The notes under the pieces were generated by a model. That model was not told the DNA's origin and searched no databases. It was given only the letters and a program-made list of their open reading frames with translations. From contig NIVC01003517.1 in the NCBI GenBank assembly GCA_002269645.1, forward strand, positions 1 to 64,000: a stretch of DNA of 64,000 nucleotides, read 5' to 3'. Source of the DNA: Macrostomum lignano. Taxonomy: Eukaryota. A program made the translations under genes and the position numbers. Positions 1 to 64,000 of this stretch are shown piece after piece (within the stretch, counting starts at the first letter, position 1; each line of letters starts with the position of its first letter).

Positions 1-2057
1 TACAGTACACGCTATATTAATTTCAAGGAAATAAAAAAACACGTTGTTTGTCTGCTTGGTATTTTTATCACAATTCAGCTGAATTTGGACATTATTAGGC
101 AGCACAAAACTACATCACAATAGAGTGACAAGAACGACCCACACAAACTGAAAGTCGACTTAATTATACTTTCTGACACACCTACTGACCAAAAATGATG
201 TCCATAACATACTTCTGAAGAGTCAGGATCAACATTTGAATGTCGGCTTCCAAAATATTTTCCACTAATCACGAGTTTAGCGTCCTGGTATACTGCTAGT
301 GGTCCTTGTGCCTGCAGCGTCTACAGCTGCACTACCTGTACCGGAGTACGACTGAGATGCTTTGGCTGGTCAGATGGAACTTCCAATGAGCACAATGACC
401 TGGTGCGCCGGATGACCTGGTGATAGCCTCCAAAGTTAATGGCAGTAAACAAAACTGCAAATATTCGAAGTTTTGAATTTTAAAACTTAAAAATAATTCA
501 ATGAGCTATGAGTTATGAGCACTGATTTTTTGAACTGGTAGATTCTAAAAAAATTACAAGGCTGAAGATATGAGCCATTGATTAACTGCTCATATCTTTA
601 GCATTATAGAGTTCCAGAGAGACTGCAACTTCGTCCCGTATAGTTTCTCGCAGATTTCAACTTGACAGAGGATCGGTGTGGCTTGTTCGTACCCAATGTC
701 GATGGTGTTAAACACGACTGAGTCCACAATGCCCAACGCTCTTCGGACAACGCCTCTGGCATCCAGGTGCAAGTCTACGAGCTGAACCACAATACGAAGT
801 ATCCTCATGAAAAATCTGGTTGCCTTCTTTAGTTGGTTTTATCGATTCCTCGCCTTCTGTCTGCGCTCTCTTTTCGAAGACAAAAAGCTTGCCAGAAAGT
901 GTTGAGGAATTTTTAGATGGGGAAAGATGTTTTTTGCTAATTTTTCATGCAGGTTGTAGTTTCGGATCAAACAAATTTTGATACCACTCAAGAAAAAACT
1001 TCATACCACAGTCTTGCCCTATTAGCGCCTGCGGCCCCCAGTCTGTCCAGGAGGACCCGTCGATACGTGGACTGCATCCGGAGCGACGCTCAGGACACCA
1101 ACACTCACTGACACCGTCAGTGGGACAGCCGGACTTTGTTCGCTCGTTGGCGCTTCGGTGTGCCATCTGACGCCCCCTCCACTGATTTACTCGTACTGGG
1201 CGGACTGCGTAGTTTTGCTGTTGTGGCCGAAAGCACAATTACGTCAACGAACTAGCTGGGTACAGTTAAGCAAAGTGCAGCAACACTTGAACAAAAAAGA
1301 AGAATGAAACAACACCAACAGGCACTCATACGTCGCTCAAATTCGAGCTAACGCAAAGTCTTAGCAAACGAATAAGAACTCATTTCTACCTCTGCAAAGT
1401 GCCCCCTCAGTCTATCCCAGCGCGGCATTGTGTAGGAGAGACTGATTAAGTTTGCCAGATTTTTATCTCGTAGCAAAAACAGAAAAAATAACAAGAAATA
1501 ACAGAACCGTACGGTCATACGTACGCGCACTTTTCCCTACCCCTTGGACTCGCATGCTTAGCTATTTTATTTTTTTAGATTATTTTACAGCTTCATTTCT
1601 TAACAGGATCGCCCCTATCTACACAATAGTGCTGAGACGGCGTTTAAGCAAAATTACACTGCAGCAAAATGAGTCGGAGGGGTGCCAGAAAAAAAATTGG
1701 TTAAGATTTTGTTAAGATCATGCAGAGAATCAGACACTCAACGTCAGTTCTTTCATAGAAGTACTCCGTCTCTACCCTTCTGTCTCTATCTAGTCTAGCT
1801 AAGTGTGTATACCTTTGATTCACTGGTACTCAACGTGAAGTAGCCAATAGTATGCCTGCACAGAAATAAATGGGGTGATATATCTTTGTCTTGTCAGGTA
1901 AGAACATACTTGTAGGTTCTTAGTTTAGCTACTAGTTTAAACTAATATGTATCTATTCGATGTAAAATATCACTAAAGCGATTGGAATGAGTCTGGAATA
2001 CAACTTACCCAATGAAGTAAGTACGCTTATAATGAGAAATGTCTAAAATGTTTAATT

Positions 2058-2812
2058 TTGCTTACTATCTTCCATCCATTTAACAAAACATCTGTTGACG
2101 TTTCCACCCTCAAAAAGGGCCCAAACGTCGATCCCGACTCCACTGCCGATACCCTGTGCAGACTTGCTCAAAAAGGTGATCACACGCAACTTTTGCGTCG
2201 GATTACTTTCGACAACTGCGGAGCACAGAGACTGAGCGATGGCCTGACACCTCTGATTTGCGCTGCAAATGCGACCAGAAGGCCAACTGAAAGCCACAGC
2301 ATCTGCGCCGAGCTTATCTTGCAGAAAGCGGAAAATCCAGAAGCCAGAAATAATCTGGCCAATGCGAGGGACCTCTCGGGCCAGTCCTGTCTACACCACG
2401 CTGCAGCGTCAGACAATGTGCAAGTTCTGGAGGCGGCACTGCGAGCAGGGGCGCAAGTGAATGCACTGGACAAGTCTGGCCACTCTGCTCTCTACATGGC
2501 CGTCCAGCGAGTAAACAGAAACGCTGCAAACCTGCTGCTAAAAGCGGGCGCTGATCAAAGCCACGGCGGCGGAGAAGGTCAGAGTCCCGCGGAGCTGCTG
2601 GCCAATCAGGAAGCGGAAGTTCAGAAACTGCGAGAAGCCTTCAAAGGTCCCGAGAGCATTCACAAATTCTTCAATCGAGAAGAAAGGAGTGCAGAGCTAT
2701 TGATCCCGTTACTGCAGTCAGTGATGGAGCGTCAGTCAACTGACGTATCATCGGAGCGTCTACTGAAACTTGTAGTAGACAAGATCAACGAGACAAAGTA
2801 CATCCTTAAACG
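2058..2812 (+). CDS. Ankyrin-repeat exon (module 1)
   Basis: Motifs GLTPLICAA, GQSCLHHAA...ALRAGAQVNALDKSGHSALYMAV...LLLKAGAD; donor CG/GTAATT after 2812. Confidence 0.9.
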
Positions 2813-5800
2813 GTAATTAATTGCTTAGGTAATACTCGTATCTTTCTTAATTGATTAAAAGCCTGGCGTCTCAGAGAGATAGTAGCATACGCTCGTATAA
2901 ATGGATTACTCTATCCGACCTTTCCGTGTTTTAGGCTGGAGAGTAGGTTTCAGGGACTTGCATGGTGGACTGCGAGAGCCGGATAGCCAGAGATCACTGG
3001 CCCAGATCGATGAGGGAAAGGCTCTATAGGCTGCTAAGATGCTGCCAAGATGCATTTGCTGATCTTCGGGCCGCTGTAGGGGACTAAATGGAGGCTGCCA
3101 CTCACGGAAAATCACGGGGCGTCATTTTCCTCTCTATCGAGGCAGGGAGCCCCGCCCTGATGATTGGGAGTGCTGAGCTGGCTGGAGAGTTGCCTATAGC
3201 CGAAGATGGGACTCTGCTTGAACGTTCATCGGGAGTCTGACACTCCAAATAGAGGACTTTTCAGCAGGGGATACTTTGTGACTGTTTCTGACAAAAATTC
3301 CAGTAAAATACATGTACCAGTCTGCTAAAATACTACTTCGTAAGAGTAGCGTGAGGATGTGTGAACTCTATATGGCTCCAGTTGCTCAGTGTGAGAAGAG
3401 TCCTACATCAGGGGATTGCGATACTTTTAGCTAACAGATCTACATGTATATTTGCTACTATAGAGTACTCTCAGGCGCCTTTTCAAGCCTACCCCAACCT
3501 CCTCATGCCTCACTGCACTAGGGAGAGGCTTATCAATTAAGTCATTCTCTGAATTGAGGGAATTCAAATGAAGGATTTAACAATTCAGGCAAAAAAGCGG
3601 AATGCAAAAGATTTCGTGCTAATAAAGTGGGTGTTAGAAAATCAAGAAATAGAAGGAGTCCGAGCAAGGGTGATCACGCAGATAGGGTGTGATTATAACA
3701 GTTTTTTATTCCTGCTATCTGCTCACAAGCCAGAAATAATTTTATAACACACCGGCCTCTAAGGGCCCAAATATGAGTGTGATGTATGAGTCTCCGAATC
3801 TCTGTGCCGCAAAATTACTCAAGGCAAGCAATCTGGTTTAGTTGGCAAAATGAAGAGCTATGCATAGGTTGAGCGGGCCAGGGTTATCACTCGAGCAGCT
3901 TTCTCTGTCCCGTTGTTAGGCAATCATATCACCCCCCCCGAAGCATTGCTGCGAGTCTACTGTGTCACGCGTTCGCAGGCTGCTGACTTGGCTTTCGAAC
4001 CTCAGCTTTGTTATCTGTCCTTTAGTATAGCGCTGATCTGGCTGGATAGCATCGGTCGAGGCGAGAGGAGGCCGTTGTTTTTTCGCTTCGATGTAAGCAC
4101 AATTCCAGTGCTTACAGTAATAACCTACCATCAGGCTCCTGCGTGTGCAGTTGAGTGAAAGATAGAATTTGGGAAACCACTTACGTGAATGAGAACTAAC
4201 AGTAGTCACAAGAGAGAATGGAAATTGGCAGGGAAAAGGGCGAGCAATTGGGAGATGGGTGAGCAGTTAGGGGTGCGCGGGGGAAAAGAGTGAGCATTTT
4301 TATGGGTAGAAATGGTAGGAATAATAAGAGAGAGAAAAGGGTGAGAGAAGTAATTAATATGAGTGAGAAGGGACCGCATTGTGCAATTTTTATGTGGAGA
4401 AAGGAAAAGGGGAAAGCGTTTAGAATGCGGGGAAAAACAAAGGAACTAAGAGGTAGTTAAATTAAGACAGAGGCGCGAGACTACACGGACAGCCGCAGGT
4501 ACAGTCACGGAGTGATGGCGAGTGCTATGGCGGAAGACAGCGGCGAGGTGGGGAGTTGAGCCCAACCCGAACGCGAAACCCCCCGTCACCGAAACCCAGA
4601 CCGTGGTTATAACAATATCATTCATAGATCGAATAGAAACTACTGAGAGAGGGCGAGCACCTCTCAGTCTCGGTGAGCCCATGCCCCAGTCACCGGTGCT
4701 GGTGGCAGACTGGCGATGGTCTTGTATGTACATGTGCAAGCCAGAAATTAACTTCGAAATATGAAAATTCCAAAATAGAATAATGCCATTTCCGACAGTC
4801 ACAAATATCCCCAGTTTTTCCATATTGGTCATCCTACTCGTATTGCATCTGAAATTTTACAGGTGGCTTCCGAATCCGATTACGGCCGATTTCAAAGAGG
4901 TTTCGAAGAGGAGGCGAAAAAGCTTCGCAAGTGGAAATTACTGCAATATGTACACAACTGAAATGGAGCCACCAGGTTTGCCAGTTGTTGTCCGAGTTCT
5001 CAAGAACGTCAAGAACACGGAGATATTTAAGCAGGAAAAGCGCGGCTTGGAGGCGCTGAAGAAGACAAAACATCGCAACATCGTCCAGTTTCTGTCGGCC
5101 AATGTCAGCGAGAGAGAATTCGAAATCTTTCTCGAGAAGATTGAAGGAAAAACAATGAAGCAACACCTTGAAGTCAGTGGACCTCTCCCAGAGTCAACGA
5201 TACGTCGTTACTTCCGTCAGGTAAAAAACAGCTTTACTGTTGAATTCCGCCTGTACAGCAATTCGACGTCGCTGGCAAAAAAGAAAATAGGTACTTCTAC
5301 ATTACAGCGAAGTTTGGTCGACGCATAACGTCGTAACCTGTCACCGTAATGTGCTCATAAAATGACCCATTTTGCCAGCAACGTCCATCGACGCCAAGTA
5401 CTCCTAGGTCGGCGGACGTCGGAATGTTGCGCAGGCCATACTAAAAGAATCTCATTTACGCACACTTTCTGTTTCTCCTCCTCTTTAGATAGCCAGCGCT
5501 CTCTGCTACCTGCACAACCACCCGTTTGGACCAATCATACATAAAGACATTCGATGTGAAAACTTTATGCTAACTTACGGCGGATTCGTGAAGCTGATTG
5601 ACTTTGGATTTGCTCTGTTAAGTGGAAGTATGTGGCCCGAGGAACCACTGTCTGGGGACCCTGGTCACATGGCACCAGAGCTTTCTGGCAACCGGACCTA
5701 CACACCATCGTCAGACATTTGGGCAACTGGCTGTGTGCTCTACGACATGTCAATGGGCACAGATCCGTCCGTGAAATCAGCACCTGATGACGCCGATCTT

Positions 5801-8800
5801 GATGCTATTCAACTTAATCTTCGCTCTTTTCGTTTTCTTCGCAAGCTGCCAGTGCCACAAATTCAACCAGCCGAAAAATTTTCCCAAGAGCTGCTTAATC
5901 TGCACCAACAGTGCATGGAGACTGAACCGGCTAGAAGGATCAATGCTATCGGAATTTTACTGCACCCATTCTTGACAAATGTGGATAGCCAGTAAGTTTC
6001 TCGGTACCCTGAGCAAACTAATTCGTGTATTTTTTCATGAATTAATCGTGAATGCATAAATATTTAGCAGAAATATGATTAACACTATACCAATTTTAGT
6101 TGCTTTTATTCAGGTTTGACAAAACAAAGCTACGTGTAAATAGTACATTGTTGCTACAATTGTCAACGTTTTCTGTAATTTTTTCATGATTGCATACAGT
6201 AGAGAACAAACAAATGACTTTTATCGGTCAATGACCATCTCGCCCAAAGTACGGTAAAAAACTAGATGGTTTGTTCTGCTGGTGTAGAGCCACCTTTGAA
6301 ATAATCTAAGTTTAGCTCCCATAAGAAAAATGTACATCGTGCAGTTATGAAATTTTACAATAATGCACCTTCACGGGATCTGGAACTGCAGATGTTAAAA
6401 GCCTACATTTGCGTACTCTGTACATGCAATGATTGTAATGACAGTTTAGGAAATGAGATTAAACGGAAATAAAAGAGAAAAAAGCAGAAGGAATCTGTAG
6501 GCATTTATATCCACATTCTGCTCGAAATTTGTTGTCTACCAGAAATACGATCGACCTCTCGGATCCGTCCTGTCTCCACCACGCTGCAGCGTCAGACAAT
6601 GTGCAAGTTCTGGAGGCGGCACTGCGAGCAGGGGCGCAAGTGAATGCACTGGACAGGTCAGGCCACACTGCTCTCTACATGGCCGTTCAGCGAGGAAACA
6701 GAAACGCTGCAAACCTGCTGCTAAAAGCGGGTGCCGATCAAAGCCTAAATCAGCGATTTTTTGGCAGAGAAGGTCCGAGTCCCGCGGAGCTGCTGGCCAA
6801 TCAGGAAGCGGAAGTTCAAAAGCTGCGAGGAGCTTTCAAAGGTCCCGAGAGCATTCATGAATTCGTCAATCGAGAAGAAAGGCGTGCAGGACTATTGACT
6901 CCGTTGCTGCAGTCAGTGGCGGAGCGTCAGTCAACTGACGTATCATCGGAGCGTCTACTGGAACTGGTAGAGGACAAGGTCGATGAAGTTAAATTACTAT
7001 TTGAAAGGTAAAATTGTTTCATTTTTGCAAAATTTACTACAAACGTGTTATTTTAAGTTATTAAGTCGGAAAAAGAAACATTGAAACTTATTTATTTTGA
7101 GGTAGAGGGTCACATAAACACCCTAACAAATTCTTTTAGGTGGCTTCCAAATCCGATTACGACCAGTTTCGAAGAGGTTTCGAAGACAAAACGAAAAAGC
7201 TTAGCAAAAGGAAATTTCTGCGATTTTTACGAAACTGAAACGAAGCCACCAAATTTGCCCATTGTCGTCCGCGTTCTCAGAGACTTCAACAACAAAAGAA
7301 TATTCGAGCTAGAAAAACGCGGCTTGGAGGCGCTGAAGAAGACAAAACATGTTAACATCATTCAGCTTCTGAAGGTCCACGACAGTAGGAACGAAATTGA
7401 AATGTTTCTCGAGAAGATCGAAGGGCAGACATTGCAGCAACGCCTCGAGAAAACTGGACCATTTTCGGAGATAAATATCCGAAGATATTTTCGCCAGGTA
7501 CGAGACAATCAAAATGTATAGTCGGATATACGAATATTAGGGTACACTACTAGTAGTAGGATAGCAGATTAGGCAGCTGGGCCTGTCATACATGTATCGA
7601 CTTGCGGGACTCTGGAGCATCGCTGATTATAGTAAGAGGTATTATAATATGCTACGCTCTACGATTTAGCAAATCGTCTGATCCGCGTTCAAGGCTGTTA
7701 CACGCTTACATGGAACAAAATACGAGTACTTCAACTTTCATGTTCAAAGTATAAAAATTATTGGAAACAAAATCATAACGGCTAAGAAATAACTCTTGAT
7801 TTAAGTTGAAGGATTAAGTTTTGATTTAAATTACAGAAGCCCTAAACCGTTACGAAAAGGCCATTTTTTGCTGACAATGTTTCAGCGAGACGGGACGTTT
7901 TAGTTGTTTAGCACTCAATTCCCAGCAATTCAATTCACCTTCTGGAATTCCGAATTGTAAATGAGTAAGTGTGTGTTTTGTCCGAGGTTTCACGCACAAG
8001 TTTATTGTATCATGACCTTTTTGCCCGGTCATTGTTTAATTAAATGCTACCGGAGATCGGCGAGCAAGCAAACTTCAGACAGATTTTCTTGCGCTAAATT
8101 TCATGTAGGAATTTTCTTTCATTTCTTTCGTCCATGCTAAATTTCGTCTATGGCCTAAACCAATTTGGCGCTAAAAGAAGCAAATTTTGGCAAAATTTGT
8201 TTGGGGAAACCCAGCAGTGTATTTTGAGCAGCTCTCCAACAATACAGGTACCTATGAATGCACCTCGGAAGAAACATACACTTGCTCCATTTGAGATTCG
8301 GAAGTCCAGAAAGTACAAAAGTGCAAGTATTCCCGTCCTTCTCTTTTGGTGGTTGTCAATGCTTTCAGGTTCTTATTAAGATCAACTTTTTTTATTATCG
8401 GGCGTTCCTTTTAGAATAATAAATTTAATAACTTTCGTACCATGGGTTATCTAAACCTATCCAGATTCTTCATGTTGACTTCAAGAGTCCAAATGAGAAT
8501 TTTGTACACCGTAAAATTTTGGAGTTCGAGAAATGTGAAATAAAATTGACTTTTTCACCCATATTGTAGATAGCCAGCGCTCTCTGCTACCTACACAACC
8601 ATCCGCATGGACCAATCATGCATAGGGATATTCGCTGCGAAAACATTATAATTATTCACAATGGTTTTGTGAAGCTGATCAACTTCGGATTTGCAATGCC
8701 AAGCGGAAGTATTTCCATGTCGAACGATGAACTGGCTGAGTTCTTAGGCTACATGGCGCCAGAGGTGATTTTAGAGGATAAAAAGTACGGTCGATCGTCC

Positions 8801-10840
8801 GACGTTTGGGCCGCCGGCTGTGTGCTCTACGCCATGTCAATGGGCAGAAGTCCGTACTCGTACTCAGAACCTGATGGTGCCGGCTCTAATACTTCTCAAG
8901 AAAGACTTGCCAACCTAATCGACAGGCTGTATGGGCCAGTGGCGGAAATTCAACCAGCCGAAAATTTTTCACCTGAGCTTCTTGACTTATGCCGACAGTG
9001 CATGGAGAAAAACACGGCTAGACGGATAAACGCTACTGGAATGTTGCTGCACCCATTCTTGAGCAATGGGGAGAGCCAGTAAGTGCTTTTGTAGCCAAGT
9101 GGCAGGTAATATATATATAAATACACGTTTTTGATAACTGAACTATAAAGAATCGAGATCATTGACCCTGACACAGAAACAATGCACGAACCTTATCATT
9201 GTCAACCTAGTCTTGATAAAAAACTTAGGGGTAGCAAAACTCGATTCATAGTCTGAATCCTCAATTTTTATGTTTGAATTCGACAGATAACACATAGCTT
9301 ACTGTACTTTAGTGTGACTTTATTGAAGTCTGCTAGAATTATTAGTAAATTATTGCTTTGCATGTTTAGAATTCAGTTCCAATTGTGAATCACAACTTTT
9401 GAAAGCTTTATGGTGCCATAAAGCTTAATTCACAGCTTGGGGGTTGTAGCCGAATGGTTAGAGTGTCGGACTCACGATTGAAAAGTCGGGGGTTCGATTC
9501 TCGACCCAATTGGGACAATTTGTGTCCTTGAGCAAGACACTTAAGTCTACATTGCTTCAGTTCACCTGCAGCTGTAAAATGGGTGCCAGCATTAGCTGGG
9601 GTGATTGAGGGTGTGTGTAGCGACCCCCCAGTCCTTGGACTGAACAGTCGTACGCAATAACTTCGGCTGAGCTGTCGGTTGCACATCTGCTGTACGTCTC
9701 ATCTCAATTTCAGTTGTTTTAAATATGATTTCATCAATTTATTTCAGAATTTTGCTTCGGACAGAAATTCACTCGTGGATTGAAGATGTGCCATCGGTGA
9801 TCGAGGCCCTATCCGTGTTGGTAAATTCCATAAACAAGAGTGACAAAGATAAGAAGACTGCAAAGGTATCTGGCACATCCGTGGCCGTCGGCGGTGGAGT
9901 CGTGGCGATCGTTGGATTTGCACTGCTAATCCCAAGCCTTGGAGCGGCGCTTCCAGTGGCACTCGCTGGAACTGGAGCGGCCATTGCTGGGAGCACCACC
10001 GCTGCCGGAGCTGAAATCATTGGTGGCGCTGTTCAGACTAATGGGGTTTGCAAGGCGCAGTCTCTCATTGTCGAGTTTAGAAATACAACGGAGCGACTGC
10101 TAAGAGATCAGCTTGAGTCGATCTGCTCCAGCGTGCAGATCCAGCTGATGAACCGTCAGTCCGTGATTGACCTCGAACGAGCAAGGATCAAAATCTTGCA
10201 GCTGAAAGCAGACGTCGATGAAATGATTTACCAGCTTCAAAGCTTAGGCATTTTAGAAGCTTTGGAAGCTGAAACGAAAGAAACCAGTAGTTTTGAAAAG
10301 TTTATATCAAAGATCCGTGAATTGACGAAAGCTAAGAAGACAAGGAATCCGGTAGTTGAGCTATTGGCGAAAATCATTGAACCCATCAATGTTCTGCTTG
10401 CGAACCTTGACGATGATCTGGGTGCAATGCAGAGAGGAAGATCTGTTAATGAAGAATCGTCAACAAGATTCAATCAAGAGCTCCAGAAATCGATCGGGTT
10501 TTTCTCCTCAATGCTTCGTATCCTTTTATTCGGCTCTTCTAAAGATGAATTTCACATGTACGTAGATGAAATCAAGTTTGGTCTGAGAGCAGCTACCGGA
10601 GGTGCGCAGATAAGTCTTGAGGCGACTGGCATTGCCGCAAGCTTAGCTGGAAGAATACTGGGAGTTGTGGGCTCGGCAGTCTTCACTGCTGTTGACATTG
10701 GATTCCTGGTGAAGTACTCAGCGGATCTGCACCGAGCTAGACAGGGTGAGGCCGCTGAAAAGGCCCAGCCAATTATCTGCTATAAGGAAATCTACGAGAA
10801 GCTGAGGGAAGAGGCTATGACTCAACTGGCTGAAAACTAA
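2058..10840 (+). CDS. Multi-exon ankyrin-pseudokinase-ankyrin-pseudokinase-apolipoprotein L-like protein, about 1340 aa; start codon or first exon unresolved
   Basis: Exons 2058(approx)-2812, 4863-5220, 5489-5991, 6543-7007, 7140-7497, 8570-9078, 9748-10840. All six introns are GT-AG with matching phases (2,0,2,2,0,2). Summed length 4041 nt is a multiple of 3. No in-frame ATG near 2058, so an upstream exon is likely. Confidence 0.7.
4863..5991 (+). CDS. Protein kinase-fold domain 1 (exons 4863-5220 and 5489-5991), probable pseudokinase
   Basis: KHRNIVQF, IFLEKIEG, YLH, HKDIRCEN, VKLIDFG, HMAPE, SDIWATGC, ARRINAIGILLHPF. Beta3 reads VVVR where VAVK is expected. Confidence 0.9.
6543..7007 (+). 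CDS. Ankyrin-repeat exon (module 2, N-terminally shortened copy of module 1)
   Basis: Near-identical to 2370-2812 (SCLHHAAASDNVQVLEAALRAGAQVNALD); phase-2 acceptor CTACCAG at 6542, donor after 7007. Confidence 0.85.
7140..9078 (+). CDS. Protein kinase-fold domain 2 (exons 7140-7497 and 8570-9078), probable pseudokinase
   Basis: KHVNIIQL, HRDIRCEN, VKLINFG (DFG to NFG), YMAPE, SDVWAAGC; same intron position as domain 1. Confidence 0.9.
9439..9690 (+). mobile_element. tRNA-derived SINE with CORE-like central domain (family 1)
   Basis: A box TAGCCGAATGGTTAGAG, B box GGTTCGATTCTC, CORE-like GTGTCCTTGAGCAAGACACTTAA...CTGTAAAATGGG; second copy at 29210-29478 on the minus strand. Confidence 0.8.
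9748..10840 (+). CDS. Apolipoprotein L-like terminal exon
   Basis: Gly/Ala-rich hydrophobic hairpin AKVSGTSVAVGGGVVAIVGFALLIPSLGAALPVALAGTGAAIAGSTTAAGAEII and C-terminal AGRILGVVGSAVFTAVDIGFLVKYSADLH resemble the two conserved ApoL blocks; acceptor TTTCAG at 9747. Recognised by eye, no profile search run. Confidence 0.7.
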
Positions 10841-11580
10841 ATCCGGTAATCGAAAGCTATTCCTCTATTTTAGAGGACACTATAGTGACAATGTCGAACA
10901 AAAGTAATAACTGGGATCGTGGTCCTTGCGGTTTAGGCTACATGGTTTTTATAATTATTCTTAGTCTACTGATTTTGATTTGGTAGAGTGCTGCCACCAG
11001 GTCCCTGATCTTCTCTAATCCTAGTACTTGGTGATTAGCGACTACCTTTGTGTACTGATATGGGCATTGACTACCTGTAACAGTTTTACGTATTCCCCAA
11101 CTTTATCCCCCCAGATTACCTCTTACTTTTCTAAGTTAGAATTTAGCTTCAAGACTGAAAGTTCCTTGGAAACCAACCGACGGCCTTCAATTCTCTCTTG
11201 GAGCTTCAATTGCTCGCTAATTATAAGGAAGTCTCAAATTCACGATCTAACCCCACCATAATTTTATCCCTGGCTTAAACTACTGATAGTAGTGTAAACA
11301 CATAACTGCACTATTACAATCTTTACTTTTTTGTTAGATTTTACTGCCGATTTTTGCGCAAAAATAGAAATGCTGTAAAATCACAGCGCACCAATTGCCA
11401 ATAACCTACAAAGGATTGTAATTTTGAGGTGGGAAATCGAGACTCTACTGTAATTACAGAATTATTACAGGTGAAAGCACTCGTCTTTTTCATATATTGT
11501 AAAATGCCGAGTGTGTGTTTACCCCAAAACAGTTACCCCATGTCCATAATTATTAATTTTTGGTCTCATTGTTATCTCAA

Positions 11581-12570
11581 TGTTTACCCAAGAAACTGCT
11601 ATGTATCCGTGTTTACCTAGAAAACTGCTATGTATCCGTGTTTACCTAGAAAACTGCTATGTATCCGTGTTTACCTAAGAAACTGCTATGTATCCGTGTT
11701 TACCTAAGAAAACTGCTATGTATCCGTGTTTACCTAGAAAACTGCTATGTATCCGTGTTTACCTAGAAAACTGCTATGTATCCGTGTTTACCTAGAAAAC
11801 TGCTATGTATCCGTGTTTACCTAAGAAACTGCTATGTATCCGTGTTTACCTAAGAAAACTGCTATGTATCCATGTTTACCTAAGAAAACTGCTATGTATC
11901 CGTGTTTACCTAAGAAACTGCTATGTATCCGTGTTTACCAAAGAACTGGTATGTATATCCATGTTTACCCAAAAGACTGCTATGTATCCGTGTTTACCCA
12001 AGAAACTGTTATGCATCCGTGTTTACCCAAGAAACTGTTATGTATATCCATGTTTACCCAAAAGACTGCTATGTATCCGTGTTTACCCAAGAACTGTTAT
12101 GTATCCGTGTTTACCCAAGAACTGTTATGTATCCGTGTTTACCCAAGAAACTGTTATGCATCCGTGTTTAACCAAGAAACTGTTATGCATCCGTGTTTAA
12201 CCAAGAAACTGTTATGCATCCGTGTTTAACCAAGAAACTGTTATGCATCCGTGTTTAACCAAGAAACTGTTATGCATCCGTGTTTAACAAAGAAACTGTT
12301 ATGCATTTGTGTTTAACAAAGAAACTGTTATGCATCCGTGTTTAACCAAGAAACTGTTATGCATCCGTGTTTAACCAAGAAACTGTTATGCATCCGTGTT
12401 TAACCAAGAAACTGTTATGCATCCGTGTTTAACCAAGAAACTGTTATGCATCCGTGTTTAACCAAGAAACTGTTATGCATCCGTGTTTAACCAAGAAACT
12501 GTTATGCATCCGTGTTTAACCAAGAAACTGTTATGCATCCGTGTTTAACCAAGAAACTGTTATGTATCCG
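11581..12570. repeat. 29-30 bp minisatellite array (AAGAAACTGYTATGYATCCGTGTTTAMCC), copy 1
   Basis: Directly visible tandem units; accounts for the spurious MYPCLPKK ORFs. Confidence 0.97.
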
Positions 12571-14150
12571 TAATCAGTGTTATTATTACAAAAACTGGTA
12601 TGTATCCGTGTTTACTAAAAGACGATTTTCACTATGTCATCATGTCTCTGCGCTTAACCGAGAAACAATAAATTTTTTACTCTAGAAAAGCTAACTCTGA
12701 CACTGTTTGAGATCCCTTAATAAGCAGATAAAATCTTCACGATATGTTCAGAGCTTATTGATGCAACTATAATCGAAACAACTATTTTTAGGTGCTGGAG
12801 GATTTAACTGTTTGCGTTGTTTACTGTAGTCTATAATGAAGTCAACCAAAATGATTTAATCATGGATGCCGTATACCAGAAAAAATGGTATAAGGTTAAC
12901 GACGCTAGTAGAGACGCGTAACGGAGAAAACCTTTTTCAACCAAAGGAAAAAAAACTAAAAAACAAAACAAATGATGCATTCGATCGGTCAGAAAAAAAC
13001 GCCAGAATATTGATTAACACTAACTATATGAATGAAAATCATGGTAGGTGTCATGTACCCACATGTAAAACAGAAAAGCGCTGGAAATGTACTCAGAAGC
13101 CTAAGATGACAACAATCGAGACGTCAAAACAAAAAACAAACAACTGAAAACAGAAAACAAGCTGGGTGGATCATGAGTAGTCATTTGCGTCATAAACGAA
13201 AAAAAGTTGGCTGTTGGAGTTGCTAAAATGTCAATAAAAGTCTAGATCAAGTGGATTCAGTACTTTCTATTCGGCTAGAATTTCTTGAGTAGACACGATC
13301 AAGCAAGTCGGATAAAAACAACGATAAAATTTATTGAAGTATTTGTGCGAAAAAAGAGTTAAAGTTTGAAACTACTAGCTGCTAAATAATGAATAGTCAA
13401 AAGTAAAATCGATCTGTTAAGGCGATGAAGTTTAACAGTAAGATTTAATCGGATTGAGGTTTCAATTAAAATAGCGCAGGTATACAACCATAAAAATATG
13501 AGAAAATCAAGAGTTAATATACTAGCTTTAATTTTCTAGGAAAATAAAACAAAAAGAAGGTTCATGGAAATAAACAGACGAGCGCCACAATCCGAAATCG
13601 TTTGAATTTCGCAGAACGAAATTCTAGAAGAACGAAACAACCGGAGACCGACAAGCAGGCAAAATTCTGAGGCTATATCGATTGTTCTTTCCCGGATTTT
13701 TTGTTAGAGTTTTGTTTACGAGTATGGTAAATCCGTTCGCAATACACAACTGTGCAATGCATTTTGCGTTGGGAAAAAGCTACGAGTATTTGACAAAGAG
13801 TTCAAAGGTTCTGTCAAATTAAAGATTAAGATACTGAGAACCTCCTATCCTTCGGATGCTCTTGACTCCATTGTAATCCGCACGACTTGCGAGTGTAGCG
13901 TCCAATTCTACTTTTTCCATGGAAGGATACTAACATCAGAATCGAGCTAGATTTACTTTGTAGAGGCTTTCAAATTTTTAGGTTTAAATATTTTGACAAT
14001 AAAAACATTGCAAAAAACAGCAAAAACATACAAAGAGTATAGGAAAAATGAAAAATGAAAATGAAATATGATAAATATGAAACCAGTTTCACAAAGGATA
14101 TTGTTTAGCAGCATTAATTCAGTCCCAGTAGTCGCTAACCGTTCGAGTTT

Positions 14151-14590
14151 TCACGGCTCAACAGCATGATTGTCATATTTCAGATTTTTTCCGATCAGCA
14201 TGCCACCCCAGTACCAGTAGATATGAGATTGGTCCAGGGCTTTTAACTCCTGTGAATACTTATCCTTGATTTCTTGCAAAAATCTGCTGATTGTGGGATG
14301 ACCGGAGTGAGACGCATTCTTGAGCACGAAGAATTCCACTCCGACTGTCTGAGGCGTAGCGCACTGGAATGCGTCCAGACAGAGATGAATGCACAGAGCA
14401 TTCTCTGGCGTAGTGGGGTCAGCTTTCAAAATATCTTCAGTGAAACTTGCGCTAAATCCGTTTCTCAAAGCTTTTGAATCGACGAAGCACTGAGTGCAAA
14501 GCTTTTGCATGTGCCGCAAAATCTCAGTTGAGGTTGTCAGCCTCTTGACGCCTGAATCAACTGCAGCATAGATGCTCACGTGAGAGGCTG
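14151..14590 (-). pseudogene. Orphan 3' fragment of the endonuclease-domain gene created by the duplication
   Basis: Paralogous to 18889-19326; truncated at the duplication junction; frame still open. Confidence 0.8.
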
Positions 14591-15373
14591 CAGTCTCTCA
14601 TTGTCGAGTTTAGAAATACAACGGAGCGACTGCTAAGAGATCAGCTTGAGTCGATCTGCTCCAGCGTGCAGATCCAGCTGATGAACCGTCAGTCCGTGAT
14701 TGACCTCGAACGAGCAAGGATCAAAATCTTGCAGCTGAAAGCAGACGTCGATGAAATGATTTACCAGCTTCAAAGCTTAGGCATTTTAGAAGCTTTGGAA
14801 GCTGAAACGAAAGAAACCAGTAGTTTTGAAAAGTTTATATCAAAGATCCGTGAATTGACGAAAGCTAAGAAGACAAGGAATCCGGTAGTTGAGCTATTGG
14901 CGAAAATCATTGAACCCATCAATGTTCTGCTTGCGAACCTTGACGATGATCTGGGTGCAATGCAGAGAGGAAGATCTGTTAATGAAGAATCGTCAACAAG
15001 ATTCAATCAAGAGCTCCAGAAATCGATCGGGTTTTTCTCCTCAATGCTTCGTATCCTTTTATTCGGCTCTTCTAAAGATGAGTTTCACAAGTACGTAGAT
15101 GAAATCAAGTTTGGTCTGAGAGCTGCTGCCGGAGGTGCGCAGATAAGTCTTGAGGCGACTGGCATTGCCGCACGCTTGGCTGGAAGAATACTTGGAGTTG
15201 TGGGCTCGGCAGTCTTCACTGCTGTTGACATCGGATTCCTGGTGAAGTACTCAGCGGATCTGCACCGAGCTAGACAGGGTGAGGCCGCTGAAAAGGCCCA
15301 GCCAATTATCTGCTATAAGGAAATCTACGAGAAGCTGAGGGAAGAGGCTATGACTCAACTGGCTGAAAACTAA
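14590..15373 (+). pseudogene. Orphan 3' fragment of the ApoL-like exon created by the duplication
   Basis: Nearly identical to 10057-10840 (3 aa differences); lacks the N-terminal hydrophobic hairpin and the acceptor. Confidence 0.8.
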
Positions 15374-16108
15374 ATCCGGTAATCGAAAGCTATTCCTCTA
15401 TTTTAGAGGACACTATAGTGACAATGTCGAACAAAAGTAATAACTGGGATCGTGGTCCTTGCGGTTTAGGCTACTGGTTTTTATAATTATTCTTAGTAGT
15501 CTACTGGTTTTGATTTGGTAGAGTGCTGCCACCAGGTCCCCGATCTTCTCTAATCCTAGTACTTGGTGATTAGCGACTACCTTTGTGTACTGATATGGGC
15601 ATTGACTACCTGTAACAGTTTTACGTATTCCCCAACTTTATCCCCATCTTACCTCTTACTTTTCTAAGTTAGAATTTAGCTTCAAGACTGAAACTTCCTT
15701 GGAAACCAACCGACGGCCTTCTCTCTTGGAGCTTCAATTGCTCGCTAATTATAAGGAAGTCTCAAATTCACGATCTAACCCCACCATAATTTTATCCCTG
15801 GCTTAAACTACTGATAGTAGTGTAAACACATAACTGCACTATTACAATCTTTACTTTTTTGTTAGATTTTACTGCCGATTTTTGCGCAAAAATAGAAATG
15901 CTGTAAAATCACAGCGCACCAATTGCCAATAACCTACAAAGGATTGTAATTTTGAGGTGGGAAATCGAGACTCTACTGTAATTACAGAATTATTACAGGT
16001 GAAAGCACTCGTCTTTTTCATATATTGTAAAATGCCGAGTGTGTGTTTACCCCAAAACAGTTACCCCATGTCCACAATTATTAATTTTTGGTCTCATTGT
16101 TATCTCAA

Positions 16109-17305
16109 TGTTTACCCAAAAGACTGCTATGTATCCGTGTTTACCTAGAAAACTGCTATGTATCCGTGTTTACCTAAGAAACTGCTATGTATCCGTGTTT
16201 ACCTAAGAAAACTGCTATGTATCCATGTTTACCTAAGAAAACTGCTATGTATCCGTGTTTACCTAAGAAACTGCTATGTATCCGTGTTTACCTAAGAAAC
16301 TGCTATGTATCCGTGTTTACCAAAGAACTGGTATGTATATCCATGTTTACCCAAAAGACTGCTATGTATCCGTGTTTACCCAAGAAACTGTTATGTATAT
16401 CCATGTTTACCCAAAAGACTGCTATGTATCCGTGTTTACCCAAGAAACTTTTATGCACCCGTGTTTAACCAAGAAACTGCTATGTATCCGTGTTTACCCA
16501 AGAAACTGTTATGTATCCGTGTTTACCCAAGAACTGTTATGTATATCCATGTTTACCCAAAAGACTGCTATGTATCCGTGTTTACCAAAGAACTGGTATG
16601 TATATCCATGTTTACCCAAAAGACTGCTATGTATCCGTGTTTACCCAAGAAACTGTTATGTATATCCATGTTTACCCAAAAGACTGCTATGTATCCGTGT
16701 TTACCAAAGAACTGTTATGTATATCCATGTTTACCCAAAAAACTGCTATGTATCCGTGTTTACCAAAGAACTGGTATGTATATCCATGTTTACCCAAAAG
16801 ACTGCTATGTATCCGTGTTTACCCAAGAAACTGTTATGCATCCGTGTTTACCCAAGAAACTGTTATGTATCCGTGTTTACCCAAGAAACTGTTATGTATC
16901 CGTGTTTACCCAAGAACTGTTATGTATCCGTGTTTACCCAAGAACTGTTATGTATCCGTGTTTACCCAAGAACTGTTATGTATCCGTGTTTACCCAAGAA
17001 ACTGTTATGTATCCGTGTTTACCCAAGAAACTGTTATGCATCCGTGTTTAACCAAGAAACTGTTATGCATCCGTGTTTAACCAAGAAACTGTTATGCATC
17101 CGTGTTTAACAAAGAAACTGTTATGCATCCGTGTTTAACCAAGAAACTGTTATGCATCCGTGTTTAACCAAGAAACTGTTATGCATCCGTGTTTAACCAA
17201 GAAACTGTTATGCATCCGTGTTTACTCAAGAAACTGTTATGCATCCGTGTTTAACCAAGAAACTGTTATGCATCCGTGTTTAACCAAGAAACTGTTATGT
17301 ATCCG
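16109..17305. repeat. 29-30 bp minisatellite array, copy 2
   Basis: Same unit as 11581-12570, longer, with an expanded middle block of variant units. Confidence 0.97.
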
Positions 17306-18888
17306 TAATCAGTGTTATTATTACAAAAACTGGTATGCATACGTGTTTACTAAAAGACGATTTTCACTATGTCATCATGTCTCTGCGCTTAACCGAGAAA
17401 CAATAATTTTTTTACTCTAGAAAAGCTAAACTCTGACACTGTTTGAGATCCCTTAATAAGCAGATAAAATCTTCACGATATGTTCAGAGCTTATTGATGC
17501 AACTATAATCGAAACAACTATTTTTAGGTGCTGGAGGATTTAACTGTTTGCGTTGTTTACTGTAGTCTATAATGAAGTCAACCAAAATGATTTAATCATG
17601 GATGCCGCATACCAGAAAAAATGGTATAAGGTTAACGACGCTAGTAGAGACGCGTAACGGAGAAAACCTTTTTCAACCAAAGGAAAAAAAACTAAAAAAC
17701 AAAACAAATGATGCATTCGATCGGTCAGAAAAAAACGCCAGAATATTGATTAACACTAACTATATGAATGAAAATCATGGTAGGTGTCATGTACCCACAT
17801 GTAAAACAGAAAAGCGCTGGAAATGTACTCAGAAGCCTAAGATGACAACAATCGAGACGTCAAAACAAAAAACAAACAACTGAAAACAGAAAACAAGCTG
17901 GGTGGATCATGAGTAGTCATTTGCGTCATAAACGAAAAAAAGTTGGCTGTTGGAGTTGCTAAAATGTCAATAAAAGTCTAGATCAAGTGGATTCAGTACT
18001 TTCTATTCGGCTAGAATTTCTTGAGTAGACACGATCAAGCAAGTCGGATAAAAACAACGATAAAATTTATTGAAGTATTTGTGCGAAATAAGAGTTAAAG
18101 TTTGAAACTATACTAGCTGCTAAATAATGAATAGTCAAAAGTAAAATCGATCTGTTAAGGCGATGAAGTTTAACAGTAAGATTTAATCGGATTGGGGTTT
18201 CAATTAAAATAGCGCAGGTATACAACCAAAAAATATGTGAAAATCAAGAGTTAATATACTAGCTTTAATTTTCTAGGAAAATAAAACAAAAAGAAGGTTC
18301 ATGGAAATAAACAGACGAGCGCTACAATCCGAAATCGTTTGAATTTCGCAGAACGAAATTCTGGAAGAACGAAACAACCGGAGACCGACAAGCAGGCAAA
18401 ATTCTGAGGCTATATCGATTGTTCTTTCCCGGATTTTTTGTTAGAGTTTTGTTTACGAGTATGGTAAATCCGTTCGCAATACACAACTGTGCAATGCATT
18501 TTGCGTTGGGAAAAAGCTACGAGTATTTGACAAAGAGTTCAAAGGTTCTGTCAAATTAAAGATTAAGATACTGAGAACCTCCTATCCTTCGGATGCTCTT
18601 GACTCCATTGTAATCCGCACGACTTGCGAGTGTAGCGTCCAATTCTACTTTTTCCATAGAAGGATACTAACATCAGAATCGAGCTAGATTTACTTTGTAG
18701 AGGCTTTCAAATTTTTAGGTTTAAATATTTTGACAATAAAAAACATTGCTACACCAAAGCAAAAACAATATACAGTACAGAAAAAATGAAAAATTAAAAT
18801 GAAATATGATAAATATGAAACCAGTTTCACTAAGGATATTGTTTAGCAGCATTAATTCAGTCCCAGTAGTCGCTAACCGTTCGAGTTT

Positions 18889-20658
18889 TCACGGCTCAAC
18901 AGCATGATTGTCATATTTCAGATTTTTTCCGATCAGCATGCCACCCCAGTACCAGTAGATATGAGATTGGTCCAGGGCTCTTAACGCCTGTAAAAACTTA
19001 TCCTTGATTTCTTGCAAAAATCTGCTGATTGTGAGATGACCGGTGTAATGAGCATTCTTGAGCACGAAGAACTCCACTCCGACTGTCTGAGGCGTAGCGC
19101 ACTGGAATGCGTCCAGGCAGAGATGAATGCACAGAGCATTCTCTGGCGTAGTGGGGTCAGCTTTCAAAATATCTTCAGTGAAACTTGCGCTAAATCCGTT
19201 CGTCAAAGCTTTTGGATCGAAGCACTGAGTGCAAAGCTTTTGCATGTGCCGCAAAATCTCAGTTGAGGCTGTTAGCCTCTTGACGCCTGAATCAACTGCA
19301 GCATAGATGCTCACGTGAGAGGCTGCTGGCTGATTGTTGTAGCTAGCTGCAAACGGCCATTCTATTTTTGGGTCGGAAAAAAGTTCATACTCAAACTTTG
19401 TCGCTACAGCGGGGTCATCCTCATTTTTACATGTACAGTTCAGCTCTAACGACGCTTGAACAGAGCGGTCATATAAATATTTACCGGTATTTTTTGAATT
19501 CGGGATTCTCGTATCTGTCGTAGTTTGAGATAACAACAGTATGAAATTCTTCTCTCCTTTTTCGAATTTATTTATCCTGACGTCTGGTGCAGATAATTTG
19601 CTTTGAGGGAAACCAATATCATTAACATCAAAGTCTCCCATGACGATAATCCATTGGCTTCCTGCGTTGAATTTGCTTGTCAGAAAACTTTTGAGCTGCT
19701 TCCAAAAAGTGTCGTGCTCTAGTTTAACATTTTTCTGTCTTGGCGCGAACACTTGCACTACGGTGCCGAAACCTTCCGTGCAGTTCAAATCCACACCAAT
19801 GATTCTGCTCGATACGAAATCGAAATTAAGGACGGACTTCTGAAGCTCATCGCCTCTAACGACAATTGCCACTCCTCGGTAGGCCGTGTCGCTATTACCA
19901 CAATGAGCGACTAAGTAGTCGCTAGAGTTTTGCTGTTCGGTAGTAGTTCCTTGATCCCTTGATTCATTGATTCGAAACATTCCTTCTCCCATCCAATGTG
20001 TCTGTCCGATGCCTAGGAGGTTCACTTTGTTATCTTCACTTTGCATCGCTTTCAAAAGTGCCGCAAAATTATGTTGGTTTTGGTTTTCTTTCTTATTGAT
20101 TTCTGGCAAAATATTGCATCCATGTATTCCTCTATTGACTGTTGCAACTTGTACTTGGCCTGAAATTAGATACAATTGATTTTGATTGAAATTCGATCCA
20201 GCGCACAAAATACGTTTATAATTAAGGGATTGACTTTTAACCCACTCTGAAGTGTCTTACTCTGAAAGAACATATCTAACCTAAATAAAGAATTAAAAAA
20301 AATTCTGTTCTGCTTCTATTCACAAAAGTAGTTTATATCTTGGTCTTTTGCATACGAAAAGGGGGTTTTCATGCATCCCCCATCATCAAAATATATATTC
20401 AAAATATCTTATTTCTATAGAATTTCTATAGCAGTTTGCAACTGCAACTGCAATCGAGCTACAATTCATTTTAGTGCATGTTAACTATGGTAGGCCAGGC
20501 TCTATCCAGTCTGATTTTCTAAGATCTGAGTGTCAGAACCTGCGAGCATATTTTGGGAACATTCACCACTGAACCAAATGCATTTCTGATGTACAACGTA
20601 CGAGCCAATTTGCAGGTATTAACCAGTACTTACCTTTAACGGTTGAGGACGAGGCCAT
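18889..20658 (-). CDS. Two-exon gene (431 aa): RTE-type exonuclease/endonuclease/phosphatase-fold domain with degenerate active site plus unknown C-terminal domain
   Basis: Exon 20658-20634 (MASSSTVK, donor AAG/GTAAGT) joins exon 20159-18889 in phase 1. Motifs VATVNRG, LLGIGQTHW, RGVAIVV, SSRIIGV, VQVFAP, IIVMGDFD match the RTE endonuclease pattern. No reverse transcriptase follows. Confidence 0.75.
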
Positions 20659-23011
20659 GACAGACAATTTTTGCGAGCCTAGCTGTTGTTGTTTTGCCGC
20701 TGAAAAGGCATGACGTGCAAAATCTATTTAGACTTTGAAATCCATTATTTTGTCGCTGATTCGTACTCAACAACGAAATCTCCATAACAGGCTCTACGCG
20801 TATGCTTGCTTTCTGGTAAAGGCTTTTCGGGATTAAAATTTTTGAAGCAAAAATTGTAACCCTAACTTTAACTTCGAGTCGATGCGTTTCTACATAATCA
20901 AATAAGCTACTCGCATAGTACACTTGTACTATAGCAATTCGTATTCTAGCACTTCAAGCACTTCCAGATCCATAGTTAGTTTCAGCACTCTTTTTCTATT
21001 TTGTTGGTTTTGGGGTGCGGTCGTTAGGGTGAACGCTTCAACGCAAGGGTGGTTAATAATCTTAACTTTGATTGAATTCAATTTGTAGTACAAACAATTC
21101 AACTGAAAATCTTAGACTCAGCTGTAATAATCTAGATAGATATTCTTTATCATTCGATCGAGTCAACGAGTACAAACTCTGTGAGATAATTCTCAAAGCA
21201 AATCGTAATTTTGAGAATACCACGACAAAAATGGTTTGTGGCTGATAAATACTTACACAAAACGTCGAAGTAGAAGCTTCTCTTCAAAATAAAGGCTGAG
21301 TCAGTCGGTCGCAATCAGTGGCAAGCTGGCGAGCTCGGGAACTTTCAATGGAATTAGTAGCGGGTGTCGTTTTGAAATACCAAAATGGGGTGAAGAGGGC
21401 TGACTCTGGCTTGTCTTTACTTAAAGCCCTTTGGGTTTAGTCAGAAAATCGATACAACCTCTGCCAGCCGGGCAGGCAGACAGCAAACTGTACATTTTTA
21501 CCGTTTCTCGTCCAGTGCAGGAGGGAGACAAAGGACAGGCCGGGATAGAGTAAACACGGTGTACTATGGCAGGCAGGCAGCATGCACAGATACGTGGGTG
21601 GAGAAGAAGTGGAAAAGTGGGTGGGGGTATACATGATCGCCTTCCCTTTTTCGATCTTAAGCTCATTAGAGTACTCAGCAGAAATTTTTTTTTCAATTCT
21701 CTTTTTCAGTGTACACAAGTGTCCGGGACTGCAGTTGGGCAACTTGACCTGGACGGTTGACAAACGGAGACGGCTGGCCGGAGAATTCTGAATGAGCCCG
21801 GCGCGGAGGCCGCTCCTGGGGAGCCCAACCCCGACTGGGCATGGCTACCGAGGTGTGGATGCATGGGCCAGCCCGCACAGTAGGACAATGAACTTGCCTT
21901 TGAAGTTGCCTTTCGCTGTCCGAAAAGCCGAATCAAAGTGCGACTTGAGAAGTAGAAGAGCGGGACACTTGCTTCTTAAAAAATTCAATAGGAACGGCTT
22001 GGTTATACACTGTAATACACTGTAGAGATAACAAGGCTGGTGAAGTTGAGAACTGCTGGCAAAAAATGCAGCTTAGAGTGTGCGGTCAGTCCAAAGGTCT
22101 CATTGCCAATGACTGAAAATCCTTAGCAGTCCCCTTCTGTTGTTGAGCAGTACTCGAGGCTTTATTTCTCTTTATTTCGTAAGTCAATTTTATGAAGAAC
22201 AGGAATTACATGTAGAAACATTTTCAACATTTTGTGTATTTACGAATTTTTGCGTAATAGTCGTCTCAATATTAGTTCCAACCCGTGCTAATACTAAGGT
22301 ACATGTATATAAATTAATTTTATATATCAAAGATATGATTAGTCAAATCTTATTTAATGCTAGTATCCAAATTCTGAATGAAAACTTACATGTAGCTTCC
22401 TAATCGGTACAGAGGTTTGTAAAAGCCTCTGGTTTCGTGAGAAGAAAGGCAATCGACTGCTTAAGCATGCCCCGCATTTACTCAGGACAGGCTCACCTAC
22501 CTCGGCCCAAACCCAGACCTCTCCGACGTTTTCAGGCCCCGCGAGAATCTCTGCCAGCTCGTCCGCTAGCTACCTAAGGGCTACCGGGCTAGCGACCATC
22601 CACATCCTGGACTCTCCCGGAGGGGGACCGCGCTGCGGACACCGGCACCACCGCAGTGCGGTCCAGTGAATGCTACTTCAAGTGAAGGTAGCCAAAGCTT
22701 AAGGCAAATGAGTTTAAAAGTTAATTCATATATTTGGTCATTACAAGTAGTAGAATAAAAATTTGAATTTCAGGATCTATTTTAAAAAAAAACAAAAAGT
22801 AGCCATTAAATACTACGAGCATAGATTTTCAAATGAGACAAGCTCAAAATGGATGCTTGAGTTCTTTTTCACAGCTTCTTGTCCTTGAAAAGTTGAATTA
22901 AAATAAAATTTGACACGATATGAGCGAAAAATTAATAAAAATTATAAATAATGAGATACTTAGAAGGCTTTTTATACTTTCTGCGTGCACAGTTTCAAGA
23001 TCTAATATGAG

Positions 23012-26000
23012 CTACTGCTTGGCAGTGGACATCTGCCGCTGAATCTCAGCCAGCCCTTTCATCAGTTCCTTCATCTGCTTTGCCAGCTTCTTCTGAGATT
23101 TCCGTTGTTTGCTCAGCTGCTTCTCAATTGCCGCCAGGCGGTCGCCTCCGTCGCCTCGCGACTGCGTCAACAGCTCCCGATGAAACTCCCGACGAAAATC
23201 CTTGAGCAGGGATCGATTCGACTCAGCCAGGATGTTCTCGTTGTGCGCTTTGAGACCATCGTAGTCGCTTTGATGCTTCTCAAGTCCCTGCTGCAGGGTG
23301 GGCCGGCACAGTCGTAGCTGCAGGGCTTGGTAGATGAGGAACTGTCTGTAGTCCTCTGGGTAGCCTTCCATGCATTCTGTGCTCTGCCACCACTCCTGGT
23401 GCTGCTAGGGACAGGGGAATATTTATGCATAATTATTTAATTGCTAAATAAATATTTGATATGCTGCTTTGCTAAAAACTCCAGCAGCCGCGAACACACG
23501 TGACCATAACTTACCTACCTAAAGACAGTGGCAATCACCAACAGACACTGGCCCTCACCAATAGACAGTGGCACTCACCAACAGACAGTGGCACTCACCA
23601 ACAGACAGTGGCACTCACCAACAGACACTGGCCCTCACCAATAGACAGTGGCACTCACCAACAGACAGTGGCACTCACCAACAGGCAATGGCACTCACCT
23701 ATAGACATTGGCACTCACCAATAGACATTGGCACTCACCAATAGACAGTTGCACACACTAATAGACAGTGGCACTCACTAACAGACAGTGGCACACACGA
23801 ATAAATACTGGCACCCACTAAAACGCAGGTACACCCAACCTGAGAGACAGGGGAGCCCACTAAGACAATATCGGCGCCCTTTGGGTTCCTGCTACTCCCT
23901 CCAATACAATTTTTTGTGTACACCACTGCATAAAATTTTATAGGTAAGCTACAAAGTTGAAAATTTACATTAACTATGACATAAAACCAATCTTCAGTTG
24001 GTAATCAAAGCAAAAAGCAGAGAATATAATATCAAAGTATGCGTCAAACAATACTCTGACTATTGCGTACACAATGCAAGTAAAATCAATAAACTTATTC
24101 AACTTTTCGACATTGCTTCGATGGCTCTTTTGACATAAGAATGTCTTTAGTCATTTCCATGGACCTGCATGGTTTTATCTCACCTTGTAAGCCACTTTGA
24201 CCAACGCCTTTACAGGCACGAGCTCGTGAGTCATTAAATAAATAAATACTTTCTCAGAAAAAGTTTAAGAGAACTTACATCTTCAGAGATTCGCTGGTCA
24301 GTACGATCTGATTCTGTCTGGCCAAGAGTCGGGTGCACTTGACATTGGCGTTTTTTGCAACAAGTGTGCAGAGCTGTCCCCTTCAGATAGTGGCACTCTC
24401 ACTTTCAGACAGTGGCACTCTCACCTTCAGACAGTGGCACTCTCACTTTCAGACAGTGGCACTCTTACCTTCAGACAGTGGCACTCACCAACAGACAGTG
24501 GCACCTACAGAAAGCATTGGCGCCACCAAAAAGCAGGTACACCCAACCCGAGAGACAGGGGTGCCCACTAAGACAATATTGGCGCTCTTAGGGTGCCGTG
24601 TTACCTCTCCATTACAAATTTCTATGTACATATACGTCCCTGCATAAAACGTTCTCAGAAAAAGTTTTAAAAAGCTTACATCTTCAGGGATTCGCTGGTC
24701 AGTGTTAGATTCCGTCTCCTCAGGAGTTGGGTGCACTTGACATCGACGCTTTTTGCAGCAAGTATGCAAAGCTCGCAATGGTCGAATCAGAGCATTGTCC
24801 AGCAGGGAAAGCGGCAGGGGCAGCACGCTGACCATCCGGAACTGCTGCAGCATGTCGTAGCTGGTCTTGCGCCAGATGACCACCGTCTTGCTGGCCAGAC
24901 GGGACACCGACAGGCTGAACAGGGCGATGAGGAGATTCCACATCACGATGTTCACCAGAAGAAGAAATACGAACAGCATGAATCCGTTGAAAGCCTCTCT
25001 GAGGTTCAATGGGAGTAGGGAAATGCATACTAGTCTTACAATAATTTTGCAGTCTGAAAGCTTAAGAAAAGTTTTTGAGAAGTGTAAGAATTTCAATAAA
25101 AATTACTACGACTATTGCCTTTGACCCTTTAGCCTCCCCTGCTTTAAATCAGTAACATTCTGATTCTAACAAACAGATAAACTACCTGCCGTCAGGATGC
25201 ACGCAGGTGAGGTTGGCGGTGTGTCCCGCAGCGATGGATGCCGTGGAGCAAGCTGTTAAGTCGGTCTTCTGGTACATCGTGTACGCAACAAAGCCGGGAA
25301 GGCTGAAAATCTCTCGTACGGTTGGCCACACAGGTCGAGAAATGCCCGCTACGGGGCTTCCGTTAATGAAACTGAACGACGGGTAGAGCAACACGAGAAA
25401 GAACACACCAAATGAGAAAATCATCACAGCCAGAATTAGCAGGAATGGCATTAGATCATCCAGCAATAGGCACTGCAGCATGGAGACCTTGGGTCCGATA
25501 GTTTTCTTATAGGCCAGCAGCCGAAGCGTACGAAAGCCCCATAGTAGAAAGGAGGTCGCCAGAGTGACCTGGCAGCCATAGGACTCGCCCGACATGGTGG
25601 CGAACAGGTGAGCCTTCAATCCCAGGCCCACCCAAAGAAATAAAAGCGCCAATAGGTCGCAGTAGTTGTAGAAATCAGTTTGATCAGAAAGCGACATCTT
25701 GACGATGCGCTTAAGCCAGTACTTTTCCACCGGCTGCCAACTTGAGGCCATGTCGGCAATCTCGTGAGCAGTGAGCGCGGCCGCAAACAGCCACATCAGC
25801 GTGTCCGGAGCAGCGTTGGCAAACGTGCGAGAGAAGTCGGTCACGTACCAGGCAAAGTAAGCCAGGAACACGAAGTACGAAATCACAAAAGAAAGGAACC
25901 TGTCTCGAGTGCTGCAACCTGATTGCGAGTTTATTTCGACATCTTCCCCAGTCTCCGAGGCCTGCTTCTGCCAAGGGAACGGCTCTCGTTGTTTCCAAAG

Positions 26001-29000
26001 CTCTTTAGTGAGCTTACTCAGGCATTCGGAGGCAAAGAGAGCTTCACTGTCTAGCAGATTGATTAGCTCGAGCACAGTAAGATGCTGCAGCTCCGGTGAT
26101 GTCTGCTCTGTGTCTGCACCAGACATCTGCAATTTGTAGTATGCGAATTTTGGTCCGTACTCGGAACGGCTGATCCCATCGTAGGGGACTGTTTTGACAA
26201 AGCGACCTGTCAAGTAGCGAAACACCAGCGGCTTCATGCTTGTGTCAGCATTCAAGTAAAGCTGATCCAGAAGGTTCACCAGTGTTGAAGTTACTCGGTC
26301 CATCAGGCGACGCATCTGTTCATGCTTTCCTCGCCGTTGTTGTACCATTAGTCGAATGTTGATCAACACGCGGAGACAAGCAGGTACCATGTCGAACTGT
26401 GACGTCATAAGCAAGTCGTTTAGAAGGCCGTCCCTGCTGGTGAGAACGGCTACATCCGCAATGGTGACACCCGGTTGATCTAGGACTCTCGGGTTCAGAT
26501 CCGGGAACCAGTCCTCGGTAGTGACCGACTTCTGTGATTGAAGCAGACGAGCCCGGATCAGCTGGCAGAAGCTGGCGTCTTGAATTTTATCCAGGTAGCC
26601 CAGTACCATCAGGCTGCGCAGCATGTCGGTGGAGTTCAGCTCAAAAGCACGAGCAAGCAGCATCAACTGGGCCGTGTACCGCTGACCATCCACCTCAATT
26701 TCGCTGCTTCTGCCAGACAGTGCGGAGTCAACCGAGTATGAGTCCAGCAGACTCTGAGCCGCGTCTCGTTCGGGCAGTTGCAGAGCTCGTTTCGCTGGGT
26801 CCACCAACCGTAGAACGTCCGCCAGATAGGTTCCGGAGTTCGAATCCCCCGTCGCAACGACACTCAGCAGAGCTTCAAAACGACCCTTAAACAAAATTTT
26901 AAAACTCAAGTTCAAGTTATTATTCCTTACGCTAGTGCTCTATAAATTTATTTTAGTTTAAGTCGGCTAGTTATACTAGTACCCTTTATTGGTTTGATTT
27001 TTTCGTACATGTGCATAAGTCGACTCTACTAGACTCATCAATAGACTGCCAGAACTTCAGGACCTTCAAAAACGATAAAAACAAGGCTTTCTCGTATAAA
27101 GTTTGGGTTTCAATTTTTAAGGTTTTAAAGTTTACGCGTCTGACTCTTGCGCCACGATCCCTTATTCGATTCCGGCCAAATTCTTTAGAGACCTGCGCAC
27201 GAAAATTGGCCGAGGGGGGTGCCGTGTGATTTACAAGTATGAGGGGCCAATCCCCAAAGCACAGAGAGTGTATACAGAGAGAGAGAGAAAGTCAGGGCCA
27301 CTGTACACCCTGTGTGAGCGAGTGTATTGAGTGCGTGTCTGCATAAAGTATCTGCGCCCTTGTGAGACGATTCCGCCGAAAGCATGGAACAAGGATGCCC
27401 CACAACCATTCTTCTAACATTATTGGTCATTTTAATGCGTCCAACTCGTGCCGAAATTCTCCCGGTTCGAAAACCGGGGGCCCACCGCCCAGGTCACGGT
27501 GTTGGCAGGCCATTGTACGTATCCGTGTGTTTGTGTGACTTCAGAGCTCAGAGTAACAATGATCTGGGTTGCCAGCTCTCAACGGATTTTTATGACAGGT
27601 GTTTACAGCCTCACCTTATTGTAGGCCAGGTCCACGCAGGTCTGGCCAGCCTCGGTTTCGTCACCGAGCTGCAGCCCAGCGCCAGTCAGGTAGCGAATGT
27701 TGGCCGAGTGCCCAGCCTCGCAGGCCAGGTGCAGGCAGGTGGCGCCCTTCAGCGACCCGCTGGTCGGCATCCTGGCGGACATCTCCATTTTTTCTCCCGC
27801 TATCTTCAGCAGGGAATCCTGCAGCTTGGCCAGGTCGTATTTCGATGCGAACAGGTGAATGGCGTGCAAACCCTCGGAGTTTATCAGCAACGGTCTGTAC
27901 TTCTCAGGCTGGCCGGCCATTTTCTGAAGAATGCCGAGCAGCATTGAGTCGCTGATTTCAGAGGCCATCAGACAGTTGCGCTTGTCGAAATTCTCGGCAG
28001 TCAACGATATGCCGCCCTCCGTTTGAAAGCGTTCAAATTCAACAAAGAAGTTTTCGACGTCAAAGTCTCGCGACCAGAATTCCTGGCGCACTTTGAGCAG
28101 AGCGTGCAGCAGAGTGTTGCCTTTCTGATCCATGCAAGCCTGCCGTTTTGGCTTTATAAAGTCGGCAGACAAGAAGTCGAAGTTCTTCAGCAGGCAGGCT
28201 ATGAATACCGGGTTGCGACCCTGGCGAGATAAGGCGAAATCAAAATAGGCTACTGCAAGTAGTACTGAATGAAAATTACGCTTGTAGTTGTAATTTTTGC
28301 TACCAGAGTGGCTAAATCTAGTCTTATTGTAAATAAAATATTTTTTCGCTGCACGAAAATGTGCGCGATTGTTCAGACCCATTGCATCCACTGCACTAGC
28401 TCGCCGCTACGTTTTCCGAAAATCAAAACCTCAATAGTTCCACCTGAGGAATCCGGCAAGGTCTGACAGTAGATACGAGCTACAACGGGACTTATATTTT
28501 CTTGATGAAAGGTTCAAAATACATGTAAGAATATTTATAAGTCAGTAGAGTTGACGAGAAGATGCTACGAGCGTACTTGCATTAGTCAGCTTCTTTGCTT
28601 GTGGTTTGAGTCTCCGTTAGTAAATTCCCTAGTTTTTAGCAGTTTCTATAATCATTAACTCGGTCCCCAGGATTTGTTTAGATGCAGATATTGCAGGATT
28701 TCCGCCATAGTAGCCTCATTGGGAGCCCACAAGGGTTTTTTTCAGACATTTCGTTTACCTTCTGGTCTCCTAAACAAATAGTAGGTAAGAACAGATGTCT
28801 ATGTAAGCTAAAAATTAAGATCAGAGCCTCACCTCATGATCAATGGATCCCTCTATAGCCGCTGACGGAGTGTGAAACCCGAGCGCAACAGCAGCAGCTC
28901 GGAAGTACATCTCTCCGTAGTACCGGTTCGCGGCGCAGTAGTGCAGACAGTTCCGACCTTCGTCGTCTGCCGAGCTCAGCGTCACGCGCAAACTGCTCGC

Positions 29001-30683
29001 CTCCTCGCTTAGCAACCAGAGAAAGGCGCTCTCCTGACCCTCTGGCAGACGTGTCTCGTTGGCAGCCGCGCAGTGAACGGCGGTGCGACCTTCGGCATCG
29101 CGCCAAGTGAAGCACTCGTCGCCAAGACGGTTTCGGATGGACCGAAGGCAATCCGCACCCTGTTATTCATAATGATAATAATAACTGATTGCATCTGCCT
29201 CAATTGAGCCGGATGTGCAACCGACAGCTCAGCCGCAGCTATTGCGCGACGCATTTGAAGGCTGCGTACGGCTGTTCAGTCCAAGGACTGGGGGGTCGCC
29301 ACACACACCCTCAATTGCCCCAGCTAATGCTGGCACCCATTTTACAGCTGGGTGAACTGAAGCAATGCAGAGTTATGTGTCTTGCTCAAGAACACAAATT
29401 GTTTCGAGTGCGATTGGGAATCGAACCCCCGACCTTTCAGTTGTTAGTCCGATGCTCTAACCACTAGGCGGATACCTCCTCAGTTGTTCAACAAGTTCGC
29501 AGCAAAGATTCATTTGAATAAAACTGTATCAGGAATGCTTTTGCCTGCCTGTCGCCATCAGTCAGCCTGCCGCCTTATACTACAAAAAAGGTGCTTCTAA
29601 GGTGACCTGTTGAATACGTAGATATAGAAAGAGTTCTACGATTGATAAAGTTTAATTTATTGTATATTTGACTCCGCATCACTGATTGCTCATAGAAAAG
29701 CGGTTTTTTGGCAATAAAGCAATAAAATACTGCTATCGAGTAAGTAACACCTGTTATGAAATAAAGCGGAAATTCACCTGAAACCAAGCCGCCAGATGAA
29801 TTGGGGAATTTTTCTTCTCGTCCCTCTCTTTGAGACAGTCAGGAGTCAGCTGCTTGACGAACCAGTCCAGCGCGTCAGGAGAGTTTCGATTTTTGGCCGC
29901 GTACATCACGGCAGTCCGGCCGAGGAAGCCCTTTCGCAGGAAGCCGTCCAGTTTGCCCAGTTGCTTCTTCGCCATCTCCAGTAGCTGCACGCTTCGCTTC
30001 TCGGCGCACGCGTGCAAAGCGTTCGTGTTGCTGATGTTGCCCAAGATGAAGATCTCCTTTGGCAGGTTGTTCAGCATCCATTTGAATGTCGTCTCGTTTG
30101 GATTGTGCGCTGCGTAATACGCCACGGATCGTTTCGAGTCGTCTAGAGCTTTGAAGCAGTCTTCTCCACAGAGTCTCTTCATCAACTGCATCGCGCTGCT
30201 GTCCAGCTTCCAGGCGGCGAGATGAACCGGTGTAGCACCCGATCGAGTCCTGCTAGTCATGTACTCAACTCCGAATGAATCCGCCAGTATTTCGAATGTC
30301 TTGCACACAACAGCTGGGTCCTTTGTGCTATCGACTGCCGCCATGTGAGCAAGATTCCAGCCCTGCTCAGGGTCAGTCTCATCAGCTAAAGTGCGTTCTC
30401 CTTGTCCTTTTCCTTTTCGTACTTTGCTGTGATTCTTTACTGAAACGCCTGTTCTGGGCGGCAGCAGGCGTTCCAGTGCGATGTTGTCCCCATCGGCAAT
30501 GCATTGAACTGCCCGATTGAAAAGTTCTTTCAGATCTGCGTCTTCTGGCTTTGGCGAAATCTGAACTGACGCCGAACCGCTCGCGCCTCGACGCAGTGAT
30601 TCCGAGTCCACGAGGGTGCCCCCGTAAGGATTCGTGGCAACAAATGACGCCGTGGTTTCTGCTTTAATTGTGGTTCCGGTCAT
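23012..30683 (-). CDS. Ankyrin-repeat TRP channel with TRPM-type S1-S6/TRP module, about 1416 aa
   Basis: Exons 30683-29778, 29159-28833, 28220-27615, 26885-25186, 24998-24680, 23404-23012; phases 0,0,0,2,0 match. About 14 ankyrin-like motifs; IGPKVSML, FLLILAVMIFSFGVFFLVLLYP, NIVMWNLLIALFS, IWRKTSYD...VLPLPLSLL; C-terminal coiled coil. Confidence 0.8.
23520..23800. repeat. 21 bp minisatellite (CACTCACCAACAGACAGTGG-type) in the last TRP intron
   Basis: Visible tandem units; related array at 24383-24505. Confidence 0.9.
24383..24505. repeat. 22 bp minisatellite (CAGACAGTGGCACTCTCACTTT) related to 23520-23800
   Basis: Visible tandem units. Confidence 0.88.
27135..27360 (+). mobile_element. 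Diverged SINE-like repeat (family 2)
   Basis: B-box-like TTCGATTCC followed by blocks (GCACGAAAATTGGCC, ATGAGGGGCCAATCCCCAAAGCACAG, TCAGGGCCACTGTACACCCTGT) shared with 40240-40445. Confidence 0.55.
29210..29478 (-). mobile_element. tRNA-derived CORE-like SINE (family 1), second copy
   Basis: Reverse-complement homologue of 9439-9690, inside TRP intron 1. Confidence 0.8.
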
Positions 30684-31869
30684 GAAAAATATTTATTTTT
30701 TTAAACATTGATAAACATTAAAAACGTTTTGACTTTTAAATGTGTATAAACGGTTACTCTGTTAGCGCTTTATGCTTATACGCTCGTCTTTTGCTTTAAA
30801 AAATTATAGATAAATTTTCTGGACGTACAGTATTTACAGAATTGAAGAACTATCATTAATATATTTCACTAAGTGATGAAGATTTGTTGTGATGTTTCGC
30901 TATGAGAAGTATAATTTAATATTCGTAGTAGAGCTTCGCTCTATTATCAAGTAACTTGGTCATTTAATTATTTTTTGAAGTATTGATAAAAGTAATTCTA
31001 CATGCTATTAATAATCAGCTTAAAATTAAAAGGAAAAAGATGGAATCGATATTAAACGGCCAAAAAACATAAAAATATTAAGACGCGGTTTTAATTCTTA
31101 GAATTAATGCAAAAGAAATAATATTAAAATATAAAATTTAACTATATACAAATTTAATGCACCAATTGAAATTTGAACTATATCTATCATAAAATTTTAC
31201 TGAACAGAAAACAGAAAATAAACGAAGAAGATTTTTCTCTGACAAGAAGAGGACTATTTAAAATATTGTTTTTAAGTTTCTATTAAATTTTTCTTTACTT
31301 TTTTGTCAGTCAAAAATCTGTTTATGTAATCATTTATTATAACTCGTATGCGAATCCTGATTAGTAAAAATGATTGTGTTACTGTATATAAAGTTTTTAA
31401 CATTTTAGATTCTAGTCACTTTCCTGCATACTGATATAAATAGCACTTTTGCGTCATCATTAGCATGTGCAGATCGTTGATATATTATAGTCTAGACGAT
31501 TATATAAGTATACCGAAAATCATCAACTAGGCTCCAAGTTAAATTCTGATATTTACATTAGCTGCAAAAAGCATCCTTTTATTGACAAATGGATGCATTT
31601 TTTTGTTTTAAAAGTTATATTAGAATAGGGGCAACTTTAAAACATTAACGATGTTTAAAAAAAGAATAATCAGCAACCAATTTTTGTTTTTTTTCGTGCT
31701 ATTAAGAAATAAGTTACGCAGTGAAAAATTTTACAATTTGCTGTTGAAATTTCCGTATTCAAAAACAGTTTTTTACAATGGCTTGCATGGATTTCAAATG
31801 ATAAAAATTTTAAATGCAATACTGCTGGATCTAGGAGGCGAAAGGCATGGGTCGGAGTCTACAAGGACT

Positions 31870-32660
31870 ACATGTATATAGTCTGCACTAAATTGTATGT
31901 AATTCTCGGACCTACGCAAAACTGCGTTCAGGTCTCCAAGGACGACCACTGTGTCACGCTGCGCCGTCTCCTCCACCTGCATCAAGTATGCGCAGAACCG
32001 AGCATTCCGGCCGCGAAGCCGGACGTCGACCCGAAGCAGCCGGTCAGACAGGAAGATGCAGCGACAGCACTGCTGCAGCTTCGGTCCAGTCAGCGCTCCA
32101 ACTCCTCCACGGCCTCGTTGGACCGCCGACGTGTACCAGAGGGTCCAATCGGCGCCAAGGTCCTCTCAATGAATTCCCGGGTCGGCCCTGAAGGTACTGT
32201 GCGCACCCCTTCCAGCAAGATGATATATCAAGGACCACTAGAAGTTAAAATGGTACTTTGATGACATCATCGCATCTAATGTCGAGCGCAACAAGCTGCG
32301 CTAGCGCGGTCCTCTCTGCCAGGCGGCAGTTCAGCGTCCCGACTTAAAGCGTGCCCTTAAGTGGTACGGCTGGGGCTCGATGACCGTGAGCCTCTCGGTC
32401 TCCGGTGTCAATCGGAAGATCCGATTGGCCAAGAGGATGGCAGCAGCTCGACGGGCGGAACCACGTTGCCGACGTCGCCGGTTTTGCTCACCCCGACGTT
32501 CAACACGCCAGCGCTCGCTTCGCTGCCCTCCCTTGGTTTTGTCGCTGTTCATGGCAGCAGTTAAGCGCGGCTCTCCGACATGACTACACCACGGGGAGGT
32601 CGCAGCATATCCGCTCGTATTTGCATCGAGATGCAAATATAAGTCGTGCAAATATACATG
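31870..32660 (-). mobile_element. 5' fragment of an RTE-like non-LTR retrotransposon (putative 5' UTR plus degenerate endonuclease)
   Basis: Minus-strand reads VGTLNCR, WTLWYTSAVQRGRGGVGAL, LSDRLLRV, DTVVVLGDLNA, with stops, an internal deletion and 3' truncation. Confidence 0.75.
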
Positions 32661-33248
32661 TAATAACAAACGTTAAACTAAAAAAAATAATATCTATCGA
32701 TTGTAATTAAACGCATGGCGAATGCACAAGTACATGCTGCAGTACATAATTATTTTTAGTGAAATAACAGCAAATATGCAACTTGTAAAATCCATACATG
32801 TATGCATCTGCGTCAGCTGACCAAGTCCAAGATATGCCAGCCATTGCCAAATGGTATCCAAAATACATGTACACGGCGCAAATGCATGTTTTTTAATAAA
32901 TCTTGACGAAATTAAATAAGAGGCCTGTCGTCCGCTTGAAATTAATCAAGATTCGCATCGCGCATCTGGGTGCATATGTGACACACCTGCTTGTAACAAT
33001 CCTTTTACATATGTTAGTTTGTCGGTGCATTTCAGGGTCATTTTCATACCCGCCTGCATGATATGTATACCATAGGTGTATTTATACAATTTTGCGGCTG
33101 AATGCATTGGCTACGAGTGCTTGTTTATAACATTTAACGAAATCTTTAATTGTTAGCAGCTTTGCAGTCATTCGCAGATTAGCACCAGTAACTAATTTGT
33201 ACAAAACCAACTGACAGCATTTAAGCTGCATGTCAGAATCTCTCCCAG

Positions 33249-35028
33249 ATGTCCGAGCGTCGAGCGATAAAGTGCGTTGCAGTCGGCGACGGAGCCGTGG
33301 GAAAAACCAGCCTGCTGATCTCCTACAGCACCGGCCAGTTCCCCAGCGATTACGTGCCCACCGTGTTCGAGTCGTACGCCGTTGACGTTGACATCGGCGG
33401 CCGGACCTGGACGCTGGGCCTGTTTGACACGGCTGGGCAGGAGGGCTTCGATCACGTAGGTTTCTAGGATTGCTAATTCTGGTGCTGTGCTGGCGCCTGT
33501 GGTGCTGGCGCCTCTGGTGCTGGCGCCTCTGGTGCTGGCGCCTCTGGTGCTGGCGCCTCTGGTGCTGGCGCCTCTGGTGCTGGCGCCTCTGGTGCTGGCG
33601 CCTCTGGTGCTGGCGCCTCTGGTGCTGGCGCCTCTGGTGCTGGCGCCTCTGGTGCTGGCGCCTCTGGTGCTGGCGCCTCTGGTGCTGGCGCCTCTGGTGC
33701 TGGCGCCTCTGGTGCTGGCGCCTCTGGTGCTGGCGCCTCTGGTGCTGGCGCCTCTGGTGCTGGCGCCTCTGGTGCTGGCGCCTCTGGTGCTGGCGCCTCT
33801 GGTGCTGGCGCCTCTGGTGCTGGCGCCTCTGGTGCTGGCGCCTCTGGTGCTGGCGCCTCTGGTGCTGGCGCCCCTGGTGCTGGCGCCTCTGGTGCTGGCG
33901 CCTCTGGTGCTGGCGCCTCTGGTGCTGGCGCCTCTGGTGCTGGCGCCTCTGGTGCTGGCGCCTCTGGTGCTGGCGCCTCTGGTGCTGGCGCCTCTGGTAG
34001 TTTCTCTCGTCTCTTTGTTTTTGTTAGCTACCTGTACATGCACCCGCCACTGCAGAAACTGTCACCAGTCACGTGACTTTAACACAATTAGCTTTCTTTA
34101 CATGTAGCACTGAGTTCGTAAATGGTCGAATGTGTAAGCCTAGCAAACTGCTGATAACCCCCCCCCTCTAGGTGCGCACTCTCTCCTACCACAAAACGGA
34201 CGTCTTCCTGGTTTGCTTCTCACTCGTCAATGACGCTTCGTATCACAACGTTCGCGAGCTCTGGGTGCGCGACATCCGACGCAATTCGCCACGCTGTCCC
34301 ATCGTGCTGGTTGGCACGCAGCTGGATCTTCGCTCGGCCTCAGACCGGCCGGTGGTCACCCACGAGATGGGACGCCGGCTTGGCTGTCGGATTAAGGCTG
34401 CCAAATATGTGGAGTGCTCCGCAATGACTGGGGTGAGTTGCGCTTCTGGTCTACGACGCTTGCTAGCCTGTTACTAGCTAGCCTGGCATTAGCTAGCCTG
34501 GCATTAGCTAGCCTGGCATTAGCTAGCCTGGCATTAGCTGGCCTGGCATTAGCTAGCCTGGCATTAGCTAGCCTGGCATTAGCTAGCCTGGCATTAGCTA
34601 GCCTGGCATTAGCTAGCCTGGCATTAGCTAGCCTGGCATTAGCTAGCCTGGCATTAGCTAGCCTGGCATTAGCTAGCCTGGCATTAGCTAGCCTGGCATT
34701 AGCTAGCCTGGCATTAGCTAGCCTGGCATTAGCTAGCCTGGCATTAGCTAGCCTGGCATTAGCTAGCCTGTCATTAGTGCCTTGTGTGCACTGTGATTGA
34801 TTGCTTTGAATACACTTAGGCTAAGTGCTTTGCATGCCAGCGCTACCCACATGAAATTCCGTATAAGCTGCTATAGATTGCTTTATTAACAATGAAAATG
34901 CTTCTGCTCACCCGCTATGATCATACAAACCACCGCAGGAGAACGTGAACACGGTGTTTCAAGAGGTGATCCTGGCTGCCACTCAACACAACCGAAGCAA
35001 GTTGAACAGCGCGTGCGACCTGCTCTGA
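33249..35028 (+). CDS. Rho-family small GTPase, Cdc42-like, 185 aa
   Basis: Exons 33249-33455, 34172-34432, 34939-35028 (all phase 0); [31 protein letters not shown]-terminal CAAX CDLL. Confidence 0.93.
33480..33997. repeat. 15 bp minisatellite (GGTGCTGGCGCCTCT)n in Rho intron 1
   Basis: About 34 almost perfect units. Confidence 0.98.
34474..34775. repeat. 15 bp minisatellite (ATTAGCTAGCCTGGC)n in Rho intron 2
   Basis: About 20 almost perfect units. Confidence 0.98.
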
Positions 35029-36276
35029 CTGATTTTTTTGAAGTGTCGAAATGTTTAGAAACAAAAATTTTTGTCAATCGGTTAAGCCACATAAGTACTG
35101 CTTAAGTTTCTAAGGATTAAATTACATGTAGGTAGCCATAGTAACTAACATGCCCTGCTTACAGGTTCGACTAAAAGTGACCTTTTCAGTTTGTACAGCG
35201 AGGCTCCAATGACTCATCGAAATTTTACCTGCAATATAGCTTTTTGCAGTCAGTTTGAGCTTAAGATTAAGTCTTTACTCACCAGTAGCTTTTGGGCCAT
35301 AGACTAAGGGCAGCAGTTGTATTGAATGGAGCGTTCTGGCACTCTGGATTAAGTCAAACTGACTGCGTTGTAAAGTGTTTTTAATTTAAATAAACAGCAC
35401 ACACTTATCTCTTCTGTTTCAAAAAAGGTTTCTATTGGCTTAAGCTGGTTTGAGATGGTTGGCTCAACTACCTTTTTTCTATCGATATTAAATAAGATGG
35501 AAAGCATTTATTTAACAGTATGACTGGTAGTCTAGAAAAATTGACAAGTCAAGTCATATTTGCAGACGAAAAAGAGGTGAGGAAACGATAACACATAGGC
35601 AAACCTTTTTATTGATAAGTCGCGTACGTATGACAGGGCAGGTGCAAATTAAACATTGAATCAATTAAATTTGGGATTAAAAGCATGCACAAATGTGCAA
35701 GTACAAAGCTGAATATGAAAGGGCATAGAAAGAGCGCACGAAGTAAAAGAGAGAGAGATAAGTGCAGCATGCAATGGCTGAGCATAAGCTACAAACACTA
35801 ACCATGCTCCCCTCAGAAGAAAGACTTTGTTTAATCTTTGTAACAAATTGGCTTGCGTGGCCACAAAACATATGAGCTATGACACTCAGCACAGTTATCA
35901 CCTGGACTCGGCTCAGAGCTGCAGCCAGCACCACCCGGTCCGCTCTTCAAGCTTTTGCAGAAACTGATCGAATGGCACTACTTTCGTCCACGTCTTCAAA
36001 CCGCTTTTCAGACTTCTGACTAACCGCTCAGCCTGTCCGTTCGATGCTCCGCTCAAGGTTTGTGTCTCTTCTCAGCTCTCTCTACCCTCTTCTCTCTTTT
36101 CTCTCCTCTCCTCTCCTCTCCTCTCCCCTCTCCACTCCTCTTATCTTCTCTCTACTCTTCTCTCTCCTCTATTCATTTTCCTTTCTCAGCTGGCCCGCAG
36201 TAATGATCTAGATTCTTTCTGTGGCTCTTGCTGTAAACAGTTTGCTGACTTAGAGAGTCCAGTAGAGTCCGGTGGC

Positions 36277-36861
36277 GCCAAATGAGAGACATGACGCACC
36301 AAATGAGAGTCATGAGACACCAAATGAGAGTCATGAGACACCAAATGAGAGTCATGAGACACCAAATGAGAGTCATGAGACACCAAATGAGAGTCATGAG
36401 ACACCAAATGAGAGTCATGAGACACCAAATGAGAGTCATGAGACACCAAATGAGAGTCATGAGACACCAAATGAGAGTCGTCATGGGACACCAAATGAGA
36501 GTCATGGGACACCAAATGAGAGTCATGAGACACCAAATGAGAGTCATGAGACACCAAATGAGAGTCGTCATGGGACACCAAATGAGAGTCATGGGACACC
36601 AAATGAGAGTCATGAGACACCAAATGATCGAGAGTCATGAGACACCAAATGAGAGTCATGAGACACCAAATGATCGAGAGTCATGAGACACCAAATGAGA
36701 GTCATGAGACACCAACTGAGAGTCATGAGGCACCTAATGAGAGTCATGAGACACCAACTGAGAGTCATGAGGCACCAAATGAGAGTCATGAGAAACCTAA
36801 TGAGAGTCATGAGACACCAAATGAGAGTCATGAGACACCAAATGAGAGTCATGAGACACCA
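36277..36861. repeat. 21 bp minisatellite (GAGACACCAAATGAGAGTCAT)n
   Basis: Visible tandem units with occasional 24-bp variants. Confidence 0.97.
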
Positions 36862-37539
36862 AAGGAGAAAATCACAGCAAGTGAATTCCAATCGATGTCA
36901 ACCAATTAAGGTAACAATTTTGGCTCAGCATTAGCCCCGCAAAAATCCCATTTTCAATCCGGGAATTGATGGGAAATCCACGGCGCTGATTATTCCCAAA
37001 GGGCTGGCAAGTGTTTTCCCCACCTCTCAGGCGAATAATAATTTATCCCCCAGGTCCGCTGAGTTGGGAAAGATTTCCCACCGGCTGGGTGGATGCCGCA
37101 AAGTGTCGAAGTTATAAAGTGTTCTGCTGCCTCTGATTTATTGCTCAAATAAAAACGCTTGATAGGGAGAGCATTTTTGCTTTCTTTGGCTCTCAGGGAA
37201 GTTTTTCTGGAGCAATTTATTGGGAAATATAAAGCATCGCACATTGGGTGGAAAATGACTCAGCCAATGATGCAGCCATAGGCCTTGGAGCAGATGCCTT
37301 GAGCATTGATAAATTTCATATCTAAGCATAGTTTAATAATTTAGTTCTGGTTTCAAACCTTAAAAGACTCTTTGTTCAACAAAGGCAATTTTTTATCAAG
37401 CTGAAATGCAGCAGGTTTTCGATGAGAAAAAATCAGCGTCTGGTCGAAGTTCGCGCGGTTTTGGATTTCTCAGCCAGCCACGAAAATCGAAAAGTTTCAC
37501 GTCCGGCTTCAATGGCCGCGGCGGGGTGAGTGTTGGAGG

Positions 37540-38180
37540 CGCTTGTGTGTGTGTTGGGGGCGCCGTGTGTGTGTTGGGGGCGCCGTGTGTGTGTGTTGGG
37601 GGCGACGTCTGTGTGTGTTGGGGGCGCCGTGTGTGTGTTGGGGGCGACGTCTGTGTGTGTTGGGGGCGCCGTGTGTGTGTTGGGGGCGCCGTGTGTGTGT
37701 TGGGGGCGCCGTGTGTGTGTTGGGGGCGCCGTGTGTGTGTTGGGGGCGCCGTGTGTGTGTTGGGGGCGCCGTGTGTGTGTTGGGGGCGCCGTGTGTGTGT
37801 TGGGGGCGCCGTGTGTGTGTTGGGGGCGCCGTGTGTGTGTTGGGGCGCCGTGTGTGTGTTGGGGGCGCCGTGTGTGTGTTGGGGGCGACATCTGTGTGTG
37901 TGTGTTGGGGGCGACGTCTGTGTGTGTGTTGGGGGCGACATCTGTGTGTGTGTGTTGGGGGCGCCGTGTGTGTGTTTTGGGGGCGCCGTGTTTGTGTTGG
38001 GGGCGCCGTGTGTGTGTTGTGGGCGCCGTGTGTGTGTTGGGGGCGCCGTATGTGTGTTAGTGGCGCCGTAAGTGTTAATGGCGCCGTCTGTTTGTTGGGG
38101 GCGCCGTGTGTGTGTTGGGGGCGCTGTATGTGTGTTAGTGGCGCCGTAAGTGTTAATGGCGCCGTCTGTGTGTTGGGGGC
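37540..38180. repeat. 20-24 bp GT-rich minisatellite (GGGGCGCCGTGTGTGTGTTG)n
   Basis: Visible tandem units. Confidence 0.96.
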
Positions 38181-38189
38181 GGTTTTGGT

Positions 38190-38447
38190 GTTGGGCGCCA
38201 TTTAGAGTGTTGGGGCGCCATTTAGAGTGTTGGGGGGGCGGTTTTGGTGTTGGGCGCCATTTAGAGTGTTGGGGCGCCATTTAAAGTCCCTGGGGCGCCA
38301 TTTAGAGTATTGGGGCGCCATTTAGAGTGTTGGGGTGCCATTTAGAGTGCTGGGCGCCATTTAAAGTGCTGGGCGCCATTTAGAGAGTTGGGGCGCCATT
38401 TAGAGTATTGGGGCGCCATTTAAAGTATTTGGGGTGCCATTTAGAGA
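38190..38447. repeat. 20 bp minisatellite (GGGGCGCCATTTAGAGTGTT)n
   Basis: Visible tandem units directly following the GT-rich array. Confidence 0.93.
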
Positions 38448-38917
38448 GTTAGTTTGCGGTCCAGTATGCTTATTTCTCTGTCGCTCAGACTATCCAGCGA
38501 GTATATACTCAAATATCAAAGTGCAGTGCAGTGCAAGGAAACTCAAGCAAATGGGAAAAAGGCAGAGTTGCAGGATTTATGCGACAAACTGGGAAGAAAG
38601 TGTTGCTCCCAAAACAGACTCATCAGTCAGCTGGTATGGAGTCCCGAAAGAGATTCGTGTTTTTTCTCTCCTAGAAATTGGGAATAACATTCTGGTTGCT
38701 GTAGACAGAATTAATTGGGAGATGCTTTTTGCCTGCTTGACTTTGCTTGCGGTTTTTCGTCTTGACTGCCACTTTTTTGTGCGGATCGGCCAGACAAACA
38801 CTGAGAGAGTGTTGTGTAAGTGTGACAGCCACTGCTCACTTGCTCAGGACATCATTCGCTTGACTGTTAAAGCTAAGAGTAATTTATGGATATCTTCAGC
38901 ACAGGAATCCATGGGAG

Positions 38918-39235
38918 ATGAGGATCTCACTCCCTAATCTATCAGAGATTAGGATCTCACTCTCTAATCTATCAGAGAGTAGGGTCTCACTCCCTAATCT
39001 ATCAGAGAGTAGGGTCTCACTCTCTAATCTATCAGAGATTAGGATCTCACTCTCTAATCTATCAGAGAGTAGGATCTCACTCCCTAATCTATCAGAGAGT
39101 AGGGTCTCACTCTCTAATCTATCAGAGAGTAGGATCTCACTCCCTAATCTATCAGAGAGTAGGGTCTCACTCTAATCTAGTAGAGATTAGGATCTCACTC
39201 CCTAATCTATCAGAGATTAGGATCTCACTTTCTAA
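38918..39235. repeat. 30 bp minisatellite (GATCTCACTCCCTAATCTATCAGAGAGTAG)n
   Basis: Visible tandem units. Confidence 0.95.
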
Positions 39236-39298
39236 TCGATGAGAGATGAATTAAGATTTCATTCCATGAGAGATAGGTAAGATTTCACTACCTAATCC

Positions 39299-42200
39299 AT
39301 GAGATGTTCCGAAATCTCAGCCGTCCAATTTTCTCCGCAGCTGGCGGGCCATTTCGAAGGCATCAACCAGCTGGACAGACTTCGCTCACGGGCAATCGAT
39401 AAAATGCTGGTGGCCGATCAAGAGGCCAAGAAGCGAGAGGTGCAGCTGCTGATAATTGGTGAGTCGGGAGAGGCAGGAGACTCAGATGACAAAACTGCCT
39501 GACCTTCTGCTGCAAGACGAATCCCAGGGCTTGAAACAGGTTTTCACAATTAACCCCCACCTGAAGGGGAGCTGAAGATCAGCTTTGTAATTGTCTGTTT
39601 ATCTGTGTACTAACCGCGGCCAACTCCGCTTAACTTGACTGGAAAAGTTCAATTAGCGTAATTTTAAAATAGGATGTGTTAAACTCGATACGTCCCCTTG
39701 TTCTGTTTGAGAGATTGTCAACTTTAATAAAAAGTTCCTTTTTTGCAAGAGATCTGAGGCGCAGTAGTCGTCTTTTGAGTCTACAGAGAGACTTTGCGAA
39801 AGAAAATTATTGTTAAAAGAACTGACACGAAATGTAGAAAGATTTTCGTGCTTAAAAATGTATTGATCTTTTTATATTCGTAGGCCGCAGCCTTGTGACC
39901 CGCGAATTCTTTATTGCACTCCGTGCCCCGTCGCAATGACCGCACGCAGGGACCGCCGAGGTTGAGTTAAAAAAAAAACTCTACAAATAAAAAAGCTGAA
40001 CTGGCTACGCACGAAGTGAGCGGGGTTCAGAGGGGAAGAATTGGTAAAGTCATTCCTGTCTGACGTTTTTGTCCTCTTTCTCATAGACTGATTGCACAGG
40101 TCCTAGTTCCAATGATTGATAAAATTTCGACAGTCCCAGGCAGATAAAAGTTAAGGACAGAGACCAGGTTCTGATGATGGACCAGACGTCAATTAAAGTC
40201 GAATATTAAAATGTCTCTAAAAGTGGCTCTGTAGACTCCGTAGGGGTAGAGCAGCTCAGTAGGGGTGGACTCAGGGTTGGAGTCCGGTCCCTGGATCGAT
40301 TCCGTGCGCGAAAATTTGCCAGGAGGTTGTCGTCTGACGCACCATCATGAGGGCCAACCCCAAGGCACAGGGAGTGCACATACGTGAAAATTAGAACTCA
40401 GGGCCGCTGCACACCCTGTATGAGCGTGTGTATCTTCGCGCCTAAAGTTCTTTGCGGTTAAGTAACAACTAACTGGACACAAACGTGTCAGAAACTTCAA
40501 CCGTTCTGTACGCGTTTTTGTCCGGCTTGACTTTTTGTTGTGGTTTTGTAATTGCGTCGACAAATGGGGACTCTTACTGTTCATAAAGCCTGTGAAAACA
40601 ATGCTGGCACGAAGCACACTCAAAATCACTGGTTTCTAAGCCAATCTACCCCCGAGTCTCTTCACTCATCTCTCTCAACAGGCGGCACGGGCAGCGGCAA
40701 AAGCACGCTGGTCCGACAGATGCGGATCCACCACGGCGACGCGTTTCCGGACGAGAAGCGGCGGCGACTGGCCGACAGAGTGCTGGAGAACCTGGCCGAC
40801 GGAGTGCAGATTGTCCTGGAGAATATGCGGTCCAGGGACTGCTGGTTCAAGGACGAATATGTCAGGGTACAAACTGTGCACGTTGCAGTCAAGCCTATGT
40901 CCACATGCTTTCAGTAGCTATGCAATAATTCAATTAATAATTAACGATCAAGTTTCATTTTCAAAGCGAAGGCTTAAGGGGCTTAAAAGGACAGATAAAG
41001 GAGGCGAGGGGAATACCCGTATCTCCTGGTTGAAAACTACGTGTCTTTTTGTAGAAGCAGACATAAGCTTAGGGCAATACTAAAAAAATTGAAACAGATT
41101 ATAGAGAGAAAACCATCCTTCTCTCCGAGTTGATTGAAAAATGCTCGGCATCAGAAATTGATGAATGTCATAAAATGCTTGATTAATGCTAATTCGTGTC
41201 AGTGAATACGTTACAGAAGTTACAGGTCTCTTAGTATGCAGCCAATTGTATTCCTATAAGTTTTCGATCTTAGTCTAAAACTGCTTTCCTAATGAGAAGA
41301 CTAAAGCAATAATCTTGATGCCCTGTGCCGCCCTGTGCCGAATCTCCTGTTACCATTGCACACAAGTTCGAGTAATTCACTAGTAGATTAACTGCTACAT
41401 GCATTTGACACTCGCACAATAGTTGTTTGCTATGAATTGCTGGTCTAATTACTCAAAAGGATTATTCTCACTCGTTCCCATCCAGGACATGGCTGCGGAG
41501 TTCCTGGCGCACTGCCCCCGCTTCAACCGCTGCATCTTCCGGGTGCCGAACCGACTTGAAAACATCGCCGACAGCATCCATTATGCCCGCGTCGAATTCG
41601 CCGACGCTGGCATCGAGGACGAGAAAGATGAAGACTCCGACAGCGAGGAGCAGTTGGAAGCCGATCATAACGATGATAGCGGAAACTGCCAGCGTAGACG
41701 TCGACAGCATCGTCGCGGACTTTGCCAGCTTGTTGAGGCGGAAGAGATTGATGACCCCGACGGTGGACCAGGCCGTATGAAAGGTTCCGAGTCACCTTCG
41801 TTGATCTTCTACTACGATTTGCAGGTCAAGGAACCTTTAGATAATGCTGGTGCTACCGATAGCGTCGAAAACCCGTCATTGACAACCAGCAACTCGCTGA
41901 ACTCCCGCTCCTTGGCGCCCAGTTACGTCAGTACGCTCGACTTTGCGTCATTGCGTCGAAAGCTGGACGCTTTGGCGGCGGAAAAAACGCCACGGAAGGC
42001 GCGGGTGGGCCGCGGCACGGACGGCACTACCGTGGCGAAGTACTTCGTGCGTCATCTGAAGAACATCACGGCGCAACCGGAGTTCGAGGAATGTCTTCTT
42101 GACGCTGAATATTTTAGACCAGAAATCACCTATGCTGAGATTTAGTAAGTGTTGCTGTCTTTTTTTATCGAAATTGCGCCAGATAAACTGTGTAGTTTTG

Positions 42201-43745
42201 AACTTCTGAGGCTCTTACGAGCGAAACTTTGGTGCTCGTTGGTCAAACGACCAAACTGTGATGATCATTAGTCAAACTTTGATGCTGTTAATCAAGTTTT
42301 AAACGTCGCCTGTAAAGCTTTGAGTCTGTGGGGTAGATAAAAAAACAATTTTCTTTTAAAAAATAATTATGAGTAATAGCTTTGATATCTATTAACCTTC
42401 CTATTGCGATACACATTAATTCGATTTCTTCTTCAGTTTCATTCGTCACGTGGACCGGCTAATCCAAGAGGATTATACGCCCAGCCTGCAGGACATCCTA
42501 GCCATACGACGGCCGAATCACGCCGTAAAGGAGGCGAGCTTTTCAATTAGCGGTTGCTCGTTTAGGTAAGCCAATTTAAGAGAAGTTCAGGTTGTTCCCG
42601 AAAATTCTAACCCTTACCATATTAGCATATATTTCAATTCTTCTCAATGTTCTTCAATGTTTCCTATCGGCGTGATAGGAAAACATCTTTTCCAATGTTT
42701 GAAAAGATAGGAAAGCCGATCGCTCTTTGCAAACTTTACGAAATATTCAGAATCATCGACTTGGCCGATTACCGACGCCAGCGCTGTCGCTGGCTGCACT
42801 ACTTCGAAGACGTCAGCGCGGTGCTGTTCGTGGCGTCGCTGACCGGCTTCTCCGAGCTGATTGAGGACGGCGATAGAATCGTGAGTCAAATCGTCTTGTG
42901 ACAGAAAATTTATCTAAAATGTTCGTCTAAATTACCTTTTTTATTCTTTCCAGACCGTAAAAATGACCGAATGCCTAAGGCTATTCGGCGAAGTGGCTAG
43001 TAGCAAGCACCTGTGGAAGAAGGACCTATTTCTGTTTCTAAATAAGTTGGATCTGTTCGAGAAGGCGCTGCAGAAGAAGAGCATTGCTGGCCTATTTCCC
43101 GATTATCGAGGTCAGAAAATGAGCAGATTTTATTTTGAAACATATTACTCTTGTTTGTGGGAAATAAATTCTGTAGGCTCCAACTGTAGGATATTTTGCA
43201 ATTCTCACTGAGAAACATGATGTGCGGATGTACCGAGCTTCAGGTTATAAATGATACAAAAGTTACGTGAAATGGTTGCAATTTCAGTAGAAAGTAAGAA
43301 AAGGACGTTGAGGTGTTGGTTCGAAGGAGGCATTTTGCAGCTGACACAAATCAAGGTGGCAGTGAACCCACAGCCACCGAGGAAGACATGCAGTTGTGCG
43401 TACCACAACTCTCCCATCGTCATCCATGTACATGCAGGCTCTGTCTTGTAGGTTGACTTGACTACGTGTCCGGGATCCGGTACGTCAACCTGTATTTCAG
43501 TCCATTTTATCTGTAGCTCTGCATAATCCCCAACTTCTCATCCAGGCCGCGACGATGTGTCAGAGAGCAGTCAATTCATCAAGGAAAAGTTCCTCAGCCT
43601 GCTGCCAAAGAATCTACCCAAGTCGAAGCGTGTATTCGCCCACGTAGTGAGCGCTATCGACATCGAGGGCATGCGAAAAATTTTCGGCGAGGTGCTTCGC
43701 AAACTTGCCGAGGCCAATTTGAAAAGGAGCCTGCACGTGTTCTGA
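39299..43745 (+). CDS. Atypical heterotrimeric G protein alpha subunit, about 540 aa; N-terminal exon uncertain
   Basis: Exons 39299(or 39341)-39458, 40682-40866, 41486-42144, 42437-42565, 42751-42880, 42954-43110, 43546-43745; phases 1,0,2,2,0,1 match. RSRAIDKML, LLIIGGTGSGKST, RWLHYFEDV, LFLNKLDLF, AHVVSAID. Confidence 0.88.
40240..40445 (+). mobile_element. SINE-like repeat (family 2) in G-alpha intron 1
   Basis: tRNA-like head (TAGAGCAGCTCAGTAGG ... GGATCGATTCC) and body blocks shared with 27135-27360. Confidence 0.55.
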
Positions 43746-45759
43746 CTAAGACACCAACGTCTTTAGTGGTTTAGTGTCAGTGACATTCAATGTAAATTAA
43801 TTCATGTAAAGAGACCAACCCAAAAGCTCGTAAAATCAAGTATACCATGTCCATTTATACTTGATTTACTGATTGATGGTATCGTTTATGTCGATCACGG
43901 CTTACTTTCATGGCTTACTGCTACAGTCTTCACTGCAGTTAAAGCTTCTTTACTGGACTTTTTCAGTTTACACTGGCTATCGGTCAAAGAGAAAATTCTT
44001 TCTCACCTTGGTCAATGCAACATCTCTGACTGAAAAACTTTCCAAAGAAATCCTAAGCGAGGAAAAGTGTGCCAGTTGTAGCAGGGCCAGCCTTGAGTCT
44101 CTCCGGCTCCTTTTGTCCTTTGGCGCTTTTTCTCTCCCCGTTCTCATGCAGTCAGCAACATTTTCTCCTATGGACTCTGGCGAACGTCAGTCTCTTTACG
44201 CTCCATCTCGAGGGCAGCCTTTCCGCCATTTGAATGCGACGGCATTCTGTCGCAGATGCCGAGTGTTATTGAGGCTGGCTCTGAGTGAGGGTAATATTAG
44301 TGAGAGTAAAATTGTGCAAGCCTGAGCATGAGACGAGAAGTGACTAAGTAAATGGTGTTAGTTGTGAATTCAACTTGGCGATCATTTGGATACTTATGCC
44401 AGTCACTATATTCTTGTAGATAAAAATTTTTTAATGCGCTTCTAGACGTCAGGTGTAAAATTATTCTAAAGTTTTACCCCAGTAGTCCGAAAAAATGATG
44501 CTAAAAAACATACAAATCAACCTACTTTTAGTAGTAAAGAGGCCCCTGAACGGATCGGCGGCTAAGAATTTGAAACACAGAGAGCGAGAATCACGAGAAC
44601 TTACAATAATTAATGCATTTTGGCTGGTTCGCAACACCGTTTAAGTATTCTTTCGTCTGAAAAACTTACTCACAGTTTTATTGTGTGTCAAAGAGTGTAA
44701 GCTTTCTAAGAAGTCAATATTTAATGTTTGTTTAGAAATCGTAAGATGTTAAGAATTTAATGTCACGAATAAAAAATTAACGTTAACTCTACATTTTAAC
44801 AAAATTAATTATGTTGGGAGATCGCAAATACCAAAAGACGCATGCAAATAAGAAGATGAAAAATCATGCAAAGGCTAAATAGGATGCAAAATGAGTTTCT
44901 TTGTGCAATATCAAACTTTTTTTGACAGAGTACATCAAATATTCGAACCCACGCCTATTAAATAAGTATATATGATTTGAATGTTTCCAGAAAAACTGCA
45001 ATAAATAAATTTCTAGCTGCCCAAACGAGCTTCAAAAGTGTTTGAGACACGAAAAAGTTTCAGAAAAAAGTCATTTAGAAAAACAGTAAGACTAAAAAAG
45101 CAAAACAGCAACAACTCTGAAACAACCAAAAAGCACGCCTTTCTTGTAAGATTGACCATTCTCGCCATGTTTAACTAAATTTAATGACTTCTACTGGTAG
45201 GTTCTATCGAGCTGATTGGTTTTAGAGCTCCTTGAAGTGACAGTTTACTGTTGAAGTACCTATCGATTGTGATTGACGAGGGTAGCCAACTTAGCTAACT
45301 TGTAACCAATTGTTTTACAAAACATTAATGTGCATAACATACTGCTTAAGATAATAGCAGTAGTTAGTGCGCGTCAAATATTAACGAAGGCAAAGGTGGT
45401 AAAAGAAACAATTAAGTTGTGACAATTATGAAAATTAAGTTGCAAATTTACTCATCACCCATAATAATCCAGTATTGATCCAACGGTTGGCACTCACTGA
45501 CTCTTAACCAAGTAACTGAACTGCAATAATTTCTGTTACACTCATACGCACATCTAATGAGTTCTAGAATTTTTTATTTTTATGATATTTAAATTCTTTT
45601 AAACCGTTTGGCTTCTGCACCTGGACGCAAACAAAAGTACTAAATATTCGTCTTTAAAAATGAAAACCTTAAATACTACTAAAACCAGAGGAAATTTGTA
45701 TCAAGATAAATAAAAACGGTCAGTACAAAACCATTTAAAATGATGAACGCCGACTTCTC

Positions 45760-48700
45760 TTAAACTTCGGTACTGACGCACTGCACAACCGCCTGTGCAG
45801 CCTGCACGGCCAGTATCGCCTTCTCCCGATTCGAAATCTCCGACAGATCCAACGCCCGACCGTTGCGCTCGTCCACGAAGACGCTCGCCAGCTGTGAGAC
45901 GTGATCCAACACGGTCAGCGTCAGATCGGTGTCCGAGATGCAGCACAGATGCTGGCTCAGCTGCTGTTGACGATCTACTGCTTTACCCTGCTTTGTCAGC
46001 AACGCCTTCAGCGCCTTCTCCGCTGCCTGCCAGCTGATGAAGCTGGCCCATTCGAACTCGCCCGCTTCGATCCATCGCTCTGCTGAGCGCAGTTTTGTCT
46101 CTGCAGTTTCCAGGCACTTTTCTGCACTGTCGGCTGAAGCTCGGCCAGCACTGGAGCCTTCGGAGAAGTGCAGCCCGCCGCCTGCGACGCCTCCGCCGTG
46201 GCGTCTCAACCAACTGATGACGACCTCTTCAGCAGTGAATATGAGGCGACACCTGGCTACTCGCTCAGCCTGCTGCTGCCAATCATCAATGAACTCAGGG
46301 AACTGGTGAGTCCAGTTGTGCTCAGCAGCGAATGATTTTATCTGTTCAAATGAATTAGCAGTACTTGAGTAGTGTGTCAGAGTCCGTTGGAGCACTTGAC
46401 GCTGTTTTTCGGTCGGCAGCGAAGCTGCACTGCTCAACAGATGGTCAATGGACGCTCTGACATCAGTGTTTCCATGTGGAACCGATGAATAAACTGAAGC
46501 TGGTTGCTTCTCGAGTAAGAACAGCTCAGCTGTCGTGGCTTTGACGTGAGCACTTTCGCCAGCGTCAATGATGTACTCACTGGTCCATGGATTCTCGACT
46601 TCAACAGGGAGCTTCTCCAGTACTTTGGCGTACACAAAGCATCCGTACTTATCCTTGTAAGCCACAGTTTTGCTCACTAGGTCTATCGGCTTTGCTGGCA
46701 GATGCCTGAGCAGGCAGTTTTTAAGCTGTGGCAAAGCCTGGCCAATCAAGGAAGCGCCCATGGTACTTAGCTCCATGCTCTTCTGACCCTTCACTTTGTG
46801 CAGAGAAACTTTACGCTTTTCCAAAACTTTCAGCATACCTTCGGGACTGTCCATCAGAAGCACAATTGTCAAATGATTTCCATGCTCCGGTGATATTTTG
46901 AAGCCATTCTGTAAAACTTTCTGAACGATATCCACAAAGTCCATCTGCCAAAGCATTCCCTTACTACCGCTGAGGTGTTCAGGGATGGCTGCATGGCTCA
47001 TAAGAATCTTTCGTTCTTGCAGCAGAAAGTTCTTGTCTTCAGCTGAGTCGCGTTGCTCGACACCGTCAAACTGCAGGCAGGTCCGCAGCTCCGACAGGCA
47101 GACAACCGAAAATCGGGACAGAAGAGAAGAGAGAGAAGCAAAAACTTCATCACCTTTGACGGACAAGTCTTTCGAATCGTGCAGAATGATGCTAGTGATG
47201 CACTGGAGCAGCACTGGGTGCCTCAGCTTAGCTTGAAGATTGCATCGGGCTGCACAGTTTTCCCCAGCGCTGCACCGATCGCTGACCTCCGTCAGCAGCT
47301 TCTCGCTCACATTCTCGCTCAGTCCTTTGAGCCCCAAGTCGGCTGCGAGGCTGAAGTACAGCCTGCGCAAACTGTCACTGCCCAGCTCGCAGAAGCTGAG
47401 ATCGAGAAATTTGACACACTTAGATTCCGCTAGCCTCTTCTGGTAGCCGTCCGAGTCGTTGATTGTGAGCTTCTGGCAGTCCACCAGCTCGAACTCGGTA
47501 TCTATTGCGTCCTGGAAGTCGTCAGGTAGCACCAGTTTAGTAGGTAGGAATAGTGTTTTTGTGGACTCAAATTTCAGCTTTCCGCCTTGTTCTAATAAAC
47601 CGATCATTGTGGTCAGGCATCGGTGAACGGAAATAAGCTGATTTTCAGTTAGATAATATTGCTGATGCTGTTCGTCGTGAATGAGCTCCAGGACCAGCCT
47701 CAGTTGCTCCAATGTTGCTGATTTGGTGGCTCCCAACTTAGTAAACAGATTTAAATGACATCTGAAATCACCTGGACAGACCTGGATGTACGGTGGCACC
47801 GAGGTTTTTTCTTCGAATGTGATTCTGTTTGGAGTGACGAAGCACGGGTCCCATCTAGGGCCTGTGAAAATGCAAGGAATTTTTCTCAAACGTGCAATCA
47901 CATTTCCCATTTTGGCACTGTTCATCCCCGTCAGATGTTCATAAATAGAGCTCATGGTCTTGAGCCTTAAACTCGCAGCAGTGTCGTGCATTCTAGATGA
48001 AGTGAATGCTTCGTTGGACAAAATGTTCTGCAGATGACGCTCAAAAGCCTCATCGGAAACAGTCTTCATGGACTTATTTAAGCAAGGTCCGCAGTCAAGA
48101 CAAGCGTACGACTCAACAGTCCAACAAAGGTAACGTGAGCTAAATTTTACGCACTGGGAGGGACTTTTCATGCAAACAGCATCGCCTGGACAAAGACTGT
48201 GTAGGTCCTTGTCGTCATTCGCTACTAAAAATGGAATCTGAGATAGTTTCTGGACAAATTTATCTGTTAGATGCGTCCGAAAGCCCACACTGTCGATAAA
48301 ATTCAGCAGCATTTTCGATCTGTTTTTAAGATCATCAGAAATGCCAACAGCCCCTTCAGTGCTGATGTCATTGGCAAACTTAATAACAGTATCAGCTGAG
48401 CACTCGGTGATTAAGCCAGCATGGAGCATCAGCTGTCTCCAACGGCCACACTGGAACCGCTCTGGCAGAAAGTTTTCCGAATCCAAAGTTTGTTTGAATA
48501 TAAATACCGTGTGATCATAAAACGTATTAGCCCTCTTCCAGCCGCATTGTGTCGGAATGATACTTGCTTCCTGTAGAGAGCTTTCGAGTTCCTTAAGTTT
48601 TGAGATTCATCTGATTCATAAACGGAATTCGATCAAAGTTTCTGCTCATTTCGCAGAGTTTCTCTAAATGCTTCTCTCGAGTTGGGTCGGACAATTTAGA

Positions 48701-51700
48701 GAAGGCAGGAAGGATGAAGTTTGCGTAGACTTCAGGTTCCGATATTTCATCGCATTTTAGTTTACTGTACAGTGATCTGAGTGCGGTGTTGTCCTTCAGG
48801 AAGATGGCCTGGCTGGAGCTCTTCCACTCGTCCATCTCGTCGGCAACGAGCGTCGCCGGCAAGATGCAGGCCTGCTCACAGTTGAGCGCTCGGCAGTGAC
48901 CGTCAGAAGTGACGAACACGGGCCACTTTCGCAACCGTTCCAGAATGTTTTTCTCGCCTTGATTTTCACTTAGCTGCCGCCAATGATTTTGAATGTACTG
49001 GAGAAAGATCACAGCTTCCTCTTCCGTAGCTGAAGTTCTTTCGGGATTTTCAGTCAGAGCGAATTCAATCACTCGAAGCATTGACTCGTGCCTCTGGAAG
49101 TTGCCGCATAGTTTTTCAACAAGCTTTAGGCTGGACATACTAAGCATTGGAGCATTCAGCTTCCGAAGAGACTTCTCGACGGCTAAGCTGTAGTCATCGA
49201 GACCATCAACTTGGACGACAGGCGCGTAAACACACGAGGCCCGTGATATGCTAACTAGACGATGCTCATTGACAGGAACCAGATGAGCATTTTTGAGCCC
49301 GGCAGACACTAGAGAATGCAGCGGGTCTTTTTGATTCGGGCAGCTGAGATTGAAAAAGTCCCACGCTCGAATGAGCCAATTTTCCAGAGCCTCTGTGTCC
49401 ATGCCCAGGTGCATGGGCGCGTAAATGTTTTCTGCGCTAAAGATTTCACTGTTTTCTTTGCGTAATATGTTGCAGAAATCCGTCACTTGAAATTCTCTTA
49501 CAAGATTCAACGCTTTTAGTCTGTCAATCTCAGCTTTAGAAAGACCAGAAATGAATGTTTTGTGCACAAACTCTTGCTTAGATTCTGTGTGCATAAACAA
49601 GTCGAAATATTCCGTAAAGAAGAGTCCTTTGTCTCCGGATTGAAACAATGACAGCTGTCCTCCAGAACTTAAATTTAGAGGCGCTCCATTCAAATTAGTC
49701 GACTTTGTTTCCAACAAATACTTGATAAACTTCAAGACGGTTTCAGGCCGCTCGAAAGGAGTCTGCTCTACATCAATTGGAACAGAGGCTCGCAATGCTG
49801 CACAGACTGGGCCGTTGAGAAACGCAATGATTGATGAAGCATCCGCGAGCAGGATGGAATCCAGTTTGCTGGACCTCAGCGATTCTACCAGTTGCCGTTT
49901 TTCGGACAAAACGAGCGGGAACTTCAATTTGTAAAGAATCTGCTTTATTGGATCTTTTAGATCGCCTGCAGCGAGAAATACAGCGTCCCATCGACTTCGC
50001 TCAAGCGCTGTGCAAGTGGAAGCCACTTCAAAGTCTGCGGCTGCTCACTTGTAGCTGGAAATATTTTCAGTCGGTTTCTAAACGCATTCTGGAAAAAGGC
50101 CTTTGCAAGCTCGTCAAAGAATGTCATGCCTTTTTCATGACAATCTGGGAGAAGCTTAAAATACTCAGGCACACTGGATTCAGTTAATACAAAGGTCCTT
50201 GCTGTTTCTAGAATACTTCCATAGCATTCAGGTAGCAGCTGCGTGGCCAACATGCGGTTCCATTGTTCCTTATAGTCAGCATTTCCGCTCGCTTTCCAAA
50301 GAGATCTTCGCGACGGGTCCAGAATGAAGTGACCGTTCACGTGAACAGGCAGCCCAGTGGTCACTGGCAGTGGAAGCAGGCAGTAGGCACGGCCCTTCAC
50401 TGCTGATGTTGCTGCTGACTCAGGTAAAAGAGCGGCTACTCCGGTTTTTGGAAGAAGACCCCAATTTCCTGTAAACACTTCCTTTTGCACTTTATCCGGA
50501 ACAGTGATGTTGCTACTGCTCAGCTTTTGACAAACCAGCCACTTGAATTTTGAGTCTACAGCCTCACCCGTACAAGTTGTGGTGAGCTCATAAGTTACTG
50601 AGCTGATTGGAAGAGCATCAAGCCTGATTCCTTTAGTCATTAAACTTTGACTGGCCACTTCGCATTTATTCTTGAAATCGTCCAAGCCTTCTTTAGAATC
50701 TGGCAGCCTGTCTGCTTGGACTCTTACGGTGTAGAGCGTATTGAGAACGCCGTCCTGCGATACTTCACTAAGCTTTACCTCCTTGACATTAACCAGAAAC
50801 AAAACTGCTTGTTCCAGTTCTTCTTTTGCCAACTGCTCATCAAATAGCGTCTTGATTTCGTTTGCATCCACAACCTTTTGGCAAATCTTTGATTGATTTG
50901 AAAACCTCAGTGGTAGACGGAAAACAGTACCTCCTTCCTGCTGCAAATGTTCTGGAAGGTATCCAGCAAATACATCCGTAAATGTTTCTTTCAGATTCTC
51001 TAACTCCTTGAACATTCCTCCAGGAGTAGCGGCCGTCGCACCAGGCATGTACTTGCAGTGCGGATCCATCACACACAGTACTTTGCCGTCAGAAAGAAAT
51101 GACGGCGCGTCAGTAATATTGTAGACACAGTTGAACCCAATTCCGTAATTCCCTGCTTTCCACAACTCGTCACGCTTGGATCCAACGCCGAGATCCTGGA
51201 TGCCTTCAATGTCAGCATCGGAGAATGTCGAGTCGTTATAGACGAGTAGCGCAGGTCCCTGTAGCTCCTTCCAGTTGTCGCTCAAAACTCGTTCGGTTCC
51301 GTGATGCCGATGATCGATGATGAAGCTGATCGTCGATGATCCCGCGTCATCCGCATTCTGGATGAGTTCTTTGAAGAGTTCGCTGCCGAATGGATAGCCG
51401 GACAGAATGCTCTTCAGTCTAGTCGTGAGATCCTCATGCTGACCAAATGGCAGCGGCCTCATCGCCTGCGATATCATGCTCTCGCGCTGGCTCCGGATGC
51501 CAAGCTTTTCGCACAGATCGAATGACAAAGTTTGGTGACAGAAGTAAGTGCCATCTGCTAGCTGGGCAATGTCCATCCACGGAATGTTATTGAAGCATAG
51601 CTGGCTACATGGCCTCAAGACGCCAGTCTTATCTGGGGCGAGAAGCTGGTTCACATGTTGATATTTCTCTTCAGAGTTCACAATTTTATAGAGTAGACTC

Positions 51701-54639
51701 AAGCTCAGTTTCAGATCATCATCTGACAGATGTGTTGATGCGCGTTGCTGAGCCAAATTTCCGAGAGCCGACACAAAATGCTTGGTTTTAAATTTCGAGA
51801 GAACTCCTGCTGCCTTGAAGAAGGGCATGAATGCTTCGTCGATCAACTCTGGTGAGAGCTTAAACAAGAACGGCGGAAAATCAGTGTCTAATTTCCACAT
51901 TGATACCTGAGTCGGCCTTCGGAATCCATGAGGTGACCAGATTACGTTGGGTACCTGCTTTATCAGGTTAGTCACATCTGGTTGGGTAATGCCCTTTTCA
52001 GAGAGCTTTTGACTAAAATATCTGTAGACGCACTGGCTGACTTTGAGTGTTTCTTGGTTGGTCTCTCTCGTATTAATCACTGTGACTAATTGCTGCCATG
52101 CAACTCCATGCGTGACCTTATTATATCGCAGTGCACCTATCGACTTCAGTAGCTCTAGTCTTGCGTTCTGTTCAACTTTGCTAAAAATAGATTCGTCTAT
52201 AACCAACTGTGAAGCTGATACCAAATCTTTGCAATTCGGAGTGTACAGCTTGTCTGGCTGGAAAAGTTCACCTGGTGGATATTTATCGGACTGCCAATTA
52301 AAGCAGCAGTCTTGTGGCTTCTGCATAGCAGGTAAGAACTTAACACTTTTGAGTTGTTCGAACGGATACCTAAATTTCCTATTAAGAAGCGACCCTAGGT
52401 AAGACAGCAATACCTTTGTTCGCTCTTCTCTGTGTGGCTCAGCCAGGGCAGTAAGCGACTCTGCTCGACGCATCACTTCCGTCCACAATAAGTCTTCGCG
52501 CATGCCAATCAGCCGTAGAGCCTTCAGCCGGTCCTCTGTCCTGAGGTCGCTGTGCGGAAATATCGGATCTTCAGAATCAAAAAGACGCGCGGCGAGACAC
52601 TTTTGATCCAGAATTTCGGACGGCTTACACAATGCATTATTGGCATTCGGAATGCAGCAGTACTTTTCTAGAGCATTTTCAACAATTTTTGTCGCAGTCT
52701 TTGACGCTGACTTCAATTCTCTGCGCTCATCTTGGCAGATTTCATCTAGAATGAACTTCAGTGCTCCGAAGCAGTCCTTAGAGTAGCTCGACTTCCACAA
52801 GCGAGACATGTTCGGCACCAAATTAAGCAGCAGTGTCTCGCCCGACCACTGACGCTGCAGAATCTTGTTCGTCAGTCCCAGCTGCTCCACAGTTCGTCGA
52901 ACTCCATCGGTCAACGATGCGACACCTTCGTGCTGACCAACGAGTCTCGTGGCGAGTCGACTCAAACAATCTGAAATCCCACCCAGTGACAGGATGCTGG
53001 GATCCAGAAACACTGTGTGACCAAAACTCTTCCACCCAGCTGATGTGTGAAAGATTGGCGCCTGACCGTCAAGCAGGGAAGCATAAAACTTCTCAATAAG
53101 CGGCCTCCACACAGACTGAGTAGCTCTGTCGAATCGAGGCCACAGCTCTTGCGAAATCTCTGCATTCACCAAAGACATTCCACTTAGAATCTTCAGAGCG
53201 TCGATGTAGACAGGACAAATGACGTCAGTGAGCAGCACTCGGTTCCACTCGCCGAGACTCCACACGCCCTGCTTCTCGTCGACCGTGACCTCGTTGAGGT
53301 GTCGTCGGCTCGAGGTGACGGAGAAGCTCGCGTTCAGCATCACCGGAAATGGATTTTCGACAGGCAGCGGTAGGAAACAGAACAGCAGCGAGGCCGGCTG
53401 TGTGTCACGTGAAAGCGGCACGATCCTGTGAGACTGCTCGACGGGCAGCGCCACAGCTCCCACAGGCGCCAGTCCGAGACGACGCTGCTCCAACGCGACA
53501 GCGAGCGACTGTCCAGTGCCGACAGCAGCGCACACGAGCCACACTCTGGTGGAGGCGACAGTGCTGATCTGAAACTGATCTTGAGCTGAGTCTCCAAGCT
53601 GAACCTCCACCTCGACAGTCGCTTGACAGCGATGCTCTTGATTTTTCTCTGGCCCTCCTTGAGTAGCAGATTCGATCAGAGCTTCGGCTACCTTGAGAAT
53701 AGAGCTCTGAGCAGCGAACTCTTGATCCGCTTGTGACATTCCTGATATTGGCAGCGGTGGCAGTGCAATGGCATGTCGCTGGAAATATTTGAGAGGGCTC
53801 TTGTGAACGCAGAACACGAGTTGAGTTTGCTTTGAAGGATCGGTCGCATTGGACGGCAGGAACAGACACCGGAATGTTCGCACTGTCTGGGTGAACAGGA
53901 GCATAGTGTCAGCTTGCTCTGCAACCAGTCTCAACAAGCCACGAATCTCCGAGTCAGAGTACACGCGATCGCAGATCTTCGACTTCGCTGCCTGAGCCTC
54001 AGTGCGCAGTGGAAGACGCAGCAGCGTGCCGGCGAAGTTTCCTTCATCTGCTTTCAAATTGCAGCCTGAGACTCCAGCGAACGGTGCAAACTGGTTGGCG
54101 TACTGATCCAGCCATCTCGGCTGTGCTTGAAAGTCGAGCTCAACTCCAGTGTCCCTGTCCCCGTGACTCGCGTACACCGCCTCCAAGTAGCCCTCGCCCC
54201 TGCGCTCACCATGCGGGTCGAGAATCAGCATTCGGTGTCGACTGAGGATCTGCGGCACGTCAGTCAGGTTGTACACCGAGTTGAAGCCCAGACCGAAGCG
54301 ACCGACCTTGGCCGTCTTCTCCAGCTTGGTGGCTCCGCTCAGCTGCAGGATGTTGTCAAAGTCCTCGTCGCTGAAGGTGGCGTTGTTGAAGGCCCACAGC
54401 GCCCGTCCCTGACAGTCGGCCATCGCCGCGTCGAGCAACGACTCGGAGCCGCGCCAGTCGGAGTTCTCGCGACAGTCGTAGAGCAGCGTGACCTCGGTGG
54501 CGCCCGCGTCGTCAGCGTTCTGCAGCAGCTCCTTGGGCACCGCGAGACCGTCAGAGTACTCGTCGAGCAGTCGCTTGAGTCGTCGGGTGAGTGGCTCAGA
54601 CTGGCCGCGCAGGCGCAGGCCGTCGGAGGTCTGGGCCAT
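45760..54639 (-). CDS. Sacsin-like protein (two sacsin repeat regions, degenerate J-like region, C-terminal HEPN), about 3000 aa, interrupted by two frameshifts
   Basis: GQSEPLTRRLKRLL..ELLQNADDAGA and FGQHEDLTTRLKSIL..ELIQNADDAGS (GHKL-type repeats); HEPN FEWASFISWQAAEKALKALL. ORFs 49957-54750, 48593-50026 and 45760-48486 are consecutive. Probable ATG at 54639 after an acceptor at 54649. Confidence 0.88.
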
Positions 54640-54744
54640 TCTGGAGGCCTGTGCGTAAAATTTTTGGAGGGGGTTGAACTGGGATTGAAATACATGAAAA
54701 TGCATGAGTTGCATGGACGCTTTTGAACCCCATGAACCACAAAA

Positions 54745-55120
54745 TCTCAAAAAGCAGACCCCAAAATCTCAAACAGCAGACCCCAAAATCTCAAACAGCA
54801 GACCCCAAAATCTTAAACAGCAGACCCCAGTCCCTCCTCAGCAGACCCCAGTCCCTCGCTCAGCAGACCCTAGTCCCTCCGACAGCAGACCCCAGTCCCT
54901 CCCTCAACAGACCCCAGTCCCTCCCTCAGCAGACCCTAGTTCCTCGCTCAGCAGACCCCAGTCCCTCCGACAGCAGACCCCAGTCCCTCCCTCAACAGAC
55001 CCCAGTCCCTCCCTCAACAGACCCCAGTCCCTCCCTCAACAGACCCCAGTCCCTCCCTCAGCAGACCCCAGTCCCTCCGGCAGCAGACCCCAGTCCCTCC
55101 GACAGCAGATCCCAGTCCCT
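54745..55120. repeat. About 21 bp minisatellite (CAGCAGACCCCAGTCCCTCCC-type) upstream of the sacsin-like exon
   Basis: Visible tandem units grading from CAGACCCCAAAATCTCAAA to CAGACCCCAGTCCCTC. Confidence 0.93.
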
Positions 55121-57729
55121 CACGCAACATTTAAACCATCGTGACCATAAATAGGCACACAGACATGCAGATATGGCCATAAAGCTCACTAAGTCTAAAA
55201 GCAAAGCATATCATCATTAATTTGCAAGTAATCGTAACGAAAATTGTAGATGGATAAAATTTCTTACCGTTTCAATAAAAAAGTAGTTGCAAAATAATGC
55301 TTGGAGTTTTATTCTCTTTCTTTGGAGAGGTTTCACGTCGAGAATTGATTGCGAGGTGTTAACGGCTTCCGTGCACTGTGTATAGCATTATATAGTTTTT
55401 GAGATGCCATTTCCAGGAAATTCACTGTACATTAACATTTTTAAATGTACGCGCGAATTTTCTGCACATTTTCTAGTCTATTATTTCTTTTATTACCAAC
55501 TCTGTACAGGTCCCAGCCCCTGCCAACAGTTTGAACAGAAGGGATAGAAAAATACTCTGGAGAAATGGGCCTACGAATCACTCACAATCAGGTAGTGTGG
55601 TGGTGGCCTACATCTATCTCTATAAATAAACAAAACTGTGTCTGTACTTGTCTGTATGTACATTGCTATGGACTCCCAAACCAGAGACTGTGGTCATGGG
55701 AATTGTGAATTGTTTGTCTGCTTTTTCTACTGTTGAGCCGCTCACCCATTCCCCCAGAACAGGGGGTAGTTCTCAGGCATTATGCATGAAAATGTATACT
55801 GTCGCTTCCCAACGAGATTTCATTTCTAGGAAATTCGCTGTACATTACCAATTTTAATGCACACGAATTTCTGGGAAATTGTCTAACCAAACTTACTGAG
55901 CTTAGAATGTGTATTACATTTAAAAGAATATAAAAATGCTCTGGAGAAAGCTGCCTGACACGCAATGTGGCGGCGGCCTACGTACATACGTATGGTAAAG
56001 AAGCATAGCACAAAACATTATTGGGGTAGAAAGTCGAGAAGAAATGGACGGGTGGCGGTTCTTATTAACTCACGGCGTGTGCGCTGTCATGAGCAGTATT
56101 GACATCACCGCTACTGTCTCCACAGCTAAAGCCTCAGTCGCTTATGTGTCTCCTGCGCCCATTGAAGTGCATTCCTAAAAGTTTTTTCACCGCTGCCTTT
56201 TTATTAATGAACTGTCCAGTTTTCCCTATAGAAACTCTGGGCTGGAAGTAGCTTGTTTTTTTAAGAAAATATCAAAATTTTCCTCTAAAATATTTATCAT
56301 AAGCTGATGTTGTACATTTCCTACAGAAAATACTAAAGAGATTAAAAATTGCCCATGCGCCATGACGCACTCTCCTACGCTGCAACCTCCCTAGAGCAGT
56401 ACTGCCCTCTCCCCTGGGTCCTGACCCTCGGCGCCACCTTCTTGACTTGATTCTTCTGTACGTCCTCACATGCAGGGGGGTCTGAGAGGAGTGACTGAGT
56501 TGGAAGAGGCCTGTGAGGGCTGGAGCCTCGTGCAGGGGCTGCACATGCGGTCGACGCCTCTACCCAGGGACTCCTAAAAATAGCACCACTGGACTGGAAG
56601 CTCCCCACTTGCATTTACCTTAGTGTGGCAGCCATTCCCAGCTATTGTGTGAGTAACAAGTAGCGTTTTATCTCTCCTGTTTTTTACGAGAGTTGTAAAC
56701 TCCAACGACATACAAAAGCGATAGGTTTGGAGACATTGTTGCTACTACTTAATCTTCTTCTCCGTCAATGCGGACACCGTGTGCACTGCCACCATATCCT
56801 CGAACTCCCCGGCAACGCAGTTGATCATAAGCCCATGCACCATCCTCACCTATGCTCATAAGCTGGTCATTGCTGTATTCAATTCTATTTGCGATTTAGA
56901 TCCCGTCGGTGACCAGGTCTCGACCTCCATCTGCGATAGCTTTGAAGCTGTCTGTGCAAGGTAGCCTTCGCTGTCAAGGCCGCTTGAATATCCAACTCTG
57001 GCGGTTATGGTGCTCAGCGGGCGATCAGACGGAAGTCAAATGGATCGCAAAACTTTTCCGAATTTTCGAATGCAATCACGTGATCCAATTCTGAGCAGTA
57101 GGCAAGAAGATAATGTTGATGAAAGCTTTGAAAGCACCGCTGATTTGCATTTTGGAGCTAGGCTTAAAAATATGCAACTTTTTTTCACAACATGACCAAT
57201 TTCAGTATTGGTGCAAGAACTACTTCAGTAGAAGTACGCGAAAACTGTTTTTGAAGGCCCCTTTGTTTGCATTGCAGCTACGTAAACAAGCGGGCGTTCA
57301 AATAAAAGTATTTTAATATTTTAATATTGTACATGCAGAGCAGTCTGCAAAGAAATCAACGATTCTGTATGAAAATTGCAATCCAATTTTTTGCTAAAAA
57401 AGGCAGTATCTGATAGGGTATGCTGTGGCGTACTCGTCAGTCTATTTAAACATGGTGTAGTCTGATTGTTAAATAAATTTCACCCTGAAATTTCAAATCC
57501 ATGTTATAAACATGTTATAAGCATTAATGAAGCTATAGTATACGCATCACTTTACACGTGCCTTAAAAAGTTTCTAAGCAACAGAAAAGTGTTAGAAGAA
57601 AAGAAAATTCATTTAGAAAACTAGTAAGAAAAAAGTAAAAAAACGGCTAAACAACAAAACAAAAACACGCCTTTTTTAAGCTTGATTACCTCCGTCATTT
57701 GATTAATAAGCCGATTTAAAACGTTTTCG

Positions 57730-58310
57730 TTTGTTCTAGCAGGCTGAAGAGGTCGTCATCAGTTGGTTGAGACGCCATGGCGGAGGCGTCGGCAGGCAGC
57801 CTGCTGCACTTCTCCGAAGGCTCCAGCGCTGGCCGAGCTTCAGCCGACAGTGCAGAAAAGTGCCGGGAAACTGCAGAGACAAAACTGCGCTCAGCAGAGC
57901 GATGGATCGAAGCGGGCGAGTTCGAATGGGCCAGCTTCATCAGCTGGCAGGCAGCGGAGAAGGCGCTGAAGGCGTTGCTGACAAAGCAGGGTAAAGCAGT
58001 GGATCGTCAACAGCAGCTGAGCCAGCACCTGTGCTGCATCTCTGACACCGATCTGATGCAGACCGAGTTGGATCACGTGTCACAGCTGGCGAGCGCCTTC
58101 GTAGACAAGCGCAGCGGTCGAGCCCTAGATTTGTCGGAGATTTCGAGTCGGGAACAGTGCGTCGCTACTGAAGCTTAGGAAGATCATGATTTCATCATCG
58201 CTCTTCTTTTTGTGGGGGTCGTGTGTTGACAGGTTTTTATTTTAGGTGCAATTTTCCTATGGTTTTAGTGGTCTAGCGATTTTAAGATTTCCATTTTGAG
58301 CGACGAATGC
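57730..58310 (+). pseudogene. Inverted duplicate of the sacsin-like HEPN-coding 3' end; open 133-aa ORF at 57777-58178
   Basis: Reverse-complement homologue of about 45640-46250, including sequence past the stop; in-frame loss of 13 codons near the C-terminus. Confidence 0.85.
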
Positions 58311-58647
58311 TGGGTGATTATGTTTGTGGTCTTACCCAACAATAGAGAGGGGACAGCTCCTACGAGATCTAGCACAGCTTATTCAGCTGTCGATGTTGGA
58401 GCTCAGGTCAGCGTTAGGAAGGCGAGGAAAGCAACCGTTTGGCAATGAGTGCTGAAGTAATATATATTTGGTGCAGCTCTGGCTTATCATGCCAGTCTGT
58501 CTTACTATCGAGCTCTTGGGTTTTCAATTAGGGTCGCAGCCCTTCTATGCACTTCGGCTTTACTGCCGAAGGCTTTACACAGTCCGAGCCATAGACAAAA
58601 AAGGAAGTGTTAATGCCCAAAAGCTTAAGCCACAACACTCTCCCGCG

Positions 58648-59451
58648 CTAGCTTGGAATCCCCAAGCGTTTGAAATTAAGTCTCTCCGGCGGCTTCCGCT
58701 CTCGCTTGGGTCGTTCAGCCATAGTCGGGTTTGTTGGAGTGCTGTCAGTGTCGGTCTCTTTGCTTCTTGGACTGGGCGCACGCCCCTCTTTGGTTGCATC
58801 ATCCAGGTTACCCAGTTCCGATGTGCTTGTAGGGATTTCCTGTGTGTCATCGGCAACAAGTCGTTCCTTCAGTTGCTCTCTGTGACAAAGCTTCCGCTTT
58901 CCCTGTTCTGTCCTAACCATGACTGTAGTCTCAGAATTGGGGAACCGTTCGCAGATGTTACCTGGCTCATCCAGAATTTCCTTGTCAGAATAGTTTCTGA
59001 TCCAAACATTTTCTCGTTGAAGATTTAAAATCGGTGATTTGAGTAGTCCACCCCTCATGATTTGAGCTGGGGCTAGACCTGTAGTCGGATGCTCTCGGTT
59101 TCGGTACTGCAGTAAGAATCTATTAACATCAGCTTGTAGGTCATTCGACGCTGAAGCTCTCAGGTGATTTTTCAGAGTCCTAACAAATCTTTCGGCGATT
59201 CCGTTTGAATTTGGGTGATATGGTGGTGTCTTGACATGCTTGCAGCCAATGTTATTTAGCCATTCCGTGAACTCGTGTGACGTGAATTGCAGTCCATTAT
59301 CTGAAACAAGCGTGTGTGGAATTCCCTCCTGGGCAAACGTTCGTTTCAGCCATCGAATAGTCTCTTCAGATGTTATTTTCTGCATCAAATGTACTTCCGG
59401 CCACTTTGAATAGGTGTCCACAAGCACCAAAGCGTAAGCACCAGTATTTAA
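58648..59451 (-). CDS. Gypsy integrase core and C-terminus
   Basis: LVLVDTYSKWPEV, LVSDNGLQFTS, TPPYHPNSNGIAERFVRTLK. Confidence 0.93.
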   Translation of the reverse strand, partial: LNTGAYALVLVDTYSKWPEVHLMQKITSEETIRWLKRTFAQEGIPHTLVSDNGLQFTSHEFTEWLNNIGCKHVKTPPYHPNSNGIAERFVRTLKNHLRASASNDLQADVNRFLLQYRNREHPTTGLAPAQIMRGGLLKSPILNLQRENVWIRNYSDKEILDEPGNICERFPNSETTVMVRTEQGKRKLCHREQLKERLVADDTQEIPTSTSELGNLDDATKEGRAPSPRSKETDTDSTPTNPTMAERPKRERKPPERLNFKRLGIPS

Positions 59452-61935
59452 CAGTAGAAAGACCATGGGGGTGTATTTCAAATACACACATTTTTCTTTT
59501 GTCTGGATCTCCGAAAATATTCAACCAATTGCCATCAAAATCCAGAACACGGGCTAAAATTTTCCGCTCTATTCGATGAAGCAACTCCGAGAATCACGAA
59601 AAATCGGCATCGTCGAGATATTCAACGATTCTCCTCGGGGTGTCCGGTGGCAAAAACCACCAACATTGGCAAATTTTTTCTGTTCACAAAATCTCATCCT
59701 GAAACCACGTCGGCTCAGGAAACTATGCATAGCAGTCGTAAAGGCCTTTCTTCTCAGCATCCCAGGAACCAGGGTCCCCTTCATCACCGTCTGGAGCATC
59801 GGCGGCGACCGTCAGGACCTTCAACAAAAGCACCCGATCGGCATCGCAGAGACGGCTGCGTTCCCAAAACTGAAATGGAAGAATCCTCTTCTGCATGCAG
59901 CATTCAGTCAGTAGACATAATCGGTGAATGAAATGGACGACGGCGACCCTCTAGGTTGACCTGTAGACATACAAGCGACCTTCGGGACCTTCAACGGAGT
60001 GCCACCACGCGGCCCCGACTAGCTGGCACCCCCAACATCGTGAATTTTCTGTCAAGGCACCAAACCAGGCATGTCTGCATATTATACAATGGTCCTGCAC
60101 CATGTTCAGCATTCAGCTCTGTCTGGACGACCTTCGGGACCTTCAACGGAGTGCTACCACGCGGCCCCGACTAGCTGGCACCCCCAACATCGTGATTTTT
60201 CTATCAAGGCACCAAACCAGGCATGTCTGCATATTATACAATGCTTTTGCACCGTGTTAAATTGGAGAGTTACAGATTTAACTGGCCCAAAGCGGGCCGA
60301 AACGTGATGTTGCTGTCCACCATGCATCACGACAGACAATTGCTTCCCAATGGCAAGCCCGTAGCAATAGGCTCGTACTACAATTCTACCAAGAGTGGCA
60401 CGGACACCTGCAACAGGATGTTCCGCACATCCGACTGCAAGCGAAAGTCCGACTCATGTGAGAAGGCAATCTTCTCCGGCGGCATACTCAACATAGCAGC
60501 TGTGAATGCCGCTGCTATCTGGAGACTGCCGCACCCGGAGCTCTGCGCCTCGTCGAACTATCGCAACGAGTTCCAGCGCAAGGCAGCTGCGCAACTTCTG
60601 CAACCTCTGATCGAGGAGCGCTCGCAATCGGCCGCTCTTCTTCAAAATCTGTCCAATCATCACAGGCTGATGTTCCAGCTCGCAGGTTGTCGAATCAACG
60701 ACGAGCAAATGAAGGAACAGGCACGCGAAGCGGCGGCTGTGGTGTCAGCTGGTAGCAGAAAGCGCTGTGCAACATGCGCGAGACAAAAGTCAAAGGACGA
60801 GAAGCGTGCCTTGAGTGCAACAACAAGGAAGCGTTGCGTGTGTGACGAAGGAATTTGCCGAAGACACACTGCAATGGAAGTGACAGTGAGTCACCATTAC
60901 TGCCCGCGTTGTGTACCAAATTAAATAGTGACAATTGACTCAGCCTTTGTGTCTATGTGTCGGTGTTCAGATCCTTCTGCTTTGAATTTGCTGTAATATC
61001 ATTTTTGACATGCTGTAATATCATTTTTGACATGCTGCTGTAGTATCCTTTTTGACAAATTAAATATATTTTATATTATTTAATCGCCAGTTAAATCTGT
61101 AACTCTCCAATTTAACACGGTGCAAAAGCATTGTATAATATGCAGACATGCCTGGTTTGGTGCCTTGATAGAAAAATCACGATGTTGGGGGTGCCAGCTA
61201 GTCGGGGCCGCGTGGTAGCACTCCGTTGAAGGTCCCGAAGGTCGTCCAGACAGAGCTGAATGCTGAACATGGTGCAGGACCATTGTATAATATGCAGACA
61301 TGCCTGGTTTGGTGCCTTGACAGAAAATTCACGATGTTGGGGGTGCCAGCTAGTCGGGGCCGCGTGGTGGCACTCCGTTGAAGGTCCCGAAGGTCGCTTG
61401 TATGTCTACAGGTGAACCTAGAGGGTCGCCGTCGTCCATTTCATTCACAGATTATGTCTACTGACTGAATGCTGCATGCAGAAGAGGATTCTTCCATTTC
61501 AGTTTTGGGAACGCAGCCGTCTCTGCGATGCCGATCGGGTGCTTTTGTTGAAGGTCCTGACGGTCGCCGCCGATGCTCCAGACGGTGATGAAGGGGACCC
61601 TGGTTCCTGGGATGCTGAGAAGAAAGGCCTTTCCGACAGATGGACCCAGATTATTGAGCCAATATGGATTCACCATAAAGGTTTATACAGTGTAGTGTTG
61701 GTTGTCCTTGCTACCAGTGTCTTCGACAAGAATCGTTGAATATCTCGACGATGCTGACGTCGGATGACTTTGAAAGTTAATTCGTTAGAAAGGGGGGGGA
61801 ATTTTGATCCAAATGGTGGACTTTTACGAAAATCGGTTATTCGGTTTTCGAGCTATGGTGAAATTGGTTGTGTGTATTTGTAATACACCCCCATGGTCTT
61901 TCCCCATGGGGAAAAATAGCGTGGTCTTTCTACTG
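59452..61935 (+). mobile_element. piggyBac-derived non-autonomous element with internal foldback arms, nested in the Gypsy integrase
   Basis: TTAA duplicated at 59448-59451 and 61936-61939; 14-bp TIR CAGTAGAAAGACCA; subterminal repeat GAAAGACCATGGGGGTGTATTWCAAATACACAC; transposase remnant. Confidence 0.92.
60223..60924 (+). pseudogene. piggyBac transposase C-terminal remnant with cysteine-rich domain
   Basis: NVMLLSTMHH, GKP..I..YYNSTKSGTDT, LNIAAVNA, RKRCATC...CVC...ICRRH...CPRC; the N-terminal catalytic region is absent. Confidence 0.85.
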
Positions 61936-62835
61936 TTAACGGGCCGGCGAAATCTATGTGCACTCGATTCCAGCGATCGATTTCATCCGGCCACGATTGC
62001 CACTGTGGTCTCCTGTAATCCTTTCCTTTGCAACATTGCTCACATGCCTTCGCAAAATGTTCGATGTCCTTGTCAATATTGCTCCACCAAACAGACTGTC
62101 GGGCAAACGACTTCATGGATTCTTTGCCCATATGTCCCTTGTGAAGCTCCTCAAGCACGCTCTTGCGCAGGCTTGGCGGGATCACCAAACGATTTCCCTT
62201 AAAGATTAGGCCATTATCTATGACCAAGTCGTTCCGTACTATGGCATACTGTTGCAGTGGACCCCTGGTAGATCTTTTCCATCCGTGGAGTACTTGTTTG
62301 AAAAGCTGCTTCATTACTGGATCTCGCTTCGACTGTTCGCGAATGACGTCCTTTGACACGGGTGGATCGCTGGTACAGTCTTGCATTGCGTCGACTTCGA
62401 AGTGTCCAGCTTCGGATCCGGATGAGGCACAACGCAATAGAGCGTCAGGAACAGTTATCTCGCTCGTGGCCTTGTGTACGATCTCGTAGTTGTACTCCAT
62501 CAATGTCACTGCCCAGCGCTGTAATCTTGCTGCCGTTACTGATGAAAGAGTCTTGTTCTGGTGAAAAATGTAATGTAGAGGTTTGTTGTCTGTGACAAGC
62601 TTGAATTTCCATCCATGCAGAAACTTATGCAACCGCTTGACTGCCCAGATGACAGCCAGGGCCTCGCATTCGATTTGAGCATAGTTCATCTCTGCCTTGG
62701 ATAGACTCTTAGAGACATAAAGCACTGGTCTGCCTCTCTGCTCCAGCACCGCTCCGATTCCCTGTGGAGATGCATCCGTCGTAAGCGTGACCTCCACCGA
62801 TGGATCGAAGGTTGCCAGAACCGAATCCTGTGTTA
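61936..62835 (-). CDS. Gypsy RNase H and integrase N-terminus
   Basis: TDASPQGIGAVLEQ, NYAQIECEALAVIWAV, LVTDNKPL, LHKGHMG...CEQC, RVHIDFAGPL. Confidence 0.93.
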
Positions 62836-62844
62836 GGGCATCTT

Positions 62845-63633
62845 TTAGTCTTTAAAATGCATGTTTTTATCCCAATGCCATTGTGCGTTGGCTTTTATCA
62901 GTTGGTTCAGTGGCGCTCGAATTGTGGACAGGTCCTTTATGAATCTTCCGTAGAATTCTAGCATTCCTAGGAAACTACGTAATTCACTTACATTCTTTGG
63001 ACTTTGGAATCCTTTCATTGACCTTACCTTTTGTGGGTCTGGTCTGATACCCTTGGCACTAACAATAAGGCCTAGTATCTTGACCTCTTCTTGGCAATAC
63101 ACACATTTAGCTTCGTTGAGCTGAAGTCCATTGTTCTTCAGTCTAGCCTTTACGGCTTGCACAGCCTCACCATGCTCGGCCTTTGATGTCGTGAGCATTT
63201 TTCTCAGTGCGTCCGTGTTTGCGATGCCGAATACGAACTGGTCGCGCAGTCGGCTCTCAAGTTCCTGTCCAAACTCGCAATCGTCCGCCGCCGCTCGCAA
63301 CTTGCGCACATATGTAGGAATATCATCCTCGCCCTGCCTGAGCTTTGAGAATTCGAATCTCGCTGCTATTGGAAGCTTCTTGGGCTTAAACTGCTCCAGA
63401 AGGACTTGTTTCAGCTCCTTGAGAGGTATTTCCACCAGCTTCTTCGGCACGATCGCGTCGGTGACCATGTTGAACGCCTCGGTGCCCATCATGGCCAGGA
63501 GTGCATTCTTCTGCCGGTCGTTCTCTTCGGAGATTTCTTGCCAAGCAGCTACTGCCTCGAATTGAAGGAGCCACCGGGTCGCATCGTCTCCTCGCTTCAG
63601 GGGTGCAATGAACTCCCTTGAACTCGTCGCCAT
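62845..63633 (-). CDS. Gypsy gag fused in frame to the RT C-terminal part by internal deletion
   Basis: Gag (RLRDQFVFGI) continues directly into EH..AV..RLKNNGLQLNEAKC..LGLIV..GIRPDP; no protease or YxDD. Confidence 0.9.
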   Translation of the reverse strand: MATSSREFIAPLKRGDDATRWLLQFEAVAAWQEISEENDRQKNALLAMMGTEAFNMVTDAIVPKKLVEIPLKELKQVLLEQFKPKKLPIAARFEFSKLRQGEDDIPTYVRKLRAAADDCEFGQELESRLRDQFVFGIANTDALRKMLTTSKAEHGEAVQAVKARLKNNGLQLNEAKCVYCQEEVKILGLIVSAKGIRPDPQKVRSMKGFQSPKNVSELRSFLGMLEFYGRFIKDLSTIRAPLNQLIKANAQWHWDKNMHFKD

Positions 63634-64000
63634 TGTTGGAGCTCAGGTCAGCGTTAGGAAGGCGAGGAAAGCAACCGTTTGGCAATGAGTGCTGAAGTAA
63701 TATATATTTGGTGCAGCTCTGGCTTATCATGCCAGTTTGTCTTACTATCGAGCTCTTGGGTTTTCAATTAGGGTCGCAGCCCTTCTATGCACTTCGGCTT
63801 TACTGCCGAAGGCTTTACACAGTCCGAGCCATAGACAAAAAAGGAAGTGTTAATGCCCAAAAGCTTAAGCCACAACAGTCGAAAAATGTAAATAAAAACT
63901 AGACTCATACTTCAATGGTCAAAATCTTTCGTCAAAAATGACGAATTAGAATAGCCGCATTACCTAACGCTTTCGCTGGATTTATTTTATGATCCGCAAA

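Follow-up and report, generated by a model that had tools for sequence, protein, structure and literature searches.

Two ankyrin–pseudokinase units and an apolipoprotein L domain in one Macrostomum lignano gene suggest a regulated membrane-attacking protein

A single spliced gene of Macrostomum lignano encodes a protein of 1336 amino acids, in which ankyrin repeats, a helical linker and a kinase-like domain occur twice in succession and are followed by a C-terminal apolipoprotein L (ApoL) domain. The gene was analyzed in a window of 64,000 nucleotides that is identical to positions 1-64000 of contig NIVC01003517.1, and all features described below lie on its plus strand. We hold with high confidence that this is one spliced gene with the stated domain identities. 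Such an unusual build suggests a protein that attacks membranes under regulation, in immunity or in cell death. The whole explanation that fits best, one eight-exon gene giving a cytosolic protein with a regulated ApoL effector, has in our judgement about an even chance of being correct.

The gene spans 1987-10840, and its eight exons, joined in silico, give 4011 nt of coding sequence. Exon 1 (1987-2016) starts with the ATG at 1987, carries ten codons (MSLEYNLPNE) that form the N-terminus of the public models P0001, P0003 and P0122, and ends at the donor GAA/GTAAGT at 2017. Exon 2 (2118-2812) lies behind an acceptor at 2117 and encodes about four ankyrin repeats (Pfam Ank, Ank_2 and Ank_4) and a helical linker of about 80 amino acids; it closes with the donor CG/GTAATT and its frame runs on into exon 3. 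The N-lobe of pseudokinase 1 is encoded by exon 3 (4863-5220; glycine loop ASGNYC, beta3 VVVR, alphaC KRGLE) and the C-lobe by exon 4 (5489-5991; HKDIRCEN, DFG, APE), which ends in CA/GTAAGT and on read-through gives CAG TAA. Unit 2 begins in exon 5 (6543-7007), where two ankyrin repeats and a helical linker follow an acceptor (...tctaccag) that ends at 6542. It continues with the N-lobe (exon 6, 7140-7497; LAKGNFC, IVVR, KRGLE) and the C-lobe (exon 7, 8570-9078; HRDIRCEN, NFG for DFG, APE) of pseudokinase 2, again ending in CA/GTAAGT. Exon 8 (9748-10840) encodes the ApoL-like domain of 363 amino acids and the stop codon TAA at 10838-10840. A tRNA-like repeat is present in intron 7, in which ARAGORN called no tRNA.

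The continuity of the reading frame depends on the stop codons that follow both kinase domains (CAG TAA at 5990-5995 and 9077-9082). A first-pass annotation of this DNA had placed them inside splice donors, and both donors were found: GTAAGT at 5992-5997 and at 9079-9084 begins with the G of each CAG. The acceptors ending at 6542 and 9747 share the same phase, as had been proposed, and at each of them a single exon base completes the split codon CA/A, which encodes Gln. The seven exons of the earlier model do join in one frame of 4041 nt that lacks an internal stop, but its start at 2058 was wrong and a 30-nt first exon had been missed; with this exon and the acceptor at 2117 the model becomes one of eight exons, 4011 nt and 1336 amino acids. 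The phases fit at every internal junction. Unit 2 and the ApoL exon both lack a start codon of their own ahead of the conserved core; in exon 5 the first in-frame Met is residue 46, and in exon 8 it is residue 134. Furthermore, the peptides created by the two junctions (...TNVDSQ/NTIDLS... and ...SNGESQ/ILLRTE...) are found in transcript-derived GenBank models from this locus and two paralogous loci. The missing starts, the compatible phases and the junction peptides together indicate that the in-frame splice is more than chance.

GenBank lists a single transcript-derived gene here, BOX15_Mlig020186g1 (1987-10840). Its annotated product on this contig, PAA51015.1 (P0003), is a one-unit isoform of 894 amino acids and not the two-unit protein. 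A full two-unit model, PAA71307.1 (1321 amino acids), stems from a paralogous locus that is 99.3% identical, and small gaps of this model are absent from the DNA; PAA62016.1 from a third locus contains both junctions. The M. lignano annotation combines RNA-seq with de novo transcripts by means of StringTie, TACO and TBONE and was cut at spliced-leader and poly(A) sites (PMC5730564). Its transcript models rest on short reads and on de novo contigs, which were mapped among paralogues that are nearly identical.

Two other views of what the locus produces have to be weighed against the two-unit protein. The main product might be the single-unit protein of 894 amino acids (ankyrin repeats, pseudokinase 2 and ApoL), with the two-unit form being minor or made from paralogous copies only. 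PAA51015.1 is, after all, the annotated product of this contig, and a GT..AG join (AAAG/GTCCCG) can be drawn inside a 20-nt stretch (2643-2662, identical to 6838-6857) within which this isoform connects unit 1 to unit 2. However, the implied donor GTCCCG is poor and the acceptor has no pyrimidine tract. A join within a repeat is a classic mark of template switching, or might reflect the transcript of another copy that was mapped here. The kinase exons of unit 1 are also intact and under purifying selection, and the canonical two-unit splice is present in the 99.3%-identical locus and in older models, which makes the single-unit protein an unlikely main product. According to the other view, the locus gives several products, namely a short ankyrin–pseudokinase protein whose stop is the TAA within the donor and possibly a stand-alone ApoL protein made from an internal promoter, and the fusion would be read-through of adjacent units. 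An unspliced kinase exon, whichever of the two it is, does lead to an immediate stop; intron 4 contains an AATAAA (6468-6473) that might serve as a poly(A) signal for such a short isoform; the ApoL exon shares its frame with an ATG at 9725 in the intron ahead of it; and about 7% of the assembled M. lignano transcripts are multi-gene precursors (PMC5730564). Yet for an intron of this phase the stop behind a CA/GTAAGT donor is automatic, and unit 2 lacks a start codon. The spliced leader of M. lignano ends in ATG, and its addition at the acceptors 6542 or 9747 would yield an in-frame TGA. At each of the three loci the TBONE-processed annotation retains one gene. We therefore regard separate products as very unlikely.

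The first-pass annotation had named the domains of the spliced protein, and a profile search with this protein returned Ank, two Pkinase domains and ApoL (PF05461), all above threshold; no other Pfam domain was found in the 1336 amino acids. The Pkinase profile scores 141.6 bits over exons 3-4 and 157.6 bits over exons 6-7, which supports a protein-kinase fold. In the AlphaFold model of unit 1 the kinase domain reaches a pLDDT of about 90 over most of its length, whereas the ankyrin and linker parts remain at 40-60 and no domain arrangement can be read from the model. The kinase domains are nearest to NEK, MAP3K, PLK and CDKL types. Among the 60 best solved-structure matches listed, the top ones are Nek7, ASK1, PLK4 and CDKL3, and RNase L, IRE1 and MLKL do not occur among these 60.

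To assess the catalytic state, the motif columns of both units were compared with 23 reference kinases. The beta3 Lys, present in 23 of 23 references, is replaced by Arg in both units, and the alphaC Glu, present in 21 of 23, by Gly. Two glycines of the glycine loop are changed in both units (G to A and G to C), the catalytic-loop Lys is replaced by Arg, and unit 2 carries NFG in place of DFG. All of these columns are constant or almost constant among the references. On the other hand, both units keep the HRD/HKD Asp, the catalytic Asn and the APE motif, and unit 1 keeps the Asp of DFG. Judged by these residues, the assignment of both domains as pseudokinases, which had already been put forward, is well founded by the loss of the beta3 Lys, the alphaC Glu, two glycine-loop glycines and, in unit 2, the DFG Asp. 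Residual nucleotide binding or activity is possible, given the retained HRD Asp and catalytic Asn of both units and the DFG Asp of unit 1.

An old tandem duplication within the gene gave rise to the second ankyrin–pseudokinase module. DNA homology of unit 2 to unit 1 starts at 6544, which is equivalent to 2361; the upstream breakpoint lies inside the ankyrin exon and now bears the phase-matched acceptor. Comparison of the two units gave a dN/dS of 0.37-0.51 at a dS of 0.2-0.65, and among the paralogues pN/pS is 0.27-0.34, the ApoL exon included. All parts of the protein are under purifying selection.

The Pfam ApoL profile matches the C-terminal domain with 39.1 bits (cut-off 25.9; E = 7.7e-10) in two stretches. 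The better one aligns amino acids 16-132 of exon 8 with profile positions 66-182 of 298, a partial match in which positions 1-65 are unmatched. No homologue came back when the ApoL domain by itself was used in a word-indexed search, probably due to a limit to sequences of similar length and to swamping by Gly/Ala words. An exhaustive phmmer search of 1.84 billion representatives was used in its place and gave 164 hits at E<=1e-3, some of which are named apolipoprotein L3- or L4-like by their sources. When the query domain and 55 of the phmmer hits were scanned, 52 of these 56 sequences matched Pfam ApoL. The most conserved part of the family is a Gly/Ala-rich hydrophobic helix-loop-helix, located here at 9857-9994 (amino acids 1010-1055; Kyte-Doolittle maximum 2.27). 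A second hydrophobic helix at 10625-10720 (amino acids 1266-1297) contains the conserved Asp of a VDIGFLV motif. An alignment of 45 ApoL sequences takes in both the hairpin and the C-terminal helix; the Gly/Thr columns of the hairpin hardly vary in it, and Asp316 is conserved. The C-terminal region also matches ApoL relatives, among them a mammalian ApoL (P0208).

AlphaFold predicts an all-helical ApoL domain of mediocre quality (pLDDT 62.8), and a Foldseek search of the PDB with this model gave nothing at E<=0.001, the best E being 0.2. ClyA, AhlB and SmhB appeared as weak hits only and were not taken as evidence. The family profile reaches the N-terminal domain of APOL2 (7lf8) at no better than E = 0.21. 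It shows a weak likeness to segments of viral fusion peptides and of the alpha-pore-forming toxin Hbl-L1 that insert into membranes. The earlier ApoL assignment of the terminal domain is thus borne out by the Pfam profile and by the family retrieved, but not by a significant neighbour in the PDB.

Three features are common to the domain and the ApoL family (human APOL1-6), namely a helix-loop-helix rich in Gly and Ala, a second hydrophobic helix that bears a conserved Asp, and a terminal helix. No signal peptide was found in the 1336-amino-acid protein; APOL2-6 likewise have none. The differences are also clear: most of the retrieved homologues are stand-alone proteins of about 250-400 amino acids, whereas here ApoL makes up the C-terminal third of a much longer protein, and in the alignment a helical insertion of about 100 amino acids in the middle of the domain occurs only in Macrostomum-type relatives. 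Elsewhere, ApoL domains are fused to kinases (in fish), to RING fingers and to one IRG GTPase. The cypriniform fusions (XP_051981610.1 of Xyrauchen texanus, named ‘nek2’, and TRY83128.1 of Danionella) carry a kinase N-terminal to ApoL in one polypeptide and align collinearly over the C-lobe of the kinase and the beginning of ApoL. Their kinase, however, is a single unit with canonical GxGxxG, K, HRDLKPQN and DFG, and ankyrin repeats are absent. These proteins, known from gene predictions alone, share 24% identity with the Macrostomum protein, and because of this low identity the fusions in fish and Macrostomum are probably independent.

A search with kinase 2 and ApoL found no orthologue outside M. 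lignano and returned only generic MAP3K- or STE-type kinases of about 31% identity. Of the kinase-containing hits that do not belong to the gene's own family, another M. lignano protein, BOX15_Mlig034440g1 (P0005), scores best, at 30% identity. It also has ankyrin repeats followed by tandem kinase domains, but these kinases retain the canonical motifs (Gly loop, Lys, HRD, DFG), and an ApoL domain is absent. RNase L shows the same order of ankyrin repeats, kinase-like domain and C-terminal effector in a cytosolic protein. It has nine ankyrin repeats, compared with two to four per unit here, and its KEN RNase is absent according to Pfam, the C-terminal domain being ApoL. MLKL offers a similar concept, a pseudokinase joined to a helical membrane-disrupting domain, but the domain order is reversed here and the putative executioner is ApoL rather than a 4HB/HeLo-like bundle. 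Judged by its domains and by the relatives of its kinases, the protein was excluded from both families, and both links are to be read as analogies only.

The first-pass annotation had known this architecture from no described protein. Literature searches that combined ApoL with kinase, pseudokinase, Macrostomum or invertebrates, or used the gene identifiers, found no publication describing an ankyrin–pseudokinase–ApoL protein. A 2026 paper on expression in M. lignano does not list these genes in its supplements, and functional, expression or localization data for the gene were not found in the literature and supplements. The novelty is nevertheless limited, as the protein is already present, uncharacterized, in GenBank (PAA51015.1, PAA71307.1) and UniProt (A0A1I8GKE7), and kinase–ApoL fusions are predicted in cypriniform fish. 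The architecture is therefore real and public, but undescribed in the publications found.

How such a protein might work can be proposed tentatively. The ApoL domain would be the working end, a soluble helical bundle that hides the Gly/Ala-rich hydrophobic hairpin, which in turn could insert into a membrane. The degenerate kinase domains and the ankyrin repeats may act as binding and regulatory modules that hold ApoL in an inactive state, from which it would be released, or made to oligomerize, by a partner, a ligand or phosphorylation. MLKL would be the functional parallel and RNase L the architectural one. Membrane permeabilization, gating by the N-terminal modules and a role in immunity or cell death are each plausible on these grounds, and we put this regulated membrane-effector mechanism at somewhat under an even chance. 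In a more far-reaching version, flatworms would have independently evolved an MLKL-like executioner of necrosis or antimicrobial defence. Here, an ApoL pore former would be checked by the tandem ankyrin–pseudokinase units, with the duplication providing a hard-wired pseudo-dimer, and freed by a pathogen or stress signal; this we consider rather unlikely.

The main rival of a gated lytic effector is a membrane-anchored scaffold, in which ApoL would mainly anchor the protein at an organelle membrane or direct it there and the ankyrin–pseudokinase units would assemble a signalling or trafficking complex, with neither pore nor lysis. Some roles of human ApoLs do not involve lysis, so insertion into a membrane does not by itself imply killing, and intracellular human ApoLs have been linked to membrane dynamics. 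Ankyrin–pseudokinase proteins such as ILK are scaffolds. The lack of a signal peptide and the two strongly hydrophobic segments would suit stable membrane association, and purifying selection keeps both tandem modules. Conservation, however, extends beyond an anchor to the entire ApoL core and takes in the long helices that separate the hydrophobic segments, and ApoL is recurrently fused to immune-type modules (IRG GTPase, RING, kinases). We regard the scaffold as possible but doubtful. It is also conceivable that the kinase domains are active and that the protein is a membrane-bound kinase with no pseudokinase switch. The retained HRD/HKD Asp, catalytic Asn, APE and unit 1 DFG Asp would fit this, as would the fully canonical kinase of the fish fusion. 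Since the beta3 Lys and alphaC Glu are replaced in both units, at positions kept in 23 of 23 and 21 of 23 references, two glycine-loop glycines are substituted and unit 2 carries NFG, active kinases seem quite improbable.

Human ApoLs matter for the killing of trypanosomes and of intracellular bacteria and for APOL1 kidney disease, and to our knowledge the regulation of their membrane insertion is still poorly understood. If the executioner reading is true, recurrent independent fusions in fish would point to a general rule by which kinase-fold domains control ApoL effectors, and MLKL's theme of a pseudokinase plus a membrane executioner would be extended to another effector fold and another phylum. 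If the ApoL domain is only an anchor, the gene would be an ordinary lineage-specific domain shuffle. The covalent tie between ApoL and its candidate regulators offers a simple test of regulation, the domain alone compared with the full-length protein, and transgenesis has been demonstrated in M. lignano (PMC5730564).

The window's first 16,840 bases (1-16840) are identical to those of NIVC01003517.1 in GCA_002269645.1 (Mlig_3_7), locus L002 in our set. GenBank places a single gene at this locus, BOX15_Mlig020186g1, at exactly 1987..10840, and the closest protein matches come from Macrostomum lignano, at 98% identity. The first-pass annotation had read the CAG TAA closing both kinase open reading frames (5990-5995 and 9077-9082) as lying within splice donors. 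This was borne out: the last G of each CAG opens a GTAAGT, and in each case one exon base after the following acceptor (tctaccag ending at 6542, tatttcag ending at 9747) completes CA|A. The seven exons proposed there do give an open frame when joined, but the coding start was placed too late and a 30-nt first exon was missed. According to public M. lignano models, this exon (1987-2016, MSLEYNLPNE) holds the start and is spliced to the acceptor at 2117. After correction, the model comprises eight exons (1987-2016, 2118-2812, 4863-5220, 5489-5991, 6543-7007, 7140-7497, 8570-9078 and 9748-10840), 4011 nt in total, and encodes 1336 residues. A 35-nt leader ending in ATG is trans-spliced onto many M. 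lignano genes (PMC8629364). The exon-2 acceptor (2117/2118) is in phase 0 and keeps the frame of the leader ATG, so that a trans-spliced mRNA could begin MGPNVDPD... and skip exon 1.

Four lines of evidence agree that 1987-10840 is one gene, and we hold this, together with the exon structure and domain calls, with high confidence. Neither downstream part has a usable start. In frame, Met first occurs at residue 46 of exon 5 for the second unit and, for the ApoL exon, at residue 134 of exon 8, past the hydrophobic hairpin. An in-frame stop lies directly upstream of the exon-5 acceptor. Joining the leader at 6542 or 9747 leads to TGA in the protein frame, which makes these acceptors unlike starts of separate cistrons. 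The GenBank annotation is transcript-derived, from StringTie/TACO on RNA-seq and a de novo transcriptome, with transcripts divided where spliced-leader and poly(A) sites had been mapped by experiment (PMC5730564). It shows just one gene here, and likewise at two near-identical paralogous loci: L001 (NIVC01001174.1, 99.3% identical over 11 kb) and L003 (NIVC01001981.1). Both junction peptides, TNVDSQ|NTIDLS and SNGESQ|ILLRTE, are present in PAA71307.1 (1321 residues, with the complete architecture), in PAA62016.1 and in three UniRef models, and the kinase-ApoL junction also in PAA51015.1.

Short-read support for the model is good but not final, because one public join is ambiguous and transcripts were mapped across paralogues. 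PAA51015.1 (894 aa), a model on NIVC01003517.1, joins the unit-1 ankyrin exon straight to that of unit 2, inside a 20-nt stretch common to both (2643-2662 = 6838-6857) that offers a weak GT..AG pair. A real isoform could explain this join, as could a transcript of a collapsed copy or template switching between the repeats. PAA71307.1 is missing 6 and 9 residues encoded by its own genomic DNA, which shows that transcripts were mapped across paralogues. At L003, aligning the exon-3 paralogue (7700-8076, kinase N-lobe of unit 1) with the window shows a 1-bp gap, so that PAA62016.1 starts inside kinase 1; the gap may reflect a genuine frameshift or an error of the long-read assembly.

Pfam finds ankyrin repeats and a Pkinase domain in unit 1 (exons 2-4, 141.6 bits) and unit 2 (exons 5-7, 157.6 bits), with a helical linker of ~80 residues between ankyrin block and kinase in each. 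The catalytic columns of both kinases were set against 23 reference kinases. Both units carry Ala for the first glycine-loop Gly (23/23 references), Cys for the third (21/23), Arg for the beta3 Lys (23/23), Gly for the alphaC Glu (21/23) and Arg for the catalytic-loop Lys (21/23); the DFG Asp (23/23) is Asp in unit 1 and Asn in unit 2. The HRD Asp, catalytic Asn and APE, conserved in the references, are kept in both. That both units are pseudokinases is a well-supported prediction, and the substitutions common to them are older than the duplication. The nearest kinases are of NEK, MAP3K (ASK1, plant ANP/NPK1), PLK4 and CDKL types, at ~25-32% identity. RNase L, IRE1 and MLKL were absent from the 60 best solved-structure matches listed for both domains. 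The protein failed the tests of membership in both the RNase L and the MLKL family, and its likeness to these proteins is one of analogy.

DNA similarity between the units is restricted to exons: 2361-2826 with 6544-7019 (87%), 4852-5171 with 7128-7448 (78%) and 5486-5997 with 8567-9084 (71%). It starts one base inside exon 5, which places the upstream duplication breakpoint, where the acceptor now sits, within the ankyrin exon. The units share 67% protein identity, with dN/dS of 0.37-0.51. The kinase exons have a dS of 0.6, against only 0.13-0.31 for the ankyrin exon, a difference that points to gene conversion in the latter. Among the paralogous loci pN/pS is 0.27-0.34, and the ApoL exon differs from that of L003 by 17 synonymous and 16 non-synonymous changes. 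Purifying selection acts on all parts of the gene.

The last exon matches ApoL (PF05461) at 39.1 bits (cut-off 25.9). An exhaustive phmmer search with this domain over 1.84 billion representatives gave only 164 matches at E<=1e-3, most of them stand-alone proteins of 250-400 aa. Named matches include hagfish and lamprey "apolipoprotein L3/L4-like" proteins and one mammalian ApoL. Among 56 sequences scanned (the query domain and 55 phmmer matches), 52 matched Pfam ApoL and 8 also matched SseC (translocon). A 45-sequence alignment shows conservation of a Gly/Ala-rich helix-loop-helix (residues 1010-1055), a second hydrophobic helix (1266-1297) with a nearly invariant Asp (VDIGFLV), and the terminal helix. 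A mid-domain helical insertion of ~100 residues is common only to Macrostomum-type relatives, including the stand-alone ApoL-like M. lignano protein P0127 (29%) and the Logan transcript fragment P0126 (35%). The AlphaFold model of the domain is all-helical, with pLDDT of only 62.8, and Foldseek returned no significant PDB neighbour for it; the sole solved ApoL chain in the sequence search was the APOL2 N-terminal domain (7lf8, 128 residues). The profile of the 45 sequences weakly matches the hairpin region of the alpha-pore-forming toxin component Hbl-L1 (7nmq, E 9e-4), and it matches the paramyxovirus F fusion peptide with heptad repeat A (E 2.5e-5). These matches fit a membrane-inserting segment and are probably compositional, not evidence of homology.

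No signal peptide was found in the protein, whose N-terminus is hydrophilic. For a cytosolic protein whose ApoL domain follows binding and regulatory modules, the most economical reading is the gated membrane-permeabilising effector proposed in the first-pass annotation; we put it forward tentatively, and infer all of its functional steps. The chief rival, in which the protein would act as a membrane-anchored scaffold, seems to us less likely.

ApoL fusions also occur outside M. lignano (P0229, P0139, P0181 and P0218 among the database proteins retrieved). Cypriniform fish have predicted kinase-ApoL fusions, such as XP_051981610.1 (Pkinase 18-265, ApoL 325-535) and a Danionella model with two Pkinase-ApoL pairs; unlike the flatworm protein, these have canonical kinases and lack ankyrin repeats. 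Lamprey has ApoL fused to RING fingers ('apolipoprotein L3-like'), and another protein combines it with both RING and an IRG-type GTPase. Given such varied partners, the domain behaves as an effector module placed on regulatory or immune-type modules, and kinase folds seem to have been joined to it on at least two occasions. Protein homologue searches, including phmmer over the 1.84 billion representatives, found no orthologue outside M. lignano, and a literature search found no paper on the protein or on any ApoL-pseudokinase fusion. GenBank and UniProt already list the protein, labelled "hypothetical" or "protein kinase domain-containing". We regard it as a member of the ApoL family whose regulatory architecture is new to the literature searched.

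Around the gene, a tandem segmental duplication of ~4.5 kb repeats 10053-~14584 at 14585-~19100 (98.6% identity); the segment is single-copy at L001. It leaves a truncated second ApoL exon without the hairpin (14585-15373, ORF 14666-15373) and a truncated copy (14151-14579, minus strand) of a 439-aa ORF at 18889-20208. Each copy holds one 29-bp satellite array downstream of the gene (11581-12571 and 16109-17306, 34 and 41 copies). On the opposite strand, ~1.1 kb upstream of the gene, a short ApoL-like C-terminal fragment (638-871, minus strand, 29-36% identity, ...FNTIDIGY... motif) is conserved in position across the three loci (L001 8655-8885, L003 3486-3716); it may represent a relic, or else the final exon of an ApoL-like gene running divergently. 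A dispersed repeat occurs in intron 7 (9449-9687) and at 29212-29469 (minus strand), the copies being 81.5% identical; its 5' part looks tRNA-like by eye, as in a SINE, and ARAGORN called no tRNA in it. Neighbouring genes and elements span 25182-30683 (minus strand), 45760-54750 (minus strand) and 58648-63633, and comprise an ankyrin-repeat gene accompanied by a transmembrane-rich ORF, a giant gene resembling sacsin whose product has HEPN as its C-terminal domain, and integrase and RNase H fragments of LTR retrotransposons.

Follow-up and report, generated by a model that had tools for sequence, protein, structure and literature searches.

The locus between positions 30683 and 23012 of the minus strand is, with a probability of roughly 0.85, an intact gene for a TRPM-type cation channel subunit that would assemble as a tetramer and in which about 14 ankyrin repeats replace the SLOG/MHR1-2 region. 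The gene lies in a window (here, the whole stretch of 64,000 nucleotides of Macrostomum lignano DNA that was analysed) and corrects the textbook view that TRPM-type pores never carry ankyrin arrays. The original prediction had described it as a new chimeric TRP subtype; the same architecture was, however, known from parasitic flatworms, whose TRPM-MCLZ (Smp_333650; Park et al., 2023) has been described as a “TRPM-like” channel with ankyrins and without SLOG (PMC10788528, PMC11731825, PMC12861061). As TRPM-MCLZ was described in 2023, the window gene is better regarded as a new relative than as a new kind of channel.

The gene model was rebuilt from the sequence and consists of six GT-AG exons encoding 1416 amino acids without an internal stop. 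The features of the locus, as predicted, are:

Exon 1, 30683-29778 (-), aa 1-302: ATG at 30683, disordered N-terminus, ankyrin repeats 1-6
Exon 2, 29159-28833 (-), aa 303-411: rest of ankyrin repeat 6, then repeats 7-8; phase 0 at both ends
Exon 3, 28220-27615 (-), aa 412-613: ankyrin repeats 9-13, then the first helix of repeat 14
Exon 4, 26885-25186 (-), aa 614-1180: second helix of ankyrin repeat 14, MHR4-like linker, pre-S1, S1-S5 and pore
MHR4-like helical linker (in exon 4), 26819-25920 (-), aa 636-935: about 300 aa
Exon 5, 24998-24680 (-), aa 1180-1286: S6 (…VNIVMWNLLIALFS), TRP helix IWRKTSYDMLQQF, post-TRP VLPLPLSLL, Cys-rich tail
Pseudo-exon in intron 5, 24279-24374 (-): duplicated part of exon 5 (3′ end), out of phase
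Exon 6, 23404-23012 (-), aa 1287-1416 and stop: conserved WW…YP..Y..FL.YQA.Q.R motif, terminal coiled coil
Terminal coiled coil (in exon 6), 23245-23015 (-), aa ~1340-1416: Pfam coiled-coil matches

The start of exon 1 is the first ATG past an in-frame stop, and its donor (GTGAAT) cuts ankyrin repeat 6; exon 2 is bounded by the acceptor AACAG and the donor GTGAGG, while the split codon AG/A at the exon 4/5 junction restores the frame. The introns, all GT-AG, measure 187-1275 bp, and the frame is open across every junction and intact for 4.25 kb. Exons 1-3 have lengths of 906, 327, and 606 nt and are therefore all phase 0, which confirms the three phase-0 ankyrin exons originally proposed, and the ankyrin-to-channel junction at 27615/26885 was recovered in this independent rebuild as well. 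An intron interrupts each of ankyrin repeats 6 and 14, and the next exon takes up the repeat in frame. Judged from the sequence, a single gene contains the ankyrin exons together with the TRPM-type pore module, and the earlier claim to this effect is borne out by repeat 14, which spans the exon 3/4 junction. The public M. lignano protein P0002 (BOX15_Mlig028468g2), which may itself be a computational prediction, is identical to the window model save for the first Met and a single Gln, the latter being due to a NAGNAG acceptor at which the public model takes the alternative site 3 nt downstream (23401). Rfam and ARAGORN scans of the gene region returned nothing.

Pfam analysis of the window protein detected Ank_2 (1.9e-21) and Ank_4 (2.8e-14), with Ank_4/Ank_2 matches in exon 1 and an Ank match at aa 570-591 in exon 3. 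A local ankyrin HMM, iterated because its first version with seven seeds was too weak, and still under-counting degenerate repeats, found nine repeat units, five of the nine scoring positive, against an average of 0.02 in 50 shuffles; these included units at aa 326-356 and 374-383 in exon 2 and at aa 412, 445, and 570 in exon 3. Five further degenerate units fit the spacing of 33-47 residues, so that the figure of about 14 repeats given earlier is reasonable, even though the HMM alone detects nine. The terminal repeat of the window protein, GQTCVDLAYNKGRFEALLSVV, aligns with GKTALDLAYAAGRSQLLVDVL of TRPM-MCLZ. Single-sequence AlphaFold2 prediction of the first 663 aa reached a pLDDT of 38 and was of no use for repeat counting.

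The channel module was compared with known structures using either the C-terminal 803 aa or the S1-TRP part alone. In the PDB sequence search, which returned 65 distinct sequences at E ≤ 10, the chain families were read for the best 60 and all were TRPM chains, headed by TRPM2 (2e-16); a grouping of the pore with TRPA, TRPN or TRPC, which had been named as evidence against the original prediction, was absent from these 60. The top 50 Foldseek matches listed were likewise all TRPM chains (best 7e-10), with a low-confidence AF2 model as the query (residues 399-1414 of P0002 with 16 homologues; pLDDT 44), and hhalign of the transmembrane (TM) profile of the window family with that of SLOG-bearing TRPMs gave 100% probability and an E value of 1.5e-43. 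Every hallmark on which the call of a TRPM-type pore had been made was present when the protein was aligned with canonical TRPMs: the S4-S5 linker reads TIGPKV, S5 ends in LLYPS, two pore-loop Cys in exon 4 (which, with TM segments placed by hydropathy, carries the pore helix and pore loop) align with the conserved TRPM pair, and S6 ends in NLLIALFS. The putative S2/S3 cation site comprises HEIAD in S2, with the E of TRPMs retained and D in place of Q, and YNYCD in S3, with both N and D retained. By these comparisons the pore of the window protein is of the TRPM type, and not of the TRPA, TRPN or TRPC type.

Several positions of the module are divergent. The TRP helix reads IWRKTSY compared to IWKFQRY in TRPMs, with the Trp and the position after S6 kept and the FQR core lost, and its acidic position is Q in the window protein, where the other family members and the TRPMs in the alignment have E. 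The post-TRP motif is VLPLPLSLL (ALPPPF in TRPMs). In the selectivity-filter stretch the window protein has AYTMYQ, its own family FGxFE and TRPMs FGQ/FGE, so that conduction or selectivity may be unusual. The C-terminal helix gave weak Pfam coiled-coil matches and is long in the low-confidence AF2 model. For the N-terminal SLOG/MHR1-2 domain (LSDAT_euk), there was no Pfam match in the window protein at E ≤ 1, and a phmmer search with the SLOG domain of P0045 matched 43 other proteins and zero members of the window family; the reported lack of SLOG/MHR1-2 was thus upheld by both approaches.

The linker between the array and the channel was traced through intermediates. Profile comparison by hhalign matched the linker of the window family to that of TRPM-MCLZ (93.7%, E 1.9e-7, 124 columns), the TRPM-MCLZ linker to canonical TRPM MHR3/4 (96.8%) and that of a second M. 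lignano clade (clade K) to TRPM (99.6%), while the window family compared directly with canonical MHR3/4 reached 0.8%, which is not significant. By these transitive profile matches, the window linker is related to TRPM MHR3/4, though divergent from it. The Pfam domain PF25508 (“TRPM2-like domain”) was not detected in the window protein, nor in the TRPM-MCLZ proteins P0182 and P0190, and was detected in the clade-K proteins P0036, P0040, and P0048. PMC13143021, citing Burroughs (2015), reports cryptic ankyrin repeats within TRPM MHR3/4. Given this report and the kinship of the linker, retention of an old array is as possible as a recent fusion, and the term “chimeric” used earlier implies a fusion that is not demonstrated.

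An exhaustive representative search revealed 437 relatives, 29 of them at E ≤ 1e-30, whereas word-indexed searches with the C-terminal query or the family profile had returned almost nothing. Among the top 31 homologues scanned, 26 had Ank matches and none had SLOG. The M. lignano paralogues of the window clade fall into at least 14 clusters that have diverged deeply; the clade turned up in Macrostomum and one environmental contig only, and no published description of it was found in the searchable literature. Neighbor-joining bootstrap values were 98% for the window clade and 100% each for the MCLZ clade and clade K, the latter being nearer to TRPM-MCLZ than the window clade is; the split of all ankyrin-bearing channels from SLOG TRPMs had 50%. 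The best match outside Macrostomum was the TRPM-MCLZ orthogroup. By its domain content and linker homology, the window gene appears as a member of the “TRPM-like” channels with ankyrins described from flatworms (Park et al., 2023; Sprague et al., 2024; Rohr et al., 2026), in a clade of its own that is strongly expanded in Macrostomum. As to its TM domain, hhalign scores of the window family were 204 with MCLZ, 221 with K, and 301 with SLOG TRPMs, and by this measure TRPM-MCLZ is not nearer to it than canonical TRPMs are.

TRPM-MCLZ, a schistosome channel activated by meclonazepam, with orthologues in trematodes, cestodes, and monogeneans, was cloned and expressed and works as a cation channel (PMC10788528). 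Like the window protein, it has N-terminal ankyrins instead of SLOG/MHR1-2; the terminal ankyrin repeats of the two are homologous, as are their helical linkers with the common RQFD.[LI]P motif, and both have a TRPM-type S1-S6 with GPK, NLLIALFS, and LPPP next to a non-canonical TRP box; both genes have few exons (three in TRPM-MCLZ, six in the window gene) and the proteins are of similar size (1380 and 1416 aa). The two differ in the number of ankyrin repeats (~7 in TRPM-MCLZ, ~14 in the window protein), in linker length (~490 and ~300 aa) and in the selectivity filter (FYSIFE and AYTMYQ). All eight published TRPM-MCLZ residues are found at the published positions in P0182 (Schistosoma, 1380 aa), whereas only E868 and R943 of the meclonazepam pocket are kept in the window protein, in which H827, H831, Y864, H946, and Y1117 are replaced by F, Y, L, R, and F, respectively. 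Orthology of the window protein to TRPM-MCLZ was rejected, as the MCLZ clade leaves it out and the pocket is mostly lost.

With canonical TRPMs (TRPM2, 4, 5, 3, 7, and 8, and SLOG-bearing invertebrate TRPMs), the window protein shares the TM fold and sequence motifs, namely the S2 E, S3 N..D, S4 Arg, GPK, LLYP, the pore Cys pair, NLLIA[LM]FS, a Trp-containing TRP helix, a post-TRP proline motif, and a C-terminal coiled coil. It differs from them in having a long canonical ankyrin array and no SLOG/MHR1-2, an MHR3/4 region recognisable only via intermediates, the divergent TRP box, and neither NUDT9H nor kinase domain. TRPN (NOMPC) and TRPA1 also place a long N-terminal ankyrin array ahead of a 6-TM TRP channel, and TRPA1 has a C-terminal coiled coil, but the pore and voltage-sensor-like domain sequences of the window protein are of another type. 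The array of NOMPC has 29 ankyrin repeats, and that of the window protein is shorter and much more irregular.

The long ankyrin array is the only feature that would speak for a pore of the TRPA, TRPN or TRPC type, a reading to which we give practically no credence and which was rejected on the best 60 PDB and top 50 Foldseek matches, on the motifs (GPK, LLYP, NLLIALFS, and LPxP being TRPM motifs) and on the failure of the family TM HMM to hit Clytia TRPA1 at E ≤ 1e-5. That the ankyrin and channel exons are two neighbouring genes merged by gene prediction is very improbable: M. lignano models do err (P0025, P0013, and P0178 look fused or duplicated), but here a single repeat is shared by exons 3 and 4, the introns are short with the frame open through all junctions, and the same ankyrin-linker-channel order recurs in dozens of paralogues and in the expressed TRPM-MCLZ (PMC10788528). 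The family member P0007 (1537 aa) keeps this order with the whole protein on a contig of just 5106 bp, so that a reading frame with hardly any interruption must run through both its ankyrin and channel parts. More probable, though still doubtful, is the alternative that this copy, with the filter Gly and acidic residue of its family lost, is either decaying or acts as a non-conducting or modulatory subunit. It would account for AYTMYQ in place of FGxFE and for deviations at 20 of the 105 columns that are shared by nine or more of the ten other members, near the top of the family range (5-23), and the many paralogues make redundancy plausible; on the other hand, the six exons keep an intact frame and canonical splice sites throughout, most deviations are conservative (D/E, I/V, L/I, S/T, F/Y), and the S6 gate region, GPK linker, S2/S3 site, and pore Cys pair are retained.

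Slightly less doubtful, though still unlikely, is that the window clade forms its own Group-1 TRP subfamily, older than the split between TRPM and TRPM-MCLZ-like channels, that is, an early-branching TRPM-stem lineage that kept the ancestral Group-1 ankyrin array instead of exchanging SLOG for ankyrins. If so, the TRPM ancestor had ankyrins, SLOG was added in front and MHR3/4 is the remnant, and the Macrostomum clade would be a living intermediate and a TRP subfamily in its own right. The midpoint root does place the window clade outside MCLZ, K, and SLOG TRPMs together (split 98%), the Clytia TRPA1 outgroup joins the window-clade branch in 38 of 60 replicates, and the cryptic ankyrins reported in PMC13143021 would fit. 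However, Clytia TRPA1 was the sole outgroup, and its distances are saturated at ~3.0 to every group, so that the root position is not interpretable; moreover, the window clade is the longest branch, and long-branch attraction would look alike. Its narrow distribution is more in keeping with fast evolution and expansion within one lineage than with an ancient family, and both its linker and its terminal ankyrin repeat have specific matches in MCLZ and K.

On the preferred reading of an ankyrin-bearing TRPM-type channel, a cytoplasmic ankyrin solenoid would form the N-terminal part of the subunit and be joined to pre-S1 by the MHR4-like helical linker, which is shortened. After pre-S1 come the voltage-sensor-like domain (S1-S4), the S4-S5 linker (GPK), S5-pore-S6 and the TRP helix, and the C-terminal helices would lead into a coiled coil holding the tetramer together. 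A role as subunit of a tetrameric cation channel is the most likely function, with tetramer formation and cation conduction inferred; the channel may also depend on Ca2+, and the array might serve in tethering or sensing. The “new sensor domain” proposed originally is conjecture, as nothing here bears on what the array senses.

TRPM-MCLZ is a validated anthelmintic target, and published accounts are confined to parasitic flatworms. The free-living, genetically tractable M. lignano has a large, deeply diverged set of channels of this design (at least 14 clusters plus clade K) and could serve as a harmless laboratory model for the stimuli to which the ankyrin arrays and voltage-sensor-like pockets of such channels respond, as well as for the origin of the SLOG-less architecture.

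In addition, the pseudo-exon in intron 5 showed 78% identity to aa 1256-1286 (tblastn), and minisatellites were detected by TRF on either side of it, at 23523-23798 (20-mer) and 24380-24504 (22-mer).

The gene model rebuilt from the sequence consists of six open segments on the minus strand, running from 30683 to 23012, which are spliced via canonical GT-AG introns into a joined reading frame of 4251 nt (1416 codons). Exons 1-3 measure 906, 327 and 606 nt, every one of phase 0, and the junction 27615/26885 of the original prediction was obtained again. The five introns are as follows.

Intron 1, minus strand, 618 bp, GT-AG
Intron 2, minus strand, 612 bp, GT-AG
Intron 3, minus strand, 729 bp, GT-AG
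Intron 4, minus strand, 187 bp, GT-AG
Intron 5, minus strand, 1275 bp, GT-AG

An exhaustive HMMER search recovered a public protein of 1414 aa, entitled at NCBI ‘hypothetical protein BOX15_Mlig028468g2, partial [Macrostomum lignano]’, which equals the window model minus the initial Met and one Gln, the latter located at the NAGNAG acceptor of exon 6. This match assigns the window to a free-living flatworm. Intron 5 contains a second version of the final 31 codons of exon 5 together with the donor, lying out of phase (24279-24374, 78% identical), as well as two minisatellites of a related unit of about 20-22 bp (23523-23798 and 24380-24504; 13.8 and 5.8 copies, respectively); taken together, the copy and the minisatellites suggest that the exon-intron boundary was locally duplicated in tandem. 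In intron 1, a tRNA-like stretch at 29416-29462 of the minus strand (…GGTTAGAGCATCGGACT…GGTTCGATTCCC), which occurs once in the window and was called by neither ARAGORN nor Rfam, is probably the remnant of a tRNA-derived SINE.

The ankyrin repeats span residues 107-635 of the window protein (Pfam Ank_2, 1.9e-21; Ank_4, 2.8e-14). A repeat HMM iterated on the analysed proteins detected nine units, against about zero in shuffles, and five more degenerate units match the repeat spacing, so that the predicted number of about 14 was a fair estimate. In repeats 6 and 14 an intron separates the first helix from the second, and the rest of the repeat is carried by the next exon, which gives internal evidence that the ankyrin exons and exon 4 belong to a single message.

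Residues 936-1250 form the six-transmembrane module and the TRP helix, and the final ~75 residues are predicted as a long helix with weak coiled-coil matches. When all PDB sequences were searched by phmmer, using as query either the C-terminal 803 aa or just S1-TRP, the best 60 matches were all TRPM chains (top match TRPM2, 2e-16), out of just 65 distinct sequences at E<=10. Foldseek with the AF2 model, which is of low confidence (pLDDT 44), returned exclusively TRPM structures among the top 50. The pore thus did not group with TRPA, TRPN or TRPC: no chain of these families was among the best 60 PDB matches, and the transmembrane HMM of the window family did not match Clytia TRPA1 at E<=1e-5. 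Alignment placed all of the predicted motifs in register with canonical TRPMs, namely TIGPK, LLYP, the pore Cys pair, NLLIALFS, the Trp of the TRP helix and the post-TRP proline motif. Residues of the S2/S3 cation site align as well, with E, N and D kept and Q replaced by D. A SLOG domain was undetectable by Pfam or by phmmer with a SLOG query, and the linker (residues 636-935) had no Pfam match.

The rebuilt model and the domain scans therefore bear out the observation of an ankyrin array and a TRPM-type channel in one gene. Its interpretation as a new chimeric TRP subtype holds for the architecture and fails for the novelty, since a flatworm precedent is already published. TRPM-MCLZ (Smp_333650), a schistosome channel activated by meclonazepam, is described as devoid of MHR1/2-SLOG and as carrying N-terminal ankyrin-like repeats, and in HEK293 cells it acts as a cation channel (PMC10788528; PMC11731825). 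It falls in a ‘TRPM-like’ clade adjoining the TRPMs and was reported from all parasitic flatworms (PMC12861061). TRPM and TRPS are described as ankyrin-free except for cryptic repeats in MHR3/4 (Himmel et al., PMC7306681; Morini et al., PMC13143021). None of the papers found in a literature search described ankyrin-bearing TRPM-like channels of Macrostomum, and what is new here appears to be a clade specific to Macrostomum, which has undergone strong expansion and has a longer ankyrin array.

An exhaustive search with the window protein returned 437 proteins, 29 of them at E<=1e-30 with 31-43% identity; Ank was present in 26 of the 31 top matches scanned and SLOG in none of these 31. All close relatives with a source lookup come from M. 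lignano, with the sole exception of MEE4247282.1 (1537 aa, 40% identical), a member of the window family deposited under a ‘Kangiellaceae bacterium’ MAG. Its contig of 5106 bp is nearly filled by the protein, which implies that the ankyrin and channel parts share a near-continuous reading frame; the contig is almost certainly eukaryotic (flatworm-like) and came into the bacterial genome by mis-binning. The top match outside Macrostomum was an Opisthorchis protein, whose orthogroup covers trematodes and cestodes. The Schistosoma protein P0182 (1380 aa) has H827, H831, Y864, E868, R943, H946, Y1038 and Y1117 at the published Sm.TRPM-MCLZ positions (PMC12861061), and the orthogroup containing both proteins is TRPM-MCLZ. 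In P0025 of Opisthorchis viverrini (1906 aa) the S3-TRP region is present twice (residues 803-984 and 1480-1700). A duplicated alternative exon 3a/3b has been reported for trematode TRPM-MCLZ, and the doubling fits a read-through of both exons into a single protein.

The relation to TRPM-MCLZ was evident in the terminal ankyrin repeat, which could be aligned between the window protein (GQTCVDLAYNKGRFEALLSVV) and TRPM-MCLZ (GKTALDLAYAAGRSQLLVDVL), and in a linker block (TSQFDMVPACL and MRQFDVLPAAV, respectively). Linker profiles of the window family matched those of TRPM-MCLZ at 93.7% (E 2e-7) and those of clade K, a second M. lignano clade, at 89%; TRPM-MCLZ matched the canonical TRPM MHR3/4 region at 96.8% and clade K matched canonical TRPMs at 99.6%, while direct comparison of the window family with canonical TRPMs gave no significant match. 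These comparisons point to the window linker as a shortened, very divergent MHR4-like region. An NJ tree was computed for the S1-TRP region of 109 sequences (282 columns, 100 bootstraps). It gave 98% support to the grouping of the window clade with two divergent proteins of M. lignano, 100% each to the TRPM-MCLZ clade and clade K, 56% to TRPM-MCLZ with clade K, and 50% to all ankyrin-bearing channels versus SLOG TRPMs; rooting with a cnidarian TRPA1 gave saturated distances and an uninformative root position. In transmembrane profiles, the window clade was the most divergent group and no closer to TRPM-MCLZ than to canonical TRPMs. The channel gene therefore belongs to the architectural class already published for flatworms and is not a TRPM-MCLZ orthologue.

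Clade K, the second M. lignano expansion, comprises P0036, P0040, P0048, P0053, P0057, P0060 and P0062. Pfam, applied to the first three, found Ank, the ‘TRPM2-like domain’ PF25508 and Ion_trans; for the other four, the ankyrin repeats come from a locally built HMM only. Clade K is nearer than the window clade to TRPM-MCLZ, and its proteins may be free-living co-orthologues of this drug target.

The window protein reads AYTMYQ in the filter stretch, where the window family has FGxFE and TRPMs FGQ/FGE, and has Q at a TRP-helix position where the aligned TRPMs and the remaining aligned members of the family have E; its selectivity may be altered, or its role may be modulatory. At least 9 of the 10 other family members agree in 105 columns; the window protein deviates in 20 of these, which lies inside the family range of 5-23, and its changes are mostly conservative; there is no sign of decay in this copy. 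The analysis bears on anatomy and homologies, and conduction, gating and the ankyrin role are extrapolated from TRPM structures and TRPM-MCLZ. On the best-supported reading, the window protein would contribute one subunit to a tetrameric cation channel that is gated via the S1-S4/TRP pocket and probably depends on Ca2+. On the cytoplasmic side, the ankyrin solenoid would act as a module for docking or for force/ligand coupling, and assembly would involve the coiled coil.

Other features of the window are listed below.

2058-2816, plus strand (opposite to the channel gene): separate ankyrin-repeat ORF (Ank, 3e-12); in tblastn, 82 aa of it align with ankyrin repeats 7-8 of the channel at 39% identity
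9725-10840, plus strand: 371-aa ORF with an apolipoprotein-L-like domain (PF05461, 7.6e-10), unusual for a flatworm
45760-54750, minus strand: giant sacsin-like gene of three long consecutive ORFs (1597, 477 and 908 aa), in which Pfam detects SACS domains (9e-144) and, at the C-terminus, a HEPN domain (6e-11)
61853-62797, minus strand: LTR-retrotransposon pol fragment with RNase H and an integrase zinc-binding domain

Follow-up and report, generated by a model that had tools for sequence, protein, structure and literature searches.

An animal gene, probably of flatworm origin, for a divergent G-protein alpha subunit homologue (locus G-alpha) was located on the forward strand at positions 39299 to 43745 of the window, the whole 64-kb stretch of DNA analyzed here. 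Exons were joined by hand at AG/GT boundaries, yielding seven exons and a 1620-nt open reading frame of 539 amino acids that closes with a TGA codon; this span coincides exactly with the coordinates given in a preliminary description of the same DNA. All of the splice sites were canonical, with six good AG/GT pairs. The exons and the segments encoding the principal motifs were as follows.

39299 to 39458, forward strand: exon 1 (160 nt), with the ATG, the alphaN helix and base 1 of the P-loop Gly54 codon
Exon 1 donor, forward strand: ATTG/gtgagt, phase 1
39383 to 39409, forward strand: alphaN core RSRAIDKML, in exon 1
40682 to 40866, forward strand: exon 2 (185 nt), with the P-loop, alpha1 and alphaA; undivided as in Gq-type genes
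39458 plus 40682 to 40707, forward strand: P-loop GGTGSGKST, split over exons 1 and 2
41486 to 42144, forward strand: exon 3 (659 nt), the helical domain with an insert
42437 to 42565, forward strand: exon 4 (129 nt), with alphaF, linker 2 and switch I
42507 to 42527, forward strand: switch I RRPNHAV, in exon 4
42751 to 42880, forward strand: exon 5 (130 nt), with G3, the switch II helix, beta4 and the start of switch III
42758 to 42772, forward strand: G3 DLADY, in exon 5
42773 to 42811, forward strand: switch II helix RRQRCRWLHYFED, in exon 5
42954 to 43110, forward strand: exon 6 (157 nt), with alpha3, beta5, G4 and alphaG
43041 to 43052, forward strand: G4 NKLD, in exon 6
43546 to 43745, forward strand: exon 7 (200 nt), with alpha4, beta6, G5, a divergent alpha5 tail (...NLKRSLHVF) and the TGA stop
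43647 to 43661, forward strand: G5 VSAID, in exon 7

The reading frame had a GC3 of 0.674, compared to a GC content of 0.413 in the introns, and contained no in-frame stops versus 21 to 23 in the other frames; the introns were dense in stops. This strong coding signature indicated that the locus G-alpha is not a decayed pseudogene, and the gene is real and intact. No paralogue or pseudo-exon of this gene was found within the 64-kb window, and no Rfam families or tRNAs were found there.

Two features mark the 5′ end of the gene.

38921 to 39298, no strand assigned: 30-bp minisatellite running up to and into the start codon
39329 to 39341, forward strand: strong acceptor-like site, ttttctccgcag/CTG, in frame and inside exon 1

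The minisatellite was delimited by TRF at 38921 to 39246 (period 30, 10.9 copies), while direct reading of the sequence detected degenerate copies running on to about 39330, and the ATG and first codons of the gene sit in one such copy. A stop codon is present in frame two codons 5′ of the ATG. Tandem repeats span ~6 kb upstream of the gene, where the promoter would be, and together with the minisatellite at the ATG they leave the promoter and 5′ end uncertain. In the model starting with the ATG at 39299, whose 5′ end is subject to this uncertainty, the N terminus reads MRC..., such that the myristoylation glycine (Gly2) is absent, being replaced by Arg, and Cys3, of the residue type that can carry a palmitoyl anchor, is present. 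The acceptor-like site at 39340/39341 is a candidate spliced-leader trans-splice site. The spliced leaders of Macrostomum end in ATG (PMC10468722), and trans-splicing at 39341 would give an N terminus of MLAGHFEG..., with the P-loop Gly at position 41.

Alignment to other G-alphas opened a gap within exon 3.

41588 to 42025, forward strand: insert of ~146 amino acids (residues 150 to 295), inside exon 3

This insert lies in the helical domain and has no counterpart in canonical G-alpha. Within it are a run of acidic residues (EDEKDEDSDSEEQLEADHNDD), a cluster of basic residues (RRRRQHRR) and a stretch rich in Ser and Asn. Its net charge is −11, and it is predicted to be disordered, lying on that side of the charge-hydropathy boundary. 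At the centre of the insert GC3 is lower, at 0.43 to 0.55, a weak coding signature. An unrecognized intron was considered as an explanation for the insert and set aside, as no strong internal donor sites were found in the exon 3 insert and the GC content of exon 3 (0.56) is exon-like, the weak central GC3 notwithstanding. We consider it very unlikely that the gene model is partly wrong, with the mRNA starting elsewhere (by trans-splicing at 39341 or from an upstream exon) or the insert being part-spliced, and that the protein is more ordinary than it appears. Such an error would be in keeping with the strong in-frame acceptor in exon 1, with the ATG at the end of Macrostomum spliced leaders, with the lower GC3 at the centre of the insert and with an insert length that, relative to canonical exon 3, is divisible by three. 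However, besides the missing internal donor and exon-like composition of exon 3, the degenerate motifs in exons 2, 4, 5 and 7 would be untouched by any of these changes.

Membership of the G-alpha family was evident from the Pfam G-alpha profile PF00503, which matched residues 29 to 524 (E 4.2e-68; 230 bits against a cut-off of 48.8) and was covered at positions 3 to 330 of 333. The best solved-structure matches were Gq/G11/Gi/Go chains (E about 1e-43 to 1e-38), with Gq/G11 chimeras at the top, and solved G-alpha chains matched on both sides of the insert. The six introns have phases of 1, 0, 2, 2, 0 and 1, with four split codons, and by alignment fall at the GNAI1 equivalents of G40, after A101, Y154, K197, after M240 and G292. 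These six positions and phases are those of the common Gi/Gq/Gv-type architecture, bearing out the earlier statement that the exon structure is intact and typical. The layout was compared with human exon lengths. Seven coding exons with an undivided exon 2 correspond to the Gq/11-class layout, as in preGNAQ, which has seven coding exons to the eight of preGNAI, the difference lying within exon 2/3 (PMC5896119). The protein sequence was only 24 to 31% identical to every G-alpha class, the figure for Gq (26 to 27%) being the same as for Gi, Go, G12 and Gv. A G-alpha phylogeny had been proposed as a check, and the neighbour-joining tree (347 columns) recovered no class for the locus G-alpha, which formed the longest branch in the tree, outside all five classes, with 1.5% support; no clustering with Gq/11 sequences was seen in this tree. 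Because of this long branch, sequence phylogeny gives no class, and the class assignment derives from intron positions only.

Motifs were read from an alignment to human GNAI1 and other G-alphas, with substitutions given in GNAI1-type numbering. The G1 motif is GGTGSGKST (residues 54 to 62) in place of GAGESGKST, retaining the GxxxxGK[ST] pattern with the changes G42T, at the Gly equivalent to G12 of Ras, and E43G. Switch I is RRPNHAV (359 to 365) in place of RVKTTGI; R178 is kept (as R359), but T181N, replacement of T182 by His and G183A depart from the RxxTxGI pattern of catalytic Arg and Mg-binding Thr. Similarly, G3 is DLADY (381 to 385) instead of DVGGQ, with G202A, G203D and Q204Y removing the gamma-phosphate Gly and catalytic Gln of the DxxGQ pattern. 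For nucleotide base recognition, G4 keeps NKxD as NKLD (451 to 454), and G5 is VSAI (508 to 511) in place of TCAT, with the Ala kept (A510) and the flanking Thr and Cys altered; both were recognized against the signature NKxD plus (T)CA(T). The alignment thus reproduced all five motif states (G1, switch I, G3, NKLD and G5) listed in the preliminary description. The 15 canonical metazoan G-alphas compared, which represent all five classes, show no variation at the replaced motif positions, and of 30 further G-alpha homologues retrieved across eukaryotes, 29 carry DVGGQ. As judged from these alignments, the motif changes are far beyond normal variation.

The losses followed a pattern. Among the columns invariant in the 15 canonical metazoan G-alphas, 39 of 73 were kept (53%) and 34 were lost. 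All 11 selected contacts to the base and the alpha- and beta-phosphates were kept (G40, S44 to T48, D200, N269, K270, D272 and A326), while E43, T181, G183, G202, G203 and Q204 were all lost from the invariant columns; with G42, these make up the replaced gamma-phosphate/Mg sensors and catalytic residues. The best-kept segments were alpha1, beta5 with G4, the P-loop and alpha2, and the worst-kept were switch I, the switch II loop, switch III and alpha5. The nucleotide lid of the helical domain was degraded as well. Moderate conservation was observed in the switch II helix (R205, R208, W211, H213, F215 and E216), and the alphaN core RSxxIDxxL was retained, yet over the alphaN helix as a whole the match to canonical sequences was only 24%. 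The preliminary description had not mentioned the degradation of switch III, alpha5 and the lid, the loss of Gly2, the position of the ATG within the minisatellite or the helical-domain insert.

Retention of the P-loop, catalytic Arg (R359), Walker-B Asp, NKLD and G5 Ala, together with that of R208 and E245 from the three-residue activation triad, could be read as evidence of a working but unconventional GTPase switch, in which catalysis would be provided by N362, H363, Y385 or a bound GAP. HAS-GTPases and Rap work without the catalytic Gln. To our knowledge, however, GTPases lacking the Gln retain the universal gamma-phosphate sensors, namely the Thr of switch I and the Gly of DxxG. Both of these sensors are lost from the locus G-alpha (T181N and G203D), with an acidic side chain facing the gamma-phosphate site, and switch III and alpha5 are degraded too; a working switch of this type appears decidedly improbable.

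Database searches were informative as to how isolated this protein is. In a collection of ~15 billion proteins, the only close relative was UniRef100_A0A1I8F8G0 (P0021), a 93-amino-acid fragment from Macrostomum lignano whose database label of 'Transposase' is a mislabel. P0021 is ~65% identical to the locus G-alpha over the exon 6-7 region (alpha3 to beta6), reads across the same exon 6-7 junction and over about 68 amino acids differs mostly by conservative replacements, with no indels. The two proteins share LWKKD, GLFPDYRG, IKEKF and PKNxPKSKR, which canonical G-alphas lack, but differ in the NKxD box (KQID in P0021 versus NKLD), and P0021 is a fragment only, with a scrambled or truncated G5/alpha5 region. 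In an exhaustive search of 1.84 billion representatives, with exon 7 only as the query, P0021 alone reached E ≤ 1e-3. A full-length search of a 5.8-billion-cluster database, in which low-complexity words of the insert saturated the candidate list, produced among the matches listed only canonical G-alphas with ≤35% identity, and a search with the C-terminal half likewise produced only canonical G-alphas. A profile of the locus G-alpha and P0021 detected nothing new beyond a chytrid protein, and a scan of metagenome contigs detected no relative. Exact look-ups of P0021 and of a neighbouring ORF returned no contigs. The Kappamyces sp. protein P0022 was rejected as a relative, its high score having arisen artefactually from a gene model that contains two G-alpha domains in tandem.

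Neutral drift to about 27% identity would have broken the reading frame, yet the 539 codons extend over seven exons uninterrupted by stops or frameshifts and joined at six good splice-site pairs, with a GC3 of 0.67 against 0.41 in the introns. Moreover, residue retention was non-random (11 of 11 selected nucleotide-core residues against 53% overall), and the substitutions relative to P0021 are conservative and free of indels. In the light of these observations, we regard it as unlikely that this is a dying gene, a duplicate that is not expressed or was silenced recently and whose reading frame, though still open, has no function. That explanation would accommodate an ATG lying in a minisatellite with ~6 kb of tandem arrays in the place of a promoter, the longest branch in the tree, the loss of 34 of 73 universally invariant residues, the absence of the protein from a 15-billion collection that includes transcriptome-derived proteins and a garbled 93-amino-acid fragment as sole relative.

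The locus G-alpha has the same two-domain plan (Ras-like plus helical) as the canonical Gi/Gq/Gv group, with Gq/G11 being nearest in gene structure, and likewise keeps the P-loop GxxxxGKS/T, catalytic Arg, Walker-B Asp, NKxD, W211 and F215; it differs in having the ~146-amino-acid insert, in lacking Gly2 and in the degradation of switch III and alpha5. Literature searches for a pseudo-G-alpha in animals yielded nothing directly relevant. In plants, XLG1-3 are natural G-alpha homologues that are ~30% identical to canonical G-alphas and lack hydrolysis residues, bind G-beta-gamma and act largely independently of nucleotide (bioRxiv 10.1101/795088). XLG2 has lost the P-loop Lys, has Glu for the catalytic Arg and Gln for the G5 Ala and carries Arg/Lys at the catalytic Gln (bioRxiv 10.1101/795088), whereas the locus G-alpha keeps K60, R359 and A510 and has Tyr at the catalytic Gln. 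Furthermore, XLGs have a long N-terminal Cys-rich/NLS extension; the locus G-alpha has none, carrying an internal helical-domain insert instead. On this comparison, the locus G-alpha is an analogue of XLGs and not a member of that group, with independent origins. The plant precedent invoked earlier is a loose one, XLG2 lacking the Lys, Arg and Ala that are kept here.

Other comparisons were similarly partial. In G203A-type dominant-negative G-alphas, alteration of the DxxG Gly blocks the GTP-driven change and G-beta-gamma release, a property used to stabilize receptor complexes. A 'dominant negative Go alpha' chain (7ts0_A) was among the solved-structure matches. These engineered proteins are intact in alpha5, switch I and the remainder and are receptor competent, whereas in the locus G-alpha alpha5 and all three switches have diverged. 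P0022 of the chytrid Kappamyces sp. also has a broken G3 (DVSGL) and an altered switch I, with NKKD kept; its identity of only about 31%, however, is no higher than that of canonical G-alphas, and it keeps the second G3 glycine. Schmidtea mediterranea, with 26 G-alpha genes, among them one G-alpha-x and ten G-alpha-like genes (PMC10078920), shows that homologues of G-alpha that are truncated or defy classification are numerous in flatworms. None of the characteristic strings of the locus G-alpha was present in the supplementary sequences of the planarian paper (PMC10078920).

We consider it somewhat more probable than an even chance that the locus is an intact, selectively maintained G-alpha paralogue that evolved fast into a pseudo-GTPase, and a non-switching pseudo-GTPase is the most likely reading of the encoded protein. 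The gene would have arisen when a Gi/Gq/Gv-type gene with the Gq-like seven-exon layout was duplicated at the DNA level, followed by very fast evolution into a pseudo-GTPase. Selection is indicated indirectly, by the intact reading frame, the GC3 and the patterned retention of residues. The protein probably still holds a guanine nucleotide; GDP would be accommodated best, as the position of the former gamma-phosphate-binding glycine is now taken by an Asp. The proposal that guanine recognition is kept was upheld for the locus G-alpha (NKLD) but not for P0021, the only detectable relative, whose KQID box suggests that nucleotide binding may not be conserved in the family and weakens the case for continued GDP binding. 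From what is established of GTPase biochemistry, both the GTP-driven switch and GTP hydrolysis are probably lost, since the residues that sense or split GTP are replaced, the catalytic Arg being kept; the protein would also be expected to be insensitive to RGS proteins, and canonical receptor coupling would be unlikely. The earlier designation as GTPase-dead or switch-locked is what the replaced sensor and catalytic residues would lead one to expect; the scaffold or sink role attached to it is conjectural.

More speculatively, this pseudo-GTPase may be a constitutive binding protein, independent of nucleotide state, that may hold G-beta-gamma via the alphaN core and the helix of switch II, both of which are retained, or recruit new partners via the insert. 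The moderate retention of the switch II helix and that of the alphaN core, the only basis for a scaffold or G-beta-gamma-binding role, make such a role plausible; G-beta-gamma binding is far from assured because of the poor match (24%) of the alphaN helix.

G-alpha subunits are among the most conserved animal switches, and the positions replaced here are invariant in all five metazoan classes. Engineered changes at the equivalents of G203, G42 and Q204 result in dominant-negative or hydrolysis-defective proteins. A naturally maintained animal G-alpha altered in this manner would show reuse of the fold outside the GTP cycle, as in plants, and would be a natural test of the functions that survive without switching, for example G-beta-gamma binding, membrane targeting and scaffolding of partners. 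A broader and more tentative suggestion, which we regard as possible rather than probable, is that the locus G-alpha represents a macrostomid, perhaps wider flatworm, lineage-specific family of G-alpha-derived pseudo-GTPases that abandoned the GTP cycle and receptor coupling, gained a disordered charged insert and regulate G-beta-gamma, or new partners, constitutively and irrespective of nucleotide state. If true, such a flatworm family would be the animal counterpart of the plant XLGs, reached independently. For genome annotation, the locus is a warning that a '7-exon Gq-like' gene model need not equate to a working G-protein.

Window positions 39000-44000 were read and spliced at AG/GT boundaries, giving a plus-strand gene of seven exons with a 1620-nt reading frame encoding 539 amino acids.

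Exons of the degenerate G-alpha gene
39299-39458, plus strand, exon 1
40682-40866, plus strand, exon 2, 185 nt, undivided
41486-42144, plus strand, exon 3, 659 nt
42437-42565, plus strand, exon 4, 129 nt
42751-42880, plus strand, exon 5, 130 nt
42954-43110, plus strand, exon 6, spliced at AG/GT
43546-43745, plus strand, exon 7, ending in a TGA stop

The stop was found precisely at the gene end proposed in the preliminary description. All six introns had GT...AG ends and good polypyrimidine tracts. No stops interrupted the 539 codons, compared with 21 and 23 in the two other frames of the spliced sequence, and stops were dense in all frames of the introns. GC3 of the reading frame was 0.674 versus an intron GC content of 0.413, with GC ranges of 0.47 to 0.63 for exons and 0.30 to 0.45 for introns. 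This locus is a real coding gene rather than a decayed pseudogene; we infer that a frame this open could not have survived neutral drift to the ~27% identity seen with its relatives.

Along its entire length the product matched the Pfam G-alpha family (PF00503; E 4.2e-68, 230 bits), as well as the solved chains of Gq, G11, Gi, Go, G13 and Gz (E ~6e-43 to 1e-38), each in two stretches, one per side of a large insert. Intron phases were 1,0,2,2,0,1, so that four of the six introns split a codon, and alignment placed the introns at GNAI1-equivalent G40, after A101, Y154, K197, after M240 and G292. Exon 2 (185 nt) and exons 4 and 5 (129 and 130 nt) have the lengths of their human GNAQ and GNAI counterparts. 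The preGNAQ and preGNAI genes had seven and eight coding exons, respectively, differing within exon 2/3 (Lokits et al., PMC5896119). As the intron positions and phases, undivided exon 2 and exon lengths fit the Gi/Gq/Gv type with a Gq-like layout, the gene is a DNA-level duplicate of such a gene and not a retrocopy. Despite this shared layout, the product did not cluster with Gq. Identity to every class was 24 to 31% (347 trimmed columns), and in the phylogeny called for by the preliminary description, a neighbour-joining tree, the product had the longest branch of all and, with no support, fell outside the five classes. Its fold and gene structure make the product a member of the G-alpha superfamily; sequence alone does not assign it to a class.

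Motifs were read by alignment to human GNAI1, whose sequence was verified against Table S5 of PMC10078920, and to other G-alphas; residue numbers are GNAI1 equivalents.

Motifs of the product versus canonical forms
P-loop (G1): GGTGSGKST versus GAGESGKST; G42 to T, E43 to G
Switch I: RRPNHAV versus RVKTTGI; R178 kept, T181 to N, T182 to H, G183 to A
G3: DLADY versus DVGGQ; D200 kept, G202 to A, G203 to D, Q204 to Y
G4: NKLD versus NKxD; kept
G5: VSAI versus TCAT; A326 kept

Every statement of the original observation was correct: G1 had been rebuilt from GAGESGKS to GGTGSGKS, switch I retained its catalytic Arg and had exchanged the Mg-binding Thr for Asn, G3 had lost both Gly and the catalytic Gln, NKxD persisted as NKLD, and TCAT had become VSAI. 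The product failed two defining G-alpha motifs, switch I and G3, and the helical-domain lid read ITYAE versus LNDSA in canonical forms. Thirty further G-alpha homologues were retrieved from animals, fungi and protists, and 29 of them had DVGGQ.

An alignment of 15 canonical metazoan G-alphas, covering the five classes, had 73 invariant columns, of which the product kept 39 and lost 34. All 11 residues of the nucleotide-holding core (G40, S44, G45, K46, S47, T48, D200, N269, K270, D272 and A326) were kept, as were R178, E245 and the structural or interface residues R205, R208, W211 and F215 of switch II. Among the losses were all of the gamma-phosphate/Mg sensors and catalytic helpers (E43, T181, G183, G202, G203 and Q204). 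At 53% overall retention, chance alone would be unlikely to spare all 11 core residues (roughly 0.53^11, ~1e-3), a figure that is a rough indication only because the core set was chosen after the data were seen. These motif changes go beyond ordinary variation.

Match of the product to canonical G-alphas, and conservation among canonical forms, by region
alpha1: 0.67; 0.84
beta5 and G4: 0.63; 0.90
beta1 and P-loop: 0.54; 0.88
switch II helix (alpha2): 0.44; 0.81
switch I: 0.21; 0.72
G3/switch II loop: 0.20; 1.00
alpha5: 0.20; 0.63
switch III: 0.11; 0.66

An exhaustive phmmer search of 1.84 billion representative proteins with exon 7 (alpha4, beta6 and alpha5) detected no canonical G-alpha at E <= 1e-3, indicating that the receptor-coupling end is far diverged.

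The 'loaded spring' of GTPases senses the gamma-phosphate through two universal residues, the switch I Thr and the DxxG Gly; Gln and Arg place the attacking water, and the Gly equivalent to Ras G12 must be small. Sequence comparison shows a G-alpha fold with its nucleotide core kept and its switch and catalytic residues replaced. From GTPase biochemistry, T181N, G203D, Q204Y and G42T would permit neither switching nor hydrolysis, the Asp at the G203 position would disfavour a gamma-phosphate, and T182H with G183A would abolish RGS action; the divergent alpha5 argues against canonical receptor coupling. The alphaN core (RSxxIDxxL) and residues R205, R208, W211, H213, F215 and E216 of the switch II helix were retained. 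In structures of canonical heterotrimers these regions contact G-beta, so constitutive G-beta-gamma binding is plausible. We lean slightly towards the product being a functional, non-switching pseudo-GTPase and, were it one, would give a G-beta-gamma-binding role about an even chance. The initial interpretation was partly supported, for the replaced switch and catalytic residues and kept nucleotide core, while its G-beta-gamma role is speculative.

Exon 3 was 659 nt versus ~155 nt in canonical genes, and between helical-domain elements it carried an insert of ~146 amino acids (residues 150-295). The insert, of net charge -11, contained a stretch of acidic residues, the cluster RRRRQHRR and a tract rich in Ser and Asn. 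By charge and hydropathy it lay beyond the boundary, on the disordered side, with both flanks on the folded side, predictive of disorder. Its centre had a weaker coding signature (GC3 0.43 to 0.55). Speculatively, the insert might contribute new partners or a polybasic/NLS-like signal.

With the product as sole query, word-indexed protein searches yielded nothing but canonical G-alphas, at <=35% identity. The exon 7 phmmer search had a single match, P0021 (UniRef100_A0A1I8F8G0), a 93-aa M. lignano fragment mislabelled 'Transposase'; a word-indexed search with a profile of both proteins added nothing closer. P0021 was ~65% identical to the product over alpha3-beta6, with no indels over ~68 amino acids and mostly conservative replacements, and the two shared LWKKD, GLFPDYRG, IKEKF and PKNxPKSKR, strings absent from canonical G-alphas. 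The proposed retention of guanine recognition held for the product (NKLD, A326) but not for P0021, whose NKxD box was KQID, and hence the only two members known do not share this feature. The profile search also returned P0022, a Kappamyces sp. JEL0829 (chytrid) hypothetical protein whose gene model fuses two tandem atypical G-alphas with a DVSGL G3, a switch I without the catalytic Arg and a kept NKKD; it represents a separate, natural instance of G-alpha degeneration. Two dipteran G-alphas, P0002 and P0005 (Bradysia odoriphaga and a Logan contig), grouped with zebrafish gnav1 in the neighbour-joining tree, which suggests Gv-class genes in some flies.

The nearest functional analogues are plant XLGs and engineered G203A-type dominant negatives. 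The XLG precedent invoked initially applied as functional analogy but not as family membership: XLG2 has lost the P-loop Lys, catalytic Arg and G5 Ala, all kept in the product, and its extra sequence is an N-terminal extension rather than internal (bioRxiv 10.1101/795088). Flatworms have many unclassified or truncated G-alpha-like genes (PMC10078920), to which no link was found. No earlier description of such a degenerate animal G-alpha was found in the literature searched, and this gene is a natural animal example of one. The sequence evidence is clean and the loss pattern striking. Lineage-specific divergent G-alpha paralogues are not rare.

The product begins MRC... and so lacks the glycine needed for myristoylation, although palmitoylation at Cys3 would still be possible. 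Its start codon falls within a degenerate copy of a 30-bp minisatellite. Together with four further arrays, all different (84 to 99% matches), this minisatellite takes up most of the 6 kb just upstream.

Minisatellites upstream of the G-alpha gene
33487-33998, period 15 bp
34462-34777, period 15 bp
36278-36868, period 21 bp
37526-38450, period 20/40 bp
38921-39246, period 30 bp, last of the five, overlapping the G-alpha start codon

As several periods are multiples of three, these arrays generate long spurious reading frames in many frames. A strong, in-frame acceptor-like site, ttttctccgcag/CTG (39329-39341, junction 39340/39341), was present inside exon 1. Macrostomum spliced leaders end in ATG (PMC10468722), and in a Macrostomum-like flatworm 39341 could be a trans-splice site. 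Splicing there would yield an MLAGHFEG... start with the P-loop Gly at position 41, the canonical spacing, and a shorter N-terminus of canonical length without a Cys or Gly lipid site. Intron 1 contained a tRNA-like stretch (40245-40315) with a B-box-like GGATCGATTCC, which may be a SINE remnant; neither ARAGORN nor Rfam matched it, and its 3' part (40289-40310) occurred only once in the window.

The window (GC ~45%) was loaded with tandem repeats and LTR elements; simple and tandem repeats form 15% and LTR elements 21% of the M. lignano genome (PMC5730564). With the P0021 match, this GC content and repeat load would fit a macrostomid flatworm or a close relative of one.

Other features of the window
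2058-9082, plus strand, gene in two tandem copies, ankyrin repeats then a split protein-kinase domain (Ank, Pkinase)
9725-10840 and 14666-15373, plus strand, duplicated ApoL-like ORFs (PF05461, E 8e-10), near-identical over ~235 aa
11805-12229 and 16276-17109, coding-looking minisatellites, one after each ApoL-like ORF
14151-14579 and 18889-20208, minus strand, second duplicated ORF, no assigned family
24485-30683, minus strand, ankyrin-repeat ORFs adjoining a 577-aa multi-pass membrane-like ORF with no Pfam match; may be a divergent TRP-like channel gene
45760-54750, minus strand, very long sacsin-like ORFs (SACS domain E 9e-144, C-terminal HEPN domain), directly downstream of the G-alpha gene, which lies on the other strand
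57777-58178, plus strand, second sacsin-like fragment, near-identical copy of the HEPN end
58648-63633, minus strand, LTR-retrotransposon pol and gag ORFs (integrase, RNase H, RT, gag)
60223-60924, plus strand, unannotated 233-aa ORF between the pol and gag ORFs
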